A stretch of 64,000 bases of DNA from an uncultured virus (IMG/VR IMGVR_UViG_3300020466_000002) (Duplodnaviria > Heunggongvirae > Uroviricota > Caudoviricetes), in the IMG/VR virus record IMGVR_UViG_3300020466_000002; one strand, 5' to 3'. The position numbers were made by a program, and so were the translations under genes. The notes under the pieces were generated by a model, which did not search any database, was not told where the DNA came from, and saw only the letters and a program-made list of their open reading frames with translations. Positions 1 to 64,000 of the stretch are shown one piece after another; the stretch's first letter is position 1, and the number at the start of each line of letters is the position of its first letter.

Positions 1-827
1 CATGAAGAAACATAATAAGTTATATACGTAGTCGTTGTATTTGAACTAGTATTAAAAGTTGTTGTTGTGCTATGACTTGTACTGTGATATGTATTATACG
101 TTGTAGTTGTATTATATGTCGTAGTAGTATTTCTACTAGTATTCCAATATGTGGTATACGTAGTAGTTGTATCATGCATAGTATTATACGTTTCAGTAGT
201 TGTTTTACTAGTAGCATACGTTGTTGTTGTATCTCTACTTGTTGCCCAGGTTGTAGTTGTATTAGTTGTATGACTAGTGGCATATGTAGTAGTCGTACTC
301 TTACTAGTACTCCACGTGGTAGTCGTAGTTTGACTTGTGTTGTAATAAGTTGTATAACTAGTTGTAGTAGTGGTACTAGTGTTGTACGTTGTACTCGTTG
401 TATGACTTGTTGCGTACACAGTAGTTGTATTTTTACTTGTATTATACGTTGTTGTAGTGTCAGTACTACGGCTAGTATTATACGTGGTAGTAGTGTTTTT
501 ACTAGTCTCCCAAGTTGTTGTTGTGTCTCTAGTTGTGTTCCACGTAGTAGTGGTATTAGTTGTGTGACTAGTAGCGTATGTTGTTGTTGTATTTTTACTA
601 GTAGATTGACTAGTGTTGAATGTTGTCGTAGTTACTTTAGACGTATTAGTATTAAATGTAGTTGTAGTACTATGACTAGTATTATATGTCGTAGTAGTAC
701 TATGAGAAGTATTGTATGTTGTTGTAGTACTTTTAGATGTACTCCAAGTTGTAGTCGTTGATGTTGAAAACGATCCTGTCGTGTTCTTTAACCAGAAATC
801 TTTTCTTGCAAATGGTATCCATTTCAT
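1..827 (-). CDS. Thr-rich tandem-repeat protein, 3' end runs off the window; probable virion fibre/surface protein
   Basis: ATG at 827 on - strand with frame open to the window edge: MKWIPFARKDFWLKNTTGSFSTSTTTTWSTSKSTTTTYNTSHSTTTTYNTS...; ~10-aa repeat TS[KHR][SND]TTTT[YWF][NA]; absent from ORF track because no stop in window. Confidence 0.85.
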   Translation of the reverse strand, partial: MKWIPFARKDFWLKNTTGSFSTSTTTTWSTSKSTTTTYNTSHSTTTTYNTSHSTTTTFNTNTSKVTTTTFNTSQSTSKNTTTTYATSHTTNTTTTWNTTRDTTTTWETSKNTTTTYNTSRSTDTTTTYNTSKNTTTVYATSHTTSTTYNTSTTTTTSYTTYYNTSQTTTTTWSTSKSTTTTYATSHTTNTTTTWATSRDTTTTYATSKTTTETYNTMHDTTTTYTTYWNTSRNTTTTYNTTTTYNTYHSTSHSTTTTFNTSSNTTTTYITYYVSS

Positions 828-838
828 ACTTATTTATT

Positions 839-1837
839 TTATCCGAAGTTACCAACATAATTAACAAGTACTCTCCTATTGCCAGCATCATCATCACTAA
901 TAACTAGATAAGAAAATAAAGATACAGCACTATTTGTTGTTACAAAGTTTACAGTTGCTGAATCAGGTGTTAGCATATAACTAGGTAATGCAGCGAAAGC
1001 AACAGTACCAGAAGAAGCATTTACAATAACTATATTACCAGATTGACCAATATTTGCATCTGCAATAGTCATAGCTATAGTATTGGTAGCAGCGTTAGCA
1101 TTTATTATAAAATTATCATTTACACTTAAATTACAAGTATGCGTATTACTAGAGTGTGTTACTGTAGTGTAGGTTCTTTGTAAAGCTCCTCCAATTTTAT
1201 GATTACCTGCGGTTTCAGTATGACCAGCACCATGAACTTTAAAGTTTAAATATGTCGAGCTTCCAGTTGAAGTTTTAAGCCAAATTGCAGCATCATTATG
1301 CGCATTTATTATAGTCATGTCCGCACCTTTATCCTCAATAGTACTAGCATATAATGTACTACCAACTGTTAAGTTAGCTGCAGTTTCTACATGACCATTA
1401 GCTGATTTTAATTGAAGTGCACCTGTAGTATTAGAACCTGGATATAAGTGAACTACTTCATTTTCATCCATAGACATAACTCTAACATCATTCCACGTAC
1501 CAATGCCAGGACCAGAACCATCAGCAGCAGTACCAAAGAAAATACCAGCAGAAGTAGAATCATTTTTTTCTGGAAATAATCTTAAACTACTTATTTGATT
1601 ACTATCTCCCCTAAAATGACCAACCTCTTTACCATCACACCCAAAATATATTTTTGTTGTATTTGCTTCACTTCCAGAATCAGCCCATAAGGATAAAGCT
1701 CCAGCAGTACTTGATGCTGTGAGATACGAATCAGCTCCCGTGTCTGTATCAGTGAAACGTAAAGTAGGTGCAGAACCCTTTAAAAGGAATTCATCTTGAT
1801 GTGTTATGCCTCCAGCGGCATTCATATTTATAGGCAT
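839..1837 (-). CDS. tail fibre/structural protein
   Basis: 332 aa Gly/Ser/Thr-rich beta-type sequence, fibre-like C-terminal domain, late-arm context. Confidence 0.6.
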   Translation of the reverse strand: MPINMNAAGGITHQDEFLLKGSAPTLRFTDTDTGADSYLTASSTAGALSLWADSGSEANTTKIYFGCDGKEVGHFRGDSNQISSLRLFPEKNDSTSAGIFFGTAADGSGPGIGTWNDVRVMSMDENEVVHLYPGSNTTGALQLKSANGHVETAANLTVGSTLYASTIEDKGADMTIINAHNDAAIWLKTSTGSSTYLNFKVHGAGHTETAGNHKIGGALQRTYTTVTHSSNTHTCNLSVNDNFIINANAATNTIAMTIADANIGQSGNIVIVNASSGTVAFAALPSYMLTPDSATVNFVTTNSAVSLFSYLVISDDDAGNRRVLVNYVGNFG

Positions 1838-1854
1838 ATTATTATAGTTATATT

Positions 1855-1885
1855 AATACTGACGGTACCGAAGTACCGCCGTATT
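1855..1885 (-). terminator. GC-rich hairpin with C(UUCG)G loop; probable terminator or stability element
   Basis: - strand GGCGGTAC-TTCG-GTACCGTC in the intergenic gap, with additional AATAC/GTATT pairing. Confidence 0.55.
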
Positions 1886-1896
1886 TTTAATTATTA

Positions 1897-3855
1897 TTAA
1901 GATGCAGGATAAGTAGCTGTTACTGAGCTTGCGTTTTTGCAAGAAGTAACTGTTACAACTAAATCCTCACTTGGTACTTCAGCAAAATGGAAAGTTAAGT
2001 GATCATCAGAAGCAGAACCATTATTATCCTTATGATACTCACAGATATAAACTTCTTTTGAAGTAAGTCCATGAACTTCAACAATAACATTTGGTGTATC
2101 AAGATCATGATCTATTAAAGCTTTTAACACTGTTGCATCCATTGCACTAACATCAATAGTTGATGTTACAGATCTACCAGCTAAAGAAGCAGGTGTTACA
2201 AACTTAGAAGAGTTAGAACCCGCTTTTGTTTCAACAACTGAAGCAGCTGAGTCAGCAGTTGCACTAGTAGCTATGCCATCTAGTTTATCATGATGAGTAG
2301 TACTCATTAAACCAGCAATACTACCAGTTGCTTCAGCAACAGTTATGTTTGTACCTGTTGATGATGCTATTGTTAACGATCCAGTAGCTGTAGTTTGTGA
2401 AAGGTTTGTAGCAACGTTTACTTGTGCTCCAGCGGCTATACCATCTAATTTAGTTTTATCTCCATTTGCAAATGCACCTTCTGATGGTTTAGGTTGTAAC
2501 GTTGAAATTGTTACACCTTTAACACCAGCTAAATCTGTTAATTCAGAATCCATAAGTGCGCCAGCAGCAGTTACATTCGTAGTATCTGTTACATCAGCTG
2601 AAGCTTCAATACCATCTAGTTTTGAATGATCTGCCGATTCAAAAGGTACGGATGTTACACCACCAATTGTTAACGCATCTGTTTCAAGTGTTCCATCAAC
2701 ATCAACATCACCTGATATATCACAGTTAACAAATATTGATGTTCCTGGTGCGTCTATTAAATGTGAAAATACAAATTTATCATTTGAAGCATTCCATGTT
2801 AAACTAGCATCGTTAGAAGCGTCTACCGCATCTTGAATAGTAAGACCAGCTCCATCTGCTGTTGAGCTAGTATCACCTGATCCTTTGTTTACCGTTATGT
2901 TTTTATCTTCAACCTCTAATGTTCCAACGTTAGCTGTTATTGTATCACCTGATACGGTTAAGTCTCCAGTTACTACTAAATCTTTACCTATTGTGACAAC
3001 ATCATCGGTATCACCAATTGTAACAGCGTTTGATGCAAAACCAGAACCTAAAGCTGTTTTTAAGTTTGCAACTGAAACATTGTCAACGGCTGTGTTACCT
3101 GCAAGAGCAGTAGAACCTGATGTACCAAGTTGTAATGTAGTTACTGAACCACCTAGTGAAACAGCTGAACCATCAACAGTTATCGAACTATTTGCAAGTT
3201 TAGCGTTTGCAATTGATCCTGCTAATTGTGCGTTTGTAATAGTACCGCTCAATGATGATGTAGGATAATTAGTTGCGTCTGATAAATCAAAAGCAGGAGT
3301 TGCATCACTACCACCTAATGATAAAGTAACGCCACCGTATGCTACTGATGAGTTAGATAATTTAGCGTTTCCAATTGAACCCGCTAATTTACTAGCAGCT
3401 ATTGAACCAGCAAGTTGAGCGTTAGTAATTGTTCCAGTTAATGAAGACGTTGGATAACCTGTAGCGTCTTGTAGATCAAAAGCTGGTGTAGCGTCTGTTT
3501 CACCTAATGCTAAACTAACACCACCGTAAGATACAGTAGAGTTTGCTAGTTTAGAATTAGCGATTCCGCTTAGTCCTAATGTTATTGTTCCTGAACCCGT
3601 TATAGGAGAACCAGAATCTACGTCAATACCATCAGTGCCAGTTATTGCCACTGAGGTTACAGACCCACCCGATGTCCCTAAAGTTTGCCAAGAACCATTG
3701 TAAAATTTTAAAGAACCTGAGTCATAAATCAATTTACCCGCGGTGTTTCCAGCAGCTGTGGTATTCGAGTGATCTACAACAAAGTCCTGTAGTTTATAGT
3801 CGTTTAAGGATATGTTTCCTTTAACGTCTAAATGATTTAAAAATGGTATTGCCAT
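1897..3855 (-). CDS. tail fibre protein with internal repeats
   Basis: 652 aa; duplicated block YGGV.L.LG..DATPAFDL.DAT.YPTSSL.GTITNAQLAGSI and repeated KLDGI motifs typical of fibres. Confidence 0.7.
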   Translation of the reverse strand: MAIPFLNHLDVKGNISLNDYKLQDFVVDHSNTTAAGNTAGKLIYDSGSLKFYNGSWQTLGTSGGSVTSVAITGTDGIDVDSGSPITGSGTITLGLSGIANSKLANSTVSYGGVSLALGETDATPAFDLQDATGYPTSSLTGTITNAQLAGSIAASKLAGSIGNAKLSNSSVAYGGVTLSLGGSDATPAFDLSDATNYPTSSLSGTITNAQLAGSIANAKLANSSITVDGSAVSLGGSVTTLQLGTSGSTALAGNTAVDNVSVANLKTALGSGFASNAVTIGDTDDVVTIGKDLVVTGDLTVSGDTITANVGTLEVEDKNITVNKGSGDTSSTADGAGLTIQDAVDASNDASLTWNASNDKFVFSHLIDAPGTSIFVNCDISGDVDVDGTLETDALTIGGVTSVPFESADHSKLDGIEASADVTDTTNVTAAGALMDSELTDLAGVKGVTISTLQPKPSEGAFANGDKTKLDGIAAGAQVNVATNLSQTTATGSLTIASSTGTNITVAEATGSIAGLMSTTHHDKLDGIATSATADSAASVVETKAGSNSSKFVTPASLAGRSVTSTIDVSAMDATVLKALIDHDLDTPNVIVEVHGLTSKEVYICEYHKDNNGSASDDHLTFHFAEVPSEDLVVTVTSCKNASSVTATYPAS

Positions 3856-3882
3856 AGTTTTGTTGTTTTAAAGTTTAAGTTT

Positions 3883-4230
3883 TTATTTTTTAATATAAGC
3901 AAATCCAGACTGAGCTGAACTAAATGCTATTGTTAATTGATTCTTGTTAACGTAAGTTACTATTCCAGTACCTTGTACGTTATCATATGTACCACTATCA
4001 ATTTTTAAAGACACATGTGGTAAGTGGTCTGTTAAATCTAAATTATGCGTTACTGTCCAAGTAGCAGAAGCAGAGTTTTGAACATGCTTAAATGTACCTG
4101 AATTTTCCGCAAAAAAGTTAGATAGGTCTTTTATCTTAAAATTCCTAGTATTGCCATTTTCGTCAGTACCTAGTAGTTTGTCTGTGTCTGATATAGTCGA
4201 ATCTAATTGATATTTGTTTATTCTTGGCAT
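3883..4230 (-). CDS. small structural/tail-associated protein
   Basis: 115 aa; WTVTHNL..PHVS motif seen in fibre-associated domains. Confidence 0.5.
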   Translation of the reverse strand: MPRINKYQLDSTISDTDKLLGTDENGNTRNFKIKDLSNFFAENSGTFKHVQNSASATWTVTHNLDLTDHLPHVSLKIDSGTYDNVQGTGIVTYVNKNQLTIAFSSAQSGFAYIKK

Positions 4231-4640
4231 TACTGTCCGTTTTTAAATTTGTTATATTTTTCTACACTTCGACCTCCGAAATAGGCCCCAATGGTAGTCA
4301 TAAGGACTAGCTGAAGTAAATCTGTCCATTTTTCTTCAACTTCGAATTGTAATGATCCACTATCAATAAATACCATGAGCACGGTCGCCACTATAAGGAA
4401 TACTAAAACGAGAGGACGAACTGAACGCGTTAACCAGTTTCCGTGCTCTAAATCTGCTTTCCACCTTTCGGTTACGTTTTTTTGCATAGCGGCTTCTGCT
4501 TCAATAAGTATTTCAGTCATTTCTTTTTCAAACGCTGCTTTCTCATCTTTTGTTCTAACGAACTTATCAACGACACCGCTAATCTTTTCAACAACACTAC
4601 CTCCAGCGTTGCCAAATAATTTAGCTAATATTTTACTCAT
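4230..4640 (-). CDS. holin, 3-TM GTA-holin-like
   Basis: RW.AD....WL.RSVRPL motif, two hydrophobic helices, GAYFGGRS.EK end. Confidence 0.7.
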   Translation of the reverse strand: MSKILAKLFGNAGGSVVEKISGVVDKFVRTKDEKAAFEKEMTEILIEAEAAMQKNVTERWKADLEHGNWLTRSVRPLVLVFLIVATVLMVFIDSGSLQFEVEEKWTDLLQLVLMTTIGAYFGGRSVEKYNKFKNGQ

Positions 4641-4642
4641 TT

Positions 4643-5986
4643 TTATTTATATTGTGAACCTAACCCTCTTGGACCACATCCTTTTCTTTTAAATGGTGAT
4701 CCTTTAAGATCTAATTCGTCTTGTGCTTTATTTGCTTGTGATGTTGTTTGTAATTCACCTCTTGGTTTTAACGAACTTACATCAACTGACATCGGTTTAG
4801 TCGCTAAAGGTTGTACGTCTTTTGGTTTTAATTCGTTTACTTTAGCTACAGGTTGTTTAATTCCTACAGGTTTTTTATCAGGAGATACATTAACTTGAGA
4901 TTCCATACCTCTATCATATCTATTGATAACTCTATTACTTAATATTCTACCACCTAAACCATCACCAGAAATATTCATTTTCTCTTCTAGTTTAGCGGTT
5001 TTAATATCTTTCTTATTCATACCGGTTGCTTTCCTGTATTGTTTATTAACTCTAATCTGTTGTCTATTAGTAGGATTTTCAAATGGAATTTGTTTTCTAG
5101 GTGAACTTGAAGAAGTTGTAGAAGACGCAGAAGACGCAGAAGACGCAGAAGATGTAGAACTTGCTGGTTTTACTGTTTCAACTTTAGCAACTGGTTTTTT
5201 ATTTACATCTACAAAAGGATTAGTATTAACACTAGGTTTTGGAGCTGTTCTATTATCAGAAGCTAACTTGTTGCCTTTTTTATCATAACCTTTAATTGTA
5301 TCATCATATTTCCAACCTCTTGCATCATATTCAGCTTTTCTAGCATCACTACCACTAGCGTAATCAGCAATTTTACCAGTAGCTTTTCCACCTGGTTTAA
5401 CGTATGGTTTGTTGTTGTTACTGTTATTATTATTATTAGGTGCTTCTGGAGCTACATATGGTCCAGGAGGTAAATTACTTTCCCCTGAATCTTTAGCTTC
5501 ACTACCAAACGAACTAGCTAATTGTGAGCCTCCATATCCATAAGAAGCATAATCAGCAAGTCTACCAATATTACTAAGAGTTTTGTTTCCAGTAATATTA
5601 GCAAGTGATTGGAATGGTCTTACAACACTTGATGATCCAAAGTTAAGGAATTTTCCAAGACCTGTAGTTTCTTTACCTGTTCTAACACCTTTAGCAAACT
5701 TACCAGTTTTACTGTTTAAAAATCTTTTACCAGCTGCTTTAAACCCTTTGTTTGTTAACCATTTTCTAGCTTGTCCTTGTATAAGCTTTTTTGCTCCCCA
5801 TCCTAAAAGTCTTCTTCCTGCAATTCCTGCAGCGATCCCAATAAGTGGAGCTATTTTTGCAGGAGAACTTGGTGCCATAGGTACGCCTTGTGATTTTAAC
5901 ATTGGAGGATTTACGCCATCTTGCATAGCTGATCCCATCCTTGCTTTATTTATTATGTTTATTGATTTTGGTCCTTGTTTTCCCAT
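4643..5986 (-). CDS. basic low-complexity hypothetical protein, probable virion-internal
   Basis: 447 aa; SPAK-IAPL amphipathic segment; C-terminal SPFKRKGCGPRGLG. Confidence 0.6.
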   Translation of the reverse strand: MGKQGPKSINIINKARMGSAMQDGVNPPMLKSQGVPMAPSSPAKIAPLIGIAAGIAGRRLLGWGAKKLIQGQARKWLTNKGFKAAGKRFLNSKTGKFAKGVRTGKETTGLGKFLNFGSSSVVRPFQSLANITGNKTLSNIGRLADYASYGYGGSQLASSFGSEAKDSGESNLPPGPYVAPEAPNNNNNSNNNKPYVKPGGKATGKIADYASGSDARKAEYDARGWKYDDTIKGYDKKGNKLASDNRTAPKPSVNTNPFVDVNKKPVAKVETVKPASSTSSASSASSASSTTSSSSPRKQIPFENPTNRQQIRVNKQYRKATGMNKKDIKTAKLEEKMNISGDGLGGRILSNRVINRYDRGMESQVNVSPDKKPVGIKQPVAKVNELKPKDVQPLATKPMSVDVSSLKPRGELQTTSQANKAQDELDLKGSPFKRKGCGPRGLGSQYK

Positions 5987-5988
5987 GA

Positions 5989-7458
5989 TTATTTATGTTT
6001 ATTTCTTTGTTTAAATGGAGTACCTGATCTTTCAAATTTCATCTTTGGTCCACCAAACTTATTTGTAGATTTTTCTTTTGGCATATACGGTGTACCATCT
6101 AATTCAGGAGCACCATCAAGACCACTATCACTCATGTTAGCTAATAAATTTTCAAAAGCAGTTTGTTTATTTGCTTTATTAGGATTATTACCCATTGGAG
6201 TAGGTATAAAGAATTTGTTTGGTTGAATGTTGTTAGCTACAGATGTGCTATCTACTTCTTTTTCATTTTCTCCTCTTTCGTCATTACTACCACCGCCTTG
6301 ATTTTGATTGTTTACATTATCTTGATCATTTTGGTTATTATTCTGATCATTGTTTTGATTGTTGTTTTGATCAGTACCACCAGCACCATCACCACCATCA
6401 CCACCATCACCACCAGCACCATCACCACCAGATCCTAAACTTGTTGTTCCAGCATCACCAGTTAAATCACTTAAGCTTACGTAATCACCAGGATTAGTTA
6501 CAATAGTTCTATCACTGCTTGAACCAGCGGTAGCGCCTTTAGCTTTACCACCAGCTTCAATTAATCCTTTCATTTCATCTTGACTATATAAATTTATATT
6601 TCTACCTTGATTTACACCATCAGTATGAAAACCTTGTGTTACTTTATTATTTTCCTGTTGTAGCTTTAAATTTGATAATTTATTTTCTAAATTTTTTTGT
6701 CTTTTAGATTTATCTGTATTTAATGATTGCATCCTTTGATTTTCAGCAAGATTGCTAGATATTCTTTGGTATCTATTGCTTTGCATCTTTTTATTATATG
6801 CAGCAAATCTACCAGCATCGTAATCTGGGTTAGCTATTTCGTTACCAGACTCATCAGTAATTGTTTCTTTACCCATGTTAGCAATTTGATCAGGAGTATA
6901 ACCGTCTAACATTTTATTTAACTTATTTTGTAATTTTTCGTTTTTGTTTTCTCCAGATAACCTATTTAATTTATTTTCTGTATTATTTATTTTTCTATTA
7001 AACTTGTTATCATAATTACTTATTCTTCTTCCTCTAACCATTTGGCTTCTTACATCGCCAACGTGAAAACCATCAACCATATCACCTTTTGTACCAGGGT
7101 TGTTACTTGGAATATGTTGCATTTGATAACTTATTGTTTGAGAACCTGGTATTGCTTCATTTCCAACCGACATAGATTTATTTTGTGCCCATGTTTTAAA
7201 TTCTTCACCATCAGGATCCCAATCTGGATTAAAACCACCTGCGATATCTTTTGGGTTATTAAAACTATTAAAGTAACTTTGATTATCAGTCACTGTTACT
7301 TTATTTTTAGCTGGTTTAGCTTTTTTAGTTTCTGTTATTCTGTTTACATTAACTAATTCATTTTGATCAGTTACTGCTTGTCCAGCAGATTCTGTTGTTG
7401 TTTGTTTGAATGGTGAGCCTTTAAGTTTAAAAGGGGCACCTTTTTTGTATCTAGTCAT
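5989..7458 (-). CDS. low-complexity hypothetical protein, probable virion-internal
   Basis: 489 aa; Gly/Asp and Asn/Gln tracts; APFK, SPFK and TPFK motifs. Confidence 0.6.
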   Translation of the reverse strand: MTRYKKGAPFKLKGSPFKQTTTESAGQAVTDQNELVNVNRITETKKAKPAKNKVTVTDNQSYFNSFNNPKDIAGGFNPDWDPDGEEFKTWAQNKSMSVGNEAIPGSQTISYQMQHIPSNNPGTKGDMVDGFHVGDVRSQMVRGRRISNYDNKFNRKINNTENKLNRLSGENKNEKLQNKLNKMLDGYTPDQIANMGKETITDESGNEIANPDYDAGRFAAYNKKMQSNRYQRISSNLAENQRMQSLNTDKSKRQKNLENKLSNLKLQQENNKVTQGFHTDGVNQGRNINLYSQDEMKGLIEAGGKAKGATAGSSSDRTIVTNPGDYVSLSDLTGDAGTTSLGSGGDGAGGDGGDGGDGAGGTDQNNNQNNDQNNNQNDQDNVNNQNQGGGSNDERGENEKEVDSTSVANNIQPNKFFIPTPMGNNPNKANKQTAFENLLANMSDSGLDGAPELDGTPYMPKEKSTNKFGGPKMKFERSGTPFKQRNKHK

Positions 7459-7462
7459 AATT

Positions 7463-7807
7463 TTATCCTGAATAGTTATTTAATAAATTCATAAATTCTC
7501 CTGTTCCTGGTTTACTGTGTTGAGGATCATTTGGATCAGTATTTTTCATATCATAGCTTGCTTTTGAAATATCTTTAGCTATTTTAGCTCCTTCAGCCAC
7601 ATTTCCTGTAAATCTACCAGAGCTCATTTCATTAGACCACATTGAAGCATTACTAGTGTTTCCAAATGGATTATATTTAAAAGGTGTACCCATATCTACT
7701 GGACCACCTGAACCATCTGCATTTAAAGAAACTTCTTGGTTTTTTGGATAATTACCACTACCTTCTTTTGCTTTTTGTGTTATTGGTTTACTTTTTTCGT
7801 TTGCCAT
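7463..7807 (-). CDS. hypothetical protein
   Basis: Likely start MANEKSK at 7807 rather than 7849; contains TPFK. Confidence 0.55.
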   Translation of the reverse strand: MANEKSKPITQKAKEGSGNYPKNQEVSLNADGSGGPVDMGTPFKYNPFGNTSNASMWSNEMSSGRFTGNVAEGAKIAKDISKASYDMKNTDPNDPQHSKPGTGEFMNLLNNYSG

Positions 7808-8177
7808 TTTTTTTGTTTTTAACTTTATTACTTTCATCGTACGCTTCACCTTCCCAGTCTAAACTACCTTTACCTTCTTCCATAAGTGCTCTTGGATGTA
7901 TTTCTAAAGGAGAACCTGTGTCCTCTTTCCAATATACGTTTTTATTATCATAACCAAGTCTACCTTGTTGCATTTGATCATGATGTACGTTTTCATGAAC
8001 TATTGCTTCTTTTATTTCGTTTTTAGGTATATCCTTATCTATAAATGTAGTACCATCTCTATTTGCTTCAGCTTTTACTCCACCTTCTAAATCTTTAACG
8101 AAAACTGGTCTTCCAAAGACCGATAATTGTTCATCGATGCCCAGTAATTGAGCAATAGTTTTCATTCTAAATGCCAT
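7788..8177 (-). CDS. small zincin-like metallopeptidase candidate
   Basis: HENVH (HExxH) with downstream WE.EAY. Confidence 0.55.
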   Translation of the reverse strand: MAFRMKTIAQLLGIDEQLSVFGRPVFVKDLEGGVKAEANRDGTTFIDKDIPKNEIKEAIVHENVHHDQMQQGRLGYDNKNVYWKEDTGSPLEIHPRALMEEGKGSLDWEGEAYDESNKVKNKKNGKRKK

Positions 8178-8380
8178 TATCCCATTACTTTATCTGCTAC
8201 CGCACCTGCGATAACTGGTGCTGCAGCTTTAACAGCAACAGCTGCTAATGGAGCTATTTTTGCAGGACTCTCTTTGCAATCGCAATTAGGTAGATTTTTT
8301 TCACAGTCACAATCGCGACTGATTACATTTTGGCCTTTAACAGCACCAAGACCCTGTGGGCCTATTCCTTTTGTAAGCAT
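8177..8380 (-). CDS. small hypothetical protein
   Basis: 67 aa; GIGPQGLG, CDC..CDC and SPAK-IAPL; translationally coupled to neighbours. Confidence 0.55.
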   Translation of the reverse strand: MLTKGIGPQGLGAVKGQNVISRDCDCEKNLPNCDCKESPAKIAPLAAVAVKAAAPVIAGAVADKVMG

Positions 8381-8382
8381 AA

Positions 8383-8823
8383 TTATCTATCTTTATCTTT
8401 AATCATATCATCAATAGCTTTATTAAAAACCTTGTCTGTATATGATTTATTATTATAAAAAACGTTTCGTTCTGAAGTTGGAAGGTCCTCTTCCCCTAAT
8501 AGGATTCTGTATATACGGGATATAAGTTGACTGCATTTAAATGAGGTTTTGTATATACTATATTTAATTGTGGTTCGGTTTCTATGTCTCCAAACTTCGA
8601 TCCAACCGTTTTTCCGAAGTCGCTCCCAGCGGTTTTTGTCCCAACTGTAAGTATAAGAGCCATCTATAAAATTATTACGTGTAAATCGCGATTTGCAATC
8701 TAAATAGACTAAAAGTTCTAAGTCAGCGTCTTTTAGATCATAGGTTTTACAGGCCCATTTGCGTACGAGCCTGTAATATTTAAATAAATTTAATTCCCTA
8801 AGATCTTGTGCACTTAATTTCAT
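8383..8823 (-). CDS. hypothetical protein, possibly winged-helix-like
   Basis: 146 aa ORF overlapping the groES stop by 4 nt. Confidence 0.55.
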   Translation of the reverse strand: MKLSAQDLRELNLFKYYRLVRKWACKTYDLKDADLELLVYLDCKSRFTRNNFIDGSYTYSWDKNRWERLRKNGWIEVWRHRNRTTIKYSIYKTSFKCSQLISRIYRILLGEEDLPTSERNVFYNNKSYTDKVFNKAIDDMIKDKDR

Positions 8824-9077
8824 TCTACTAAAACTATATCTTGAATTTGTATAACATGATATAGTTTATCTTCCTTTCTAATACCATGTCCAGCATGTTT
8901 ATCGTAAAATACTACGTCGTTTTCTTCAACACCCTTTACCAAATTACCTAGTGATATAATTTTTGCTTTAATATACCTGTTTTCAGTGTTCGTTTTGTCT
9001 GTTAATATAAGTCCAGCCACTTTTTTTGGCTCTTCTTTTATCTTTTCTACTAAAATGTAATATCCTATTGCTTTCAT
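8820..9077 (-). CDS. groES: co-chaperonin GroES-like
   Basis: 85 aa; ILVEK...AGLIL...V..NDVVFYDKHAG...DIV pattern; adjacent to groEL. Confidence 0.85.
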   Translation of the reverse strand: MKAIGYYILVEKIKEEPKKVAGLILTDKTNTENRYIKAKIISLGNLVKGVEENDVVFYDKHAGHGIRKEDKLYHVIQIQDIVLVE

Positions 9078-10630
9078 TTCTCAATTCTTATGTTAGATAT
9101 TACACAATCTGCTGAAATTATAGTAGAAACCACTGAAATCGCGTTTTTTAGCGCCGATTTTGTAACCAAAACCGGATCTATTATACCTTCTTTGATCATA
9201 TCTTGCTTTTTACCAGTAGTTACGTCAATTCCTTGACCAGTTTTGTACTGTGAAGTAGCATAATCGCTCATATCAGCGTTTTCTAAGATGATTTCAAAGG
9301 GTGATTTTATAGAAGTATGCAATATTTGCTCAAACTCAGTGTCTACGCTACAGTTTTTAGCTGCATCTAGTAAAGCAATTCCTCCACCTGGAACAATTCC
9401 TTCCTTTAAAGCAGCTTTTACAGCATAAATAGCATCTTCTACTCTATCTTTCTTTTCTTTTAACTCAATTTTTGAGTCTGCACCTACTTTTATTAGACCA
9501 ACTGACCCATTTAACATGGCTAATCTTTGATCTAGTCTACGTTTTAAGTATGGATTCTTCTCTTTTTTGATTTTTTTCTCAACATCAGCGATCCTTTCTT
9601 TTAATTGCTCTCCAGTTTTTGATACTGTAAGCACTGTAGACTTTTCTTCAGTAACTGATTTAAATGCTTCACCTAAAACGCTTGGTTCTATAAGATCTAA
9701 ATCATCACCTAGTTCTTCGTTTATTACTTTTGCACCCGTTAATAGTGCTAAATCTTCAATTGTATCTTGTTTTGTAGGTCCAAAACCAGGAGGATCTATA
9801 AAGTTTACCTTTATATTACCCTTAACTTTATTCATTAGTAACGTAGCTGACACTTGTTGTTCAACCTCTGCTACTATAAGTAAAGCTCTATTTTGTTTTA
9901 TAACATGTTCTAGTATTGGTTGTATCTTTCTTATATTTGGAATCGGTGAAGATACTATTAATATGTACGGGTTTTCAAGATCACACCTTTGTTTATCTTT
10001 ATCTGTAATAAGATGAGGTGATTTTAACCCTGATTCTAATTGTACACCATCTACAATTTCTACATGTGTTAGATCTGTATCAGATTCTTCCATCAAAACT
10101 ACACCATCTTTACCTACTTTAGTGTAAGCGTCAGATATTATATCTCCTAACTCTTTATCATTGTTACAAGATATTGCAGCTACATTATGTAACATGTTTC
10201 CTTCTACTGGAATCGATACATCATCTAAGTATTTATATACTTTATTAGCGTAATCACGAATACCTTTCTTAATTTCACGAGGTTGTTCGTCAACTTCTAA
10301 AGCATTTTTTAATAGTGATTCAGCAAGGACAGTAGCTGTTGTAGTACCATCACCTGCTTCTCTCACTGTGTTTTTAGCAGCTTCTTTTATAAGCGTTGCG
10401 CCTATATTTTCAACCGGATCAAGTAAGACTACGCTATCCGCAACGGTTACACCATCTTTTGTTATCACCGGTTTTCCACGCATGTCTTCATAAATTACAC
10501 ATTTACCAGATGCGCCTAGTGTAGACTTGACTGCTTTTGTTAGTTTGTCTACACCAGCAATTATCTTATCTTTAGCTTCTAAGCCAAATGACAAGTTTTT
10601 TATTAACTCGCTTGGGTTATTATATTCCAT
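9074..10630 (-). CDS. groEL: chaperonin GroEL-like
   Basis: ITKDGVTVA, AGDGTTTATVLA, KDRVEDA, GIVPGGG, GIIDP motifs; no GGM tail. Confidence 0.97.
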   Translation of the reverse strand: MEYNNPSELIKNLSFGLEAKDKIIAGVDKLTKAVKSTLGASGKCVIYEDMRGKPVITKDGVTVADSVVLLDPVENIGATLIKEAAKNTVREAGDGTTTATVLAESLLKNALEVDEQPREIKKGIRDYANKVYKYLDDVSIPVEGNMLHNVAAISCNNDKELGDIISDAYTKVGKDGVVLMEESDTDLTHVEIVDGVQLESGLKSPHLITDKDKQRCDLENPYILIVSSPIPNIRKIQPILEHVIKQNRALLIVAEVEQQVSATLLMNKVKGNIKVNFIDPPGFGPTKQDTIEDLALLTGAKVINEELGDDLDLIEPSVLGEAFKSVTEEKSTVLTVSKTGEQLKERIADVEKKIKKEKNPYLKRRLDQRLAMLNGSVGLIKVGADSKIELKEKKDRVEDAIYAVKAALKEGIVPGGGIALLDAAKNCSVDTEFEQILHTSIKSPFEIILENADMSDYATSQYKTGQGIDVTTGKKQDMIKEGIIDPVLVTKSALKNAISVVSTIISADCVISNIRIEK

Positions 10631-10658
10631 TTAATTGTATTTAATTGTTGATATTTAA

Positions 10659-10976
10659 TTATTCAAATGTTTTAACTACTTTCGGTCCTTTTAAGAAATC
10701 TACTTTCTTAGCATAGTGCTCGATGCTTCCATCAATTGCAGCTTCTGCTCCTTCTATAGTTTCTCTTCTTGTTACATCGTTCCATTTTTCACAGCATTCA
10801 TCTTTTTCAGGATCACAAGGACAGTCGATGTCTTTGTATTCTGTTTGATAAAAACCGTTTGGTAGTTGTACAATCCTCCAGTTTTTCTTTTCTGCGAGGT
10901 GTTTCCAGAACTCTATTTGTTCTTCGGTTATTTGTGGTTGACTAGTCCACGATTTAGTCGTGTAAAAATACGTCAT
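10659..10976 (-). CDS. hypothetical protein
   Basis: 105 aa; Cys cluster CPC...CC. Confidence 0.6.
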   Translation of the reverse strand: MTYFYTTKSWTSQPQITEEQIEFWKHLAEKKNWRIVQLPNGFYQTEYKDIDCPCDPEKDECCEKWNDVTRRETIEGAEAAIDGSIEHYAKKVDFLKGPKVVKTFE

Positions 10977-10999
10977 AATATATTGGTATTTAAGGTTAT

Positions 11000-11039
11000 G
11001 TAGAGTACGTTACGGTGCAGTGGACTCTACTTGCACTGC
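11000..11039 (-). promoter_or_regulatory. intergenic H-type pseudoknot
   Basis: - strand GCAGTG-caa-GTAGAGT-c-CACTGC-N10-ACTCTAC: two interleaved perfect stems (6 and 7 bp). Confidence 0.6.
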
Positions 11040-11046
11040 TTTTTGG

Positions 11047-11310
11047 TTAATAGTTATATCTTTCTTGCACAGCACCATCCCTATCATTATTAGCTCTGTT
11101 AGTAGATGCTTTTACACATTTACCTGTATCATGGTCAAAATCATAACCATCTCCACAATCTTTTTGCTGTGCTGTTCTTTTCTTATATTTACCCCATTCT
11201 GACATCGCTGCTTCCTGATCACGTTTAGCTTTTGCAGCCGATGCTTTCGGCGACAATTTCTGCTTCTTAAACGGTGAAGGCGATGATCGTAATTTGAATG
11301 GTGTTCTCAT
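11047..11310 (-). CDS. small basic protein with HNH-like remnant
   Basis: 87 aa; DFDH...S.NRA.N; N-terminal TPFK/SPFK. Confidence 0.5.
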   Translation of the reverse strand: MRTPFKLRSSPSPFKKQKLSPKASAAKAKRDQEAAMSEWGKYKKRTAQQKDCGDGYDFDHDTGKCVKASTNRANNDRDGAVQERYNY

Positions 11311-11415
11311 GTTACTATAATTACATGTGTAAATAGAAATTTAAATTGTGACAATTGCCTATTATTAATTATACTTATCCTAAAGATTATACTTAGTATA
11401 ATCTTATAAGGAAGG

Positions 11416-11460
11416 GTGACACTAGCCTATTACTAGGTATACCTATATAGCTACTGTCAC
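11416..11460. promoter_or_regulatory. 45-bp imperfect inverted repeat GTGACA...TGTCAC (operator-like); extra half site at 11348-11366
   Basis: GTGACACTAGCCTATTACT...ATAGCTACTGTCAC; homologous copy at 18832-18876. Confidence 0.65.
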
Positions 11461-11658
11461 AAAAAAAACACGTTAGATATATTGAGGTACTGGGTTGCCC
11501 CTCCTCCCCTGCACTATGCCATTATAACAAAGTCAAATATTATTTGCCGGGCCCCACCTCTATTATCCTATTTACCTCGTATTACCATTGTAACCATGTA
11601 TATTAATAAACTCACTTTATAACTATGTATAAAATTACATAGAATAATTCACATTTTT

Positions 11659-11692
11659 ATTACATACATAATACGACTTATATTGGATAATA
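11659..11692 (+). promoter_or_regulatory. promoter-like motif copy 1 (ATTACA-N5-AATACGA-N9-GATAATA)
   Basis: Exact consensus and spacing, six copies in early arm. Confidence 0.8.
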
Positions 11693-11797
11693 TATATGAG
11701 AAATAACTTAAATGAATTATAAACTATTTAGATAATGAGAGAGAGTGTGGAATACTTAGAATATAAAATTAATAACTAAACATTTATACTACTTTTA

Positions 11798-11831
11798 ATT
11801 ACAAACTAAATACGAACTAAACTAGATAATA
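11798..11831 (+). promoter_or_regulatory. promoter-like motif copy 2
   Basis: ATTACA aacta AATACGA actaaacta GATAATA, upstream of first early ORF. Confidence 0.8.
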
Positions 11832-11875
11832 ATATAAAATAACTTAATTAATAATAACACTTAAATATAATAACT

Positions 11876-12103
11876 ATGAGTAACTTAACTACTAAAAGAT
11901 TTGTCGTAAGACAATCACTAATCGGCAAAAATGTAACATTTGAATTCACTAATAAAAAAGGTGACAAAATAACTTACAATCACGACAAAGTATTTTCAAT
12001 AATGAAAAATACACTAACTAAACTACCATGTTGGTTAAAGTACAAAAGCTATACTGCTACTAACAATATACCTTTAGTACTTAGAGACAAAGAGTTAGTT
12101 TAA
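11876..12103 (+). CDS. early hypothetical protein
   Basis: 75 aa ORF after the promoter motif; followed by hairpin and T-run at ~12090-12117. Confidence 0.7.
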   Translation: MSNLTTKRFVVRQSLIGKNVTFEFTNKKGDKITYNHDKVFSIMKNTLTKLPCWLKYKSYTATNNIPLVLRDKELV

Positions 12104-12171
12104 TACTAACTTTTTGTTTCACTCGGCGTCGAGCTGTGTTCTCTCGAGTATAAATAAAGTTGAGCAAGCAA

Positions 12172-12253
12172 TGACATTACGGTAACTTGCGTAAATCGGT
12201 GTGACCAAATTGGTACGTAGCAAGTAGTGGTTCGACTCCACTCATGTCAACTA
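12172..12253 (+). ncRNA. tRNA-like RNA 1 (no D-stem, no canonical anticodon arm)
   Basis: Acceptor TGACAT(T)/(C)ATGTCA, helix ACTTGC/GCAAGT, T-arm AGTGG-TTCGACT-CCACT, ends A-CTA. Confidence 0.6.
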
Positions 12254-12372
12254 TGGCACATATAAATACATATAAATTAAAAGTCGGCTTTCGACTGTAC
12301 GGAAAGCATTTCAATCTACTAACTAAAGAGCAACGTGCTCATGTAGTTCAAGTAGTTTATGATAACTATTAA
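12253..12372 (+). CDS. micro-ORF, 39 aa
   Basis: MAHINTYKLKVGFRLYGKHF...; aactATG start context shared with neighbours. Confidence 0.5.
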   Translation: MAHINTYKLKVGFRLYGKHFNLLTKEQRAHVVQVVYDNY

Positions 12373-12384
12373 AATTAAATAACT

Positions 12385-12555
12385 ATGATTAAATTTACTT
12401 ACAACAAAGTGTACAAGTATGTACAAAACAAGTCTGCATTCGATATATTTATGGATGTAGTAATGACTGCACTCGGATCAATAGCATTCGGTGGAATACT
12501 AGCAATGATATATCATATATCAAATGGTGCAACAGCAAACTTCGGAATATATTAA
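12385..12555 (+). CDS. micro-ORF, 56 aa, single TM
   Basis: ...VVMTALGSIAFGGILAMIYHI hydrophobic helix; taactATG start. Confidence 0.55.
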   Translation: MIKFTYNKVYKYVQNKSAFDIFMDVVMTALGSIAFGGILAMIYHISNGATANFGIY

Positions 12556-12556
12556 T

Positions 12557-12652
12557 ATGAAGAACTTTAGAAAAATAATTATAGACTTTCTATTCGTAGC
12601 GTTGGTATTTTATTTACTATATATCTCGCTATGGATATTCTGTCCTTGCTAA
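12557..12652 (+). CDS. micro-ORF, 31 aa, single TM
   Basis: MKNFRKIIIDFLFVALVFYLLYISLWIFCPC. Confidence 0.5.
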   Translation: MKNFRKIIIDFLFVALVFYLLYISLWIFCPC

Positions 12653-12663
12653 AATAAATAACT

Positions 12664-12723
12664 ATGCTAAGTTTAATAACTGGAATACTATATTTAATTA
12701 TAGTATACTTAATACTGAAATAA
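12664..12723 (+). CDS. micro-ORF, 19 aa hydrophobic peptide
   Basis: MLSLITGILYLIIVYLILK; taactATG start; tiles with neighbours. Confidence 0.35.
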   Translation: MLSLITGILYLIIVYLILK

Positions 12724-12724
12724 A

Positions 12725-12817
12725 ATGGAAGATAATAAATTAGATTACTGGATAATGTTTGTCAATGGTGAGATAACTCTTGAAACATTACAAGAATTAC
12801 TACTCGACTACGTATAA
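12725..12817 (+). CDS. micro-ORF, 30 aa
   Basis: MEDNKLDYWIMFVNGEITLETLQELLLDYV; ends at next promoter motif. Confidence 0.45.
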   Translation: MEDNKLDYWIMFVNGEITLETLQELLLDYV

Positions 12818-12850
12818 TTACATACGTAATACGACAACTACAAGATAATA
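12817..12850 (+). promoter_or_regulatory. promoter-like motif copy 3
   Basis: ATTACA tacgt AATACGA caactacaa GATAATA. Confidence 0.8.
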
Positions 12851-12862
12851 ATATAAAAACTT

Positions 12863-13048
12863 ATGAATAAATTAAAATTTACTAACCCAGATGTGTATGG
12901 TAAACCTCAAAATGTTATACTAAAATACAAAAATGGTGATGTCGAAGTGCTAGAATTTTGTAAAAATACTAGATTTTATGACTCGGCTGACAAAGCATAC
13001 AGAAGTTATCCAACTTTTACACATATAAAAAATAGAACTTATGCCTAA
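12863..13048 (+). CDS. early hypothetical protein
   Basis: 61 aa ORF directly after the promoter motif. Confidence 0.6.
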   Translation: MNKLKFTNPDVYGKPQNVILKYKNGDVEVLEFCKNTRFYDSADKAYRSYPTFTHIKNRTYA

Positions 13049-13289
13049 ATACTTTGACGACTTAACACTTGAAGAAATGTTCAAGCACCATGATCACACT
13101 TATATGATGAGTGATGACAATAGATACTATGAATCCGGCAGACGAGAGCGTGATATTATTGAAGATAAAGTATCATCAGTCGGCGGTTGGACAAAGGAAT
13201 TAGTAGATTTGTATAATAAATATGCACCCGAAGGTATGTTTCAAAAAGACTGGGAGTGGATGCAAGAAGTAAAAGAATTAAATAAATAA
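13041..13289 (+). CDS. early hypothetical protein
   Basis: 82 aa; HDHTYMMSDD motif. Confidence 0.65.
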   Translation: MPKYFDDLTLEEMFKHHDHTYMMSDDNRYYESGRRERDIIEDKVSSVGGWTKELVDLYNKYAPEGMFQKDWEWMQEVKELNK

Positions 13290-13291
13290 CT

Positions 13292-13732
13292 ATGAGTTAC
13301 ACTAAATACAGACAAGAAAGAGAAGCATTAGAGAATGCTTACGCAAGAAGATTACTGATCGAGTATGGTATTCGTGAAGTAACTACACAAAGACAAGCTA
13401 AAAATGGTACAAGAGAATTTGAGTTTCCTGTATCTACATATGCTAATACTAATGAGTATTACAAGAAATGGCTAAAATCTCAAGGTAGATCACTAAAAGA
13501 TACACCAAGATTAAGAATAGCTTGCTTTAAATCTGGCTATGTAAGAAAACAAAACGGTACTTACTCACCATATCAACTAAATAAAACCTACAATCAAAAT
13601 AGTAGGCAAATGTTCTTGATCGATGGTAAGCTAGAAATTAGAAAATATATAGGTAAAGCAAGAACTTTAATATGGAGTCAGCTTGCAAGAATGAACTACA
13701 TGTTAGAATATTACTTGAAGAATTACAAATAA
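13292..13732 (+). CDS. early hypothetical protein
   Basis: 146 aa basic ORF in operon. Confidence 0.65.
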   Translation: MSYTKYRQEREALENAYARRLLIEYGIREVTTQRQAKNGTREFEFPVSTYANTNEYYKKWLKSQGRSLKDTPRLRIACFKSGYVRKQNGTYSPYQLNKTYNQNSRQMFLIDGKLEIRKYIGKARTLIWSQLARMNYMLEYYLKNYK

Positions 13733-13755
13733 AATACGATAACTTCAAGATAATA
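13722..13755 (+). promoter_or_regulatory. promoter-like motif copy 4
   Basis: ATTACA aataa AATACGA taacttcaa GATAATA. Confidence 0.8.
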
Positions 13756-13762
13756 ATAATAT

Positions 13763-13978
13763 ATGAAATGTAAATGTAAACCAAACAATATAATACCTCC
13801 GCAGCGGGTGGCACTAGGGTATACCACTTGCGTCGAGTGTTCAACCACTGAACCATATGGTTGTGTGCAAATCACATACCATAAAACCGGCAACACTATA
13901 CAAATTATGCCTAAAGCTCAGGCGAAACGTATACGTAAGCTATCCGCTAGACGAGGTTACGGAACATGCTTAAGATAA
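13763..13978 (+). CDS. C4 zinc-finger protein (TraR/DksA-finger-like)
   Basis: CKC..IPPQRVALGYTTCVECS resembles the IP..R......C..C finger. Confidence 0.55.
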   Translation: MKCKCKPNNIIPPQRVALGYTTCVECSTTEPYGCVQITYHKTGNTIQIMPKAQAKRIRKLSARRGYGTCLR

Positions 13979-13982
13979 TAAT

Positions 13983-14201
13983 ATGGCAAAGATAAAACAA
14001 ATGAATATAGTAGCAGATGAAGTAGCTACTGATATAATAGAAGAAATATATAAACAATGTGATTGGCAAGTCGGCCAGTTTCTACCAGAAGAAGCTGAGG
14101 GCACACTTATAAACGACACTCATAGTTATCTCATGAGACTGGTCGCTCGCCACATCGCTAATAAACTAGATGTAACAACTAATAAATACTACGATGAGTG
14201 A
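13983..14201 (+). CDS. hypothetical protein
   Basis: 72 aa ORF in operon. Confidence 0.6.
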   Translation: MAKIKQMNIVADEVATDIIEEIYKQCDWQVGQFLPEEAEGTLINDTHSYLMRLVARHIANKLDVTTNKYYDE

Positions 14202-14451
14202 TTCAGTAAAAAAATACTTTGAAGATATGTCAGAGCATGAACAAATGGCAAGAGAAAAGGCCGTTAGTCAGGAGCTCGAAGTAAGAAAATATTTATGGGT
14301 ACTAGACTTTGAAATGGGTAGAGTATTCTTATATAATATCAGAAGAGAAGATCTACAACATGAAGATTATGAGGATTTACTAGTCCTAAAGGGACATAAG
14401 CCTACTAACTGTGAGTGGATGGTTTGTACATCTGATAGAATATATAGATAG
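14194..14451 (+). CDS. hypothetical protein
   Basis: 85 aa ORF in operon. Confidence 0.6.
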   Translation: MSDSVKKYFEDMSEHEQMAREKAVSQELEVRKYLWVLDFEMGRVFLYNIRREDLQHEDYEDLLVLKGHKPTNCEWMVCTSDRIYR

Positions 14452-14642
14452 AGGTTTAAGTCTGGAAGTCCTTGCGCGAAAGCCATAAGTGACGAAAGAG
14501 AGTATAAACATAATTTCCAGTTCTCTCCGCCTCTATAGTAAATCGCGAAGTACGTTTCGAACCATTGAAAGAGTATGGGATGTGAACGTGAAGCGCCCCT
14601 CGGTAACACAGTAGGCCTTGTGATGAAAACAAGAGGGGATTT
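14448..14642 (+). ncRNA. putative structured non-coding RNA upstream of tRNA-like RNA 2
   Basis: GC-enriched gap with nested stems ATAGAGG/CCTCTAT, CTGGAAG/TTTCCAG, GC-GAAA-GC, ACGTT/AACGT, CCAT/ATGG, CTTGT/ACAAG. Confidence 0.45.
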
Positions 14643-14718
14643 GGGCGTGAAATGGTAAGTGCTAAGTCCTGAATATAAATCTTAGCAAACGCAGGTTCGA
14701 CTCCTGCCACGTCCACTA
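14643..14718 (+). ncRNA. tRNA-like RNA 2 resembling a tmRNA tRNA-like domain without mRNA domain
   Basis: Acceptor GGGCGTG/CACGTCC with G3-U70, discriminator A, no D-stem, helix TGCTAAG/CTTAGCA, T-arm GCAGG-TTCGACT-CCTGC, ends A-CTA. Confidence 0.7.
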
Positions 14719-14752
14719 ATTACAATAAAAATACGACATAAGTCGGATAATA
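14719..14752 (+). promoter_or_regulatory. promoter-like motif copy 5
   Basis: ATTACA ataaa AATACGA cataagtcg GATAATA. Confidence 0.8.
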
Positions 14753-14778
14753 TATATAAATAATTAAATTAAATAACA

Positions 14779-15021
14779 ATGAGTAAATTAAAAACACTTT
14801 ATGACTTATTACAACCTAGTATTAAGTCACATTTGAAAGATAGTGCTAGAAAATATGACAGCGCTAAGAGATTAAAGTATAAACTCATGAGTTGTACATT
14901 ATGGCACGACTTATCAATATCTGATATTAGTGACCTATTGTCTTACTCAGGTTTTTATACAAGTGATGTAACTGCTAAAGATGTAATCTACGGTAGTAGG
15001 TTCTTAACAAATAAATACTAA
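14779..15021 (+). CDS. hypothetical protein
   Basis: 80 aa ORF after the promoter motif. Confidence 0.6.
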   Translation: MSKLKTLYDLLQPSIKSHLKDSARKYDSAKRLKYKLMSCTLWHDLSISDISDLLSYSGFYTSDVTAKDVIYGSRFLTNKY

Positions 15022-15479
15022 TGGAGTTACTAACAGATGATATTATTATTGAAGCTTTAGATAGCGATGGAATAATGCAGGAACCAGATGCTAATTGGCT
15101 AATGGAGTATATAAATTCAGAATACGGTGGAACATTAGATAACACTACTAGTTGGTGTGATAAAAACCATATGCTAAAAATATATACTGAATCAACATAT
15201 GATGGTTATGATATATGGTGGTGTACTCACGATGAGAGACCTTATGTATCACAAGATGGTTTTTACTATGAAGATCATAATGAATGGTCCTCACGAGCTA
15301 TTGATGAACTAACATCAGGTAGTGATGTGTGGGTAGAACCTCATGTGTGGGAAGATATGGAATACGAGTTCAATCACGAATTAGAACAATGGTGGACAGA
15401 TATATATGAAGATTATTTTAACGATAAAAAAGATGAGTTATTAGACTCAGGAGATTACTATGAAGACAAAGACAAATAA
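15021..15479 (+). CDS. highly acidic hypothetical protein
   Basis: 152 aa, very D/E- and aromatic-rich. Confidence 0.65.
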   Translation: MELLTDDIIIEALDSDGIMQEPDANWLMEYINSEYGGTLDNTTSWCDKNHMLKIYTESTYDGYDIWWCTHDERPYVSQDGFYYEDHNEWSSRAIDELTSGSDVWVEPHVWEDMEYEFNHELEQWWTDIYEDYFNDKKDELLDSGDYYEDKDK

Positions 15480-15759
15480 ACAAAATAAACCTAAATGGTT
15501 TCATGGAGCTTGGTACAAAACAGGTGACATTGTAACTAATCCATTTAGTGGTGAAATGTATGAATTAACAGGTCCAGAGTTATCTATGTATGACTTTATT
15601 AAAGGAGCTGAGTATACACTTACCATACACGATAGAGATATTTTTGACGACTCAGGAGTACAAGATCCTTCAATGGTTAAATTACAAAAAGATATGATTA
15701 AAGCTTTAGACTGGTTCAGATCAGAAAACCCTACAGCTTATATGACATTACTAGATTAA
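15460..15759 (+). CDS. hypothetical protein
   Basis: 99 aa; C-terminal WFR..NP.AYM.LLD. Confidence 0.65.
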   Translation: MKTKTNKQNKPKWFHGAWYKTGDIVTNPFSGEMYELTGPELSMYDFIKGAEYTLTIHDRDIFDDSGVQDPSMVKLQKDMIKALDWFRSENPTAYMTLLD

Positions 15760-15760
15760 T

Positions 15761-16075
15761 ATGACAAGTATAGAATTTAATGCGTTAGTAAATGAGTTAG
15801 ACTCATACGCAATACAAACAATGAATAAGAAAGGTCCTGAATATACTACAGGAAATGAAGATGTACTAAATAACTTTAAAGCTACAGCTAAAAAACTAGG
15901 TGTAGATCCTTTAGTTATATGGTATGCTTACTTTGATAAGCAAGTTAGCTCTGTTGCTGCTCATGTTAGCAATGAAGATTTAAATAAAGCAGAACCTATG
16001 ATTAGTAGGTTTGGAGATATTATTAACTATGCAAAGCTTGGCTATGCATTATTTAATGAGAGAGATAACTTATGA
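15761..16075 (+). CDS. nucleotide-modification-associated all-alpha domain (DUF1599-like)
   Basis: KKG.EY....D.L.NF...K...D..NY pattern. Confidence 0.55.
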   Translation: MTSIEFNALVNELDSYAIQTMNKKGPEYTTGNEDVLNNFKATAKKLGVDPLVIWYAYFDKQVSSVAAHVSNEDLNKAEPMISRFGDIINYAKLGYALFNERDNL

Positions 16076-16236
16076 TGTGCAAAGATGTAATGATAACTTT
16101 GTTATCTCTTATAGAAAAAGAGATGAAACGAAGAATTGAACATTCATACTTTGAAGAAGAATCTGACAAATGGAGTAAATTTCATGGTTGGATTAGAGAA
16201 ATACGTTTAACAATAAATAAAGGCGGAATAAAATGA
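16072..16236 (+). CDS. hypothetical protein, 54 aa
   Basis: ATGA overlaps at both ends, fills the gap. Confidence 0.5.
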   Translation: MMCKDVMITLLSLIEKEMKRRIEHSYFEEESDKWSKFHGWIREIRLTINKGGIK

Positions 16237-16754
16237 GTACAAGAAATTTAACAATGGTAGTCGATAGAGACTACGCAAGTCAAAACGATCTAGGTTTTGC
16301 TGCTAACCCTTCAGTTTATGCTGACAATAGCTATGTAAATATGTATTTACATCACGATGGTTATCCTGAATGGCAAGGTGTACAGTTAGCAAACTGGATC
16401 CATAGCAATGCTAGACAAGATGGTGCCGCGTTAGCTGCAAAGCTAGTACACGATCATTACTATGACAGTTGCTACTTATACGCAGACCATCAAAATATAG
16501 ATCACCAATATACTTATATTATATGGACAGGTGATTCTAAAGATATATGGATTAGTTGCTACGACCAATACAGTAGTAGATGTGTATTTGTATTAAAACC
16601 AGAAAAGATTATATCTAAATATATGAAACAAGATGATCCTATGGATTACACTGATTTTGCTAATGGTGCTACAAGATATACATCAAGTAAAGCTGATAAA
16701 GTAGATTTCCATAGTAAAAGATTAATAGATATACTAAATGGTATTACAGACTAA
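16233..16754 (+). CDS. conserved phage hypothetical protein
   Basis: Y.HHDGYPE..G motif common in early phage proteins. Confidence 0.65.
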   Translation: MSTRNLTMVVDRDYASQNDLGFAANPSVYADNSYVNMYLHHDGYPEWQGVQLANWIHSNARQDGAALAAKLVHDHYYDSCYLYADHQNIDHQYTYIIWTGDSKDIWISCYDQYSSRCVFVLKPEKIISKYMKQDDPMDYTDFANGATRYTSSKADKVDFHSKRLIDILNGITD

Positions 16755-16776
16755 ATACGATAACTAATGGATAATA
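16743..16776 (+). promoter_or_regulatory. promoter-like motif copy 6
   Basis: ATTACA gacta AATACGA taactaatg GATAATA. Confidence 0.8.
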
Positions 16777-17081
16777 AAGATATGATGCCAAAAGATTTTC
16801 ACAATGATAAAATGATAGATGAATTAGCTGAAAAAGTATTAGATAAACTAATACAAAAAGCTCAAAGTCCACACTGGCATCAATACAATACACCTATGAC
16901 TATAGGTGAATTAATTAAAGGACAATTGCCTTTTAAAGAAACTGAAGAAGAGTTCTTAGTATCTGAAATGGCTAGACTACATACACTAATGGGTTTGTAT
17001 GAAGGTCAAGAAGAATATATGAAGGCAGCAATAATAAAAAGAAAACTAGATATAATACAAAATAAACTTAATAACCTATGA
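16767..17081 (+). CDS. hypothetical protein with C-terminal UVR-like motif; real start probably 16782
   Basis: EEYMKAAIIKRKL resembles the UvrB/C E.YE.AA..R motif. Confidence 0.5.
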   Translation: MDNKDMMPKDFHNDKMIDELAEKVLDKLIQKAQSPHWHQYNTPMTIGELIKGQLPFKETEEEFLVSEMARLHTLMGLYEGQEEYMKAAIIKRKLDIIQNKLNNL

Positions 17082-17911
17082 CAAAAGCAATGTTAGCACA
17101 CAAGTTTGATAACAGTCGAGTTGACTGGTCAAGCCAAGAGGTGTTTATACAACCTAAACTAGACGGCGTCCGTTGTCTGTTTACAAAAGATGGTGCGTTC
17201 TCACGTAACCATAAACAATTTATGAATGTCAAGCATATTGAAATGTCTCTCGAGTCTTTTTTCGAGCAGCATCCTAATATTGTGCTTGATGGCGAATTAT
17301 ATAATCACAAATTAAAACGTGATTTCGAAAAAATTATATCATTAGTTCGTAAGCAAAAACCTACTGACACTGATAGACTAGATGCTCAGCATCTCGTACA
17401 GTTTCATTGCTATGATTATATCGATGATAGATATGATACATACAGTACTAGACGAGATCAGCTTATATGTTCTGACATATACGATGCTCAGATACAGTTT
17501 GTTCCAGCTAAACGAGTTTACAATTACAAACAAGCTAGAGAAGATCATGCCACGTTCTTAAGTGAGGGCTATGAAGGATCTATCATCAGGCTTGACGGTG
17601 TATATAAACACGGTAGGTCTTACGATCTAATGAAGTTTAAAGACTTCAGTGATTCTGAAGCAACCATCATAGGTTATGAAGTAGGTAAAGGTAAAAGGAC
17701 AGGCACATTGGGCAAGTTCATCATGCTAGATGACGAAGGTGTTAAGTTCGGTTGTCCACCCGGACGTGGATATACCTACAAGGATTTAGCAAGCATGCTC
17801 ACAAATATAGATTTGTTTATTGGCCAACGTGCTACCTTTACTTATTTTCAACGAACACAAGCAGGTTCATACAGACACCCGCTATTTAAAACTATACGAA
17901 ACTATGAGTAG
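17078..17911 (+). CDS. ATP-dependent DNA ligase
   Basis: QPKLDGVR, LDGELY, GYEGSI, LMKFK motifs, OB domain with RHP. Confidence 0.93.
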   Translation: MTKAMLAHKFDNSRVDWSSQEVFIQPKLDGVRCLFTKDGAFSRNHKQFMNVKHIEMSLESFFEQHPNIVLDGELYNHKLKRDFEKIISLVRKQKPTDTDRLDAQHLVQFHCYDYIDDRYDTYSTRRDQLICSDIYDAQIQFVPAKRVYNYKQAREDHATFLSEGYEGSIIRLDGVYKHGRSYDLMKFKDFSDSEATIIGYEVGKGKRTGTLGKFIMLDDEGVKFGCPPGRGYTYKDLASMLTNIDLFIGQRATFTYFQRTQAGSYRHPLFKTIRNYE

Positions 17912-18044
17912 ACAATTTAAACAAGAAGTATTATTCAGAGTTACAGTAGATGTAAATGGTAAGCAAGAATATGCTATACACACGCGCGACTACGATGAGC
18001 TCTGCGATAAGTTAACTGATGTAATGATAAAAGAAACTTTATGA
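17904..18044 (+). CDS. hypothetical protein, 46 aa
   Basis: MSRQFKQEV...; overlaps ligase stop and next start. Confidence 0.45.
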   Translation: MSRQFKQEVLFRVTVDVNGKQEYAIHTRDYDELCDKLTDVMIKETL

Positions 18045-18568
18045 ATATATTTTATTTAGATAAGGATCCAGTTAAAGCTGCAAAGTATCAATACAACAAG
18101 CATGTTGTTAAGATGATACTTGAATCAGCTCAGATGTTATGTACAGCTCATCATTTAATTATGGGTGACGATGCTGATGTTCCATATAAGAAGGCACATC
18201 CACATCACCCATCAACTAAGTGGGTTACTTACTCAGCTTCTAACTATGCTTGGTTATATCAACATATGTTAGCTCTTGGTGATGAGTATACAAAACGATA
18301 TGGTAAAACACATTTAACAATAACTAAATGTAAAGATAAACTGGCTAAAATTCCAGGTGGTATGTTTAACGTTGGCTTTAGTCAACCACCACAGGCTATG
18401 CCAGATATATTTAAGCGTGATTGTGCTATACACGCGTACTGGCTATACTATGTATATGACAAGAAAAATATAGCGCATAACAAAGAATCAATATATGATA
18501 CTAAATACATTAAAGATAATTTTGGTTACAGCGACGATTTATCATGCTACACCGGAACAGACGGATAG
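18041..18568 (+). CDS. pyrimidine-dimer DNA glycosylase (endonuclease V-like family)
   Basis: MNIFYLD...KHVVKMILESAQML.TAH and H.HHP..KW motifs. Confidence 0.75.
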   Translation: MNIFYLDKDPVKAAKYQYNKHVVKMILESAQMLCTAHHLIMGDDADVPYKKAHPHHPSTKWVTYSASNYAWLYQHMLALGDEYTKRYGKTHLTITKCKDKLAKIPGGMFNVGFSQPPQAMPDIFKRDCAIHAYWLYYVYDKKNIAHNKESIYDTKYIKDNFGYSDDLSCYTGTDG

Positions 18569-18848
18569 TACTCCGCATATAACGGCTAGTAATAAGATTA
18601 TAGATCTAAGTAATCCATTAAAACACAGATGGATAGCTGTATCAAGAGATTTAGAGGAATGTGGTTTGACATTTGGCGTAAAAGTCTGTGTTACCGGGGC
18701 AGGGCAACTTGACGGTGTGTGGACAGTACAAGATCGCATGAACTCAAGATGGACTAATCGTATTGACTTTTTAGTCAATGACGATTTAAAAGGTGGAAAA
18801 TGGGAGAATGTCAGAGTTGAAATAATCAACGATGACAATAGGTTATAA
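18495..18848 (+). CDS. 3D-domain (MltA-like) cell-wall hydrolase candidate
   Basis: AT.Y...QTD.TP.ITAS, IAVSRDL, VQDRM, IDF with three conserved Asp; hydrophobic N-terminus. Confidence 0.7.
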   Translation: MILNTLKIILVTATIYHATPEQTDSTPHITASNKIIDLSNPLKHRWIAVSRDLEECGLTFGVKVCVTGAGQLDGVWTVQDRMNSRWTNRIDFLVNDDLKGGKWENVRVEIINDDNRL

Positions 18849-18876
18849 GATATAATAAGTAATAGGCTAATGTCAC
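18832..18876. promoter_or_regulatory. second 45-bp inverted repeat, overlapping the HTH gene start codon
   Basis: ATGACA...AGTAATAGGCTAATGTCAC; reverse complement matches 11416-11460 at about 33 of 45 positions. Confidence 0.65.
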
Positions 18877-19484
18877 AAGACAGAAATTTAAAATGGTTAA
18901 ATGATAGGCGCATCGTATACAGGAAAGATCCTGATACTGATATACCTACTATTGAAACTAAACAATATAAATACTACGAAAATGGTACGCATCAATGTTA
19001 TCACTTGTTTAATAGCAAGGCTAAGATAACTACATACAAATCATTAAAGTGGCACATGCTTGTATTACTTTATCTTAATGAAGATATGACATGGAAATTT
19101 TTAGAATATGTTTTTAAGTTTATATCAGATAAAGAAAATGGTTTTGTTACATTTTTTATTAAGCAGAAATTATTAGATAGCATGATAAAAGATGTATTTG
19201 ACCAAGGAGGTGATCCACCTGCAAACAAGCTACGTAAAGTAGTATTTAAACCATACTCAGGTTTAGACTTGAGTGGTAAATTAAAAATTGTAGGACAATT
19301 AATAGGCAGATCAAGCATAGATAAAGAGATGATATATCAAACTATGCTAGATTTAAATGACTATGGTAAAAAAATTACTATTAGTCGTATTGCTGGTTTA
19401 CTTAATTGTTCTACAAGAACCATACATAGACACATGTGTGATACTTTAAAACAAGAAAAACAGATATTAAATGAAAAGTTATAG
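18870..19484 (+). CDS. DNA-binding protein with C-terminal helix-turn-helix
   Basis: KITISRIAGLLNCSTRTIHRHM HTH. Confidence 0.7.
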   Translation: MSQDRNLKWLNDRRIVYRKDPDTDIPTIETKQYKYYENGTHQCYHLFNSKAKITTYKSLKWHMLVLLYLNEDMTWKFLEYVFKFISDKENGFVTFFIKQKLLDSMIKDVFDQGGDPPANKLRKVVFKPYSGLDLSGKLKIVGQLIGRSSIDKEMIYQTMLDLNDYGKKITISRIAGLLNCSTRTIHRHMCDTLKQEKQILNEKL

Positions 19485-20244
19485 TATACAGAACTATATT
19501 CGTTGGAAGAAGGATATAGAACTAAAAATTAGAAAATTACCTAAAATTGTAGATAATGATTATACTGTTTGGAACAGAGATCAAATGATTATAGGTTTTA
19601 CTCCTTTAGTAGAAAATTTAGGAAGGAAGTTTTCGACTTCTCAACAAGCTAGTGGTGTAATGACTATAATGGATATAATACAAGAGGGAAATGCTGGTTT
19701 AACATTAGCAGTAGGAAAAATAGATTATCAAACGCTTAGTGAATCTGAAGATCAGGAAAAAACCATTAAGTCGTTTTTATCTAAAAGAATACGAGGTGCG
19801 ATACGTAGAGCTATTGATATTAATCGTGGTGATATGAGAATACCTGAGCATAAGTTAAACGAGATACGTAGAAACTTCGGTAAAGATAAAAAGATGGTTG
19901 AAATGTTTTTCAATTCTATATTTTTAAGTATAGATGAACCAGCTAAAAACGGAACTGAAGAAGATATGGTTTATCAAATACCCGATAAATCAGAACCATA
20001 TAACATGGAACTATTAAATGCTTATTTAGATAGTCTAATGAAGAAATATTTAGATGAAAAAGAATACGAAGTGTTAAGGTTGAGCTATGGGCTAGACTGT
20101 GATAAACATTCTGCTAAGGATATTGCTAAGGAATTAAACATAGAGGGTAATAGCTCTTATGTTAGAGTTTCACAATTAAAAAGGCAGGCTGTACAGAAGC
20201 TTATAGAAAATGTTGATCACGCGCAAGTGCTTGATTTCCTTTAA
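19471..20244 (+). CDS. phage sigma-70 family factor
   Basis: Region 2 DIIQEGNAGL..AV, RI.GAIRRAI, MRIP; region 4 VLRLSYGL...IAKEL...RVSQL. Confidence 0.88.
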   Translation: MKSYSIQNYIRWKKDIELKIRKLPKIVDNDYTVWNRDQMIIGFTPLVENLGRKFSTSQQASGVMTIMDIIQEGNAGLTLAVGKIDYQTLSESEDQEKTIKSFLSKRIRGAIRRAIDINRGDMRIPEHKLNEIRRNFGKDKKMVEMFFNSIFLSIDEPAKNGTEEDMVYQIPDKSEPYNMELLNAYLDSLMKKYLDEKEYEVLRLSYGLDCDKHSAKDIAKELNIEGNSSYVRVSQLKRQAVQKLIENVDHAQVLDFL

Positions 20245-20317
20245 TTTAGGAGTGAATATTTCATTAAATGGTGTTCACCAACGTGTAATTATAATATAGA
20301 CAATTAAATTATATTTT

Positions 20318-20830
20318 ATGACTATTAACCAAAAACTGGCTACAATCCAGACTGAGTTTAAATCGAAGAAGAGTAGGTTTAACTCCTTCGGCAAATATTA
20401 TTTCCGATCAGCCGAAGATATCTTAGAAGCAATCAAACCGTTTTTACTAAAATACGGTGTAACAGTAACTGTTAATGAAAAATTAATAGTATCTGAACCT
20501 ACACCGGTTATTAAGACAACAGCAACGATTCATGATGAGAAAGGTATGAGAATATCTACCTCAGCTATAGTCGGAGTAGACTTAATGCAAAAGGGTATGC
20601 AAACACCTCAGCAATTTGGTAGTGCATCCTCTTACGGTAAAAAATATGCTTTAGGAAATCTATTTCTAATTGATGATACTGCTGATAGCGATGCAGTAAA
20701 CGATCACAGTACTGTTTTACCTGATGTTCAGAAAGCTAAGGACTATATAAAATCAGGAGGTACATTAGATCAAATTAAAAAGAAATATAAAGTAACAAAA
20801 GACCAAGAAAAGGAATTAACAACTTTATAA
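20318..20830 (+). CDS. ERF-family ssDNA annealing protein
   Basis: N.FGKY.FRSAEDIL, GSASSYGKKYAL..LF.IDD..D.D. Confidence 0.85.
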   Translation: MTINQKLATIQTEFKSKKSRFNSFGKYYFRSAEDILEAIKPFLLKYGVTVTVNEKLIVSEPTPVIKTTATIHDEKGMRISTSAIVGVDLMQKGMQTPQQFGSASSYGKKYALGNLFLIDDTADSDAVNDHSTVLPDVQKAKDYIKSGGTLDQIKKKYKVTKDQEKELTTL

Positions 20831-21553
20831 ATGAAAAAAGAAGATATTCTAAAGAAGTTAACTAATGATGAACATTATTATGGAGACTTTGGAAAGAAAT
20901 ATTTAAGCGCTTCTGATGTGGGTGTATTATTAAAAAACCCACTTGCACTTAAACAAGAACAAAAGAAAACAGCTGCGTTTCTAGTTGGTGGATACTTTCA
21001 TACCACTATCCTAGAACCGGATAAACTGAAACGGTACAAAATTATACCTGCTACCACTAGAAACACAAAGCTGTATAAGGAGATGTCCGATGGAGAACTT
21101 TGTTTATTGCAGCATGAAGTAGATGCTATACACATGATGTCTGACAAGATGTTATCTAATGATATTTGTAAAGATTTAATACAAGGAGAATTTGAAAAAC
21201 CTATGATTACTAAAATAGGTGATTATATGTGGAAAGGTAAATGTGATGTATTAAATCATAATGAGAAGCTAGTTATTGATTTGAAGACAACAGCTGATAT
21301 AAATAAATTTAGAAACTCTGCATTTAGATATAACTATGATTCACAAGCATATGTATATAGGAAACTATTTGGATATGATATGTTATTTATAGTTATAGAT
21401 AAAACGACTCATCAAATTGGCATGTTCGATTGTTCAGATGAATTTTATGCATCTGGCAAAGACAAGGTTGAAAGAGCAATGGAAGCTTATGACTTGTTCT
21501 TTAAAACCAAGGACTTCGATCCTAAACAGTATTTCATAAGCAAAACACTTTAA
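20831..21553 (+). CDS. PD-(D/E)XK exonuclease (RecE/DUF3799-like)
   Basis: LSAS, G..FH..ILEP, KGKCD, DLKTT, Y..QAY.Y. Confidence 0.8.
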   Translation: MKKEDILKKLTNDEHYYGDFGKKYLSASDVGVLLKNPLALKQEQKKTAAFLVGGYFHTTILEPDKLKRYKIIPATTRNTKLYKEMSDGELCLLQHEVDAIHMMSDKMLSNDICKDLIQGEFEKPMITKIGDYMWKGKCDVLNHNEKLVIDLKTTADINKFRNSAFRYNYDSQAYVYRKLFGYDMLFIVIDKTTHQIGMFDCSDEFYASGKDKVERAMEAYDLFFKTKDFDPKQYFISKTL

Positions 21554-21564
21554 TATAATATAAT

Positions 21565-21732
21565 ATGGCAAGAACAAGAAAGAGAACGTGTGATGTCACT
21601 GGCATGCACACAAGTGTAAATAATTTTTACACGAATCAATCGCATGTAAAAGCTGTTGATAATTTAAGAAGACTGACGGGTGCTACAAAAACTCAGATGT
21701 CTAGAATGTTTAACCAATTAAATACTTATTAA
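21565..21732 (+). CDS. hypothetical protein, 55 aa
   Basis: MARTRKRTCDVTG...; fills the gap in operon. Confidence 0.55.
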   Translation: MARTRKRTCDVTGMHTSVNNFYTNQSHVKAVDNLRRLTGATKTQMSRMFNQLNTY

Positions 21733-21733
21733 T

Positions 21734-22048
21734 ATGGCAAGTATAATAGCTACAAGTATTAACCTTCAAGAAATACCTAAAGATAAAATTATCGAAGGTA
21801 AGAAAGGTAAATACCTACCTATTACAATTACTATTAATGATGAAGTAGATCAGTTTGGTAATCAAGGTCCTGTAGTCGTTCAACAAACGAAAGAGGAAAG
21901 AGATGCTAAAACTGCTAAAGTTTATCTTGGTAATGTAAAGGTAGTATGGACTAACGGCGACAACGTTGCTGTTGCTCCAAGAGATGGTCAGCCAACACAG
22001 GCAGCTCCGGCTCCTGCGGCTGCAGTAAAAGAAGACTTACCCTTTTAA
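21734..22048 (+). CDS. single-stranded DNA-binding protein
   Basis: 104 aa; flexible tail ending EDLPF; between exonuclease and primase-helicase. Confidence 0.7.
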   Translation: MASIIATSINLQEIPKDKIIEGKKGKYLPITITINDEVDQFGNQGPVVVQQTKEERDAKTAKVYLGNVKVVWTNGDNVAVAPRDGQPTQAAPAPAAAVKEDLPF

Positions 22049-22058
22049 ATAATTATAG

Positions 22059-23789
22059 ATGCAAGTAGAAAACAGAGAGATTAATGGATTTTTGATTGAC
22101 GAGTTCAATCAACATGATCTTGATGTGGGTAAAACACAGGGGATTTGTCCTCTGTGTTCTCACACCAGGAAACCTGAGAATAAGAAGAAAAAATGTGCTT
22201 CTTATGATTGGGAACGTGGTCTCGGTACTTGCCACAACTGTGATTCAACTTTTCAACTACACACTTACGAACGTAAGGGAGCTAGCGAACGAGAATATGT
22301 TCGTCCGAGTTTTTCTACAAAAACTCACAAAGCACCCAGTAGTAAAGTTGTAGAATGGTTTAAGTCAAGAGGAATAACTCAGGATACACTAGAAGCATTA
22401 AATGTTTCTGAGGGTCCTGAGTTTATGCCTCAAACTGGTAAGGAAGAGAATACAATTAAGTTTAATTACTTTATGGGTAATCAACTTATAAATATTAAAT
22501 ATAGAGATGGTGCTAAGAATTTTAAATTATATAAAGGCGCAGAAAAAGTATTTTATAATATTAACAGTATAGTTAATAACAATGCTTGCGTTATTGTAGA
22601 AGGAGAAATAGATGCATTATCATTACATGAGGCAGGTGTGCCTAACGTTATATCGGTACCTAATGGTGCTACGTTAAATCACAACAATTTAGATTACTTA
22701 GATAATTGTATAGATTATTTTGAGGACAAAGATAAAATAATTCTAGCAGTAGATGCTGATGAGCCTGGTCAAATGCTTAAACAAGAGTTTGTTCGTAGAC
22801 TAGGAGCTGAGAATTGTTATTTAGTAGATTTTCAAGATTGTAAAGATGCTAATGAATATCTTGTTAAGTATGGTAAGAAAGAGCTAAGAGATGCTATACA
22901 CAATGCTCATCAAGTACCATTAGAAAATGTAACAACCCTTAAAAATGTAGAAAATGATCTTAAAGACTTTGTACAACATGGTTTTAAACCCGGTTTTCAA
23001 ATTGGTCTACAAAACTTTGACGAAATATTCAGTACATACACTGGTCAGTTCATCACTGTTACTGGGATACCTAGTAGCGGTAAGTCTGATTTTGTTGATC
23101 AAATGGTTGTAGGTTATAATAAAATGTATGGTTGGAAGACTGCATTTGCTAGTCCTGAAAATCAACCGATATATTTACATGCTCATAAATTAATGAGAAA
23201 AACATGGGGAGATATGCCTTCGCCTAGTGATATAGGTGGTGGTAAATGGAAAGAAGTATCTAATCATGTAAATGATAATTACTACTTTATTGATATGGAT
23301 AAATACAGTTTAGAATCAGTACTTAGAAAAGGTGCTGAGCTAGTTAAACGTAAAGGTATTAAATGCCTTGTAATAGATCCTTATAATAAGATTAGAGATA
23401 ATAACGCAGTTTCAGATGATGTTAATAGATATACTATGGACTACCTATCTAAGATAGAGCAGTTTTGCAAAAGGTATGACGTTTTAACGTTTATAGTAGC
23501 ACATCCGACTAAAATGATGAGAGATCAAAATGGAAAAATACAAGAACCAACAATGTATAATATTAAAGGGGGAGGCGAATGGTATGACGCGTCTTATCAC
23601 GGCCTTCTGGTACACAGGGATTACGATGCGAAGAACACTAAAGTTAAAGTGCTCAAAGTTAAGTTTCAAAATCTCGGAGAAAATGGAGGTGAATCTTTTT
23701 TTACCTGGGAACCAAAGTCTGGGTCGTTTGTACCGCAGATAAATGTATTAGACAAAGAAGATGACAGCGGCCTTCCGTGGGAAAAATAA
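22059..23789 (+). CDS. bifunctional primase-helicase (T7 gp4/Twinkle-like)
   Basis: CPLC..CHNC Zn finger, TOPRIM EGEID and DAD, Walker A GIPSSGKS, IDPYN, VAHP. Confidence 0.92.
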   Translation: MQVENREINGFLIDEFNQHDLDVGKTQGICPLCSHTRKPENKKKKCASYDWERGLGTCHNCDSTFQLHTYERKGASEREYVRPSFSTKTHKAPSSKVVEWFKSRGITQDTLEALNVSEGPEFMPQTGKEENTIKFNYFMGNQLINIKYRDGAKNFKLYKGAEKVFYNINSIVNNNACVIVEGEIDALSLHEAGVPNVISVPNGATLNHNNLDYLDNCIDYFEDKDKIILAVDADEPGQMLKQEFVRRLGAENCYLVDFQDCKDANEYLVKYGKKELRDAIHNAHQVPLENVTTLKNVENDLKDFVQHGFKPGFQIGLQNFDEIFSTYTGQFITVTGIPSSGKSDFVDQMVVGYNKMYGWKTAFASPENQPIYLHAHKLMRKTWGDMPSPSDIGGGKWKEVSNHVNDNYYFIDMDKYSLESVLRKGAELVKRKGIKCLVIDPYNKIRDNNAVSDDVNRYTMDYLSKIEQFCKRYDVLTFIVAHPTKMMRDQNGKIQEPTMYNIKGGGEWYDASYHGLLVHRDYDAKNTKVKVLKVKFQNLGENGGESFFTWEPKSGSFVPQINVLDKEDDSGLPWEK

Positions 23790-24039
23790 ATACGGTATGG
23801 GCGAGTATACTCGTACAACCGAAGAAGATGAAGCTGGATACTGGTGCTTACATAATGATATATGTATAACACCAAGACAAGCTAAATGGGGAGAACGATC
23901 TTGGTACATAGATATAGAAAAAGGTAAATACCCTAATAGAAGATTATTAGGTACATCACCTAAAGCTTATGGACCAGGAACAATATGGGAGAAAGTGTCT
24001 GAATATCAATTATATTATTACAATAAATATGGAAAATAA
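23761..24039 (+). CDS. hypothetical protein
   Basis: 92 aa ORF in operon. Confidence 0.55.
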   Translation: MTAAFRGKNKYGMGEYTRTTEEDEAGYWCLHNDICITPRQAKWGERSWYIDIEKGKYPNRRLLGTSPKAYGPGTIWEKVSEYQLYYYNKYGK

Positions 24040-24673
24040 ATTTTATAACGCTAATCATGCGTACAATTACTTATGGGATCATATAATAGAAACCGGTGTT
24101 GATTTTGATAATACCAAAGCTATATTTAATTGTGGTTTTAGGATTGAAAATCCTATGGATAACCACATTACAAACGAAGATCGTAATTGGAAGCATGAGT
24201 ATGCTGAAGCCGAATGGCAGTGGTATTTATCAGGAGATAATAGTATCTCAAAACTAGGTACTATATATGGTAAGATACCACCAATATGGGTAAAAATGTC
24301 TAATCGCAAAGGTTGTGTAAATAGTAATTATGGTTGGCAATGGCAACGTGAAAATCAATTAGAGTACGTTATCAAAAAGCTAAGAAAACATAAAGAAACT
24401 AGACACGCAGCGATTAGTATATACGATTGTAAAGAGCATGACCAATACAAGAAAGATACCCCTTGTACGTATGCTGTTCAATTTACAATACTTAATGACA
24501 AACTGAATATGTCTGTCTATATGCGTTCTAATGACCTCTGGTACGGTTTCTGCAACGATCAATACTGTTTTAGTATGTTGCAAAAACTTGTTGCAGATAG
24601 GCTGTCTATGGACATCGGGTGGTATTACCACCACGCACATAACATGCATATATATAATGATAAACTTAATTAA
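24029..24673 (+). CDS. thymidylate-synthase-fold enzyme of dCMP hydroxymethylase type
   Basis: VNSNYG, PC nucleophile, MRSNDLWYGFCND with Asp at the dUMP/dCMP specificity position, HIY. Confidence 0.8.
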   Translation: MENKFYNANHAYNYLWDHIIETGVDFDNTKAIFNCGFRIENPMDNHITNEDRNWKHEYAEAEWQWYLSGDNSISKLGTIYGKIPPIWVKMSNRKGCVNSNYGWQWQRENQLEYVIKKLRKHKETRHAAISIYDCKEHDQYKKDTPCTYAVQFTILNDKLNMSVYMRSNDLWYGFCNDQYCFSMLQKLVADRLSMDIGWYYHHAHNMHIYNDKLN

Positions 24674-24679
24674 TTAATT

Positions 24680-25471
24680 ATGACTTATTATATTTATCAT
24701 ATTCCAGGTAAAAAAATCGGTGTAACGTGTGACCTTAATAACCGGGTCACAGTACAACAAGGATATGATTCAACGGAATATGAAATACTAGAAAACTCTG
24801 ATGATATAGATTATATATCATCTAAAGAGATAGAATTACAAAGAGAATATGGATACAAAGTAGATATGGTACCATATAAAAACCTTAAACCAAAAACAAG
24901 TATGAATATAAATGTAACTGAACAAACAACTACATTTCCATGTCCTATCAATAAGCTGAAAGGCCAATTGTTTGATAACATAGGTATGAAGTGGCAGACT
25001 GAACACGGTCAGCTAGATATAACACCTAGAACAATAGATTGGATAATGAAAAATGTAAAAACTTCTATGTTTAATAATGATAGAAGTTATGTATATAACA
25101 AAGCATTTGCTAGGTTTTACGACAACAATGATGTGTTTGCAAAACCAACTCCAGTTAAATGCTCTAAAAAACCATTAAAGATGTTTGAAAACATTAGACA
25201 ATGGGCTGATGAAAGAGGACTGTATGATGCAGGCGATCCTAAAACACAATTAATCAAATTACAAGAAGAAATGGGCGAGTTAGCTAAAGCTACCTTAGAA
25301 AAAGATCACGATGAAGTTGTTGATGCAATAGGTGATATGGTTGTAGTATTAACTAACCTAGCACATTTAAACAACGTGCATATAGAAACGTGTATAGCAG
25401 AAGCATACAATGTAATATCTAAACGTACAGGTAAAATGGTTAACGGAACATTTGTGAAAGATGCAGATTAA
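24680..25471 (+). CDS. MazG-like NTP pyrophosphohydrolase with GIY-YIG-like N-terminal domain
   Basis: C-terminal KLQEEMGELA...DAIGD..V.L; N-terminal YYIYH...KIGVT.DL..R. Confidence 0.7.
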   Translation: MTYYIYHIPGKKIGVTCDLNNRVTVQQGYDSTEYEILENSDDIDYISSKEIELQREYGYKVDMVPYKNLKPKTSMNINVTEQTTTFPCPINKLKGQLFDNIGMKWQTEHGQLDITPRTIDWIMKNVKTSMFNNDRSYVYNKAFARFYDNNDVFAKPTPVKCSKKPLKMFENIRQWADERGLYDAGDPKTQLIKLQEEMGELAKATLEKDHDEVVDAIGDMVVVLTNLAHLNNVHIETCIAEAYNVISKRTGKMVNGTFVKDAD

Positions 25472-25685
25472 AACAGAAGACAAGGTAGTACGATCAGTAC
25501 TAAGGAAGATGGACGAACGTAGCTTAGTTGGCCAAGCCAAGTATGGAGCTATGATGCATGAAGAAATAGAAGGTAAAGACAAAGACCTTTTAGACTTCTT
25601 AACCGATGTACAAGAAGAAATAATGGATGCTTTATTGTATATTGAAGCTGCTAAAAAATGTTTAGAAGATGAGAAGAAAATTTAG
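25461..25685 (+). CDS. small all-alpha NTP-pyrophosphohydrolase-like protein
   Basis: G.AKYG...QEE.MDA.LY motif. Confidence 0.5.
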   Translation: MQIKTEDKVVRSVLRKMDERSLVGQAKYGAMMHEEIEGKDKDLLDFLTDVQEEIMDALLYIEAAKKCLEDEKKI

Positions 25686-26124
25686 GAGAAAAAAAGGACC
25701 TGTTCAATCACGTAAAGTCGTGGTTGACGGGATAACCTTTGCATCTGGATTAGAAAAATATATGCACTTAGCTCTTAAAAAAGCAAAGATACAAGCTGTG
25801 TATGAAGGACATACCTACGAGATATTTCCATCATATCAATTTGAATCTTCAGCTTTTGAAAGATGTGCTAATGGTAAAGGTGATTATAAAGATCGTGGAA
25901 ATAAGAAAATATTAAATATATCTTATACACCAGACTTTATAGGTAGAGGCTTTATTATTGAATGCAAAGGTAGAGCCAACGAAAGTTTTCCATTAAGATG
26001 GAAGATGTTTAAAAAATATGTACAAGAACATTTACCAAATGTTATATTGTATAAACCTCAAAATCAAAAAGAATGCGACGAAACAATAAGGTTAATTTTA
26101 AAGAACAACAAGCTAAGGAAATAG
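25669..26124 (+). CDS. T7 endonuclease I-like resolvase
   Basis: FASGLE, YTPDF, IECKG. Confidence 0.75.
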   Translation: MRRKFRRKKGPVQSRKVVVDGITFASGLEKYMHLALKKAKIQAVYEGHTYEIFPSYQFESSAFERCANGKGDYKDRGNKKILNISYTPDFIGRGFIIECKGRANESFPLRWKMFKKYVQEHLPNVILYKPQNQKECDETIRLILKNNKLRK

Positions 26125-26246
26125 CCAGAAGACATTATGCTTTGAGACAGATTGATAGATATATCAATTGGAGTGTTGGGGTTAGAGGTTTTTTAAAATG
26201 GAAAGATTTAAAAAATCAATATAAAAAATATAAACTAGAATTTTAA
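26073..26246 (+). CDS. hypothetical protein, 57 aa
   Basis: Open frame overlapping neighbours. Confidence 0.4.
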   Translation: MRRNNKVNFKEQQAKEIARRHYALRQIDRYINWSVGVRGFLKWKDLKNQYKKYKLEF

Positions 26247-26383
26247 TGGCAAGAAGAGCAATAGTACATATATATAAACCGGCTAGAAGAAAAAGACCGG
26301 GTGTACATTCAAAAAATAGAAATACTAATCAAAAGACCGGTAAGTATTATACTGGTCCTAAATATAAAGGACAAGGAAGATGA
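26246..26383 (+). CDS. small very basic protein, 45 aa
   Basis: MARRAIV...RPGVHSK...KYKGQGR; coupled starts and stops. Confidence 0.55.
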   Translation: MARRAIVHIYKPARRKRPGVHSKNRNTNQKTGKYYTGPKYKGQGR

Positions 26384-26535
26384 ATGATATAAAAAGATGG
26401 GAACTAAGTTTTGGCCTATATGAAGGTTTATTATTTGGTTACAGAAATTATCCCGATTGGGATAACCACAAGATTGATCACGTGTTTTACGTGTTCATAT
26501 TTGATATTTGTTTAACATTACATTACAACAATTAA
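26380..26535 (+). CDS. hypothetical protein, 51 aa
   Basis: ATGA overlap; ends just before nrdB start. Confidence 0.5.
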   Translation: MNDIKRWELSFGLYEGLLFGYRNYPDWDNHKIDHVFYVFIFDICLTLHYNN

Positions 26536-26536
26536 T

Positions 26537-27505
26537 ATGGGATTATTTGACAATAGAATACCGTACAAACCTTTTGAGTATCCTGAGTACTACACAGAAG
26601 GCTGGTTAAAACAAGCTCAGGCGTTTTGGTTGCATACAGAGATCCCAATGAGTGGTGATGTAAAAGACTGGAATGAAAAGTTAACAAAAAAAGAAAAAAA
26701 CCTAGTTGGTAATATACTACTGGGTTTTGCTCAGACTGAATGTGCAGTAAGTGATTACTGGACTCAGAAAGTAGTATCATGGTTTCCTAAACACGAAATA
26801 CAGCAGATGGCCATGATGTTTGGAAGTCAAGAGACAATACATGCTGTAGCTTATAGTTATTTAAATGAGACATTGGGACTTGAAGACTTTGAAGCGTTTT
26901 TACATGAGCCAGCTACGGCTGAGCGTTTTGATAATCTCGTTTCATATGATGGCACCGATCCTATTGAAATTGGTAGATCATTGGCTGTTTTTAGTGCTTT
27001 TGCAGAAGGAGTTTCTTTATACTCTGCTTTTGCAGTACTTTATAGCTTTCAATTACGTAATTTACTTAAAGGTGTTGGGCAACAAATGAAATGGTCCGTA
27101 AGGGACGAATCTCTACACTCAAGAATGGGTTGTAGATTATTTAGACATATGTGTGAAGAAAAAGACTTTTTAAAAGAAGCTTGTAAACCACATATTACTG
27201 AAGCAGCACATGTAATGCATGATGCTGAAATGAAATATATAGACAAGATGTTTGAAGCGGGGGATATCGAAGGGTTGAAATCTTATGATTTAAAACAATT
27301 TATAAAGAAAAGATTAAATGAAAAACTTACTGAGCTCGGTTACCTCGATCTCTCAGAAGAATTTGAATACGATAAAGAAGCCGCGAAAAATTTGGATTGG
27401 TTTTACCATCTTACTGGTGGGCATACTCACACTGACTTTTTTGCGATCAGACCGACCGACTACAGCAAAGCAAATGAGGGAGAGGACTTCGAAAATATCT
27501 GGTAA
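26537..27505 (+). CDS. nrdB: ribonucleotide reductase class Ia beta subunit
   Basis: FW..EI....D, ETIH..AY, EGV, RDESLH di-metal ligands, DFF tail. Confidence 0.93.
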   Translation: MGLFDNRIPYKPFEYPEYYTEGWLKQAQAFWLHTEIPMSGDVKDWNEKLTKKEKNLVGNILLGFAQTECAVSDYWTQKVVSWFPKHEIQQMAMMFGSQETIHAVAYSYLNETLGLEDFEAFLHEPATAERFDNLVSYDGTDPIEIGRSLAVFSAFAEGVSLYSAFAVLYSFQLRNLLKGVGQQMKWSVRDESLHSRMGCRLFRHMCEEKDFLKEACKPHITEAAHVMHDAEMKYIDKMFEAGDIEGLKSYDLKQFIKKRLNEKLTELGYLDLSEEFEYDKEAAKNLDWFYHLTGGHTHTDFFAIRPTDYSKANEGEDFENIW

Positions 27506-27757
27506 ATGAGTTGGAAACAAAAAGTACTAAAATTCTTAGTAAGAAGTAGAAGATTAACACCTGGTGAAAAGCTAGCAAGTAGGATTGGTTATTTTGGAGC
27601 TGGCTTCTTAGTTGCAGCACAGTGGACAATAGAACCTATGCTATACATAGCTGGCTTTTGCTGTGTGTTGATACAAGTAGCATCAAGAAAACAATGGAAT
27701 CTTGTTGCATTAAATATTAATGGGCTTGTTGCCTGGATAAAACACTTAATAACATAA
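27506..27757 (+). CDS. small membrane protein between RNR genes
   Basis: 83 aa with ~3 hydrophobic segments. Confidence 0.55.
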   Translation: MSWKQKVLKFLVRSRRLTPGEKLASRIGYFGAGFLVAAQWTIEPMLYIAGFCCVLIQVASRKQWNLVALNINGLVAWIKHLIT

Positions 27758-29481
27758 TGTGGAGTAATAGATGGATAAAAGGTCAGGACTACCCAGAGTG
27801 GGCAGAAGCTGACGTATACAAAAAAACAATTCAAGGAGGATATTTATATAATGGAGAAACACCAAAAGAAGCGTATCAAAGAGTTGCTGAAACAGTTGCT
27901 AGAAGACTTAAAAAACCAGAGATGGCGGAAGTCTTTTTCGATTATATCTGGAAAGGCTGGCTTTGTCTTGCTAGTCCTGTTCTTAGTAATACAGGTACTG
28001 AAAGGGGTTTACCTATATCATGTTTTGGTATCGATGTTGCAGACAGTATCTTAGACATTGGAACTAAAAATTTAGAGATGATGTTACTAGCTAAACACGG
28101 AGGTGGTGTTGGAGTTGGTATAAATCAAATCCGCCCAGCTGGGGCAGAAATTACAATGAACGGTACATCAGATGGTGTTGTACCATTTTGTAAATTATAT
28201 GACTCTAGTATATTAGCTACTAATCAAGGAGCTGTACGTAGAGGCGCTGCATCAGTTAATTTAAATATAGATCACAAAGATTGGGAAGAGTGGTTAGAAA
28301 TAAGAGAACCTAAAGGTGATATTAATAGACAATCACTAAACCTACATCAATGTACTATAATCGGTGATAAGTTTATGCGTAAGCTTAGAGACGGTGATAA
28401 AGTTGCAAGACGTAAATGGGGTAAATTACTTCAAAAACGTAAAGCAACTGGAGAACCTTATATAATGTATAAAGGTAATGTTAATAAACAAAACCCTTCT
28501 GCATATAAGGATAATGCTCTGAAAGTATTTATGACAAATATATGTTCAGAGATAGTGTTACACACAGATGAAAATCATAGCTTTGTATGTTGTTTATCTA
28601 GTTTAAATCTAGCTAAATATCATGAATGGAAAGATAGTAATTTAATCTATGATAGTATATGGTTTTTAGATGGTGTATTAGAAGAATTTATACAAAAAGC
28701 AAAAAATAGAAGGGGTTTTGAAAATGCTGTAAGATCTGCTGAAAAAGGTAGAGCACTTGGTTTAGGTGTTTTAGGTTGGCATACATACTTACAACAAAAA
28801 GGATTTCCCTTCGAAGGATTATTAGCACAATATGAAACAAGAAGAATATTTTCACAAATTAAAATCGAGTCTGAAAGAGCTAGCATGGCGCTTGCGGATG
28901 TTTATGGAGAACCTCTTTGGTGTGTTGGCACTGGTTTTCGCAATACTCATCTCCGTGCCATTGCACCTACCGTCAGCAATAGCAAACTGGCTGGAAACAT
29001 TTCGCCAGGCATCGAACCGTGGGCAGCTAACGTCTTTACAGACCAAAGTGCAAAAGGAACTTTCATCAGAAAAAACCCTACACTTGTAAATGTATTAGAA
29101 GAAAATAATTTAAACACTGAAAAAATTTGGAAACAAATTTTAAAAGACGGTGGATCTGTACAAGGCATTAAAGCTTTAGATAAAATTATGGTAGGACCAG
29201 ATAAAGATATACCTATTAAAGAGGTTTATAAAACTTTTAAAGAAATAAATCAATTAGAATTAGTTAATCAAGCTGGAATAAGACAACAGTATATAGATCA
29301 AGCTGTAAGTTTAAATCTAGCGTTCCCGGCCCAGGTAGATCCTAAGTTTATTAACAAAGTACACTTAGAAGCTTGGAAAAAAGGAATTAAAACTTTATAT
29401 TATATGAGAACAGAATCAGTATTAAGAGGTGATATAGCTGATGCAGCTATGAACGAAAATTGTTTAAGTTGTGATGGATAG
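27757..29481 (+). CDS. nrdA: ribonucleotide reductase class I alpha subunit, no ATP-cone
   Basis: ISCF, QGAVRRGA, TNICSEI, IAPT, KTLYY, C-terminal C..C. Confidence 0.93.
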   Translation: MWSNRWIKGQDYPEWAEADVYKKTIQGGYLYNGETPKEAYQRVAETVARRLKKPEMAEVFFDYIWKGWLCLASPVLSNTGTERGLPISCFGIDVADSILDIGTKNLEMMLLAKHGGGVGVGINQIRPAGAEITMNGTSDGVVPFCKLYDSSILATNQGAVRRGAASVNLNIDHKDWEEWLEIREPKGDINRQSLNLHQCTIIGDKFMRKLRDGDKVARRKWGKLLQKRKATGEPYIMYKGNVNKQNPSAYKDNALKVFMTNICSEIVLHTDENHSFVCCLSSLNLAKYHEWKDSNLIYDSIWFLDGVLEEFIQKAKNRRGFENAVRSAEKGRALGLGVLGWHTYLQQKGFPFEGLLAQYETRRIFSQIKIESERASMALADVYGEPLWCVGTGFRNTHLRAIAPTVSNSKLAGNISPGIEPWAANVFTDQSAKGTFIRKNPTLVNVLEENNLNTEKIWKQILKDGGSVQGIKALDKIMVGPDKDIPIKEVYKTFKEINQLELVNQAGIRQQYIDQAVSLNLAFPAQVDPKFINKVHLEAWKKGIKTLYYMRTESVLRGDIADAAMNENCLSCDG

Positions 29482-30223
29482 TTTTGAAGAGTTAATATAC
29501 CCAATGACAATGCAAGAGTTTTTTACCCAATATTGGGGTAAAGAACACTTTGTGTTAAAATCAAACTGTGGAGTTTGTAAAGACTGGATGAAAAACCTAT
29601 ACACATGGGATCATTTTAATCAATATGTAAATCAATATCCTGATATAAAAAATTTACAAATATTAAATTATGATGATAACGATGATAGGTTTTGTTTAGA
29701 TAAAGTTAAGTCAGGTAAATTAAATCAACCATTTTTTACTAAAAAACAAGTATATGATTTTTGGAAAAACGGTAAATCATTTGTTATACCTATGGCTGAA
29801 TATCAAAATGAAGGCTTAGTTAATATATGTAGCGGTGTAGAAAATTACTTTGGTAGAGGTTGCGCTAATGTTTATTGTTCACCACAACCAAACTCAAGAA
29901 GTTTTCCACCACATGCGGATAGTACTGAAAACTTTTTGTTACATAATTATGGTAAAACAAAATGGACAATGTATAAAGAGTTTAAAGGAGAAAAACCTAG
30001 AACAATTTTAGCTGAATATGAATTAGAACCTGGAGATTTATTATATATACCTATAGGTCAATATCATAAAGCAGAGTCTATGACACCTAGAATATCTACT
30101 AGTATACATTTTCCTAATAAGAAAAATCAAAGTCTAAAACATTTTAAACTAGGTAAAGAGAATAGATCTCCTTATTATAATTTTAAATATTTTTTAAATG
30201 AAGATAGCGATAGTAAATCATAA
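29471..30223 (+). CDS. JmjC/cupin 2OG-Fe(II) oxygenase
   Basis: HAD, G.TKW, L.PGDLLYIP.G.YH motifs. Confidence 0.8.
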   Translation: MMDSFEELIYPMTMQEFFTQYWGKEHFVLKSNCGVCKDWMKNLYTWDHFNQYVNQYPDIKNLQILNYDDNDDRFCLDKVKSGKLNQPFFTKKQVYDFWKNGKSFVIPMAEYQNEGLVNICSGVENYFGRGCANVYCSPQPNSRSFPPHADSTENFLLHNYGKTKWTMYKEFKGEKPRTILAEYELEPGDLLYIPIGQYHKAESMTPRISTSIHFPNKKNQSLKHFKLGKENRSPYYNFKYFLNEDSDSKS

Positions 30224-30428
30224 CCCTGTACTAGGGATAAACAATAGTATATCAAATAAAGTGTATGATTGTTTTTGTGGTAGATATGTACCATATAAGG
30301 TTAGAGATGTTAAAGGTATAGAAGACAGTAAACACGTTGGCGTTTTTTTCTTAGATGAAAAAAATCCAGAGTTAGTAAATAAAATTTTAAACTTAATAAA
30401 AAATGAAAGCAGGAAAGATTTGGGGTAA
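30198..30428 (+). CDS. hypothetical protein
   Basis: 76 aa ORF overlapping neighbours. Confidence 0.45.
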   Translation: MKIAIVNHNPVLGINNSISNKVYDCFCGRYVPYKVRDVKGIEDSKHVGVFFLDEKNPELVNKILNLIKNESRKDLG

Positions 30429-30747
30429 AACTGAAAAGGTCCACGCGAACGGAGTATTTGAGTTTCACAGAATAGAATTTAACGAAGGATTTAAATGTTC
30501 AGAGCATGAGCATAAATTTAAATGGAATGGATTTTATGTTGAATCCGGAACAATGCTTGTCAGAGTATGGCAAGATGATCAAGGTCTTGTTGATGAGACA
30601 ATACTCAGGCCTGGAGATTTTACTATGGTAAAACCAGGAAAGTTTCATCAGTTTGAAGGTATTGACAAAGGTGTAGCTTTTGAATTATATTGGGCTGAGT
30701 TTAATCACGACGATATAAATAGAAGATCATCAGGTACAGAAGTATGA
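30403..30747 (+). CDS. cupin-domain protein (sugar isomerase-like)
   Basis: K.WG, CSEHEH..K...FYV.SG, PG.FHQF. Confidence 0.7.
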   Translation: MKAGKIWGKTEKVHANGVFEFHRIEFNEGFKCSEHEHKFKWNGFYVESGTMLVRVWQDDQGLVDETILRPGDFTMVKPGKFHQFEGIDKGVAFELYWAEFNHDDINRRSSGTEV

Positions 30748-31418
30748 AGAATATAGCTGTAGTAATACCAGCAAGGCTGAATAGTACTAGACTCAAACAT
30801 AAGATGTTAATAAAGTTCGATGATGAACCTTTAATACGTCTTGTGTTTGATAAAGTACGTATGATGGGATTTGATACTTTTGTAGCAACTGATAGTAAAC
30901 GTATAGCTAAGTTAATACCAAATAAATGGTGTATCATGACAGGTAAAGCAAACAATGGTACACATAGATTATCTAAACGAGCTGTTATAGATTTAGTAGG
31001 TAATTACGATTATGTAATGAATATACAAGGAGATATGATTGATGTAAATCATGAAACTATAAAACCTATTAAGAAAAGATTATTATCACCATTTAGTCCA
31101 TTGTGTTTAACAGCATACACAAAAGGAGCTAAACCAAATGATGTTAAAGTTATACACCAAAATAATAAAGCATTATGGTTTACAAGATCTGATATAGGTT
31201 ATGGTGACAGACATTTAGGTATATACGCTTACTCACCTTATTTGTTAAAAGCATATAGAGGTATGCAAGATAAATATACTAAAGAAAATCTAGAACAGAA
31301 TAGAATACTAGGTTTGTACGATATAGAAGTAATAGAAACAAAATATGAGGGATATGAAATCAACACCCAAGGAGATGTCAACAGAAGACAAATACAAAGC
31401 CTTACACAGGGGTGGTAA
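30744..31418 (+). CDS. kdsB: CMP-KDO synthetase (3-deoxy-manno-octulosonate cytidylyltransferase)
   Basis: VIPARL.STRL..K, VATD, NIQGD, RHLGIYAY, LEQ.R. Confidence 0.85.
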   Translation: MKNIAVVIPARLNSTRLKHKMLIKFDDEPLIRLVFDKVRMMGFDTFVATDSKRIAKLIPNKWCIMTGKANNGTHRLSKRAVIDLVGNYDYVMNIQGDMIDVNHETIKPIKKRLLSPFSPLCLTAYTKGAKPNDVKVIHQNNKALWFTRSDIGYGDRHLGIYAYSPYLLKAYRGMQDKYTKENLEQNRILGLYDIEVIETKYEGYEINTQGDVNRRQIQSLTQGW

Positions 31419-31944
31419 ATACAAAGTATTAAAAAGAGACGGATCTATTTTAATAAAAACCACTGGTTATGGTAGTGGTGGAGGATTTAAAACTGTAATT
31501 AAAACTATTAAAAAACACGTTGATCAAAACCCAGGCACTTTTTTATTAGACTATGGTTGTGGATCAGCAAAGATTTGGCATGATAAACAAATGAGTTTAG
31601 GTAATACAACAGTTGTAGAATACCTTGGTGAAAATCTTTCTGGTTTTTATAGATACGATCCTTTTCACCCTAAGTATGATACAAGACCAGAGAATAAGTT
31701 TAATTTGGTTGTTGTTGCTGAAGTTATAGAACACTTGCCATTAGAAGAAATACCAGTATTATTAAAAGACATAGCTAGTTTAGCTTCTGATAAAATAATT
31801 TTTACTATACCACAAAGCCCATCAAATGCGTACTTTATGGATGGTGAAAACATGCATTGTACACTAATGTCAAAAGATGACTGGATAAAATTAATAAGAA
31901 AATATATACCTAAAAATACAATAACAATAAAATATACACCATGA
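31345..31944 (+). CDS. class I SAM-dependent methyltransferase
   Basis: LLDYGCGS, YDP, EVIEHL. Confidence 0.8.
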   Translation: MRDMKSTPKEMSTEDKYKALHRGGKYKVLKRDGSILIKTTGYGSGGGFKTVIKTIKKHVDQNPGTFLLDYGCGSAKIWHDKQMSLGNTTVVEYLGENLSGFYRYDPFHPKYDTRPENKFNLVVVAEVIEHLPLEEIPVLLKDIASLASDKIIFTIPQSPSNAYFMDGENMHCTLMSKDDWIKLIRKYIPKNTITIKYTP

Positions 31945-32693
31945 AAAAACCAATGTTAATTGCAGGACCTTGTAGTCTTGAAGACTGGCACACGGTAAGC
32001 ACAACCGCTAAATATGGTAAATGTCTTGCTGCTAAATATGGCTTTGATTATATATTTAAAGGATCATTTGATAAAGCTAATAGAACATCTGTATTATCTA
32101 AAAGAGGTATAGGTATAGATGAAGCTAAATTTATGTTTAGATCTCTTAGAGAATATGGTATAGAAAAGATCACAACAGACATACATGAACCATGGCAAGC
32201 TAAAGCGCTAGAGCCATACGTAGATATAATACAAATACCTGCTTACCTATGTAGACAAACTGATTTATTAGTTGCTGCAGGTGAAACAGGTAGAACTGTT
32301 AATATAAAGAAAGGACAATTTATTAGTGGTAAGAATATGATACATGCTATCAATAAAGTAAGGAGCACAGGTAATGAAGATGTTATGTTAACTGAAAGAG
32401 GTAGTATGTTTGGTATGGGAGATCTTGTCGTAGATTTTAGGCAGATAATTGATATGAAAGATTTAGGTGTACCAGTTATAATAGATTGTACTCATTCAAT
32501 GCAAAAACCTAACTCAGGTGATACAACAGACGGTAATCCAAAGTATGCTATACACTTAGCTAAAGCTGCCAAAGCATTAAGCGTTGACGGTTATTTCTTT
32601 GAGATACATCCAAAACCAGAAGAGGCTTGGAGTGATGGATCGAATATGATCCAGTTAGATAAGTTTGATGATATGTTAAAAGCTATTTCTTAG
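31941..32693 (+). CDS. kdsA: KDO-8-phosphate synthase
   Basis: IAGPCSLE, KGSFDKANRTS, TDIHE, QIPAYLCRQTDL, NIKKGQF, ERG..FG, D.THS. Confidence 0.93.
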   Translation: MKKPMLIAGPCSLEDWHTVSTTAKYGKCLAAKYGFDYIFKGSFDKANRTSVLSKRGIGIDEAKFMFRSLREYGIEKITTDIHEPWQAKALEPYVDIIQIPAYLCRQTDLLVAAGETGRTVNIKKGQFISGKNMIHAINKVRSTGNEDVMLTERGSMFGMGDLVVDFRQIIDMKDLGVPVIIDCTHSMQKPNSGDTTDGNPKYAIHLAKAAKALSVDGYFFEIHPKPEEAWSDGSNMIQLDKFDDMLKAIS

Positions 32694-32901
32694 TTTTTTC
32701 AAAAGCAGATATTCCAAAGCAACCTAATGTAACCCATACAAATGAGTTATATATTACTTCATTAATTTCTAACCCACCATCTACATAGATAATACTTGTT
32801 ACAAGATCTGCTACAGCAAATAAAGTCATAACTATAAAAGATGCAAACCCTATTATATTCTTCTCATTTATTTCGTTTTTATCTTGAAACAATTTCCACA
32901 T
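32683..32901 (-). CDS. small 2-TM membrane protein (holin-like)
   Basis: 72 aa, two hydrophobic helices, near endolysin. Confidence 0.5.
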   Translation of the reverse strand: MWKLFQDKNEINEKNIIGFASFIVMTLFAVADLVTSIIYVDGGLEINEVIYNSFVWVTLGCFGISAFEKTKK

Positions 32902-32903
32902 AA

Positions 32904-33347
32904 CTAAGACTCTTTATTATTATTACAGAATGATCTAGCAGCTTCCTTGCTAGCAAATCCCCACTTTTTTAAAGCTTTACTTAAACTACTTGGAGTACCG
33001 TTGTCATCAGTCATTGATCCGTCCATGCTACCAAATCTACAAGCAAATGAAACTCTACGTGGATTAGTACCTGATGTAAGCTTTTTACCCATTGTAGGAT
33101 TTTCTTTTCTCATTTCTCTATTTTCCTTATTATATTGTTGTTCACTTATTTTAAATGGTGATCCTGTTGGTACACATTTATCTTTTCCATCTACTGTTCC
33201 AGCAAATCTATAACCTTTCCAACACGCCATGCCATCAGCACCTTGTTCTTTACCTTCTTTATTTTTAGCTTTAAATGGAGTTGGAGTTTGAGTTGAATAT
33301 TTACCTAGCGCTCTTGGGCCGCAACCTTTTCTTATTGGACTTATCAT
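32904..33347 (-). CDS. hypothetical protein
   Basis: CWKGY and RRVSFACRF motifs; GCGPRALG, TPFK, SPFK. Confidence 0.6.
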   Translation of the reverse strand: MISPIRKGCGPRALGKYSTQTPTPFKAKNKEGKEQGADGMACWKGYRFAGTVDGKDKCVPTGSPFKISEQQYNKENREMRKENPTMGKKLTSGTNPRRVSFACRFGSMDGSMTDDNGTPSSLSKALKKWGFASKEAARSFCNNNKES

Positions 33348-33358
33348 GTTTTTATTTT

Positions 33359-33949
33359 TTAACTTTTCCAGTTTGTTTTACCACGTGTTGTTCTTGAACC
33401 TGTGTTTCTACTTCTTGTTCCTCTTTCTAATACATAAGGAGCATTTACCTTGCTCCAATCTACAAACTCATCATATGATTTACTATTATTAAATGCATCT
33501 GTAAACCACTGCACTTGCTCTGGATTATTTCTTCCTTCAAAATCTTCTTTCCAAGTTCCAGCTCTAAAAGAGTCACCAAAATTTCCTCTAACTTTTCTTT
33601 TTAAAAATTCTAGCATTGAACCTCCATGATCTTTATATATATGATCTTGTCCTTTTGACCAATGCTCTGTATTTTCCCAATCATCTCTAGTTTGAGTTTC
33701 TACTTGACTATCTCTCCAATTTTGAGCTTCATTTGCGAATGTTTCAAAATCTGAATAATTATCTTGAACACCATCTTTATTTAATTCCCATATTTCTCTA
33801 TCAGTTGTACCTGTACCACTAACATCAATCTTTCTTGTTCTTACGTTAGCTGTTTCTTCGTCACCACCTTCATAGTTCCATTCGCCACCTCCATCTACTG
33901 TTTGTTTAAAAGCAGAGGGTGTATTTTTGTACTTTAATTTAAAAGGCAT
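33359..33949 (-). CDS. hypothetical protein
   Basis: 196 aa; starts MPFKLK. Confidence 0.6.
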   Translation of the reverse strand: MPFKLKYKNTPSAFKQTVDGGGEWNYEGGDEETANVRTRKIDVSGTGTTDREIWELNKDGVQDNYSDFETFANEAQNWRDSQVETQTRDDWENTEHWSKGQDHIYKDHGGSMLEFLKRKVRGNFGDSFRAGTWKEDFEGRNNPEQVQWFTDAFNNSKSYDEFVDWSKVNAPYVLERGTRSRNTGSRTTRGKTNWKS

Positions 33950-33951
33950 AA

Positions 33952-34383
33952 TTAATTATTTTTTCTTGGATTATTAACTGCTGGGTTTGGTGGGTTTGCT
34001 GGTGGATTAGTTATTCTATCTACTCTAGGAGCAATTGAATTATTATTACTTTGACTTATATTTGGGTTATTGTTGTTGTTAGGGAGAGGTCTATAATCAT
34101 TTATATTTGGATTAAAACCATGATTTCTCCATGGAGTATAATAAAAAGTATTATATCCTATAGGGTATCTATTTGTTGGATAAGTATTGTAATTATATAT
34201 AGGTCTTATAACATCAATAGGTAATTTTAATGTATCTCCTTCTGCAGTTACAGCTAGTACAGACGTTATCTTCATTTGAGGTTGTCTATATACTGTACAG
34301 CTAGATAATACACCTAATAAAATTATAGCAGCCATAACCGCTATTGATATTACTTTACCATAATCTCTTTGTCTTTCTGTCAT
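33952..34383 (-). CDS. putative lipoprotein
   Basis: Hydrophobic signal with LSSC lipobox; Pro/Asn-rich tail; downstream of endolysin. Confidence 0.55.
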   Translation of the reverse strand: MTERQRDYGKVISIAVMAAIILLGVLSSCTVYRQPQMKITSVLAVTAEGDTLKLPIDVIRPIYNYNTYPTNRYPIGYNTFYYTPWRNHGFNPNINDYRPLPNNNNNPNISQSNNNSIAPRVDRITNPPANPPNPAVNNPRKNN

Positions 34384-34841
34384 ATTACCATATATTTTGT
34401 TTTACCGCCGTCGCGATAAGCTTTTAAACATCTATTTCTATTTGAGCCTGGATCAACATAACTCACATGTACCCAATCAGGATTTTCATCTGTACCAAAT
34501 TCCCATATCATCTGATCGTAATCTAAGTTAGCTCTAATCCAATCAAACATTGCAGCATTAGAAGCATGGCCGAATGTATCATCAATATCCATAGCTTGTC
34601 CGTGACAATGTTGTGATTTTTTAGATCCACCAATAGCTTCATTAAGTTCAGGTCCACGATAGAACGAATTTATCTTTATAGGACCTCCTACGTGAGTTCT
34701 AAGGGGTTCAAATATCTTTTCTGACAAGAGCTTCATGTTTTGTAAATGCTTATCAGAGGGATCATTTTTTAAACCTAGCCTCAAAGCAGTTATACTATGT
34801 ACTCCTTCTTTATAAGAGACATGCTTAGTTAATTTTTCCAT
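34380..34841 (-). CDS. endolysin, peptidase M15 family
   Basis: NSFYR..ELN..IGGS..SQH..GQA.D, WVHVS. Confidence 0.85.
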   Translation of the reverse strand: MEKLTKHVSYKEGVHSITALRLGLKNDPSDKHLQNMKLLSEKIFEPLRTHVGGPIKINSFYRGPELNEAIGGSKKSQHCHGQAMDIDDTFGHASNAAMFDWIRANLDYDQMIWEFGTDENPDWVHVSYVDPGSNRNRCLKAYRDGGKTKYMVI

Positions 34842-35002
34842 TACTTTTTTAATGCTTGCTTTACAGCTTTAGCTTTAGCTCTTAATTTAGCAGCTTTATC
34901 TTTTATATCACTAGCTTTAGCTAATATAATCTCATCCACAGTAGTTTTACTCCATAGTAAAACCCACATATCTTTCCAGTATTCTTTTGTTAATTTCCAC
35001 AT
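34841..35002 (-). CDS. hypothetical protein, 53 aa
   Basis: MWKLTKEYWKDMWVLLWSKTTVDE...; coupled to endolysin start. Confidence 0.5.
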   Translation of the reverse strand: MWKLTKEYWKDMWVLLWSKTTVDEIILAKASDIKDKAAKLRAKAKAVKQALKK

Positions 35003-35006
35003 ATTG

Positions 35007-35171
35007 TTAATTTTTATAAGGTATTAATTTGTTTAGTTTTTCTTTGCGTTCTTCACACCCACAATCTTTTCCAAATATTCTCTTTACAACAGGTTTGATA
35101 CCTATTGCAACTGTTACTTTTTCTATAGTATCTCCTAATCCCTTAGAATTTTGATGCTTCGTTGACTTCAT
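35007..35171 (-). CDS. hypothetical protein, 54 aa
   Basis: KGLGDTIEK...DCGCEERK motif. Confidence 0.55.
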   Translation of the reverse strand: MKSTKHQNSKGLGDTIEKVTVAIGIKPVVKRIFGKDCGCEERKEKLNKLIPYKN

Positions 35172-35562
35172 TAATCGCTTCTTGTATCTCTTCTAAATCA
35201 GTTGGCATTGCTAAATCTAAACCAGCTTTCCAAACATCTTCTTTTACACCACCTTTAAATAAGATTATTGTTGGCGCCATACGGACTTTATATTCTTTTT
35301 TAGTAATCGGAGCCTTGGCAATATCCACTCTGTAATAAACTGCATTTTCAATCTTATCCCAATCGGCAAAACAATTAGCAGCATTAAAGGAAGCCCAAAA
35401 CTCCACAACAATAGGAAGTTTATCATCGTCTCCGAATCTGTGGTGTTCATTAATTTTTTCTTCAAAGTTCGAATCCTCGATCCAATACTTTTCTGGTACG
35501 TCTTGTTGAGCAAATGCTAAAGTAGTTAATAGTGTTAAAAATATTGTAAATAAAAATTTCAT
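35143..35562 (-). CDS. exported thioredoxin-fold protein lacking CxxC
   Basis: Signal peptide; VVEFWASFN, RVD, V..APTIILFK.G. Confidence 0.65.
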   Translation of the reverse strand: MKFLFTIFLTLLTTLAFAQQDVPEKYWIEDSNFEEKINEHHRFGDDDKLPIVVEFWASFNAANCFADWDKIENAVYYRVDIAKAPITKKEYKVRMAPTIILFKGGVKEDVWKAGLDLAMPTDLEEIQEAINEVNEASKF

Positions 35563-35564
35563 TG

Positions 35565-35849
35565 TTATCTATTTTTTTGAATTTCGTATAATCGTTCATC
35601 GATTTTATCGAGTTTTTCCTTCATTTCCTCTACGTCCTCTTGGGTGTTCATGATAGTTTCTCTGATCAATTCGTCTTTTAGATCATACTCTACACGATCT
35701 ATAACTGGTTCAGGTAACTCCTTAGCTAAAGCAATATCAGCTTGCAAAGCAAACCACATACCTACTAGTGTTACAATACCTGCACCTATCATGCCTAATG
35801 TTTTTAAATCTAGTGTTATTTTAGTTTCTTCGCCTATTTGCTTTGCCAT
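35565..35849 (-). CDS. TM plus coiled-coil protein
   Basis: One hydrophobic helix and C-terminal coiled coil. Confidence 0.55.
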   Translation of the reverse strand: MAKQIGEETKITLDLKTLGMIGAGIVTLVGMWFALQADIALAKELPEPVIDRVEYDLKDELIRETIMNTQEDVEEMKEKLDKIDERLYEIQKNR

Positions 35850-35851
35850 AG

Positions 35852-37090
35852 TTATTTCATTGTTATGTTAATTCCAAAATTTGTACTATAAATTTCTGAA
35901 TCCCAGAATTTAGTATATTCACCCTCTACAAATATACCTAGCATCTTACCAACTTTCCAACCAAACATTAAACCTGCTTGGTAATCACTCCATTGCTCAG
36001 GTGTTGAATCTTGTCTCAAACCACCTTTACCCCAATTACCTCTATTAAGATAACTAAAATCCTCATCACCTTTTAAGTATTTGTGATAAGGTAGTATCCA
36101 GTTAGCATAAGCGTGCATCCAGAATTTATTTTTGTAGTGATAAAAATCAGCTCCCACTACAGGTGCAATTTCACCATAAGGATCTAATAGATCCCAAATG
36201 TCATTATTGTAACGGTTCATAAGATCAGGAAATACCTCATCTCTAAACACTTCGTCTGTATGAGCAACTAATACGTCATTCTCGTCCATCCAAAACCATG
36301 CTGGAAATTGTACGAAGTTTCCATCTTGATCATAATAATTAGCTACATAATAAGTATCATAGTATCCATACTCATAACCAAGAGTATACCATGGGTTCGC
36401 AGCTGTACCATCATCATTTTGTTCGTTTAACCATATTTCAATTGGATTATATCCGTAAGCTTTTTCATGAGTACGATATATAGCTCCAGCTGATATACTA
36501 AATTTCTTTCCAATAGGTAATCTTGCTCTAGCTTCTGCTGATTGATATTTAAAACCTATGTTTCCTTGTTCTCTTTGCTCTAGTTTTACTATGTGGTTAT
36601 CACCAGTATGTCTTAAAAAATATCTACTGTTAATCCATTCTTCTCCACGTTTTCTTTCTTTTTCATAATGTATTAAGTATTCAAAGCCTTTTATTGCAGC
36701 TGTAGGAGCAGATAAACCAACGTTATTTTCGTCTTCACCTATACCGTTATAAAAGTTTGCACCTTTAACTTCATAGTCAAATCTAGCTAGTTTTCTAAAA
36801 CCAATACCGTATCTATAATCAAATGGGTGATATATTGTTTGATCAACAACATCAGGGATAGCATATAAGTTATCAGGATCCGTTCTAACAAAAAAGTCAG
36901 GTCTTTGTGTTTCATACGCACTACCTATATTTCCAGCAGCGTAAAACGTTCCGTATTTGAAAAAATCTTTATATAAATCTTTAAAAAAGTTTGATTTCTT
37001 CTTTGTTTTGATAGCCTCTGTGTAGGTTATCTCTTGGGCAAAAGTATTGCCAGATAATAATAGTATTATAATTATCAGTAGTTTTTTCAT
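35852..37090 (-). CDS. secreted protein, probable outer-membrane beta-barrel
   Basis: Signal peptide MKKLLIIIILLL; alternating aromatic strands; ends IFVEGEY...STNFGINITMK. Confidence 0.55.
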   Translation of the reverse strand: MKKLLIIIILLLSGNTFAQEITYTEAIKTKKKSNFFKDLYKDFFKYGTFYAAGNIGSAYETQRPDFFVRTDPDNLYAIPDVVDQTIYHPFDYRYGIGFRKLARFDYEVKGANFYNGIGEDENNVGLSAPTAAIKGFEYLIHYEKERKRGEEWINSRYFLRHTGDNHIVKLEQREQGNIGFKYQSAEARARLPIGKKFSISAGAIYRTHEKAYGYNPIEIWLNEQNDDGTAANPWYTLGYEYGYYDTYYVANYYDQDGNFVQFPAWFWMDENDVLVAHTDEVFRDEVFPDLMNRYNNDIWDLLDPYGEIAPVVGADFYHYKNKFWMHAYANWILPYHKYLKGDEDFSYLNRGNWGKGGLRQDSTPEQWSDYQAGLMFGWKVGKMLGIFVEGEYTKFWDSEIYSTNFGINITMK

Positions 37091-37120
37091 AGTTAAGTCT
37101 TTATATTCTTATATTATCAC

Positions 37121-40100
37121 TTATTTTTTTCTTTTTTTATAATTTTCAAGTGCTCTTTTACGTGCTTCGTCTTTGCTTTTATTGTATTTATTTGGATTTC
37201 TTGATTTATCTCTTAGCTTATCTTTTTTTACTTTTTCTTTTAATTTAGCTCTATTAGGATCAGCAACAGATCCAAGGTCCCATGTATTCCAACCCATAAA
37301 GTTAGCTATTCTCTGCCAAGTTGCATTTTGATTATTCAAAGAAGCTCTAACATTATTTAGTTTATTAAATACTCTATCTAAAGGAACGTTAGTAAAACCA
37401 GAAACAACATTACCAACCGCATTGTACGCAGGACTTCTTAAATCAAAGCCATATTCAGCCATTATATCTTTATTAAACCTATACTCTTGTATACCAGAAT
37501 ATACTCTTCTAAGTTTACTTCCAATTGGTGGTGATAAATTTGCAAATTCAATAACAGTGTAAGTGTGATCAGCCATAAATCCTTTATCTTCTTGTTCTTT
37601 AAATTTAAGTAAAATATTTTTAAGAGTAGATACACCGGCACCATAAACACCACCACCTCTTAATATTGTATCCATCATGTTATTCATTATTCTATGTCTC
37701 TTTTTAAGAAACATTTTATCTTTTTCTTCTTCATCTTCTTCAAATACAACTGCAAACAATGCTGATTGCATAGATGTAAATATTAAGTTTTGAACAAAAC
37801 TATAATATACTAATTTTGAAATATTTGTTTTAGCATCACCCCTACCATTTTTGAGATCAAGAAAAGCTTTCTTAGTTAACCTCATATACTGCATTGGTGT
37901 ATTTTGGAACGCGAGTATTAATCTACCTAATGGTCCAGCTTGTTGCATTGAAATCATATCAGGTCTAGCTGACTGCTGTGTTGCTTCTGATATATCTGCA
38001 AAATCTTGAAAAGCTTGTTTTTCAGCTTCTGCTTGAGACATACCTTCAGCTAAATAAGTATTAATTCTATTTCTGTACATTGTAGCACCACCTGAAGCAA
38101 TAGCAAAACTATCCGCTAGCTGTGTTGGTGTAAAACCTACTCTTAACAAAGCTCTTAACAAAGCTGTTGGATTACCATTTTTACCTTTAACTGCCGATGC
38201 AATTTCAGCTTCGTTTACATCTGTTTGTAAACCAGCTCTTCTTTGCTTTAGCATGTCTGAATTAAATATGTACACAAAATCTTTTACATATTGATCCCAA
38301 TTAGCTACAGCTGCAGCTGCTTTTAATGGATTGTTGTCACTCCAGTTAACAAAGTTTACCATTGATATTGTTTGTAAAACTGCAGATCTCATATTGAAGA
38401 ACATAATAGCACCAACAGAGTTATTAACCCAATCTGAAAATCTATTTACTAATTTATTATTACCAAATTTTCTATTAGTACCATTTTCCATTCTCCATAA
38501 CATATCTTCTAAAGCTTCTCTAAAATCAGTACCATAGATAGATTCTATTTTATTTAAATTCTTTTTACTAAATATAATATTCTTAGCTTCTATCCATTCT
38601 TTAAGGTAGTGTTTTCTACCTTGTTTCATTGTTATGTCGTTTATATCTTTAGCTACATTACCAACAGTCCAGTTTTCATCTGGCTTAGTATAACCTTGAT
38701 CTTTAGTTAATTTAATTAAACCATTACCAAAAGCTTTATAACCAGCGTTATTTTCTATAGCTTTTACTAAAGCATTTATTTCTTTTTTAGATATACCAGG
38801 TATTTCGTATCCTAACTTGTTCCACACATATACTCTAATACCATCTGAAACAGTGAAAGGTCCAACTCCTATATCTTCATTTAATTCAGCTGTAACAACA
38901 GGTTCTAACTTTTTTAATTCTTGCAACCCGTTTAAATAAATCTGTTTAGCTTGGTTTATTTTTTGAATAGCTCTAGAAAAAGGATCAAATAATGTTTCTT
39001 TAAAAAACTTATAATGATTATTACCTTGTTCACCTTTACCCATAAACATATACATAAGACCAACAAAATCTTCAGCGCCTGGTGGCATCCACCAAGAATT
39101 TTTTACTTGTGATCCTTTTGATTTAGCAGCTGCGTCACTAACATTTGTTTTTGCATTTACACCGCTTTGCTCATATATTATATTGTTCATTTCAGCGTCT
39201 AGATCTGATTTACTATATTGTATACTTCTTGACGGTGTTAATACTTTTCTTTCACCAGTCATAGGATCTATATTTGGTCCTCTTCTGTCAAGAACAATAA
39301 CTTCTAAAGCATATTTCAACGCATCTTTAATTTCTTTATTCTTCTCTTGTGGAATGAGTTTCCTTAATTCATCAGGTGATCTTTCATTTATAGCTTTTTG
39401 AGCTACTTTTGCTATTTCTAATTTTTTTCTCCAATATTCTTTAGTGTTGTAACGTTGAATACGATTACCAATATCATCTGCTAAAAAAAGATTTGTTTCG
39501 ATGTTATCTATATTATACTTACTAAACTGAACTTGTTTAACCTTATGATTTACATCAACAACTTCTAATACTTTTTGTACAGCTTCTACGTTTTTATAAG
39601 CGTCATCTACAAAATAAAAGTCGTTATACCCATTAGCTGCTTTATCTATAACCCATTCAGCTTTAGCATCAGGTCTACCATCTTCTAAACCTGTTATGTT
39701 TTCAATAGGTATTTCTAAACCTAATTCTTTCATAAATTTATATATAGCTGGAGCAGCTTGTTGAGGTCTTGCTGTTAATATAAATATATGTTTATTACCA
39801 AACTTACCAATAGCTTTTCTAAGTTTAGCAACTAGTGGCCCAGGTTTACCATTTATAACCTCGTTAAATTGTTTAAAATCAAACTCAGCTCCCTGTGCTT
39901 CTAGCTCAGAAGCTTTTACAGCAAATTCAGCAGGTGTTATTTCAGTTACAGTATTGTCAGGCATTTTAACTATAATCTTACTATCACTATATGCTAATGT
40001 ATCGTCAAAATCAAATATACTTATACCTTTATGAGGAGCATCAGGATCTCTAGCTATTTCAATTGCTTTGTTTACTTTTTGTTGTAACTCAAAATCTGAT

Positions 40101-43100
40101 TTACTATATTGTATTAAACTAGGAGCAATAACCTTATCTTCAACAACATCATACATGTACATAGGTAGATCATCATATCTAGTTTCAAATTGACTATCAC
40201 CAGGTTTATGGTTAATACCCATTTTACTTCTACGACCACTTTTACTTAAAGCATCGTCTTGTTTTTGAGGTATTATAGCTACATCATAATTTGCTACTTC
40301 TTTTTGTAATAATGTTTTATTACCCGTTACAACATATAAATAAGCTAAATCTCTTATATAGTTTGCTGGTGACATATGTTCTAATACCCATTTATCATCT
40401 TTATAAGCTAGCCCTTGTTTTATTTGTTCTTCTTTACTTAATAAATTACCATTTTTATCACTAGGTAAATATCTAGGACCAGCCATTACCTTACCAGGAC
40501 TAAACTGATTTGCAAATAAATTAGTTAATAACCATTGTACAGCTCCTAAGCTTATGTTACCATTATCGTAACCTTCTTTTATTTTAGGTAACAACACATC
40601 CAACATAAAATCTTTTTCAGCTTTAGAATCTTCGTATATTTCTTTTACAGCTTGTTTTTTACCATTATCATCTAGGTTATTATAATCGCTATCTTCATTA
40701 ACATACCATTGTCCATGCTTATATGTATTATCATTTCTTGCTTGACCTCTTTCTGGTTTAAAACCTAAATTATCTTGTGCGTCCTTAGCGTTAGCAAATA
40801 TAGAATCTCTAACTGTAGGTTTTACCATTTTACCTTTTTTATTTTTCTTTAATGGTATTTCAATTAGCTCTGATGCTTTTACTAATATATTTTTTATAGC
40901 TCCTTTAGCTTTAAAACCAGCTAATCTAGCAGGCATATAAACAGAAGGATAAATGTATTTTACAAAATCTGCTAAAGATATGTCAGAATCAAATAACCAT
41001 TTTACAGCTTGCCTAACATCATTTAAACTACTTCTACTATTAAAATCTTTTTCATTTTTTAAACCTAACTTAGCGTTTATACTATCCATGTCAGTAGCTT
41101 CTTTTAAATTGTAGCTAACGTTTTGTATTAAGAAGTCAACAGTTTTTTCTACATTATATTTTTTAGCTTTAACAACTGAGTCTTTTATTTTCCACTCAGA
41201 ACCTATTTCTCTAGCAATTAACCTAGCTTCTTCTTTAGTTATTCCTAATTCTGCTACATTATTTACTAATATATCTCTTATAGTTTTTTCTATGTAATTA
41301 TCAACTTGTTTAAAGTTTTCAATAAAACTACCTCTATGTTCTGTTATTAATGATAATATTTTAGGTATAAGTTTTTTATTAGGTTTTATATCGTTTTCTA
41401 TATCTCCTCTAGTTATAGAATGAGCAGTTTTACTAAACTGAACTACATCACCATCCATATTTTCTTCAGTCTTAGGATCTAAATATACTTGAATATCTTT
41501 TATTAACTTTTCAACTTGTATAACAGCTGTGGTACTACTATGTAGATTAGCTTTTTTAACCATACCTTCAACGATTTTAGTATCGTTTAATATATTGCCT
41601 AATTCTATTTGCACAAAATTACCAGCCATATCATTAGCAAGTTGCTTTTGTCTAGCTCTCAATGTTGTTAAACCACCTTGTGTAAAATATTTTATAAATG
41701 TTGCTTTTAAAGGTTTAGATATTTTATGATCTACCTTTCTATAATAACTATCTTTTTTAAGTAAAGGATTATCTTTCTTTAAATTCTTTTTATCTGTAAC
41801 ACCTATTTTTTCTTTACTAAATATTGTGTTAAGTTTTTTAAGTCTAGCAACAGGGTAAGCTTTTATTATATCTTCAAAGCCCATTGTTAACATTTCCATG
41901 TATTGATCTGGAATTACTGCTACATTTTTACCATCTACTTTTTTAGACTTAATTGGTCCGAGCTCGTTTAATACTTTATCTGTTATATCTTTATTTATTA
42001 AAGCTTCTATTTTAGCTATTAATTTTTCAACCTCTTCAGTTATTTTTTTATTTCTATTAGCTCTTGCTGCTGGATTTGGATCAGTACCTGCTAATTTAAC
42101 TAATGTAGATAAAGCACTTGTTACAAGGTTTTTTATTTGTCCTTCTAGTTTTTTATTATAAAAAGGTTCACCTTCTACATTTTTAATAACCTTGTTAAAG
42201 TTATTTTGTTTTCTTTGTTTTCTTGACGTATCTTTTTTAGTTTCTTTAGCTTTAACATTTTTAGCTTCTGATATATCTACACCCATTTGCTCAACACCAC
42301 CAATAGCTTTAGCTCTAGTAAATATTTCAGCTTGTCTATTTTTAAGTGTTGATCCTAAAAAGGTTGTTACTTCGTTGTCTGGATTATAAGTATTAAATAA
42401 TGGAGTTTTACGGCTGACCTTATTACCGTTTGGTAATGTTACCGTTGGGAATATACCAAGCATTTGTTCTGCAACAGCTTCTTTAACTGCCTCGATTGGT
42501 ATTTGGCCATTAGGATCGAATTTTAGTGCGTTACTAATTACAGGCCAGTTTCTTTCTATTAAAGCTTCTACAGCTCCAAATCTATCTTCTTGTGTAGATT
42601 GTGGTGAGTTTATTATATCAACTAGTGATTTATTATCTATTTCAAGATCTAAAAATTGTTGCGCTCTTGGATTAACTTCTTTAGAAAATTGTAACTGTAA
42701 ATCTTTAGATTCTTGTAAACCACCTTCTTGTGCTAGATCAGTATCACCAATAGCTTGTTTAGCTTCTTTTGTTAGTTTTCCTTCTTGTACGCTTTTGCCA
42801 TATGTTTTCATAAAGTTATAAACACCTTTTCCGTCTTTAAAACTTATATTATCAAAACCTTCACCTTTAAATAAACCTACAACAGCGTCACCTACTTTTT
42901 CAAGTAAGCTTTTATCATAATTAATTCTTTCTTGGGCTAACATATCTGCAAACACATTAACATACTCTGTGTCGTACTCCGCACCAGTATAACCTCTGTC
43001 TTTCATTTCTTGATCAACAGCTGATCTTTGTGCCCATGTCATAGATCTTCTAAACTGTTTAACCATTTTACCTTGAGCTATTCTATCTCCTACTTTAGCG

Positions 43101-44806
43101 TTTAATATTTTATGTAAGAATTCGTGACTACCAACACCAATTTGACCTTGTTCGCTAGCTACTTCTTTATTAATAAATATTTTACCACCAACAGTAAATC
43201 CAGCTACTTTACCACTTTGATCTTTAAACTCTTGTTTTTGTTTTTTATCAACTTCACTAAGACCTTCCATTGCTTGTTCAGTCTCTTTAGTTGTATTTAA
43301 AACTGTTGTTTGTAAACCTTTTGCTGCATCTTCTTTAGACACTGTATCTTTTACAAACTTAATATTGTCTTCTAACTTCATGTCTTGAAGTTTTTGTCTA
43401 GCGTCTTTATATTCTTTTTCAAAACCTACTCTAGCAGTTTCAAATTCTGAATCAGATATTACACCTGCTCTTTTCTTCCTATGTAATTCAGTTATTTTAA
43501 AAGCAGCAGCATCAGCTAAATCTGATAAACTATTTATTTCATTTAACTGATCGTTGCTTAAGTTATTATATATTTTATTTCCTTTTCTTACAGAATCAGC
43601 AATATCTTGTTCTAATACATCTATTTGCTTTTGTATACCTTCAGCAGTAGTTGCGTCTTTTGTGCCTTTAAGTTTTATTCTTAAATCACCTATTTTATCT
43701 ATGTTTTCACTAACCTTTTTTCCATCAACAACGGATCTTATATTGCTTAGTGATTTAGCAGCGCTTCCACCACCAACAATACCACCACCACCAAGGAAAC
43801 CTTGTATACCAGCTTCTAAACCCTCTTCGCTAAATAGAGCTTCTATAGCAGCATCAACTGGATTAGCGTCTATATCTGTACCAGCTACCCTACCCATTTC
43901 AGAGTTTACCTCATCACCGACATGCTGTAATATCTCCGTGTTGAATTCTGCAAATCCACCACCAAGCATATTCATTACATCTCTACCGTTTTTACTATAA
44001 AATATTTTATTAGTTAATTGCTTAGGTATCATTTTTAAGAATGGTGCTCCTCTACCTCTAGTAGCTATTAATGTTGCTGGAACTATTGATTCTAAAGCTG
44101 TATTGACAACACCCATTGCTACTGGTATTTTACTTTCTGCATCACCGGATTTTATTAACTCCTCTAGACTAACACCTGTATTTTGAGCTTTTTGTTTATT
44201 ATACTCTACATAGTTATTAGCTATAAAGTCAGATAAGAAACCACCACCTACTGTACCAGCACCATAAGCAACACTACCTAACATATTTGTTATAGCATTG
44301 AATGATCCAGCTAACACTCCACCAACATCTCCTTTCTTCCAACTTTCAACAACACCAAGTGTTCGTTTTGTTTTTTCTTGTTCTTTCTTATACGCTTCTA
44401 TAGCTTGTATCGTGTGTTCATCACCAACCTCAAACCCAATAAAACCACTTTTATCCTTTTTTTGTCTACCTGTTAAGATTTGATATATTCCGTTACTTGC
44501 TATGTCTTTTGCAGAACCAGCACCATCGTCACTAAACCACCACTCGCCAACATCCCAGATCATTTCACCTAGGTTCTCCATTGAGTTACTTACGGATTGC
44601 CAAGCGGTTAATTCTTCAGCTGAATCCGAAGAACCAATTTCCGAGTTGGAGACCATATCGTTTTCCGATCCTACATTGGTCTCCGCATTGGCAGGATCGA
44701 CTTCCTTTCCCAAAGAAGTGTTATATTTGTTTATTACATCTTGTATGAACTCATGTGACTTACCATCGTCAATCATTTGTTGCACGACATCTTTTATTTC
44801 AGCCAT
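37121..44806 (-). CDS. giant multidomain internal virion/ejection protein
   Basis: 2561 aa after tail/ejection genes; HEFLH zincin motif, FDFDDTL HAD motif, five Q[FY]SK linkers. Confidence 0.75.
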   Translation of the reverse strand: MAEIKDVVQQMIDDGKSHEFIQDVINKYNTSLGKEVDPANAETNVGSENDMVSNSEIGSSDSAEELTAWQSVSNSMENLGEMIWDVGEWWFSDDGAGSAKDIASNGIYQILTGRQKKDKSGFIGFEVGDEHTIQAIEAYKKEQEKTKRTLGVVESWKKGDVGGVLAGSFNAITNMLGSVAYGAGTVGGGFLSDFIANNYVEYNKQKAQNTGVSLEELIKSGDAESKIPVAMGVVNTALESIVPATLIATRGRGAPFLKMIPKQLTNKIFYSKNGRDVMNMLGGGFAEFNTEILQHVGDEVNSEMGRVAGTDIDANPVDAAIEALFSEEGLEAGIQGFLGGGGIVGGGSAAKSLSNIRSVVDGKKVSENIDKIGDLRIKLKGTKDATTAEGIQKQIDVLEQDIADSVRKGNKIYNNLSNDQLNEINSLSDLADAAAFKITELHRKKRAGVISDSEFETARVGFEKEYKDARQKLQDMKLEDNIKFVKDTVSKEDAAKGLQTTVLNTTKETEQAMEGLSEVDKKQKQEFKDQSGKVAGFTVGGKIFINKEVASEQGQIGVGSHEFLHKILNAKVGDRIAQGKMVKQFRRSMTWAQRSAVDQEMKDRGYTGAEYDTEYVNVFADMLAQERINYDKSLLEKVGDAVVGLFKGEGFDNISFKDGKGVYNFMKTYGKSVQEGKLTKEAKQAIGDTDLAQEGGLQESKDLQLQFSKEVNPRAQQFLDLEIDNKSLVDIINSPQSTQEDRFGAVEALIERNWPVISNALKFDPNGQIPIEAVKEAVAEQMLGIFPTVTLPNGNKVSRKTPLFNTYNPDNEVTTFLGSTLKNRQAEIFTRAKAIGGVEQMGVDISEAKNVKAKETKKDTSRKQRKQNNFNKVIKNVEGEPFYNKKLEGQIKNLVTSALSTLVKLAGTDPNPAARANRNKKITEEVEKLIAKIEALINKDITDKVLNELGPIKSKKVDGKNVAVIPDQYMEMLTMGFEDIIKAYPVARLKKLNTIFSKEKIGVTDKKNLKKDNPLLKKDSYYRKVDHKISKPLKATFIKYFTQGGLTTLRARQKQLANDMAGNFVQIELGNILNDTKIVEGMVKKANLHSSTTAVIQVEKLIKDIQVYLDPKTEENMDGDVVQFSKTAHSITRGDIENDIKPNKKLIPKILSLITEHRGSFIENFKQVDNYIEKTIRDILVNNVAELGITKEEARLIAREIGSEWKIKDSVVKAKKYNVEKTVDFLIQNVSYNLKEATDMDSINAKLGLKNEKDFNSRSSLNDVRQAVKWLFDSDISLADFVKYIYPSVYMPARLAGFKAKGAIKNILVKASELIEIPLKKNKKGKMVKPTVRDSIFANAKDAQDNLGFKPERGQARNDNTYKHGQWYVNEDSDYNNLDDNGKKQAVKEIYEDSKAEKDFMLDVLLPKIKEGYDNGNISLGAVQWLLTNLFANQFSPGKVMAGPRYLPSDKNGNLLSKEEQIKQGLAYKDDKWVLEHMSPANYIRDLAYLYVVTGNKTLLQKEVANYDVAIIPQKQDDALSKSGRRSKMGINHKPGDSQFETRYDDLPMYMYDVVEDKVIAPSLIQYSKSDFELQQKVNKAIEIARDPDAPHKGISIFDFDDTLAYSDSKIIVKMPDNTVTEITPAEFAVKASELEAQGAEFDFKQFNEVINGKPGPLVAKLRKAIGKFGNKHIFILTARPQQAAPAIYKFMKELGLEIPIENITGLEDGRPDAKAEWVIDKAANGYNDFYFVDDAYKNVEAVQKVLEVVDVNHKVKQVQFSKYNIDNIETNLFLADDIGNRIQRYNTKEYWRKKLEIAKVAQKAINERSPDELRKLIPQEKNKEIKDALKYALEVIVLDRRGPNIDPMTGERKVLTPSRSIQYSKSDLDAEMNNIIYEQSGVNAKTNVSDAAAKSKGSQVKNSWWMPPGAEDFVGLMYMFMGKGEQGNNHYKFFKETLFDPFSRAIQKINQAKQIYLNGLQELKKLEPVVTAELNEDIGVGPFTVSDGIRVYVWNKLGYEIPGISKKEINALVKAIENNAGYKAFGNGLIKLTKDQGYTKPDENWTVGNVAKDINDITMKQGRKHYLKEWIEAKNIIFSKKNLNKIESIYGTDFREALEDMLWRMENGTNRKFGNNKLVNRFSDWVNNSVGAIMFFNMRSAVLQTISMVNFVNWSDNNPLKAAAAVANWDQYVKDFVYIFNSDMLKQRRAGLQTDVNEAEIASAVKGKNGNPTALLRALLRVGFTPTQLADSFAIASGGATMYRNRINTYLAEGMSQAEAEKQAFQDFADISEATQQSARPDMISMQQAGPLGRLILAFQNTPMQYMRLTKKAFLDLKNGRGDAKTNISKLVYYSFVQNLIFTSMQSALFAVVFEEDEEEKDKMFLKKRHRIMNNMMDTILRGGGVYGAGVSTLKNILLKFKEQEDKGFMADHTYTVIEFANLSPPIGSKLRRVYSGIQEYRFNKDIMAEYGFDLRSPAYNAVGNVVSGFTNVPLDRVFNKLNNVRASLNNQNATWQRIANFMGWNTWDLGSVADPNRAKLKEKVKKDKLRDKSRNPNKYNKSKDEARKRALENYKKRKK

Positions 44807-44811
44807 AATTT

Positions 44812-46068
44812 TTATTTATCTAAAGTTACTTGATCTAAGTAGTAATCAGCATCTCTTGCTGTTGTATTTTGTTGGGTATTACCCAATTGGTTAAAGTCAG
44901 GCCATAAATTTTGAGGAATGTTTTGAGCATTAAATAAAGTTGCTAAATCTGAAGGATTAGTAGGATCTAAATATTGCACGTTGTTACCTTGCCAAAGTTC
45001 GTATAAACCTTCTGCTTCTCCTTGCCCAGCTATTATTTGGTCAGTACCTACTAAATATTGATTAATAAGAGTAGCATCACCTTGTAATAATCCATTCCAA
45101 CCTTGTAATAGGTTATTCATCATAGCGTTGTATTTTCTTTCACTAGCTGTACCTCGCGATCTTGGTGCTTGATTTCTAGTTTGTTTTAATTGAGCACCTG
45201 CCGCGGCTGTTTGTTTAAACATGTCTAAATAAGAGTTTATAACAACATCTCTTAATTCATCTACTCGTTGATCATTTAATAATAAATCATTTGGTAAACC
45301 TAGACCACCTGGTATAATAAAATCATCTGAAGCTAGTGATTGCACAATGTTTCTTTGATTCATTAGTTTTTGTAGCTTTAATCTATATAGGTTTTCTTGC
45401 GAAGGACTAAAAGCTATTCCAGATTTATATAAAGCTTCGTTCATCTCTAATATACTAGTAGCCGCGTTGTTTGCTTTAACATTATAGTCTGGTAAATCAT
45501 CAAAGTTTATATAACCACTATCATTATAAAAACTAAGATCACCGTTTTCGCTAATAGCTATATCCATTCCGTCTGTGTATATTTGAGAAAGTATACCCAT
45601 TTTGTCTTCAGAATTAGCTCTACTTAAATTTCCTTCAGCTATTGTTTCTAAATAATCTGATTTATATCCTTTAAAGTTTTCTAACTTAGCATTTAAGTTT
45701 TCAAAAGAAGAAACAATTGAGTTTAATTTTTCTCTACATCTCATTTGTTGTTCTGATCCAGCTGGTGCGTTTGCAACACAAGCAGCAGCTTTAGTGTAAG
45801 CTGATTTTTGTTGCATACCCCACTGTGTTACTGGGTCTCTATACCTTGGTCCTACTTTATTAATATCAACACCTTCAGGTAGCTTGTCTAGGTATTTATT
45901 AACCATAGCGTTGTTTCTAGACCTTGCTTGTTCGTCAAGTCTTTTTTGTAATAACTTTTGTTTTTCATTATACCTATCCTCTTCTCTCCATTCTTTTCTA
46001 AAGTTATTTACAATATCTAAAACTCCTTCGCCTGCTAAATTGTTTAAAAATGTACTATTTAAATTCAT
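44812..46068 (-). CDS. internal virion/ejection protein
   Basis: 418 aa helical protein preceding the giant cargo gene. Confidence 0.55.
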   Translation of the reverse strand: MNLNSTFLNNLAGEGVLDIVNNFRKEWREEDRYNEKQKLLQKRLDEQARSRNNAMVNKYLDKLPEGVDINKVGPRYRDPVTQWGMQQKSAYTKAAACVANAPAGSEQQMRCREKLNSIVSSFENLNAKLENFKGYKSDYLETIAEGNLSRANSEDKMGILSQIYTDGMDIAISENGDLSFYNDSGYINFDDLPDYNVKANNAATSILEMNEALYKSGIAFSPSQENLYRLKLQKLMNQRNIVQSLASDDFIIPGGLGLPNDLLLNDQRVDELRDVVINSYLDMFKQTAAAGAQLKQTRNQAPRSRGTASERKYNAMMNNLLQGWNGLLQGDATLINQYLVGTDQIIAGQGEAEGLYELWQGNNVQYLDPTNPSDLATLFNAQNIPQNLWPDFNQLGNTQQNTTARDADYYLDQVTLDK

Positions 46069-46079
46069 GTCTTTATATT

Positions 46080-46796
46080 TTAACCTATATTACCAACTGC
46101 ACCACCATGTTGAGCACTTTGCCAATTACCTGCTAAAGCACCACCTTTCATTCTTTGCGTTCCAAGACCTACTAAATTACCTACACCAGCCATCATACTC
46201 TTTTTAGCTCTCATTGTATCAGCCGTAGCCATACCAAGTCTATGTGTAGCTCTTTTTAACATACCAGAACCTTTTGCAGCTTCCATTTGTCTACTCATCA
46301 TATCACCTTTAACTTCTAGTTGATCTAATTGAGCTTGTTGAGCCATCGTTTGCATTTGATTTTGTTGCTCTTGTTGACCTATATCTACCGAAGCTTGTTG
46401 TAAGTTAGCTGATTGTTGACTGGCCATAGATTGAGCTAACGCAGCAATACCTGATCCACCCGCAGCACCTTCTAGATTACTCATAGTGTTTGCTAGCGCA
46501 GCTTGTTGTTGCTGAGCAAGAAACTGTGACTGCTGCTGATTAACAGTAGCGTCTTCAAACGTATTTTGCATGTTTGCATAAGGATTAGAAGCATCTAAGT
46601 TTTCTAATCTAGATATTTGTTTGTCATATCCTGCCTGAGCGTTTCTTTGTTCTCTTTTTCTAGCCCTATTACCTATTAAACCTCCAGCTAGTTTAGCTCC
46701 TATTTTTATACCAGCACCAGCTAGTAATAAAGGCGCTATACCATATTGAACGTTCGCGTTAGCGGGACCAATTAAAAAATCAATTAACCATTCCAT
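46080..46796 (-). CDS. ejection/pilot-like protein
   Basis: Gly/Ala-rich hydrophobic N-terminus, Gln/Ala-rich coiled coil. Confidence 0.6.
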   Translation of the reverse strand: MEWLIDFLIGPANANVQYGIAPLLLAGAGIKIGAKLAGGLIGNRARKREQRNAQAGYDKQISRLENLDASNPYANMQNTFEDATVNQQQSQFLAQQQQAALANTMSNLEGAAGGSGIAALAQSMASQQSANLQQASVDIGQQEQQNQMQTMAQQAQLDQLEVKGDMMSRQMEAAKGSGMLKRATHRLGMATADTMRAKKSMMAGVGNLVGLGTQRMKGGALAGNWQSAQHGGAVGNIG

Positions 46797-46829
46797 ATTA
46801 TATATTTATTTATTAGTTATAATTACACA

Positions 46830-47174
46830 TTATTTGCTACTTTCAAATACTTCCGAGGAAACCGTAAATAATTCAGCAGCTTCTGTGCTATTGTTTTGCA
46901 TTTCAACTTCAGCATAATAACCTTTTAAACCTGCTTGGTTTGCTCTAGGATCTTTACTAAACATTATATAAGATCCATTTGCAGGTCTAGGCGTACTATT
47001 ACCTATGTTAGTAGTCAACGAGTATTCGTTTACTATTGTAGCTGTACCCATTTCAACCATACTGTTAGCTGTATTAAAACCACCTACAGTACCTGTTGCA
47101 CAATAATATATTGTATCTCCTACTTGAACTGAATCATTTATTGGGTAATCAAAAGCTAAGTTTATAGTTGCCAT
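46830..47174 (-). CDS. tail-associated structural protein
   Basis: 114 aa; LKGYYAEV...ELF.V.S.VFESS. Confidence 0.55.
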   Translation of the reverse strand: MATINLAFDYPINDSVQVGDTIYYCATGTVGGFNTANSMVEMGTATIVNEYSLTTNIGNSTPRPANGSYIMFSKDPRANQAGLKGYYAEVEMQNNSTEAAELFTVSSEVFESSK

Positions 47175-47185
47175 ATTTTTTTATT

Positions 47186-49504
47186 TTAACAGTTTACTGC
47201 ATTAGTGTCATTGTGTGCATCTTGAGCTGTATTAAACCATTGTGCACCTGAACCACTTATGTAAGCTCCAATAGCACCATCAGAAACTGATACATTTATT
47301 ATTTTACCAGCTGCATATTCAGTACTACCACATCCACCAGCAGAAGTTACAAATCTAACAAATTTATTTAAACCAAAGCAACTGTTAGGTATTACAGCTA
47401 AACTACTACCATTACAATATTGAGTAGAACTAACATAGTACTGAACATTTGTAGTGTTTCCAGAAGAATCATATCTTTCTATTAACCATCTAGCTCCTGT
47501 TCCACCGTCAGCTAAATCTCCAATAGATATTGTAAATTGTTTTTCAACATTACCACTACCATCAGCGTCAGTAGATCTAACTCTAATAGAGTAAGAGTCT
47601 TTAGTTTCATAATCGAATACCTCACCAGCTCTTAAATTAGAACCACTAATGTTAAAGCTTGAGTTATCAGTACTACCAGTACCAGAAACTAAAGTATAAG
47701 TGTAAGTTCCACTACCATCAGGATCCACTGAAGAGAATGCTCCAATCACATCATTTATTGAGTTGTTTTCATTTATTGATTGACTAGACATTGTTATATC
47801 AGTAGGTGCATCAGCTACAGCAGCTATATTTAATGTAGCTGTTGCTGTATTACTATTTTCTAAACCATCATTAACTCTCCATGTGAATGTAACATTAGTA
47901 TTGTTATTAGCAGCAGGTGTATAGGTTATAGCTCCAGTAGAAGCATTTATAGAACCTAAAGTACCATTAGAACCACTATTATCAGCTACAACACTATATG
48001 TTAGTGTATTTCCTTGAGGGTTTGTTACATGCGAACTTAAATCAATACTTAAGTTAGAATCTTCATTACCAGCAAAAGTTGCGTTAGCAGCAACAGTTGG
48101 TACGTTTATAAAATTATCTAAAGCTAAAACATGTGTTGAGTTAGCTATTCCAAATTTATCTATTTCTGATGAAACAGTTATTGTATAAGACTGAACACCA
48201 GCCCCACCTATAGTACTAGGATTAATACTTACTGTGTCTAATAACATAGAGCCAGAAGTTGAAGTTGATCCATCTACGTTTGTTCCGACAAAATCACTAC
48301 CTATTGGTAATCTTCTTAAAACCATATTAACATCATCTGTTAATACTAAAGAAGATGCAAATGTAGCTCTTCCTGATGGTACAGATAAAGCAACACCTGA
48401 ATGTGTTTTTGATGGTGTACTTGTATAAGATCTACCACTAGCTGAATTAGTACTAACAGTATAACCACATGTACCATATGATATAACGTTAAAAGTAGCA
48501 ATACTATTATTGTCAGGGTCTATACCACTAGCTAAATCAGATCCTGCGTAAGCAGCGGTACTTAAAGTAAAGTCATACTGATCTGGATCACCAGTTGTTG
48601 GATAAACAACGTCTACATCTATATAACCATTACTTGGTATTGTTAATGCTTTTGAACCACCACCAGTAAAATTTAAATCTGTAAAGTTGTAAGCTGTACT
48701 ATCTTCGTTAACCATAGCCAAATCTACTTGAGCACCACTCTCACCATATACTCTTAATGTTCCTTCTGTTCTATTCTGTGAAATAGAGTTTGGTTCAATT
48801 GTATAACTATTAATAAGCTTAAGGCCATCATCTGTTATTAAAGTACCATCAGCATTTGCTGTAATTGTAATTACATCTGCAGAAGGGTTTGTGCTCTCAC
48901 CATCTGGAAAGTTATATTTTATCTCAAAAGTTTTAGACAGTATAGCATCGGTGTATGTAGCGTGTACTGTTGTTGAGCAGGTTATCGTATAATGATCAGC
49001 TGTTCCAGTTGTTACTACGTGACTAGGTTCAGATGTAAAATACTTACCTGAAGTAGCTGTTATAGTTTTTGTTACTACAGCAACTGGGTCTCCAACGCCA
49101 TCATAAGTTCCTGTTACAGTATAACTATTTGTTCCACTTGATGATGTTGTATTTGTTTCAACTGTTGTAACGTTTGTTAGTCTAGTTTCTCCTTTATCCT
49201 GAGATAAAACTGCAGCTCCATCAATATCTATTGTTAAGGTTACATCATTTGTACCAGGGTTATAACTGTTAGTTAAATCACAAGTTACTAATACTGTATT
49301 ATCTAACGCATAAGCGGTTGTACTATCACTTAATGTTATAGTGTCAATCCCTGTTGGAGGTGATTGTTTTGAAAAATCAGTAGCTTTAACAACATAACCA
49401 ACATCTGGAGTAATAACTAAAACTTGACTAGCTGTAGTTCCTACTGCTTGATTTGAGGTTACGTCTACCGCTGTGGATGTTATAGTGCAATTAGTTAATG
49501 CCAT
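47186..49504 (-). CDS. structural protein with Ig/cadherin-like domains
   Basis: NED, YTP...FT..VND, PTDI.....INEN, D.D, FDYE.K..YSIRVR.TD motifs. Confidence 0.7.
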   Translation of the reverse strand: MALTNCTITSTAVDVTSNQAVGTTASQVLVITPDVGYVVKATDFSKQSPPTGIDTITLSDSTTAYALDNTVLVTCDLTNSYNPGTNDVTLTIDIDGAAVLSQDKGETRLTNVTTVETNTTSSSGTNSYTVTGTYDGVGDPVAVVTKTITATSGKYFTSEPSHVVTTGTADHYTITCSTTVHATYTDAILSKTFEIKYNFPDGESTNPSADVITITANADGTLITDDGLKLINSYTIEPNSISQNRTEGTLRVYGESGAQVDLAMVNEDSTAYNFTDLNFTGGGSKALTIPSNGYIDVDVVYPTTGDPDQYDFTLSTAAYAGSDLASGIDPDNNSIATFNVISYGTCGYTVSTNSASGRSYTSTPSKTHSGVALSVPSGRATFASSLVLTDDVNMVLRRLPIGSDFVGTNVDGSTSTSGSMLLDTVSINPSTIGGAGVQSYTITVSSEIDKFGIANSTHVLALDNFINVPTVAANATFAGNEDSNLSIDLSSHVTNPQGNTLTYSVVADNSGSNGTLGSINASTGAITYTPAANNNTNVTFTWRVNDGLENSNTATATLNIAAVADAPTDITMSSQSINENNSINDVIGAFSSVDPDGSGTYTYTLVSGTGSTDNSSFNISGSNLRAGEVFDYETKDSYSIRVRSTDADGSGNVEKQFTISIGDLADGGTGARWLIERYDSSGNTTNVQYYVSSTQYCNGSSLAVIPNSCFGLNKFVRFVTSAGGCGSTEYAAGKIINVSVSDGAIGAYISGSGAQWFNTAQDAHNDTNAVNC

Positions 49505-52500
49505 TAGTCGTTATTTTCAATTATTGTTATAGTTACATCACTTGGTGTAGTATCTCCACTAGCTGCTTCTTTCATTTCTCCTATACCTTGTATATTAAAC
49601 TCATCTGAATTTATATTTGCAAGAGTAGGTGAGGTTAAAGTATTACCTTGTATAAAACTAAACCATTTGTTTTCTTTATTTTTAAACTGATACACATTAC
49701 CTTCTTCTAAATCAGTTACAACGCTACTAGCATACCAACCAGCTTTAGTAGCATTGTTAAAGTATTCACCATCAGTTAAATCTTGTATTACTTTACTTTG
49801 ACTACCTTCATAATTTAATGTTCCAAAGCTTTTTATCGTGTCAGGTGCGTCAGAGAATATAAACTTAACAGATGAATTTACAGCACTACCACCATAAAAA
49901 GTATTTCTAACTTCATTATCATGGGAATACATTTCACCGTTTCTAAATGTATAATATAAGTTATTTAACGATATACCAGCTTCTGGAAGATAAGATTTTC
50001 TACTTGGCCAACCTTGTACTTCTTCTTTAAATGAAATAGTATCATCTAAACCTCTAACACTACTACTTTGTAATGATATATCATATAAACCTTTTTTATC
50101 ATTAAAAGCTCCAATAGCTATATCTGTTTCTGCTAATTTATCTCTAAAGTAATCTAGCATACCATGTGCTGATATAGGTTCTAAACCATTTCTAGATAAC
50201 CTTAATACAACACCTCTTGCTTTGTCTGTAAAATAAGATCTAAATCCATATGTTGCAAAACTTGTTGGATCTTTACTTATACCAAACTCACCAACATAAG
50301 GAACTGATTGTCCTAAAACAGCTGTATTAGATGTTACGTTTGCATTTCCATCAGCATTAAATAAAGCATCTTTGTTGGCTAATATATTTAAACATTTATC
50401 CTCACATAGAACAGTCATGTCTGAATCTCTTGCGTTTAGCTTCTGTATACTACCATAAGCAGGATTTTCATCTTTAGTTATATTCTCACCCATTATAAAT
50501 TGATTTAATCTATTTATTCCTGATGAAGAATTAAATATTTGTGAAAATATTAATCCATTTGTTTTATGTTCTTCTTCATATTTTTCTGCTAACGTGCTAG
50601 ATGCTTTAACACCTTTAGATATTGTCGGTGCGTTAAAATCATCTCGTATTCTATTTGATTCAACACCATTAGCAAAACTAATACAATTTGAATAAGGTAA
50701 TTGTCTAGCAGCACCATGAGGATTACTAAGAGCATTATCTAACGCATAACCTTCAGTTGCTTCAAAAAATAAATTTAATTCAGGAGCTTCTTTTGGTTCT
50801 GTTTCCCAAATAGCTGGATTGTCAGATGTAAAACCATCGTTTTCTTCTTCATCGATAAATGTACTACCTAATTGTATTTCTGTTCTATATGATTGACCAT
50901 TTCCAAAATTTTGTATACCACTTGTTTCAGGAGCTGAAGCATCATAAGTATCTTCAGGAGCCCATTCTAAAGGTCTATCTAATTTAATAGTCCAAAGAAC
51001 AACCCTACTACTAGCAAAAGTAGCTGTTCTACCACTACCACCACTACTTCTTCCTTCATACATAGCTAAAGCACTTCTTCTATAACCTTTTATTCTATAT
51101 ATTCTGTTTTCATCAGGATCTGATGCGAATCTTATTATACCTTCTAATTGTTGTAATCCTTTTACAAAATCAGAGTGTTCAGGTTTTAATTCACTATTAG
51201 CACTAGCTTTACCAAACTTTTGCCAAAAATCAACCCAAGCTTCATCTTGACCATTCTCACTATTATTTGTTTTTTCTCCAAAACTATGATACCCTATTTC
51301 TATTATATCTGATCCTGTCTGAGCACCATAACCTTCAGCTTTATTTTTACCAGCATTTTCTGATCCTTGGTTTCTGTACATACCTATATCACCTTCACCA
51401 CCTATATCTTTAAACCAATATGGTTTATGAGTTTTATATATAAACCAACCAGCAGCTTTACTATTCCAAGTATCTGTTCCGCTTATAAAATTTCCTTTTT
51501 CATGTTCTCTCCAAAACTTGTATGATTTTGGTTTACCTGTCCACGCATTACCACTATTATAATTTTGTATTGTTCTATCTATTTGACCAAATTGATTACT
51601 AGCTACTATTCTATAATCATCTTCATTATCAAAGTTTGTTATGTTTTGTTCTAATACAGCATCTCTATAAACTTTAGCAAAAAATCTACCTTGAAATTCA
51701 GGTAATAATTTTTTCTGTCTTTGACATATTTCAAATTTACAACCACTATCGTGATGTGTACCAGCCGCAACAGATCCTAACCAACCTGCATCTCCTTCGT
51801 CAAATTTATCTTCTATATCTACTTGCCAATATTTACCATTATGATCACCAGCATCACTAGCGTTTCCGTTAGTAAATGTAACAGCATCTTTATTGTCTGC
51901 CACATAAATTATATTAGCTATATTATACCATTTAGTTTGTCTTTTACCTCTAGTAATTCTACACATTAAATCGCTTAATTGATGTATCGATGCACTAGTT
52001 AAATTAGCATCGTCATCACTACCTGTTATACCTCCAAAAACACGACCCCATAAAAGCTTTGATATTCTTACTCTTGCTGTATTTGCTTCCGGATAACCAC
52101 CTGTTAAAAACATTCTACCATTAGCGTCATGCTCGACAAAACCTTTTGAAACTTTTTTAATTGTTAAAAAGTCAGGTGCGTTATTTTCAATAGCAATAAC
52201 CTTATATTTAGCAGGATCAGAAACAAATATATCACTATCGTGTCTTTTCTTTAATATTAAAAATGTTTCTTCATCTATTTTATTTCTTTCCGATGAAGGA
52301 AAAGCCAACCAAACATTACCGTCTTCAGCTTTATAATGTCTATCCATAGCTAAGTTATAGTATGGTTGAGATGTTTCTTTAATAAAAAATTTAAAATGAG
52401 TTGCCCATTGTGGAGGTTGATTTAAAACCCTAACTGATAATTTATTATATCTTCTTGCAGCAGCTTTATCTAACTGTATAGATCCACTAGGATCTGTTAA

Positions 52501-54030
52501 CACAGGTGTTTCTCTACCATACTCATCTAAGTACACTATACCTACTTGATAAGTTCTAAGCGATTTTACAGATTTAGAAGGCTCACCCGGTGGTCCAACT
52601 ATAGCTGGTGCAGTTACTTTAAATAAAGGAGTTATTTCACGATTATTTTCATCTACAACATTATATTGATGTTTATAGTTACCGTAAACTAATCTATTAG
52701 CAACCATTTCTTGAGCTTTTGCTACTTTTGGAACATTGTCCCATGGTCTAATCATTTGATTTGCTGGTAAAACTTTATGTATAACTTCAGATGTTATTTC
52801 TAAACTATTACTAGTCCACTCATCATCTTTGTTACCGTAGTAACCTTTTATACTTTTAACAGTATAAACATTTGTGTTTACATCATCTTTATATAATATA
52901 TCTATTTCAACAACATCTTTAGGTTTATGAGCTGTTCTAAAATTAGATATTGTTAATTTTTTAAGTTCGTTTACCATACCTAAATTATAACCCTTTTTAG
53001 GTGCATAATCAAATTCTTGAGGTAAAAAAGCTACTTCTGTGAAGGGTCCAATAGCTGAGTATTGACCATCTTTGTATTTATATCTATATGCAAATCTAAC
53101 AAATTTAAATTCAAAAAGTTTTTCATCTTCTATTAATTCTACTTTCCAGTCTTGAGCTCCAGCTAATATCTCTGTCGATATTGCATCAATATGAACATAA
53201 ATTCTATTTTGAGTAGAATCAACATTATTTACTGTTAATATTATTTCTTCATCATCAGCATCGTTTAGTAATGTTAACTTTATTTTTTTACCGTCCCACT
53301 CTAATAAATCAATCGCAGGTGTGGTAAATGTTAAATAACCACTACCAGCGGTATAATTTCCCGTACTTAATGGAACAACTTCTGCGTCTACTGTATGTGT
53401 AAAGTTTGTTTGTAATAATGTAGTTTCGGTAGGACCATCTGTCAAGGTATTTGACATGGTTAATGTTGGAGGTTGTACTGGTGATTTTTTTATTACAGTT
53501 ATATCTCTTTCTTCAAAATTATAAAGAGCATTGTTATGATCTCTCAACTGTGTATGTGTGCTAAAGTTACTACTACCAGCTTTAAATGTATCTATATTGA
53601 TCATTTTAGGCTCATTAAGATTGTCAGTAAAACATAATAAGTTTTCTATTATATTTACACCGGTTATTCTATAAGCATAAGCTCTACTAAAATTTAAAAT
53701 ACCTTGTGTATCAACTAATACAGGTGTCACTGATCTTCTTAGTGGATCATATTCAGCTATTGCATCTACTGTATTTCCTTTTATAAACCAATATATTCTG
53801 TCTTTAGCAGAATCTTTTACAACTCCTATACATTCTGAACCTGATATACCTATTAAACCATTATAAGCTAATTGATTTCCTAATATGTTTTGTACAGTAC
53901 CAATTTCACTACCCTCAGAACTAGCTACTTCAATATTCATTGCGTCTCTATACTCACCGTTAGGAACTAATCTTTCGTCAAGGTCTTTATTCATTTTACC
54001 ATAACGAAAATCTTGTTTCAATTCAGCCAT
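49504..54030 (-). CDS. tail nozzle/muzzle protein
   Basis: 1508 aa; N-terminal GKMNKDLDERLVPNGEYRDAMNI, FAYRYKY.DG.YS; follows ring proteins. Confidence 0.7.
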   Translation of the reverse strand: MAELKQDFRYGKMNKDLDERLVPNGEYRDAMNIEVASSEGSEIGTVQNILGNQLAYNGLIGISGSECIGVVKDSAKDRIYWFIKGNTVDAIAEYDPLRRSVTPVLVDTQGILNFSRAYAYRITGVNIIENLLCFTDNLNEPKMINIDTFKAGSSNFSTHTQLRDHNNALYNFEERDITVIKKSPVQPPTLTMSNTLTDGPTETTLLQTNFTHTVDAEVVPLSTGNYTAGSGYLTFTTPAIDLLEWDGKKIKLTLLNDADDEEIILTVNNVDSTQNRIYVHIDAISTEILAGAQDWKVELIEDEKLFEFKFVRFAYRYKYKDGQYSAIGPFTEVAFLPQEFDYAPKKGYNLGMVNELKKLTISNFRTAHKPKDVVEIDILYKDDVNTNVYTVKSIKGYYGNKDDEWTSNSLEITSEVIHKVLPANQMIRPWDNVPKVAKAQEMVANRLVYGNYKHQYNVVDENNREITPLFKVTAPAIVGPPGEPSKSVKSLRTYQVGIVYLDEYGRETPVLTDPSGSIQLDKAAARRYNKLSVRVLNQPPQWATHFKFFIKETSQPYYNLAMDRHYKAEDGNVWLAFPSSERNKIDEETFLILKKRHDSDIFVSDPAKYKVIAIENNAPDFLTIKKVSKGFVEHDANGRMFLTGGYPEANTARVRISKLLWGRVFGGITGSDDDANLTSASIHQLSDLMCRITRGKRQTKWYNIANIIYVADNKDAVTFTNGNASDAGDHNGKYWQVDIEDKFDEGDAGWLGSVAAGTHHDSGCKFEICQRQKKLLPEFQGRFFAKVYRDAVLEQNITNFDNEDDYRIVASNQFGQIDRTIQNYNSGNAWTGKPKSYKFWREHEKGNFISGTDTWNSKAAGWFIYKTHKPYWFKDIGGEGDIGMYRNQGSENAGKNKAEGYGAQTGSDIIEIGYHSFGEKTNNSENGQDEAWVDFWQKFGKASANSELKPEHSDFVKGLQQLEGIIRFASDPDENRIYRIKGYRRSALAMYEGRSSGGSGRTATFASSRVVLWTIKLDRPLEWAPEDTYDASAPETSGIQNFGNGQSYRTEIQLGSTFIDEEENDGFTSDNPAIWETEPKEAPELNLFFEATEGYALDNALSNPHGAARQLPYSNCISFANGVESNRIRDDFNAPTISKGVKASSTLAEKYEEEHKTNGLIFSQIFNSSSGINRLNQFIMGENITKDENPAYGSIQKLNARDSDMTVLCEDKCLNILANKDALFNADGNANVTSNTAVLGQSVPYVGEFGISKDPTSFATYGFRSYFTDKARGVVLRLSRNGLEPISAHGMLDYFRDKLAETDIAIGAFNDKKGLYDISLQSSSVRGLDDTISFKEEVQGWPSRKSYLPEAGISLNNLYYTFRNGEMYSHDNEVRNTFYGGSAVNSSVKFIFSDAPDTIKSFGTLNYEGSQSKVIQDLTDGEYFNNATKAGWYASSVVTDLEEGNVYQFKNKENKWFSFIQGNTLTSPTLANINSDEFNIQGIGEMKEAASGDTTPSDVTITIIENND

Positions 54031-54036
54031 ATTTTA

Positions 54037-55164
54037 TTAATGTTTTATATGTTTCGACTTACCTCTCATTACCTGAGTTAGCTCTCCTATTTTCAAGTTA
54101 GATAATCTTAGTTTTGCGTTTCTTATAGCAGCAAACCTTTCTCTTTTATATCTTTGAACTAATGTTTCAGGTGTATCAAATTTTGTAGATAAGATAGCAT
54201 GAGCTATCCATTTATACATGGCTTCTTCTGCGAATTTATGAACTATCATTTCAGCATCAGTACCAAGACTATCACTCACGTAATGTAATGTTATTGTTTT
54301 ACCAGTCAAACTTGAACTAAAATGTATTTTACCTCTAGCGTTATCTATATAAAATAATCCGTTTACTTGTAAACTTTCTGGGTTACCACCGTATCTAGAA
54401 CCTGTATCATTTTGATAATCATATAAATTTTCAGGAGATCCATTAACTGTTGTACCTTCTGATTTTGATCTGAAAGCAGTCCATGTTTCTGAGTCAAAAG
54501 ATTCTAATACATCTCCATTACTATCATACATGTAAGTAAAATCATCTGCTTGTATAATACCTTTTGGATTACTAGTTTTACCTGTTGGGTATATAATATG
54601 CTCTAAACCTCCATTATCTATATAACTACATTTAATATAATTAACATAATCATGAGGTAAGGCCATTGTTAAACTTGGTGGTATATCTATTTCTTGTGAT
54701 TTGCTAGATCTAAATACATCATAGCTTAATTCTTGTATTGCTCTTTGTGCATGAAAAGCTACATCAGCTCTTCTAACTTTATTAACTATTTTGTTTGGTC
54801 CAACATAACCAACCATAAAGTTGTTTATAATATCTTTAACAGTTATAAACTGATAGTTACCTAAATTTTCGTCAAAGTTAAACTGTTTAACTAGTACAAT
54901 ATCATCTAATGCTGGTTTACCAGACGTAAATGTTATAGTACCAATTGCTGGTGTACCAGCTGTAGCATAAGTATATGTTCCACTACTAACTTCTGTTCCG
55001 TTGACAAATACAGTAAATTGTTCTTCAGCTGTTGGTGCAGGATCAAAACTTAATACATATTTACCCTCATCACCATGACCAGAACCATTTGCCTGATTTG
55101 CTGTTGTTGTGAAACTCTGACTATTTTCGTAATATTGTTGTTGTGTTCCTGTAAATAGTGGCAT
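54037..55164 (-). CDS. tail ring/adaptor protein
   Basis: 375 aa; LPHDYVNY; position after capsid module. Confidence 0.6.
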   Translation of the reverse strand: MPLFTGTQQQYYENSQSFTTTANQANGSGHGDEGKYVLSFDPAPTAEEQFTVFVNGTEVSSGTYTYATAGTPAIGTITFTSGKPALDDIVLVKQFNFDENLGNYQFITVKDIINNFMVGYVGPNKIVNKVRRADVAFHAQRAIQELSYDVFRSSKSQEIDIPPSLTMALPHDYVNYIKCSYIDNGGLEHIIYPTGKTSNPKGIIQADDFTYMYDSNGDVLESFDSETWTAFRSKSEGTTVNGSPENLYDYQNDTGSRYGGNPESLQVNGLFYIDNARGKIHFSSSLTGKTITLHYVSDSLGTDAEMIVHKFAEEAMYKWIAHAILSTKFDTPETLVQRYKRERFAAIRNAKLRLSNLKIGELTQVMRGKSKHIKH

Positions 55165-55170
55165 ATCTTA

Positions 55171-55935
55171 TTATTGTTTTTCTTGTTGTAAATATTGAGC
55201 CTCTTCTGTACCAGCTAACTGATATAGTCCAGGATCTTTTATTAAAATACCAGCTAATTCTAATATTTTAATAACTAAATTCTTTTCATCAGATGGGTGT
55301 AATTCAAAATGAGTTGTTCTATCAGCATTGTATAAAGCTTTCTCATTAACTATTGTATATCCCCAAGATACCTTTGATGGGTGATCTATGTAATTACACA
55401 CGACTCCTGTAGTGATTGTTGGAAAGACTTGTATTGTTCTTTCTAAAGGTATACCTGTTAATAGATCTGTTGTTGATCCAATTCTAAGTATATTAGATGT
55501 TCTAACATAGACAGGTCTGTCTATTGTTGGAGCTGTTAATGGAGAGTTTTGTATATGATGAAGTTGATTTTGATCAATCTTTTCTATTTCAACATATTGA
55601 CCATTACATAAAGAGTATATTTCACCCATTCTATAATGATCTGGTAATTCCCATATACCAGCTTGATTAGCATTAGTTGTATATAAACAGCTAACTCTAA
55701 ATTTTTCGAAAATATCAATTTTTTCGTTTATCAAATCTAGCATATCAGAATATGTACTATCATTACCTGTTTCTCCTTTTTCAAATTGATTCCAATCGTA
55801 AAAGTATTGTTCAAATATATTCATTTGTGCTTGGTTCGCCAATAAGTTAAACTCTTGAGGTGTTATATAACCTCTCTGTTCTTTATTAGCTATTGCTAAC
55901 ACTCTTTGATATACTGTATCGATATTAACTGCCAT
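55171..55935 (-). CDS. tail ring/adaptor protein
   Basis: 254 aa; VYQRVL..ANKEQRGYITPQEFN. Confidence 0.6.
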   Translation of the reverse strand: MAVNIDTVYQRVLAIANKEQRGYITPQEFNLLANQAQMNIFEQYFYDWNQFEKGETGNDSTYSDMLDLINEKIDIFEKFRVSCLYTTNANQAGIWELPDHYRMGEIYSLCNGQYVEIEKIDQNQLHHIQNSPLTAPTIDRPVYVRTSNILRIGSTTDLLTGIPLERTIQVFPTITTGVVCNYIDHPSKVSWGYTIVNEKALYNADRTTHFELHPSDEKNLVIKILELAGILIKDPGLYQLAGTEEAQYLQQEKQ

Positions 55936-55950
55936 AGTTTTTTTATTTAT

Positions 55951-55981
55951 AGTGTAGTCACCTCATAGAGATGACTACTCT
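55951..55981 (-). terminator. intergenic hairpin
   Basis: TAGTCA.CTC-ata-GAG.TGACTA inverted repeat. Confidence 0.4.
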
Positions 55982-55994
55982 ATAAAGTGATTAA

Positions 55995-56756
55995 TTATTT
56001 TAATCTTTTTTGTATTGATGTTAAAACCTCCATACCTTCATCAGTCTTAAACCAAGCGGCTAAAGCTGAATATGGATGTTCATCTAATGGTACTGTAAAT
56101 AGTTTTCTACCATTACTTGCCCATTGAAACGTTCTGTTATCAGGTGAAATTTTTAGTATATTTGCTTCTACAGCTTTAATACCAATGTTTCTTAGCTCCA
56201 CAGAATCATCTTGAGCTAATTCTAAGAACATATAAGGGTTTTTCTTAGCCATAAGCATTAGATCTCTTTTTATTGCATTAGAGGTCATATTATTTACGCT
56301 ACTACCTATTTCAACTCTGAGTATTGCCTCAGCTTGATCTATGTCCATTTCTCTAGCAACTAATAAAGCTTCGATTTCCATTTCCATGTAACCTAAATCA
56401 TTTGTTGCTTCTTTCACTTCATCACGTTCAACATATATAATGTCTTTCATTGGATGATATAGTGATAACATTTTTTGAAGATTTTGTCTTCTTTTTGGAA
56501 CAACTAACGTTCCATTTCTAAAGGCTATATGCCCTAGAGTTGCAACTCCTTTTTGTTCTTCCACAAAAGGTGAACTTTGGTTAGTTGCGTATCGTAATTC
56601 TTTTTGTATTTTCTCATTATCATCAAACCATAATAAAGGTTTTCTTCTAGTGTGTCTACTTGGAATTACATAAACGACAGGTTTACTATCTGATTTTAAA
56701 TGATAAATCCTATCTTTCATTTCCCACGTATCTGGGGTGCTTGTTTTTTTTGCCAT
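55995..56756 (-). CDS. conserved head-module protein downstream of MCP
   Basis: 253 aa; ELRYATNQ.SPFV.EQ. Confidence 0.55.
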   Translation of the reverse strand: MAKKTSTPDTWEMKDRIYHLKSDSKPVVYVIPSRHTRRKPLLWFDDNEKIQKELRYATNQSSPFVEEQKGVATLGHIAFRNGTLVVPKRRQNLQKMLSLYHPMKDIIYVERDEVKEATNDLGYMEMEIEALLVAREMDIDQAEAILRVEIGSSVNNMTSNAIKRDLMLMAKKNPYMFLELAQDDSVELRNIGIKAVEANILKISPDNRTFQWASNGRKLFTVPLDEHPYSALAAWFKTDEGMEVLTSIQKRLK

Positions 56757-56774
56757 GATATAATATAATTAAAA

Positions 56775-56822
56775 AAGTTATTAAAAATAAAGGTGTAGGG
56801 AGCCGAAGCTCCCTTTAACCTT
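56775..56822 (-). terminator. rho-independent terminator after major capsid gene
   Basis: - strand GGGAGC-TTCG-GCTCCC followed by T-rich run. Confidence 0.7.
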
Positions 56823-56835
56823 TAATTAGTGTTGA

Positions 56836-58317
56836 TTAGTCAGCATCACCGATTACTCCGTCACCAGACTTAAGCAAAATAAAGTTATTTGCTCCTTGAA
56901 CACATAAACATCTCTCAGATAAGAAATGAACGTTCATTGCGTCTTCGTCAGAAGTATAGTTTCCACCAACTGAACCAGTGATCCAAGATTTCATTCTTCT
57001 GTCATCAGCTTCTGAAGCTCTATATCTGACATGTAAGAATGGTCTCTGGATGTTTTTACCAAGAATTTGGTCATAAACAGTAGATACTCCAGCTGGTACA
57101 AAAACTCCTTCAACATCTTTAACTAATCCTCTAGTAGTAGAGTCGTTAAGATATTTCCAGTCAGTTTTATAGAAGTCATAAGAACCTCTTCTGAAACCAG
57201 AGAAACCTAAATTTAATGCCATATCCTCAGAATTGTCAAATACACCATAAGATGTACCACCAGTTCCATAAGAATTTTGAGCAGCTAGCATGTTATCGAT
57301 AGCTAATGAAACTCCTCTATTAAGGAATAACATATTTTCTTCGATAGCACCTTGCTTATCTAATTCTTGAAGAATTTTATCAAAATCAGCTAAACCATCA
57401 GCGGCATCTGAACCACCAAAATCAGCATCAGAATAAACTAATCCTCTTGATTCGATAGCAGCAAACATACCTTCTGAACCTTTAACAGTAAAACTGTTAG
57501 ATCCAGCGCCAGGGTCTGCAGTAAATGAATGAGCAGCTTTTTCAGCTTCAATCATTACCATTTCTAACTGATCTTCAAATCTGATTCTTGCTTCATGCTC
57601 AGATTTTAGATACCACAAGTAACCAGATGTACCGATTTCTGTAGTAACTTCAACCCAACCAATTTGAGCAGTATCAGAACCGTTTACAGAATATTTGTCT
57701 CTAATGATAACTGGAGAATTCTTATAAAATTCGCTTTTAGCGTTTATAGAATTACCAACATCCTTAGATCCTTTTCCATATTCAGAACCGTAAACAAACA
57801 AGCTAATGCCTGTTGTTGCACCAGTATTATCCCAACCACCAGCAGCAGCATCCATTAACTGATCAGCCTTGTAAGGCACAGCAGTAATAGTAGTTGCAGA
57901 AGGTTTAGCTTGGACATAACACTTAGTAGTTTTACCACCTTTGCTAATTATTACAGTATCTCCAATATTTACATAATCTTGATTTGCAGAACTAGCGAAA
58001 GTGATTTTGTTCGTCGCAGCGTCAGAGTTCGCAGCAAGACTACAATCGTCAAATGCTACGTGAATTCTTCCCTGCTCAGCCCATACAACTTCATCAGAAG
58101 CCATTGGCATTTCAGCGCCAACCATACGTAAAAAACCGCTAATAGATCTGTTACCAAATCTTTCAACTTCTTTTTCGTATACTTCTGGTAAAAACTGTTT
58201 GGTGAAATTAAAATCATTACCGTCTATTGACAGGTAATTCCCAGCGAATAAACTTTTATCCGGTCTGGGAGTCAGGTGTGCAGTTGATGCACCGCCTGAA
58301 AATGTTCCTAAAGCCAT
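56836..58317 (-). CDS. major capsid protein
   Basis: 493 aa, after portal and scaffold, followed by terminator. Confidence 0.75.
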   Translation of the reverse strand: MALGTFSGGASTAHLTPRPDKSLFAGNYLSIDGNDFNFTKQFLPEVYEKEVERFGNRSISGFLRMVGAEMPMASDEVVWAEQGRIHVAFDDCSLAANSDAATNKITFASSANQDYVNIGDTVIISKGGKTTKCYVQAKPSATTITAVPYKADQLMDAAAGGWDNTGATTGISLFVYGSEYGKGSKDVGNSINAKSEFYKNSPVIIRDKYSVNGSDTAQIGWVEVTTEIGTSGYLWYLKSEHEARIRFEDQLEMVMIEAEKAAHSFTADPGAGSNSFTVKGSEGMFAAIESRGLVYSDADFGGSDAADGLADFDKILQELDKQGAIEENMLFLNRGVSLAIDNMLAAQNSYGTGGTSYGVFDNSEDMALNLGFSGFRRGSYDFYKTDWKYLNDSTTRGLVKDVEGVFVPAGVSTVYDQILGKNIQRPFLHVRYRASEADDRRMKSWITGSVGGNYTSDEDAMNVHFLSERCLCVQGANNFILLKSGDGVIGDAD

Positions 58318-58337
58318 TGTTTTTAATTTTTAAAAAG

Positions 58338-59561
58338 TTATTTACGTTTAATTTTAAATTTAAAGTCACTCGAAGAATCACCTGAAGGTACTGCTCTTAC
58401 TTTAAAACCGCTAACATCTTGAACTTTTTCGTGTGTTTTACGAGGGTCCATATCAACGTTTTTAGCTTTTGCAACACTATCCTTGATAGCATCTGCTCGG
58501 CCTTGTTCGTAAAAGTGATTAGCAACCAAATCAGGGTTCATTGCTGTAAATAAAGATTTATGATAACCTTGTGCGTCTTCCATTTCATTATTCTTGTTCG
58601 TAAACTTACTAATAAAATTTCCAATATCACTTTGGTTTTTCTTTACTTTATCAACGTCCCTAACATTAAATCTATATTTTTTTTCTCCCACGTTATATTC
58701 AAAACCTTTGAATTTGTTTGAAAAGACATTATCTGTCTTTTTTATAAATATAGAAGACTGCTCTTCGCTTACCTTAGCATCTTCGTTGTAACGATTGAAA
58801 AAATCTACAGCTTTTTGTTGATCTTCCGTTAAGTTAGATCCAGCTTTGATTTCTTCGTAATATTTAGACTTTAACCCGTCTAAGTGGGCTCTAGCGTCTG
58901 CAACTTGCTCTTTTAACGCCAATTTTTTTCTTTTAACAAGTTTCTCATCTTCTTCTTCCTCTTCAGTCCATGAGTATTTATCTTCCATAATAAATTGAAC
59001 TTCATCATCAGTTAAATGAGGTTTTGTTTGTTTGTAGTATTCCCTAAGTAAAGCTTTATCATCATGTTTAGTATAATCTTGATTAAGTCTTACATAGTCA
59101 TCTAAACTACCACCAGTATCATTTATAAAGTCCACGACTTTTTGAATGTTTTCCGGTAAAGGTTCTCCAGTTTGTTGAGCTTGCTCTACAGCTTGTTCAA
59201 CATCTTCTTTAACCTCTTCTACTTTTTCTTGAACTTCCTCTTCTGAAACTTCAACCTCTTCTAAAATAGGTTGTTCAGCTTTTTCTTCAACAACTTCCTC
59301 TTGTTTTTCAGGAGTTTTGAATTTATTGGCTTCGGTGTTATCCATTAAATCTTCTTTCTCTTCAACAACCTCTTCTGGTTTGTTAGAAAAATCTAATTTA
59401 AAATCACCAGCTTCGTTTTTAGGTGTTTCAGGTTTTTCAACCTTTTCAGGTGTTTCTTCTGTGACTTTCATGTCACCACCTTCTTTTTCTACTTCCGTAG
59501 ATTCATTTTTAGTTTCGGTAGGTTGAACTTCTTCAACTACCTTTTCTTCATTTTTAGCCAT
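58338..59561 (-). CDS. scaffolding-like protein
   Basis: Very acidic N-terminal half, coiled coil, between portal and MCP. Confidence 0.65.
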   Translation of the reverse strand: MAKNEEKVVEEVQPTETKNESTEVEKEGGDMKVTEETPEKVEKPETPKNEAGDFKLDFSNKPEEVVEEKEDLMDNTEANKFKTPEKQEEVVEEKAEQPILEEVEVSEEEVQEKVEEVKEDVEQAVEQAQQTGEPLPENIQKVVDFINDTGGSLDDYVRLNQDYTKHDDKALLREYYKQTKPHLTDDEVQFIMEDKYSWTEEEEEDEKLVKRKKLALKEQVADARAHLDGLKSKYYEEIKAGSNLTEDQQKAVDFFNRYNEDAKVSEEQSSIFIKKTDNVFSNKFKGFEYNVGEKKYRFNVRDVDKVKKNQSDIGNFISKFTNKNNEMEDAQGYHKSLFTAMNPDLVANHFYEQGRADAIKDSVAKAKNVDMDPRKTHEKVQDVSGFKVRAVPSGDSSSDFKFKIKRK

Positions 59562-59586
59562 AATATAATATTATATAATTAAACAA

Positions 59587-62016
59587 TTATCTTGGATCAA
59601 ACGAATTTAATCCAAAACCGCCACCCATTATATCGTTTCCACTGGATTCGAAGTTTTCTGGGGACTTATCTTTATTTCTTTGATCGATCATTTTAGACTG
59701 TTGAGTAGCTTGTATTCTAGTTCGTTCGTCTTTTCGATCCTCTTTCATCTTCTCTTTACCTGTGATGTTATCAAATTCCATACCTTTTAATATTTTATTT
59801 ATTTGGAATTCATGATTCATCAAAGCTTTTTTATGTTCAACTTCTTTAGACATTCTCATTAACTCTATTTGAGCTTCTGTTTGTGCTAATTGAAGTTTTT
59901 GTTCTGTTAAAGCTGCATTTTTTTGAACTTCAGCTTGTGCTGCAACTTCTTGAGCTTGAGCGTTTGCTTCTGCTTGAGCTTGTATATTTCTTTCGTTATT
60001 AGCTTGATCTCTTTCTAATTTCTTCTTACGTCTTATTTTAAGAAGTTGATTAGCTAATTTAACGTTTTTAATTTCTCTAAGATCTATAGCATCCTCTAAC
60101 TCAATGTTTTGTTGCGTTAATGCCATCTGAATGTTATTTTCTAACATTTGTTTTTCTTCATCATCAGGTGTTAATTCTAAGAATATACCAAAATCATACA
60201 AATGTAAATTTTCTAATTCACTTAAAGTAGCAACATTATGAGCGCCTATAGATTGTATAAAAGCATCTCTAGCAGGAGAGTATTCTATAATATCAGATAC
60301 TCTTAATGATATTGCTTCAGATGTTTCAGCACTTAAGTATAAACCACCTTGTAATATATGTCTAGTAGCAGTGTTACTATTTGCAGCTGCTATTTTTTGT
60401 ACACCAACTAAAGCATCTTTAGAAGGTGAGCTAGCGTCTTTAGCCTCATTTAATCCGGTCACGTCTCTTATCATCTGTAGATAATAATTATACGTTTGAA
60501 TAAGTGATTGCATTTTTTGACCACCAGATCCACTTTGTATTTCTTGAATAGGTACTTTACCTGGATTCATATCACCATCAGATGTAAATGATCTACCTAT
60601 AATACTACCTGTTTGGAAAAACATGTTTAATGCTTCTTGTGGATTATAGTTAGTACCATTACCAAGGTCTATTTCAGCTAAACCATCAGCATCTAAATAA
60701 ATACCATCTGGTACTAATCTAGACATTACCTGTTGTAGTTTTAAATGAGTTAATTGAATCATATCAGCAAAACCTGTTATTCTGCTTACTAAAGATTCAA
60801 TTCTACCTTTGTACATTCTTGGTGCACATATAGAGTAATTCATTTTTACCTTAGTATAATCACTTTTAGGTCTCATCATGTTTTTAGCTAACTGCCATTT
60901 TAACATTTTTTCAGTACCTAAAATCATAGCACCTTCATATAAAACCTCTATTGACCTTGATAATTTACCATACTTTCTTTCAAGCATTTCATCCATAGCT
61001 GGATTAAATTGATCATCTTTTACTAATATTTTGCTAGCTCCCGTCGCGGTATCTTTAACTTTATACACTTCGTTAGCATATGTTTTATAATTAAAATATA
61101 AAACTTGAACTTGATTTTTATCTTCTTGATTTGTTTCTGTTATACTTCTGTTATAATATCCAGAATTTTGAAAACCTTGTTTTTGTATATTTTCTAATTC
61201 TTCTGTTGATAAATCAGGAAATTGTTTTTTCAACTCGTTAACAGGTATACTTTTAACTTCACCTACATAATATATATCCTCAAAATAAGGCGAATCAGTA
61301 TAAGAGTATACTAAATTTGCAGGATCAACGTAATCAATAGTAATTCCATTAGATTTACTAAAGTTAGTTTTTACAGCACCAATACCAAGAACAGTTAAAT
61401 CATAATTAAATCTTCTTCTTGTTAAATCATAGTTGTTACCTTGCATTATAGTATTAATAGCTTGCTCTTCTGCTATTTCAATAGACTGCTTGTAACTTAA
61501 CTGCATGTGTAATTCTAACTCCTCTATACTATCAGGTAACTCTTCTTTTTTAGTTTCTCTTAAATCTACACCAAAAGCTTGCTCAGCAAAATCAGTTAGA
61601 TCTTTAGCTTCCATATCTCGTATTTTAGCTTCCATATACTGTGTTCTTTTAGAAACACCATATGGATCTTGAGAATATGCTTTGACATCAAATACTCTTT
61701 CTGATATACCATTTACTACTATATCTACAAATTTAGGTATAATAGGTACTGGTTTCCAGTCTAAGTTAAGATATGATAAATCACCGTTAATAGATAATTC
61801 ATCTTTATATTTTTGTATACTTTGTTCACCACGTGCATATAGTCTAAGTTTATGGAATTCTGTTTGATTACCATAATATCTATTAGCACCAGAGTCGCGT
61901 TTAAACCACTCACTTTCAATTGCTTTAGCAACTTTTAATCCATAGTCTACTTGGATCTTCTCAACGTCGCTAGCAACTTGACTTGGGAAATAACTTTTAA
62001 CAACTGACTCAGCCAT
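59587..62016 (-). CDS. portal protein
   Basis: 809 aa following terminase; PIIPKFVDIVV; C-terminal Gln/Ala coiled coil. Confidence 0.8.
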   Translation of the reverse strand: MAESVVKSYFPSQVASDVEKIQVDYGLKVAKAIESEWFKRDSGANRYYGNQTEFHKLRLYARGEQSIQKYKDELSINGDLSYLNLDWKPVPIIPKFVDIVVNGISERVFDVKAYSQDPYGVSKRTQYMEAKIRDMEAKDLTDFAEQAFGVDLRETKKEELPDSIEELELHMQLSYKQSIEIAEEQAINTIMQGNNYDLTRRRFNYDLTVLGIGAVKTNFSKSNGITIDYVDPANLVYSYTDSPYFEDIYYVGEVKSIPVNELKKQFPDLSTEELENIQKQGFQNSGYYNRSITETNQEDKNQVQVLYFNYKTYANEVYKVKDTATGASKILVKDDQFNPAMDEMLERKYGKLSRSIEVLYEGAMILGTEKMLKWQLAKNMMRPKSDYTKVKMNYSICAPRMYKGRIESLVSRITGFADMIQLTHLKLQQVMSRLVPDGIYLDADGLAEIDLGNGTNYNPQEALNMFFQTGSIIGRSFTSDGDMNPGKVPIQEIQSGSGGQKMQSLIQTYNYYLQMIRDVTGLNEAKDASSPSKDALVGVQKIAAANSNTATRHILQGGLYLSAETSEAISLRVSDIIEYSPARDAFIQSIGAHNVATLSELENLHLYDFGIFLELTPDDEEKQMLENNIQMALTQQNIELEDAIDLREIKNVKLANQLLKIRRKKKLERDQANNERNIQAQAEANAQAQEVAAQAEVQKNAALTEQKLQLAQTEAQIELMRMSKEVEHKKALMNHEFQINKILKGMEFDNITGKEKMKEDRKDERTRIQATQQSKMIDQRNKDKSPENFESSGNDIMGGGFGLNSFDPR

Positions 62017-62017
62017 A

Positions 62018-64000
62018 TTAATTTATTAATTTTGAATGCATACCTTTTTGTTTATATTTAGCTATGCTTATGTTTAATTTTGTTCTTTCTTTTTCAGCAT
62101 TAGGTCTATATAAATGTTTATTACAAGCCATTATTGCTAAACCCGAACTAATAGTAGCATCAAATTTTGTTCTATTATTAATATCAAATTTAGCCCAATC
62201 ACCTAATGTGTTATTAAAATATATATTACCATGAGTACCATCTTGTTTTAATCCCACATGATCTTGTATATACATTTCTATCGCGGCAGCGTGTGCCTGC
62301 TTAATATCTTCACTAGAGTTTGGTATACCACCTATTTCTTTTTCAGCTACAGATAATTTATTCCAAACTTTATCAGGTCTATTCATCGAATAACCTCTAT
62401 AACCACGTCTTCTTAAATAATACAATAGACGAGGTTTATTATTTTCTGCAAGTAATGGCATCCCATAAAATACTAAAGCCATTAAAACATCCTCAAAAAA
62501 CATCTCTGAGGTTGCTGGTCTTGCAATATATTCTAAAAAAAAGTGGCTTGGTGGACAATCCTCCATACTAAACTTAGTTAAACCATGTAAAGATCCTTTT
62601 GAACCTTGACCATCTACTGTACCTGATATGTCATAACTATCACAACCAAAAGCACCCATATGTTCATTTCCTGGGTGTTTTCTACCATTTTTAAATATAA
62701 TATTATTTTGTTGTCTTTGATTAGGAACCCAACTAATTAAAAATCTACCCCTTGCATCAGGATAAAAAGTAACTTTAGTATCTTTGGCTCCATTAATCCA
62801 TTGGAAATTACCTCTTGTAATTTCATTATTATTATTTAATTCTTCATTAAAATCTATTTGCTCGTAAATTTTAGCTAAATTAAATATACTATTTTTAGTT
62901 TCGTCTCTGAAAGCATGTTCTTCAGTTCTTGGAAATTGTCTATAAAATTCATTTAAAGCATCTCCATCGTTTTTTAAACCATCTACTTCATTTTGCCAAT
63001 GCTCGATAATACCTGTGTCAATGTATTCCCCATACGGTCCTTTTGTTTCTGTTTCTGGAGTGTCGAATACAGGTAAGCCATAAGAATCAATGAATCCTTC
63101 GTAGTTCCATTCCATAGGTATGAACAAACTATATAATCCCGAGCTAGTCTGTCCATTGCGGTTTCTTTTTGTAACATCTGAATCTTTATAAAGTTTTTTG
63201 AAGTTATCACCACCTTTATCTAAAGCGTTTGATGTTGATCCCATCATACACTTACCAATAATTCTGCTACCTAATCTTAATGTAGTTTTAGTAACTCTCC
63301 AGTTATTTAATATATTATTAGGTCTTTCCCATTTACCACTTTCATCATGTGCTAATAGTTTTAGTTTTTCACCATCATAACTATTATCTCCAGTATTTTT
63401 CCAATCAATAGTAGTATCTAATCCTTGTAACTCCTCTGGTCTATCACTTGCTTGTATATTTCTTCTAGTTAATTTAGAAGCTGGTACTCTATATGCTAAT
63501 TCTGTTTTAGGTCGATCCATACCATCTTGAATCGGTTTAAAAAAGAAAGGATAATTAACTGATATTGGCACAACTTTGTCAGTAAACATTTTTTTAGCAT
63601 CAGGACCTGTTTTAGATAATATACCAAATCTTGAATCACTAGCTAATGTAGCCATATTTACAAGTTCACCAGAAGCCATAAAAGAAAAACCAGATCGTCT
63701 ATTTTTTAAGTAACACATACCGTAACATCTTTTATCTGCTTTACAAGCCTCCCAAAACATATAGAATAATCTATTTGCTTCTCTAAAATCTGGATGTCCT
63801 ACATCTATTTTACTCCATTGTAAATACATGTAATGTGTTCCTGTTATATATGTTGGTGTACCTTTATTGTAATACCAAAAGCCCTCATCTCTTCTTTTAA
63901 ACTCTTCCTCTATGTAATCTATATATTGATTTTTAAAATCATTTGGATATTCTTTCCAATCAAATATAGTTTTAATTCTTTGTAAAGCTTTTGGTTGTTC
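62018..64000 (-). CDS. terL: terminase large subunit, 5' end outside window
   Basis: Frame open to the edge; KNRRSGFS Walker A-like, AHDESGK Walker B, GCDSYD nuclease motif, KFDA. Confidence 0.88.
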   Translation of the reverse strand, partial: EQPKALQRIKTIFDWKEYPNDFKNQYIDYIEEEFKRRDEGFWYYNKGTPTYITGTHYMYLQWSKIDVGHPDFREANRLFYMFWEACKADKRCYGMCYLKNRRSGFSFMASGELVNMATLASDSRFGILSKTGPDAKKMFTDKVVPISVNYPFFFKPIQDGMDRPKTELAYRVPASKLTRRNIQASDRPEELQGLDTTIDWKNTGDNSYDGEKLKLLAHDESGKWERPNNILNNWRVTKTTLRLGSRIIGKCMMGSTSNALDKGGDNFKKLYKDSDVTKRNRNGQTSSGLYSLFIPMEWNYEGFIDSYGLPVFDTPETETKGPYGEYIDTGIIEHWQNEVDGLKNDGDALNEFYRQFPRTEEHAFRDETKNSIFNLAKIYEQIDFNEELNNNNEITRGNFQWINGAKDTKVTFYPDARGRFLISWVPNQRQQNNIIFKNGRKHPGNEHMGAFGCDSYDISGTVDGQGSKGSLHGLTKFSMEDCPPSHFFLEYIARPATSEMFFEDVLMALVFYGMPLLAENNKPRLLYYLRRRGYRGYSMNRPDKVWNKLSVAEKEIGGIPNSSEDIKQAHAAAIEMYIQDHVGLKQDGTHGNIYFNNTLGDWAKFDINNRTKFDATISSGLAIMACNKHLYRPNAEKERTKLNISIAKYKQKGMHSKLIN

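Follow-up and report, generated by a model that had tools for sequence, protein, structure and literature searches.

A putative message-less, tmRNA-type gene with a conserved alanine identity pair in the early region of a marine crAss-like phage and its relatives

The closest described system is that of Mycobacterium phage DS6A, listed as a “TLD only” (tRNA-like domain) tmRNA in the available portion of PMC4131195. That text, with reference to Mao et al. 2009, describes strong inhibition of tmRNA by a similar molecule, which may titrate SmpB. The available portion of PMC11915505 repeats this statement and describes tmRNAs without a coding sequence in organelles: genes of about 65 bp in the plastids of Mallomonadaceae, and also mitochondrial forms. 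Like the element reported here, these organellar RNAs are, in that portion of the text, natural tmRNA homologs cut down to about the tRNA-like domain; compared by description only, they differ in being housekeeping RNAs with a nucleus-encoded SmpB partner and not phage accessory genes. The DS6A element (JN698994, positions 28478-28560) matched the Rfam tmRNA model RF00023 with 43.2 bits and 312 model positions deleted, also under the curated gathering score of 47 bits, a cut-off set for full-length tmRNA. Anticodon-less or anticodon-irrelevant tRNA mimics are also present at the 3' end of longer RNAs, as in the mascRNA of MALAT1 and the 3' tRNA-like structures (TLS) of plant viruses, and are recognised by RNase P, the CCA-adding enzyme or aminoacyl-tRNA synthetases; these are eukaryotic or RNA-virus systems with no homology to the phage element.

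The DNA analysed here, referred to as the window, was a stretch of 64,000 nucleotides from an uncultured virus (IMG/VR IMGVR_UViG_3300020466_000002). It is phage DNA, encoding a terminase, a portal, virion proteins, primase/helicase, RNR, DNA ligase, GroES/GroEL, a protein with the crAss “muzzle” domains and a 2561-aa protein with no family match. The terminase was closest to those of phages of Flavobacterium, Cellulophaga, Tenacibaculum and Maribacter (87 records), and the window DNA was present in many marine metagenome runs: the carrier is a marine phage of Flavobacteria-type hosts. Genes for SmpB, AlaRS, the CCA-adding enzyme or an integrase were not found among the 71 window ORFs scanned.

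The element was located on the + strand at 14643-14718, with a predicted mature RNA of 73 nt (14643-14715) followed by a CUA trailer (14716-14718) and no encoded CCA, as delimited by sequence reading, folding, RF00023 and the family covariance model R1 described below. Its parts were, from 5' to 3': the first strand of the acceptor stem, GGGCGUG (14643-14649, G3 at 14645), paired with 14708-14714; a D-loop analogue of 10 nt, AAAUGGUAAG (14650-14659), containing GG and open in both the MFE and centroid structures, with no D stem; a stub hairpin (14660-14687) where tmRNA has helix P2, formed by 7 bp (14660-14666 with 14681-14687; UGCUAAG and CUUAGCA) and a 14-nt loop, which was the variable part of the family; the nucleotides AAC; a T arm, GCAGG/UUCGACU/CCUGC (14691-14707), of 5 bp with a 7-nt UUCGAnU loop, two of whose stem pairs showed compensatory changes in relatives; and the second acceptor strand, CACGUCC, with the discriminator A73 (14708-14715; U70 at 14712, A73 at 14715). 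Sequence and fold agreed on a 7-bp acceptor stem with G3-U70 and A73, the features of alanine identity. The RNAfold MFE and centroid structures (-25.1 kcal/mol, z -3.57) were both identical to the structure that the initial annotation had drawn from the letters, and its description of the parts held exactly; none of 200 shuffles folded as well.

Standard annotation did not detect this element. The initial annotation had named ARAGORN and covariance searches as the means of checking it: ARAGORN predicted no tRNA or tmRNA gene across the whole window and Rfam at gathering scores gave no match for the element, and it was the tmRNA covariance model under permissive filters that recovered it, RF00023 aligning end to end (model positions 1-374) with 33.2 bits and an E value of 2.7e-11, below the 47-bit cut-off mentioned above. 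In this alignment, 326 central model positions were replaced by 29 nt and the D-loop analogue AAAUGGUAAG was placed on model positions 8-18, GAucuGGaUUCG. tmRNA was the best-scoring Rfam family, above the tRNA family of the same clan, in a permissive listing from which lower-scoring overlapping matches to families of the same clan (tRNA included) are left out. The T-loop motif GGTTCRANTCC was present twice in the window vs. 0.05 expected. The fold, the end-to-end RF00023 match and the excess of the T-loop motif together indicate that the element is more than a chance structure.

Two conventional assignments were considered and rejected. A full, tagging-competent tmRNA requires a resume codon, a tag frame and pseudoknots, all of them absent, and just 29 nt separated the two halves of the tRNA-like domain as aligned. 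An ordinary tRNA (RF00005) was contradicted by the lack of ARAGORN genes, by a tRNA model score below that of tmRNA and by the absence of a D stem in the fold.

The similarity to DS6A was extensive. Both are phage-borne elements of about 75-83 nt with a 7-bp acceptor stem carrying G3-U70, A73 and a T arm; both have an unpaired D-loop analogue with GG, a short hairpin replacing P2 and the message domain, and an ACUA end with no encoded CCA; and both gave an end-to-end, sub-threshold match to RF00023 (43.2 bits for DS6A vs. 33.2 for the window copy). Their sequences were unrelated beyond the tmRNA consensus, DS6A being a GC-rich actinophage and the carrier of the window element an AT-rich marine crAss-like phage. 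A P2a-like stem that aligns to the model persists in DS6A and is missing from the window copy, and the window family, unlike DS6A, has a stub expandable from 0 to about 150 nt and a sister class of 47 nt. Since DS6A is already in print, a tag-less mini-tmRNA is not new in kind; no published description of the marine family was found in the literature on tmRNA, DS6A or crAss-like phages.

With the standard one-piece tmRNA, represented by host-type Flavobacteriaceae genes and by the homolog of Cellulophaga phage phi14:2 described below, the element shared G3-U70, A73, the lack of a D stem and the UUCGAnU T loop; a D-loop analogue of the GGUU..GAC type was common to host-type tmRNA and many members of the phage family. 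Pseudoknots, resume codon and tag frame were missing from the element, in keeping with the 326 model positions lost. As judged by alignment, its layout is homologous to the ends of tmRNA and to the TLD-only tmRNA of DS6A. Full host-type tmRNA genes were recovered from two Flavobacteriaceae MAGs and one Sphingobacteriales MAG (120-154 bits), starting with GGGGUCGACCGGUUUUGAC... or similar and ending in ...UUUGGAC-T arm-CGACUCCACCA or similar. Their acceptor strands read GGGGUCG or GGGGACG vs. GGGCGUG in the element; the Flavobacteriaceae tmRNA, with the acceptor GGGGUCG.../...CGACUCC, has GGAC before the T arm where the phage family has AAAC or UAAC. The different acceptor sequence and the lack of the GGAC junction argue that the element is not a recent copy of a host tRNA-like domain. 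In the Rfam consensus, the junction contacted by SmpB is GAC ... GGAC at the base of P2a. It read UUGAC ... UGGAC in host-type genes, UAGAC ... GUAAC in many family members and AAGUG ... CAAAC in the window copy, and because of this difference SmpB binding by the element is not to be assumed.

Relatives were collected by three routes. The 25-mer formed by the T arm and the 3' acceptor strand was found exactly in 11 viral contigs: nine with the same layout and another central hairpin, one without a hairpin and one in a GC-rich tRNA-like gene. The downstream gene (gene Y, described below), used as a synteny anchor, led to 19 related viral loci. A covariance model (R1), built on an alignment (A3) of 24 copies, scored 76.2 bits on the window copy, which was itself in the seed, and gave strong matches (47.9 bits or higher) in the window and in 12 of the 19 synteny loci, eight of which had contributed to the model and four of which were new (L017, L185, L191 and L192). 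In the other seven loci, the sequence runs out no more than about 1.4 kb past the anchor gene and, as the element was located 0.7-1.4 kb downstream of it in five loci, these seven do not count as cases of absence. In the 10 loci scanned with Rfam, all eight stub-bearing copies matched RF00023 end to end (26.2-40.4 bits).

The third route was a metagenome search whose pattern specified the T loop and the 3' strands of the T and acceptor stems and nothing else; it returned at least 118 stretches. Among the matches listed, 112 had a recognisable 5' strand and 94 were distinct elements, all 94 keeping the fold, with lengths from 44 to 178 nt (median 90.5); the smallest whole elements, of 44 nt, were stub-less. 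Across 31 curated copies, the region from the acceptor to the T arm, stub included, measured 36-153 nt. The initial annotation had proposed beforehand to look for homologs folding as ordinary tRNAs with a 7-nt anticodon loop: no such conserved loop was found in the homologs, whose centre ranged from 0 to about 150 nt, some having no central hairpin at all.

Searches of described phages gave little. BLAST of 13500-16000 and 14400-14800 against 50,697 phage records produced a single 29-nt T-arm match, in Microbacterium phage Gack. The nearest record (G001, 57 kb, 88% complete) had no match to 14400-14800 or to RF00023, a region that may be missing there, and R1 detected no stub-bearing copy in three phage records sharing the terminase (two cultured, one spring-water assembly). 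R1 gave two weak matches in Cellulophaga phage phi14:2, one of them the 3' end of a full tmRNA homolog, a tRNA with a 46-nt insert in MW202828, and none in Flavobacterium phage elemoE.

The covariation across related phages that the initial annotation had proposed to look for was present. In the 24-copy alignment, 288 of 288 cells were paired (100%), vs. 42-56% in slid controls, and double-sided changes were seen at 5 of 12 pairs, a number reached by none of 500 shuffles; acceptor pairs 4, 5 and 6 each showed a double change in one of the 24 copies. G3-U70 was present in all 24 and was kept, together with A73, in the acceptor variants GGGAGUG/CACUUCC, GGGCAUG/CAUGUCC, GGGCGCG/CGCGUCC and GGGUGUG/CACAUCC. 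Among the 31 curated copies, G3-U70 was found in 29, A73 in 30, the CUA trailer in 29 and an MFE structure with acceptor and T arm in 30; the GG of the D-loop analogue was conserved in the family alignment. Most copies were found by patterns fixing the T arm, the 3' acceptor strand and A73, which miss variants changing several features at once, so that the conservation of these parts is overstated. Among the metagenome matches listed, the partner of U70 was G in 110 of 112 copies and A in the other two, and A3-U70 was likewise the exception in two of the 31 curated copies. An A opposite U70 would give a Watson-Crick pair. The maintenance of the wobble pair through divergence, while neighbouring pairs covary, argues for selection on the alanine identity element. 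At the level of sequence, these data establish the element as a conserved, widespread phage gene under selection for G3-U70 and A73.

The same data bear on a DNA-level origin, either as an att-site copy of the end of a host tmRNA gene or as a decaying tmRNA pseudogene. tmRNA genes are common integration sites, and a true remnant does exist in one Flavobacteriaceae MAG (L039): it comprises the 3' 45 nt only and is identical to the tmRNA of that genome. The phage element, in contrast, has both acceptor halves, covarying, and keeps its fold in the 94 distinct metagenome copies listed; it differs from host-type tmRNA ends; its 25-nt 3' part was absent as an exact string from 185,579 prokaryote species, each represented by a single genome; and no integrase was found among the ORFs scanned. 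An att-site remnant, expected to be a 3' part only, identical to the host and accompanied by an integrase, was thus rejected on all three counts, and a relic of either kind is already contradicted and extremely improbable.

The proposal that the element is a tRNA-like domain of tmRNA without a message drew support from four observations: RF00023 as the best family, the same behaviour of the eight stub-bearing relatives, the likeness of DS6A, and G3-U70 and A73 held amid covariation. These observations support its classification as a putative message-less (“TLD-only”) tmRNA-type gene composed of the acceptor/T-arm half, an unpaired D-loop analogue and a short stub at the P2 site.

The ACUA end, which the initial annotation had set against the usual ACCA, was read correctly and is no anomaly. 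CUA or C+TA followed the discriminator in all nine distinct ordinary tRNA genes of the related loci (eight tRNA-Met, one tRNA-Gly), and the Sphingobacteriales-type (Bacteroidota) tmRNA gene ends in CCACUA, as does the DS6A element. A non-encoded CCA is the local rule.

The element was positioned at the tail of a predicted short early transcription unit. Upstream, gene X (14194-14451, + strand, 85 aa), an early gene with no Pfam match and a 3' end conserved in related loci, was the last ORF of this unit. The 191 nt following it (14452-14642) gave no fold signal (z 0.37), and the first 142 (14452-14593) had no homolog in any related locus compared. A hairpin module, M5 (14596-14638, + strand), with an outer stem CCCCUC/GAGGGG, an inner hairpin and a conserved UGAAAACAAG, ended 4 nt before the element; M5 occurred in eight distinct versions whose two stems both carried compensatory changes, and was followed by an element of either class or by another module. 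Downstream, a promoter-like, phage-specific motif, ATACGAN-N8-GATAATA (14731-14752, + strand), started 13 nt past the trailer and preceded gene Y (14779-15021, + strand, 80 aa), the early gene used as synteny anchor, which also had no Pfam match. Seven copies of the motif were present in the window between 11561 and 16776, vs. 0.15 expected. A scan of the window for sigma-70 promoters and terminators performed no better than on shuffles, and no + strand intrinsic terminator was predicted. The flanking genes of relatives enclosed an array of M5, three more structured and conserved modules (M2-M4), a tRNA-Met gene and 47-nt elements; modules M2-M5 had no Rfam family at E values up to 0.05.

The main alternative reading, possible if on the unlikely side, is a tRNA-like processing and 3'-end signal acting in cis, which would end the early transcript behind a protective M5 and separate small RNAs. 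RNase P and the tRNA 3'-end machinery would cut at its borders, leaving the released mini-RNA as a by-product, with tRNA punctuation and the mascRNA of MALAT1 as parallels. Its position at the tail of the early unit, 13 nt before the promoter-like motif and with no + strand intrinsic terminator, is consistent with such a role, as are the interleaving of both element classes with structured modules and the tRNA-Met gene in relatives, and the free acceptor identity of the 47-nt class. Neither RNase P nor 3' processing, however, needs G3-U70, A73 or an invariant D-loop analogue, yet all of these were held. Linkage also spoke against it: among the 101 distinct metagenome contexts of the matches listed, the motif was found within 160 nt downstream in 13 (8-16 nt after the element in 11), and M4 and M5 were directly upstream in 17 and 7 respectively. 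These low numbers suggest that the alanine-type element travels as an independent gene. Processing in cis is in any case compatible with a TLD-only tmRNA and in part required by it.

Assembled RNA data gave a further indication. RNA-library contigs from two studies ran through gene X and the non-coding stretch upstream of the element and stopped at 14648, 14625 and 14617, with no loose ends; an RNA contig from a third study stopped at 14527, and DNA runs spanned the whole stretch. The stops at 14617, 14625 and 14648 are a weak hint of a transcript end at the 5' border of the element, and as such also of the cis signal. No RNA contig covered 14649-14880; since the data are assembled contigs from libraries that lose short structured RNAs, this gap is uninformative on expression of the element.

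Cellulophaga phage phi14:2, a crAss-like relative, encoded a full-length, unannotated tmRNA homolog at 4031-4502 (RF00023 46.0 bits), which ARAGORN also called as tmRNA and whose 5' end resembled that of host genes; it was located in a CDS-free zone between the annotated g004 and g006. According to the available portion of 10.1101/2020.03.07.982082, the g004-g005 and g005-g006 intergenic RNAs of phi14:2 are more abundant than most genes, early and persistent. These abundant RNAs probably come from the zone of the tmRNA homolog.

Two further types of anticodon-less element were detected. The 47-nt class combined a 7-bp acceptor and a T arm with an invariant stretch of 15 nt, CUACGGUACUAA(A/G)GU. 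Its helices were perfect in 18 of 22 pattern matches and its discriminator was mostly U; only one of its eight different covarying acceptor stems had G3-U70. This sister class without alanine identity and the neighbouring unclassified RNA modules are new here. The second type was found in the window itself, in the same early region (12172-12253, + strand): a top-half mimic with UGACAU/AUGUCA, A3-U70, discriminator A and a CUA trailer, not of alanine type. It carried the T-loop motif, a supporting fold and a homolog in one related locus (L016), and scored 22.5 bits with R1 (E 0.0007-0.0012) but only 19.3 bits with RF00005.

The function to which we give about an even chance is that of a TLD-only tmRNA which would be processed like a tRNA, receive CCA, be alanylated and compete with host tmRNA for SmpB, EF-Tu or AlaRS. 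The element would be transcribed early, at the tail of the short early unit; RNase P would generate its 5' end, its 3' end would be processed like those of the phage's own tRNAs, followed by CCA addition, host AlaRS would charge it, and it would bind SmpB and EF-Tu. With no resume codon or tag frame it could not tag proteins, and for this reason would act as a competitor of host tmRNA, weakening or diverting trans-translation in infected cells, a setting in which decay of host and phage mRNAs would produce many non-stop ribosomes. Against an alanine decoy, the 47-nt class and the 12172-12253 element occupy the same niche and are largely or wholly non-alanine, so that the niche as such does not demand alanylation.

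A decoy or sponge might also be directed at another target: a host defence nuclease or toxin specific for the acceptor/T-arm half of a tRNA or of tmRNA, RNase R, or a phage protein for which the RNA would be a cofactor. The available portion of PMC11662646 reports that AcrIIIA1 co-purifies with tRNA and tmRNA fragments, and two classes of top-half mimics co-occur here with several RNA modules of no assigned family. No linked defence or partner gene was found, however, the flanking ORFs having no family, and the element lacks the anticodon loop that is the usual target of tRNA-cleaving defences; we consider such a target quite unlikely. The more specific suggestion of the initial annotation, bait for defence nucleases, found no support.

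More broadly, and rather doubtfully, the element may belong to a set of RNA tools, so far unrecognised, that marine crAss-like phages carry in their early regions, with the tRNA-like domain as a scaffold or handle and not only as a competitor for SmpB or AlaRS. Two anticodon-less top-half classes, the alanine-type domain and the 47-nt class with its free acceptor identity, alternate there with four or more conserved structured modules of no known class. The stub of the tRNA-like domain is a site of expansion, with inserts as long as about 150 nt, and one and the same module containing ACGGAAGUGUAUUA was found in different RNAs; the domain may be a handle for the processing, stability or ribosome delivery of other RNA modules.

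To the single example in print, DS6A, this work adds abundance in marine phages, a test of the wobble pair, a reason for the ACUA end, a stub open to expansion, the 47-nt class and the unclassified modules. The window copy represents a type that is common in marine phages of Bacteroidota-type hosts, a whole family missed by ARAGORN and by Rfam at gathering scores, in which the alanine identity pair is kept by selection and the centre is freely expandable. The sister class and the neighbouring modules are leads to phage non-coding RNAs yet to be characterized. With a tag-less mini-tmRNA, a phage would be able to disturb or circumvent the principal pathway by which its host rescues ribosomes and tags proteins.

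A second anticodon-less tRNA "top half" was found in the window at 12172-12253 (+ strand; 22.5 bits with R1, the covariance model built from 24 mini-tmRNA copies, and 19.3 bits with the Rfam tRNA model RF00005), preceded by an ORF at 11876-12103. Its acceptor has 6-7 bp, UGACAU(U)/CAUGUCA, with A3-U70. The element also has a stub hairpin and the T-arm sequence AGUGG/UUCGACU/CCACU, with a CUA trailer following discriminator A; a homolog is carried by the related locus L016.

Cellulophaga phage phi14:2 (NC_021806), a crAss-like relative, has an unannotated full-length tmRNA homolog at 4031-4502, called as a tmRNA by ARAGORN, with a host-like 5' end and a score of 46.0 bits, just below the cut-off of the Rfam tmRNA model RF00023. 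It sits in a CDS-free zone between the annotated genes g004 and g006; a preprint reports that RNAs of these g004-g005 and g005-g006 junctions, their function unknown, are abundant early on and persist (10.1101/2020.03.07.982082). The closest deposited relative, MW202828.1 (L197), contains a tRNA gene at 523-630 whose anticodon arm holds an insertion of 46 nt; the gene scores 47.3 bits with RF00005, and ARAGORN gave no call for it. A divergent alanine-type mini-tmRNA (acceptor GGGCAUG/CAUGUCC; T stem GUAGG/CCUAC) was located at 1501-1599 of contig C10 (L038), which was binned into a Flavobacteriaceae MAG and is probably phage.

A class of 47-nt mini tRNA-like RNAs was present in L002, L014 (2290-2339), L015, L021, L022 (2107-2156) and L044-L065. 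Each combines a 7-bp acceptor and a T arm with an invariant CUACGGUACUAA(A/G)GU; helices were perfect in 18 of the 22 pattern matches, and eight acceptor stems covaried, only one of them with G3-U70. The discriminator was U in most, and no member was detected in searches against Rfam with E up to 0.05.

The ATACGAN-N8-GATAATA motif had 7 copies in window 11561-16776 (0.15 expected). Six of them precede early ORFs on the + strand, and the seventh lies at the divergence point, on the - strand. The motif probably serves this phage lineage as its early promoter, and was not found in the phi14:2 stretch examined. Elsewhere in the window, all on the - strand, were a 2561-aa protein (37121-44806) with no Pfam or PHROG match, possibly a crAss-type virion RNA polymerase judging from its size and neighbourhood; a protein with crAss muzzle domains (49504-54030); and a phage GroES/GroEL pair (8823-10630), relatives of which occur on phage-like contigs that had been assigned to MAGs from several phyla.

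Related phages also have four conserved structured RNA modules in their early region, which are interspersed with tRNA-like elements and a tRNA-Met gene and match no Rfam family: M2 (L014, L016, L019-L022), M3 (L013, L014, L021), M4 (L002, L010, L016, L018, L022) and M5 (window 14596-14638 and 7 other versions). M2 sits directly between a tRNA-like element and tRNA-Met in L019, L021 and L022. The 185-nt element of L098 was called by ARAGORN as a tmRNA whose tag is probably spurious. A module of about 45 nt with ACGGAAGUGUAUUA was found within the stub of the mini-tmRNA, inside M2 or free-standing (L098, 143-330; L019, L021, L022 and L010), and its occurrence in different RNAs suggests that modules are shuffled.
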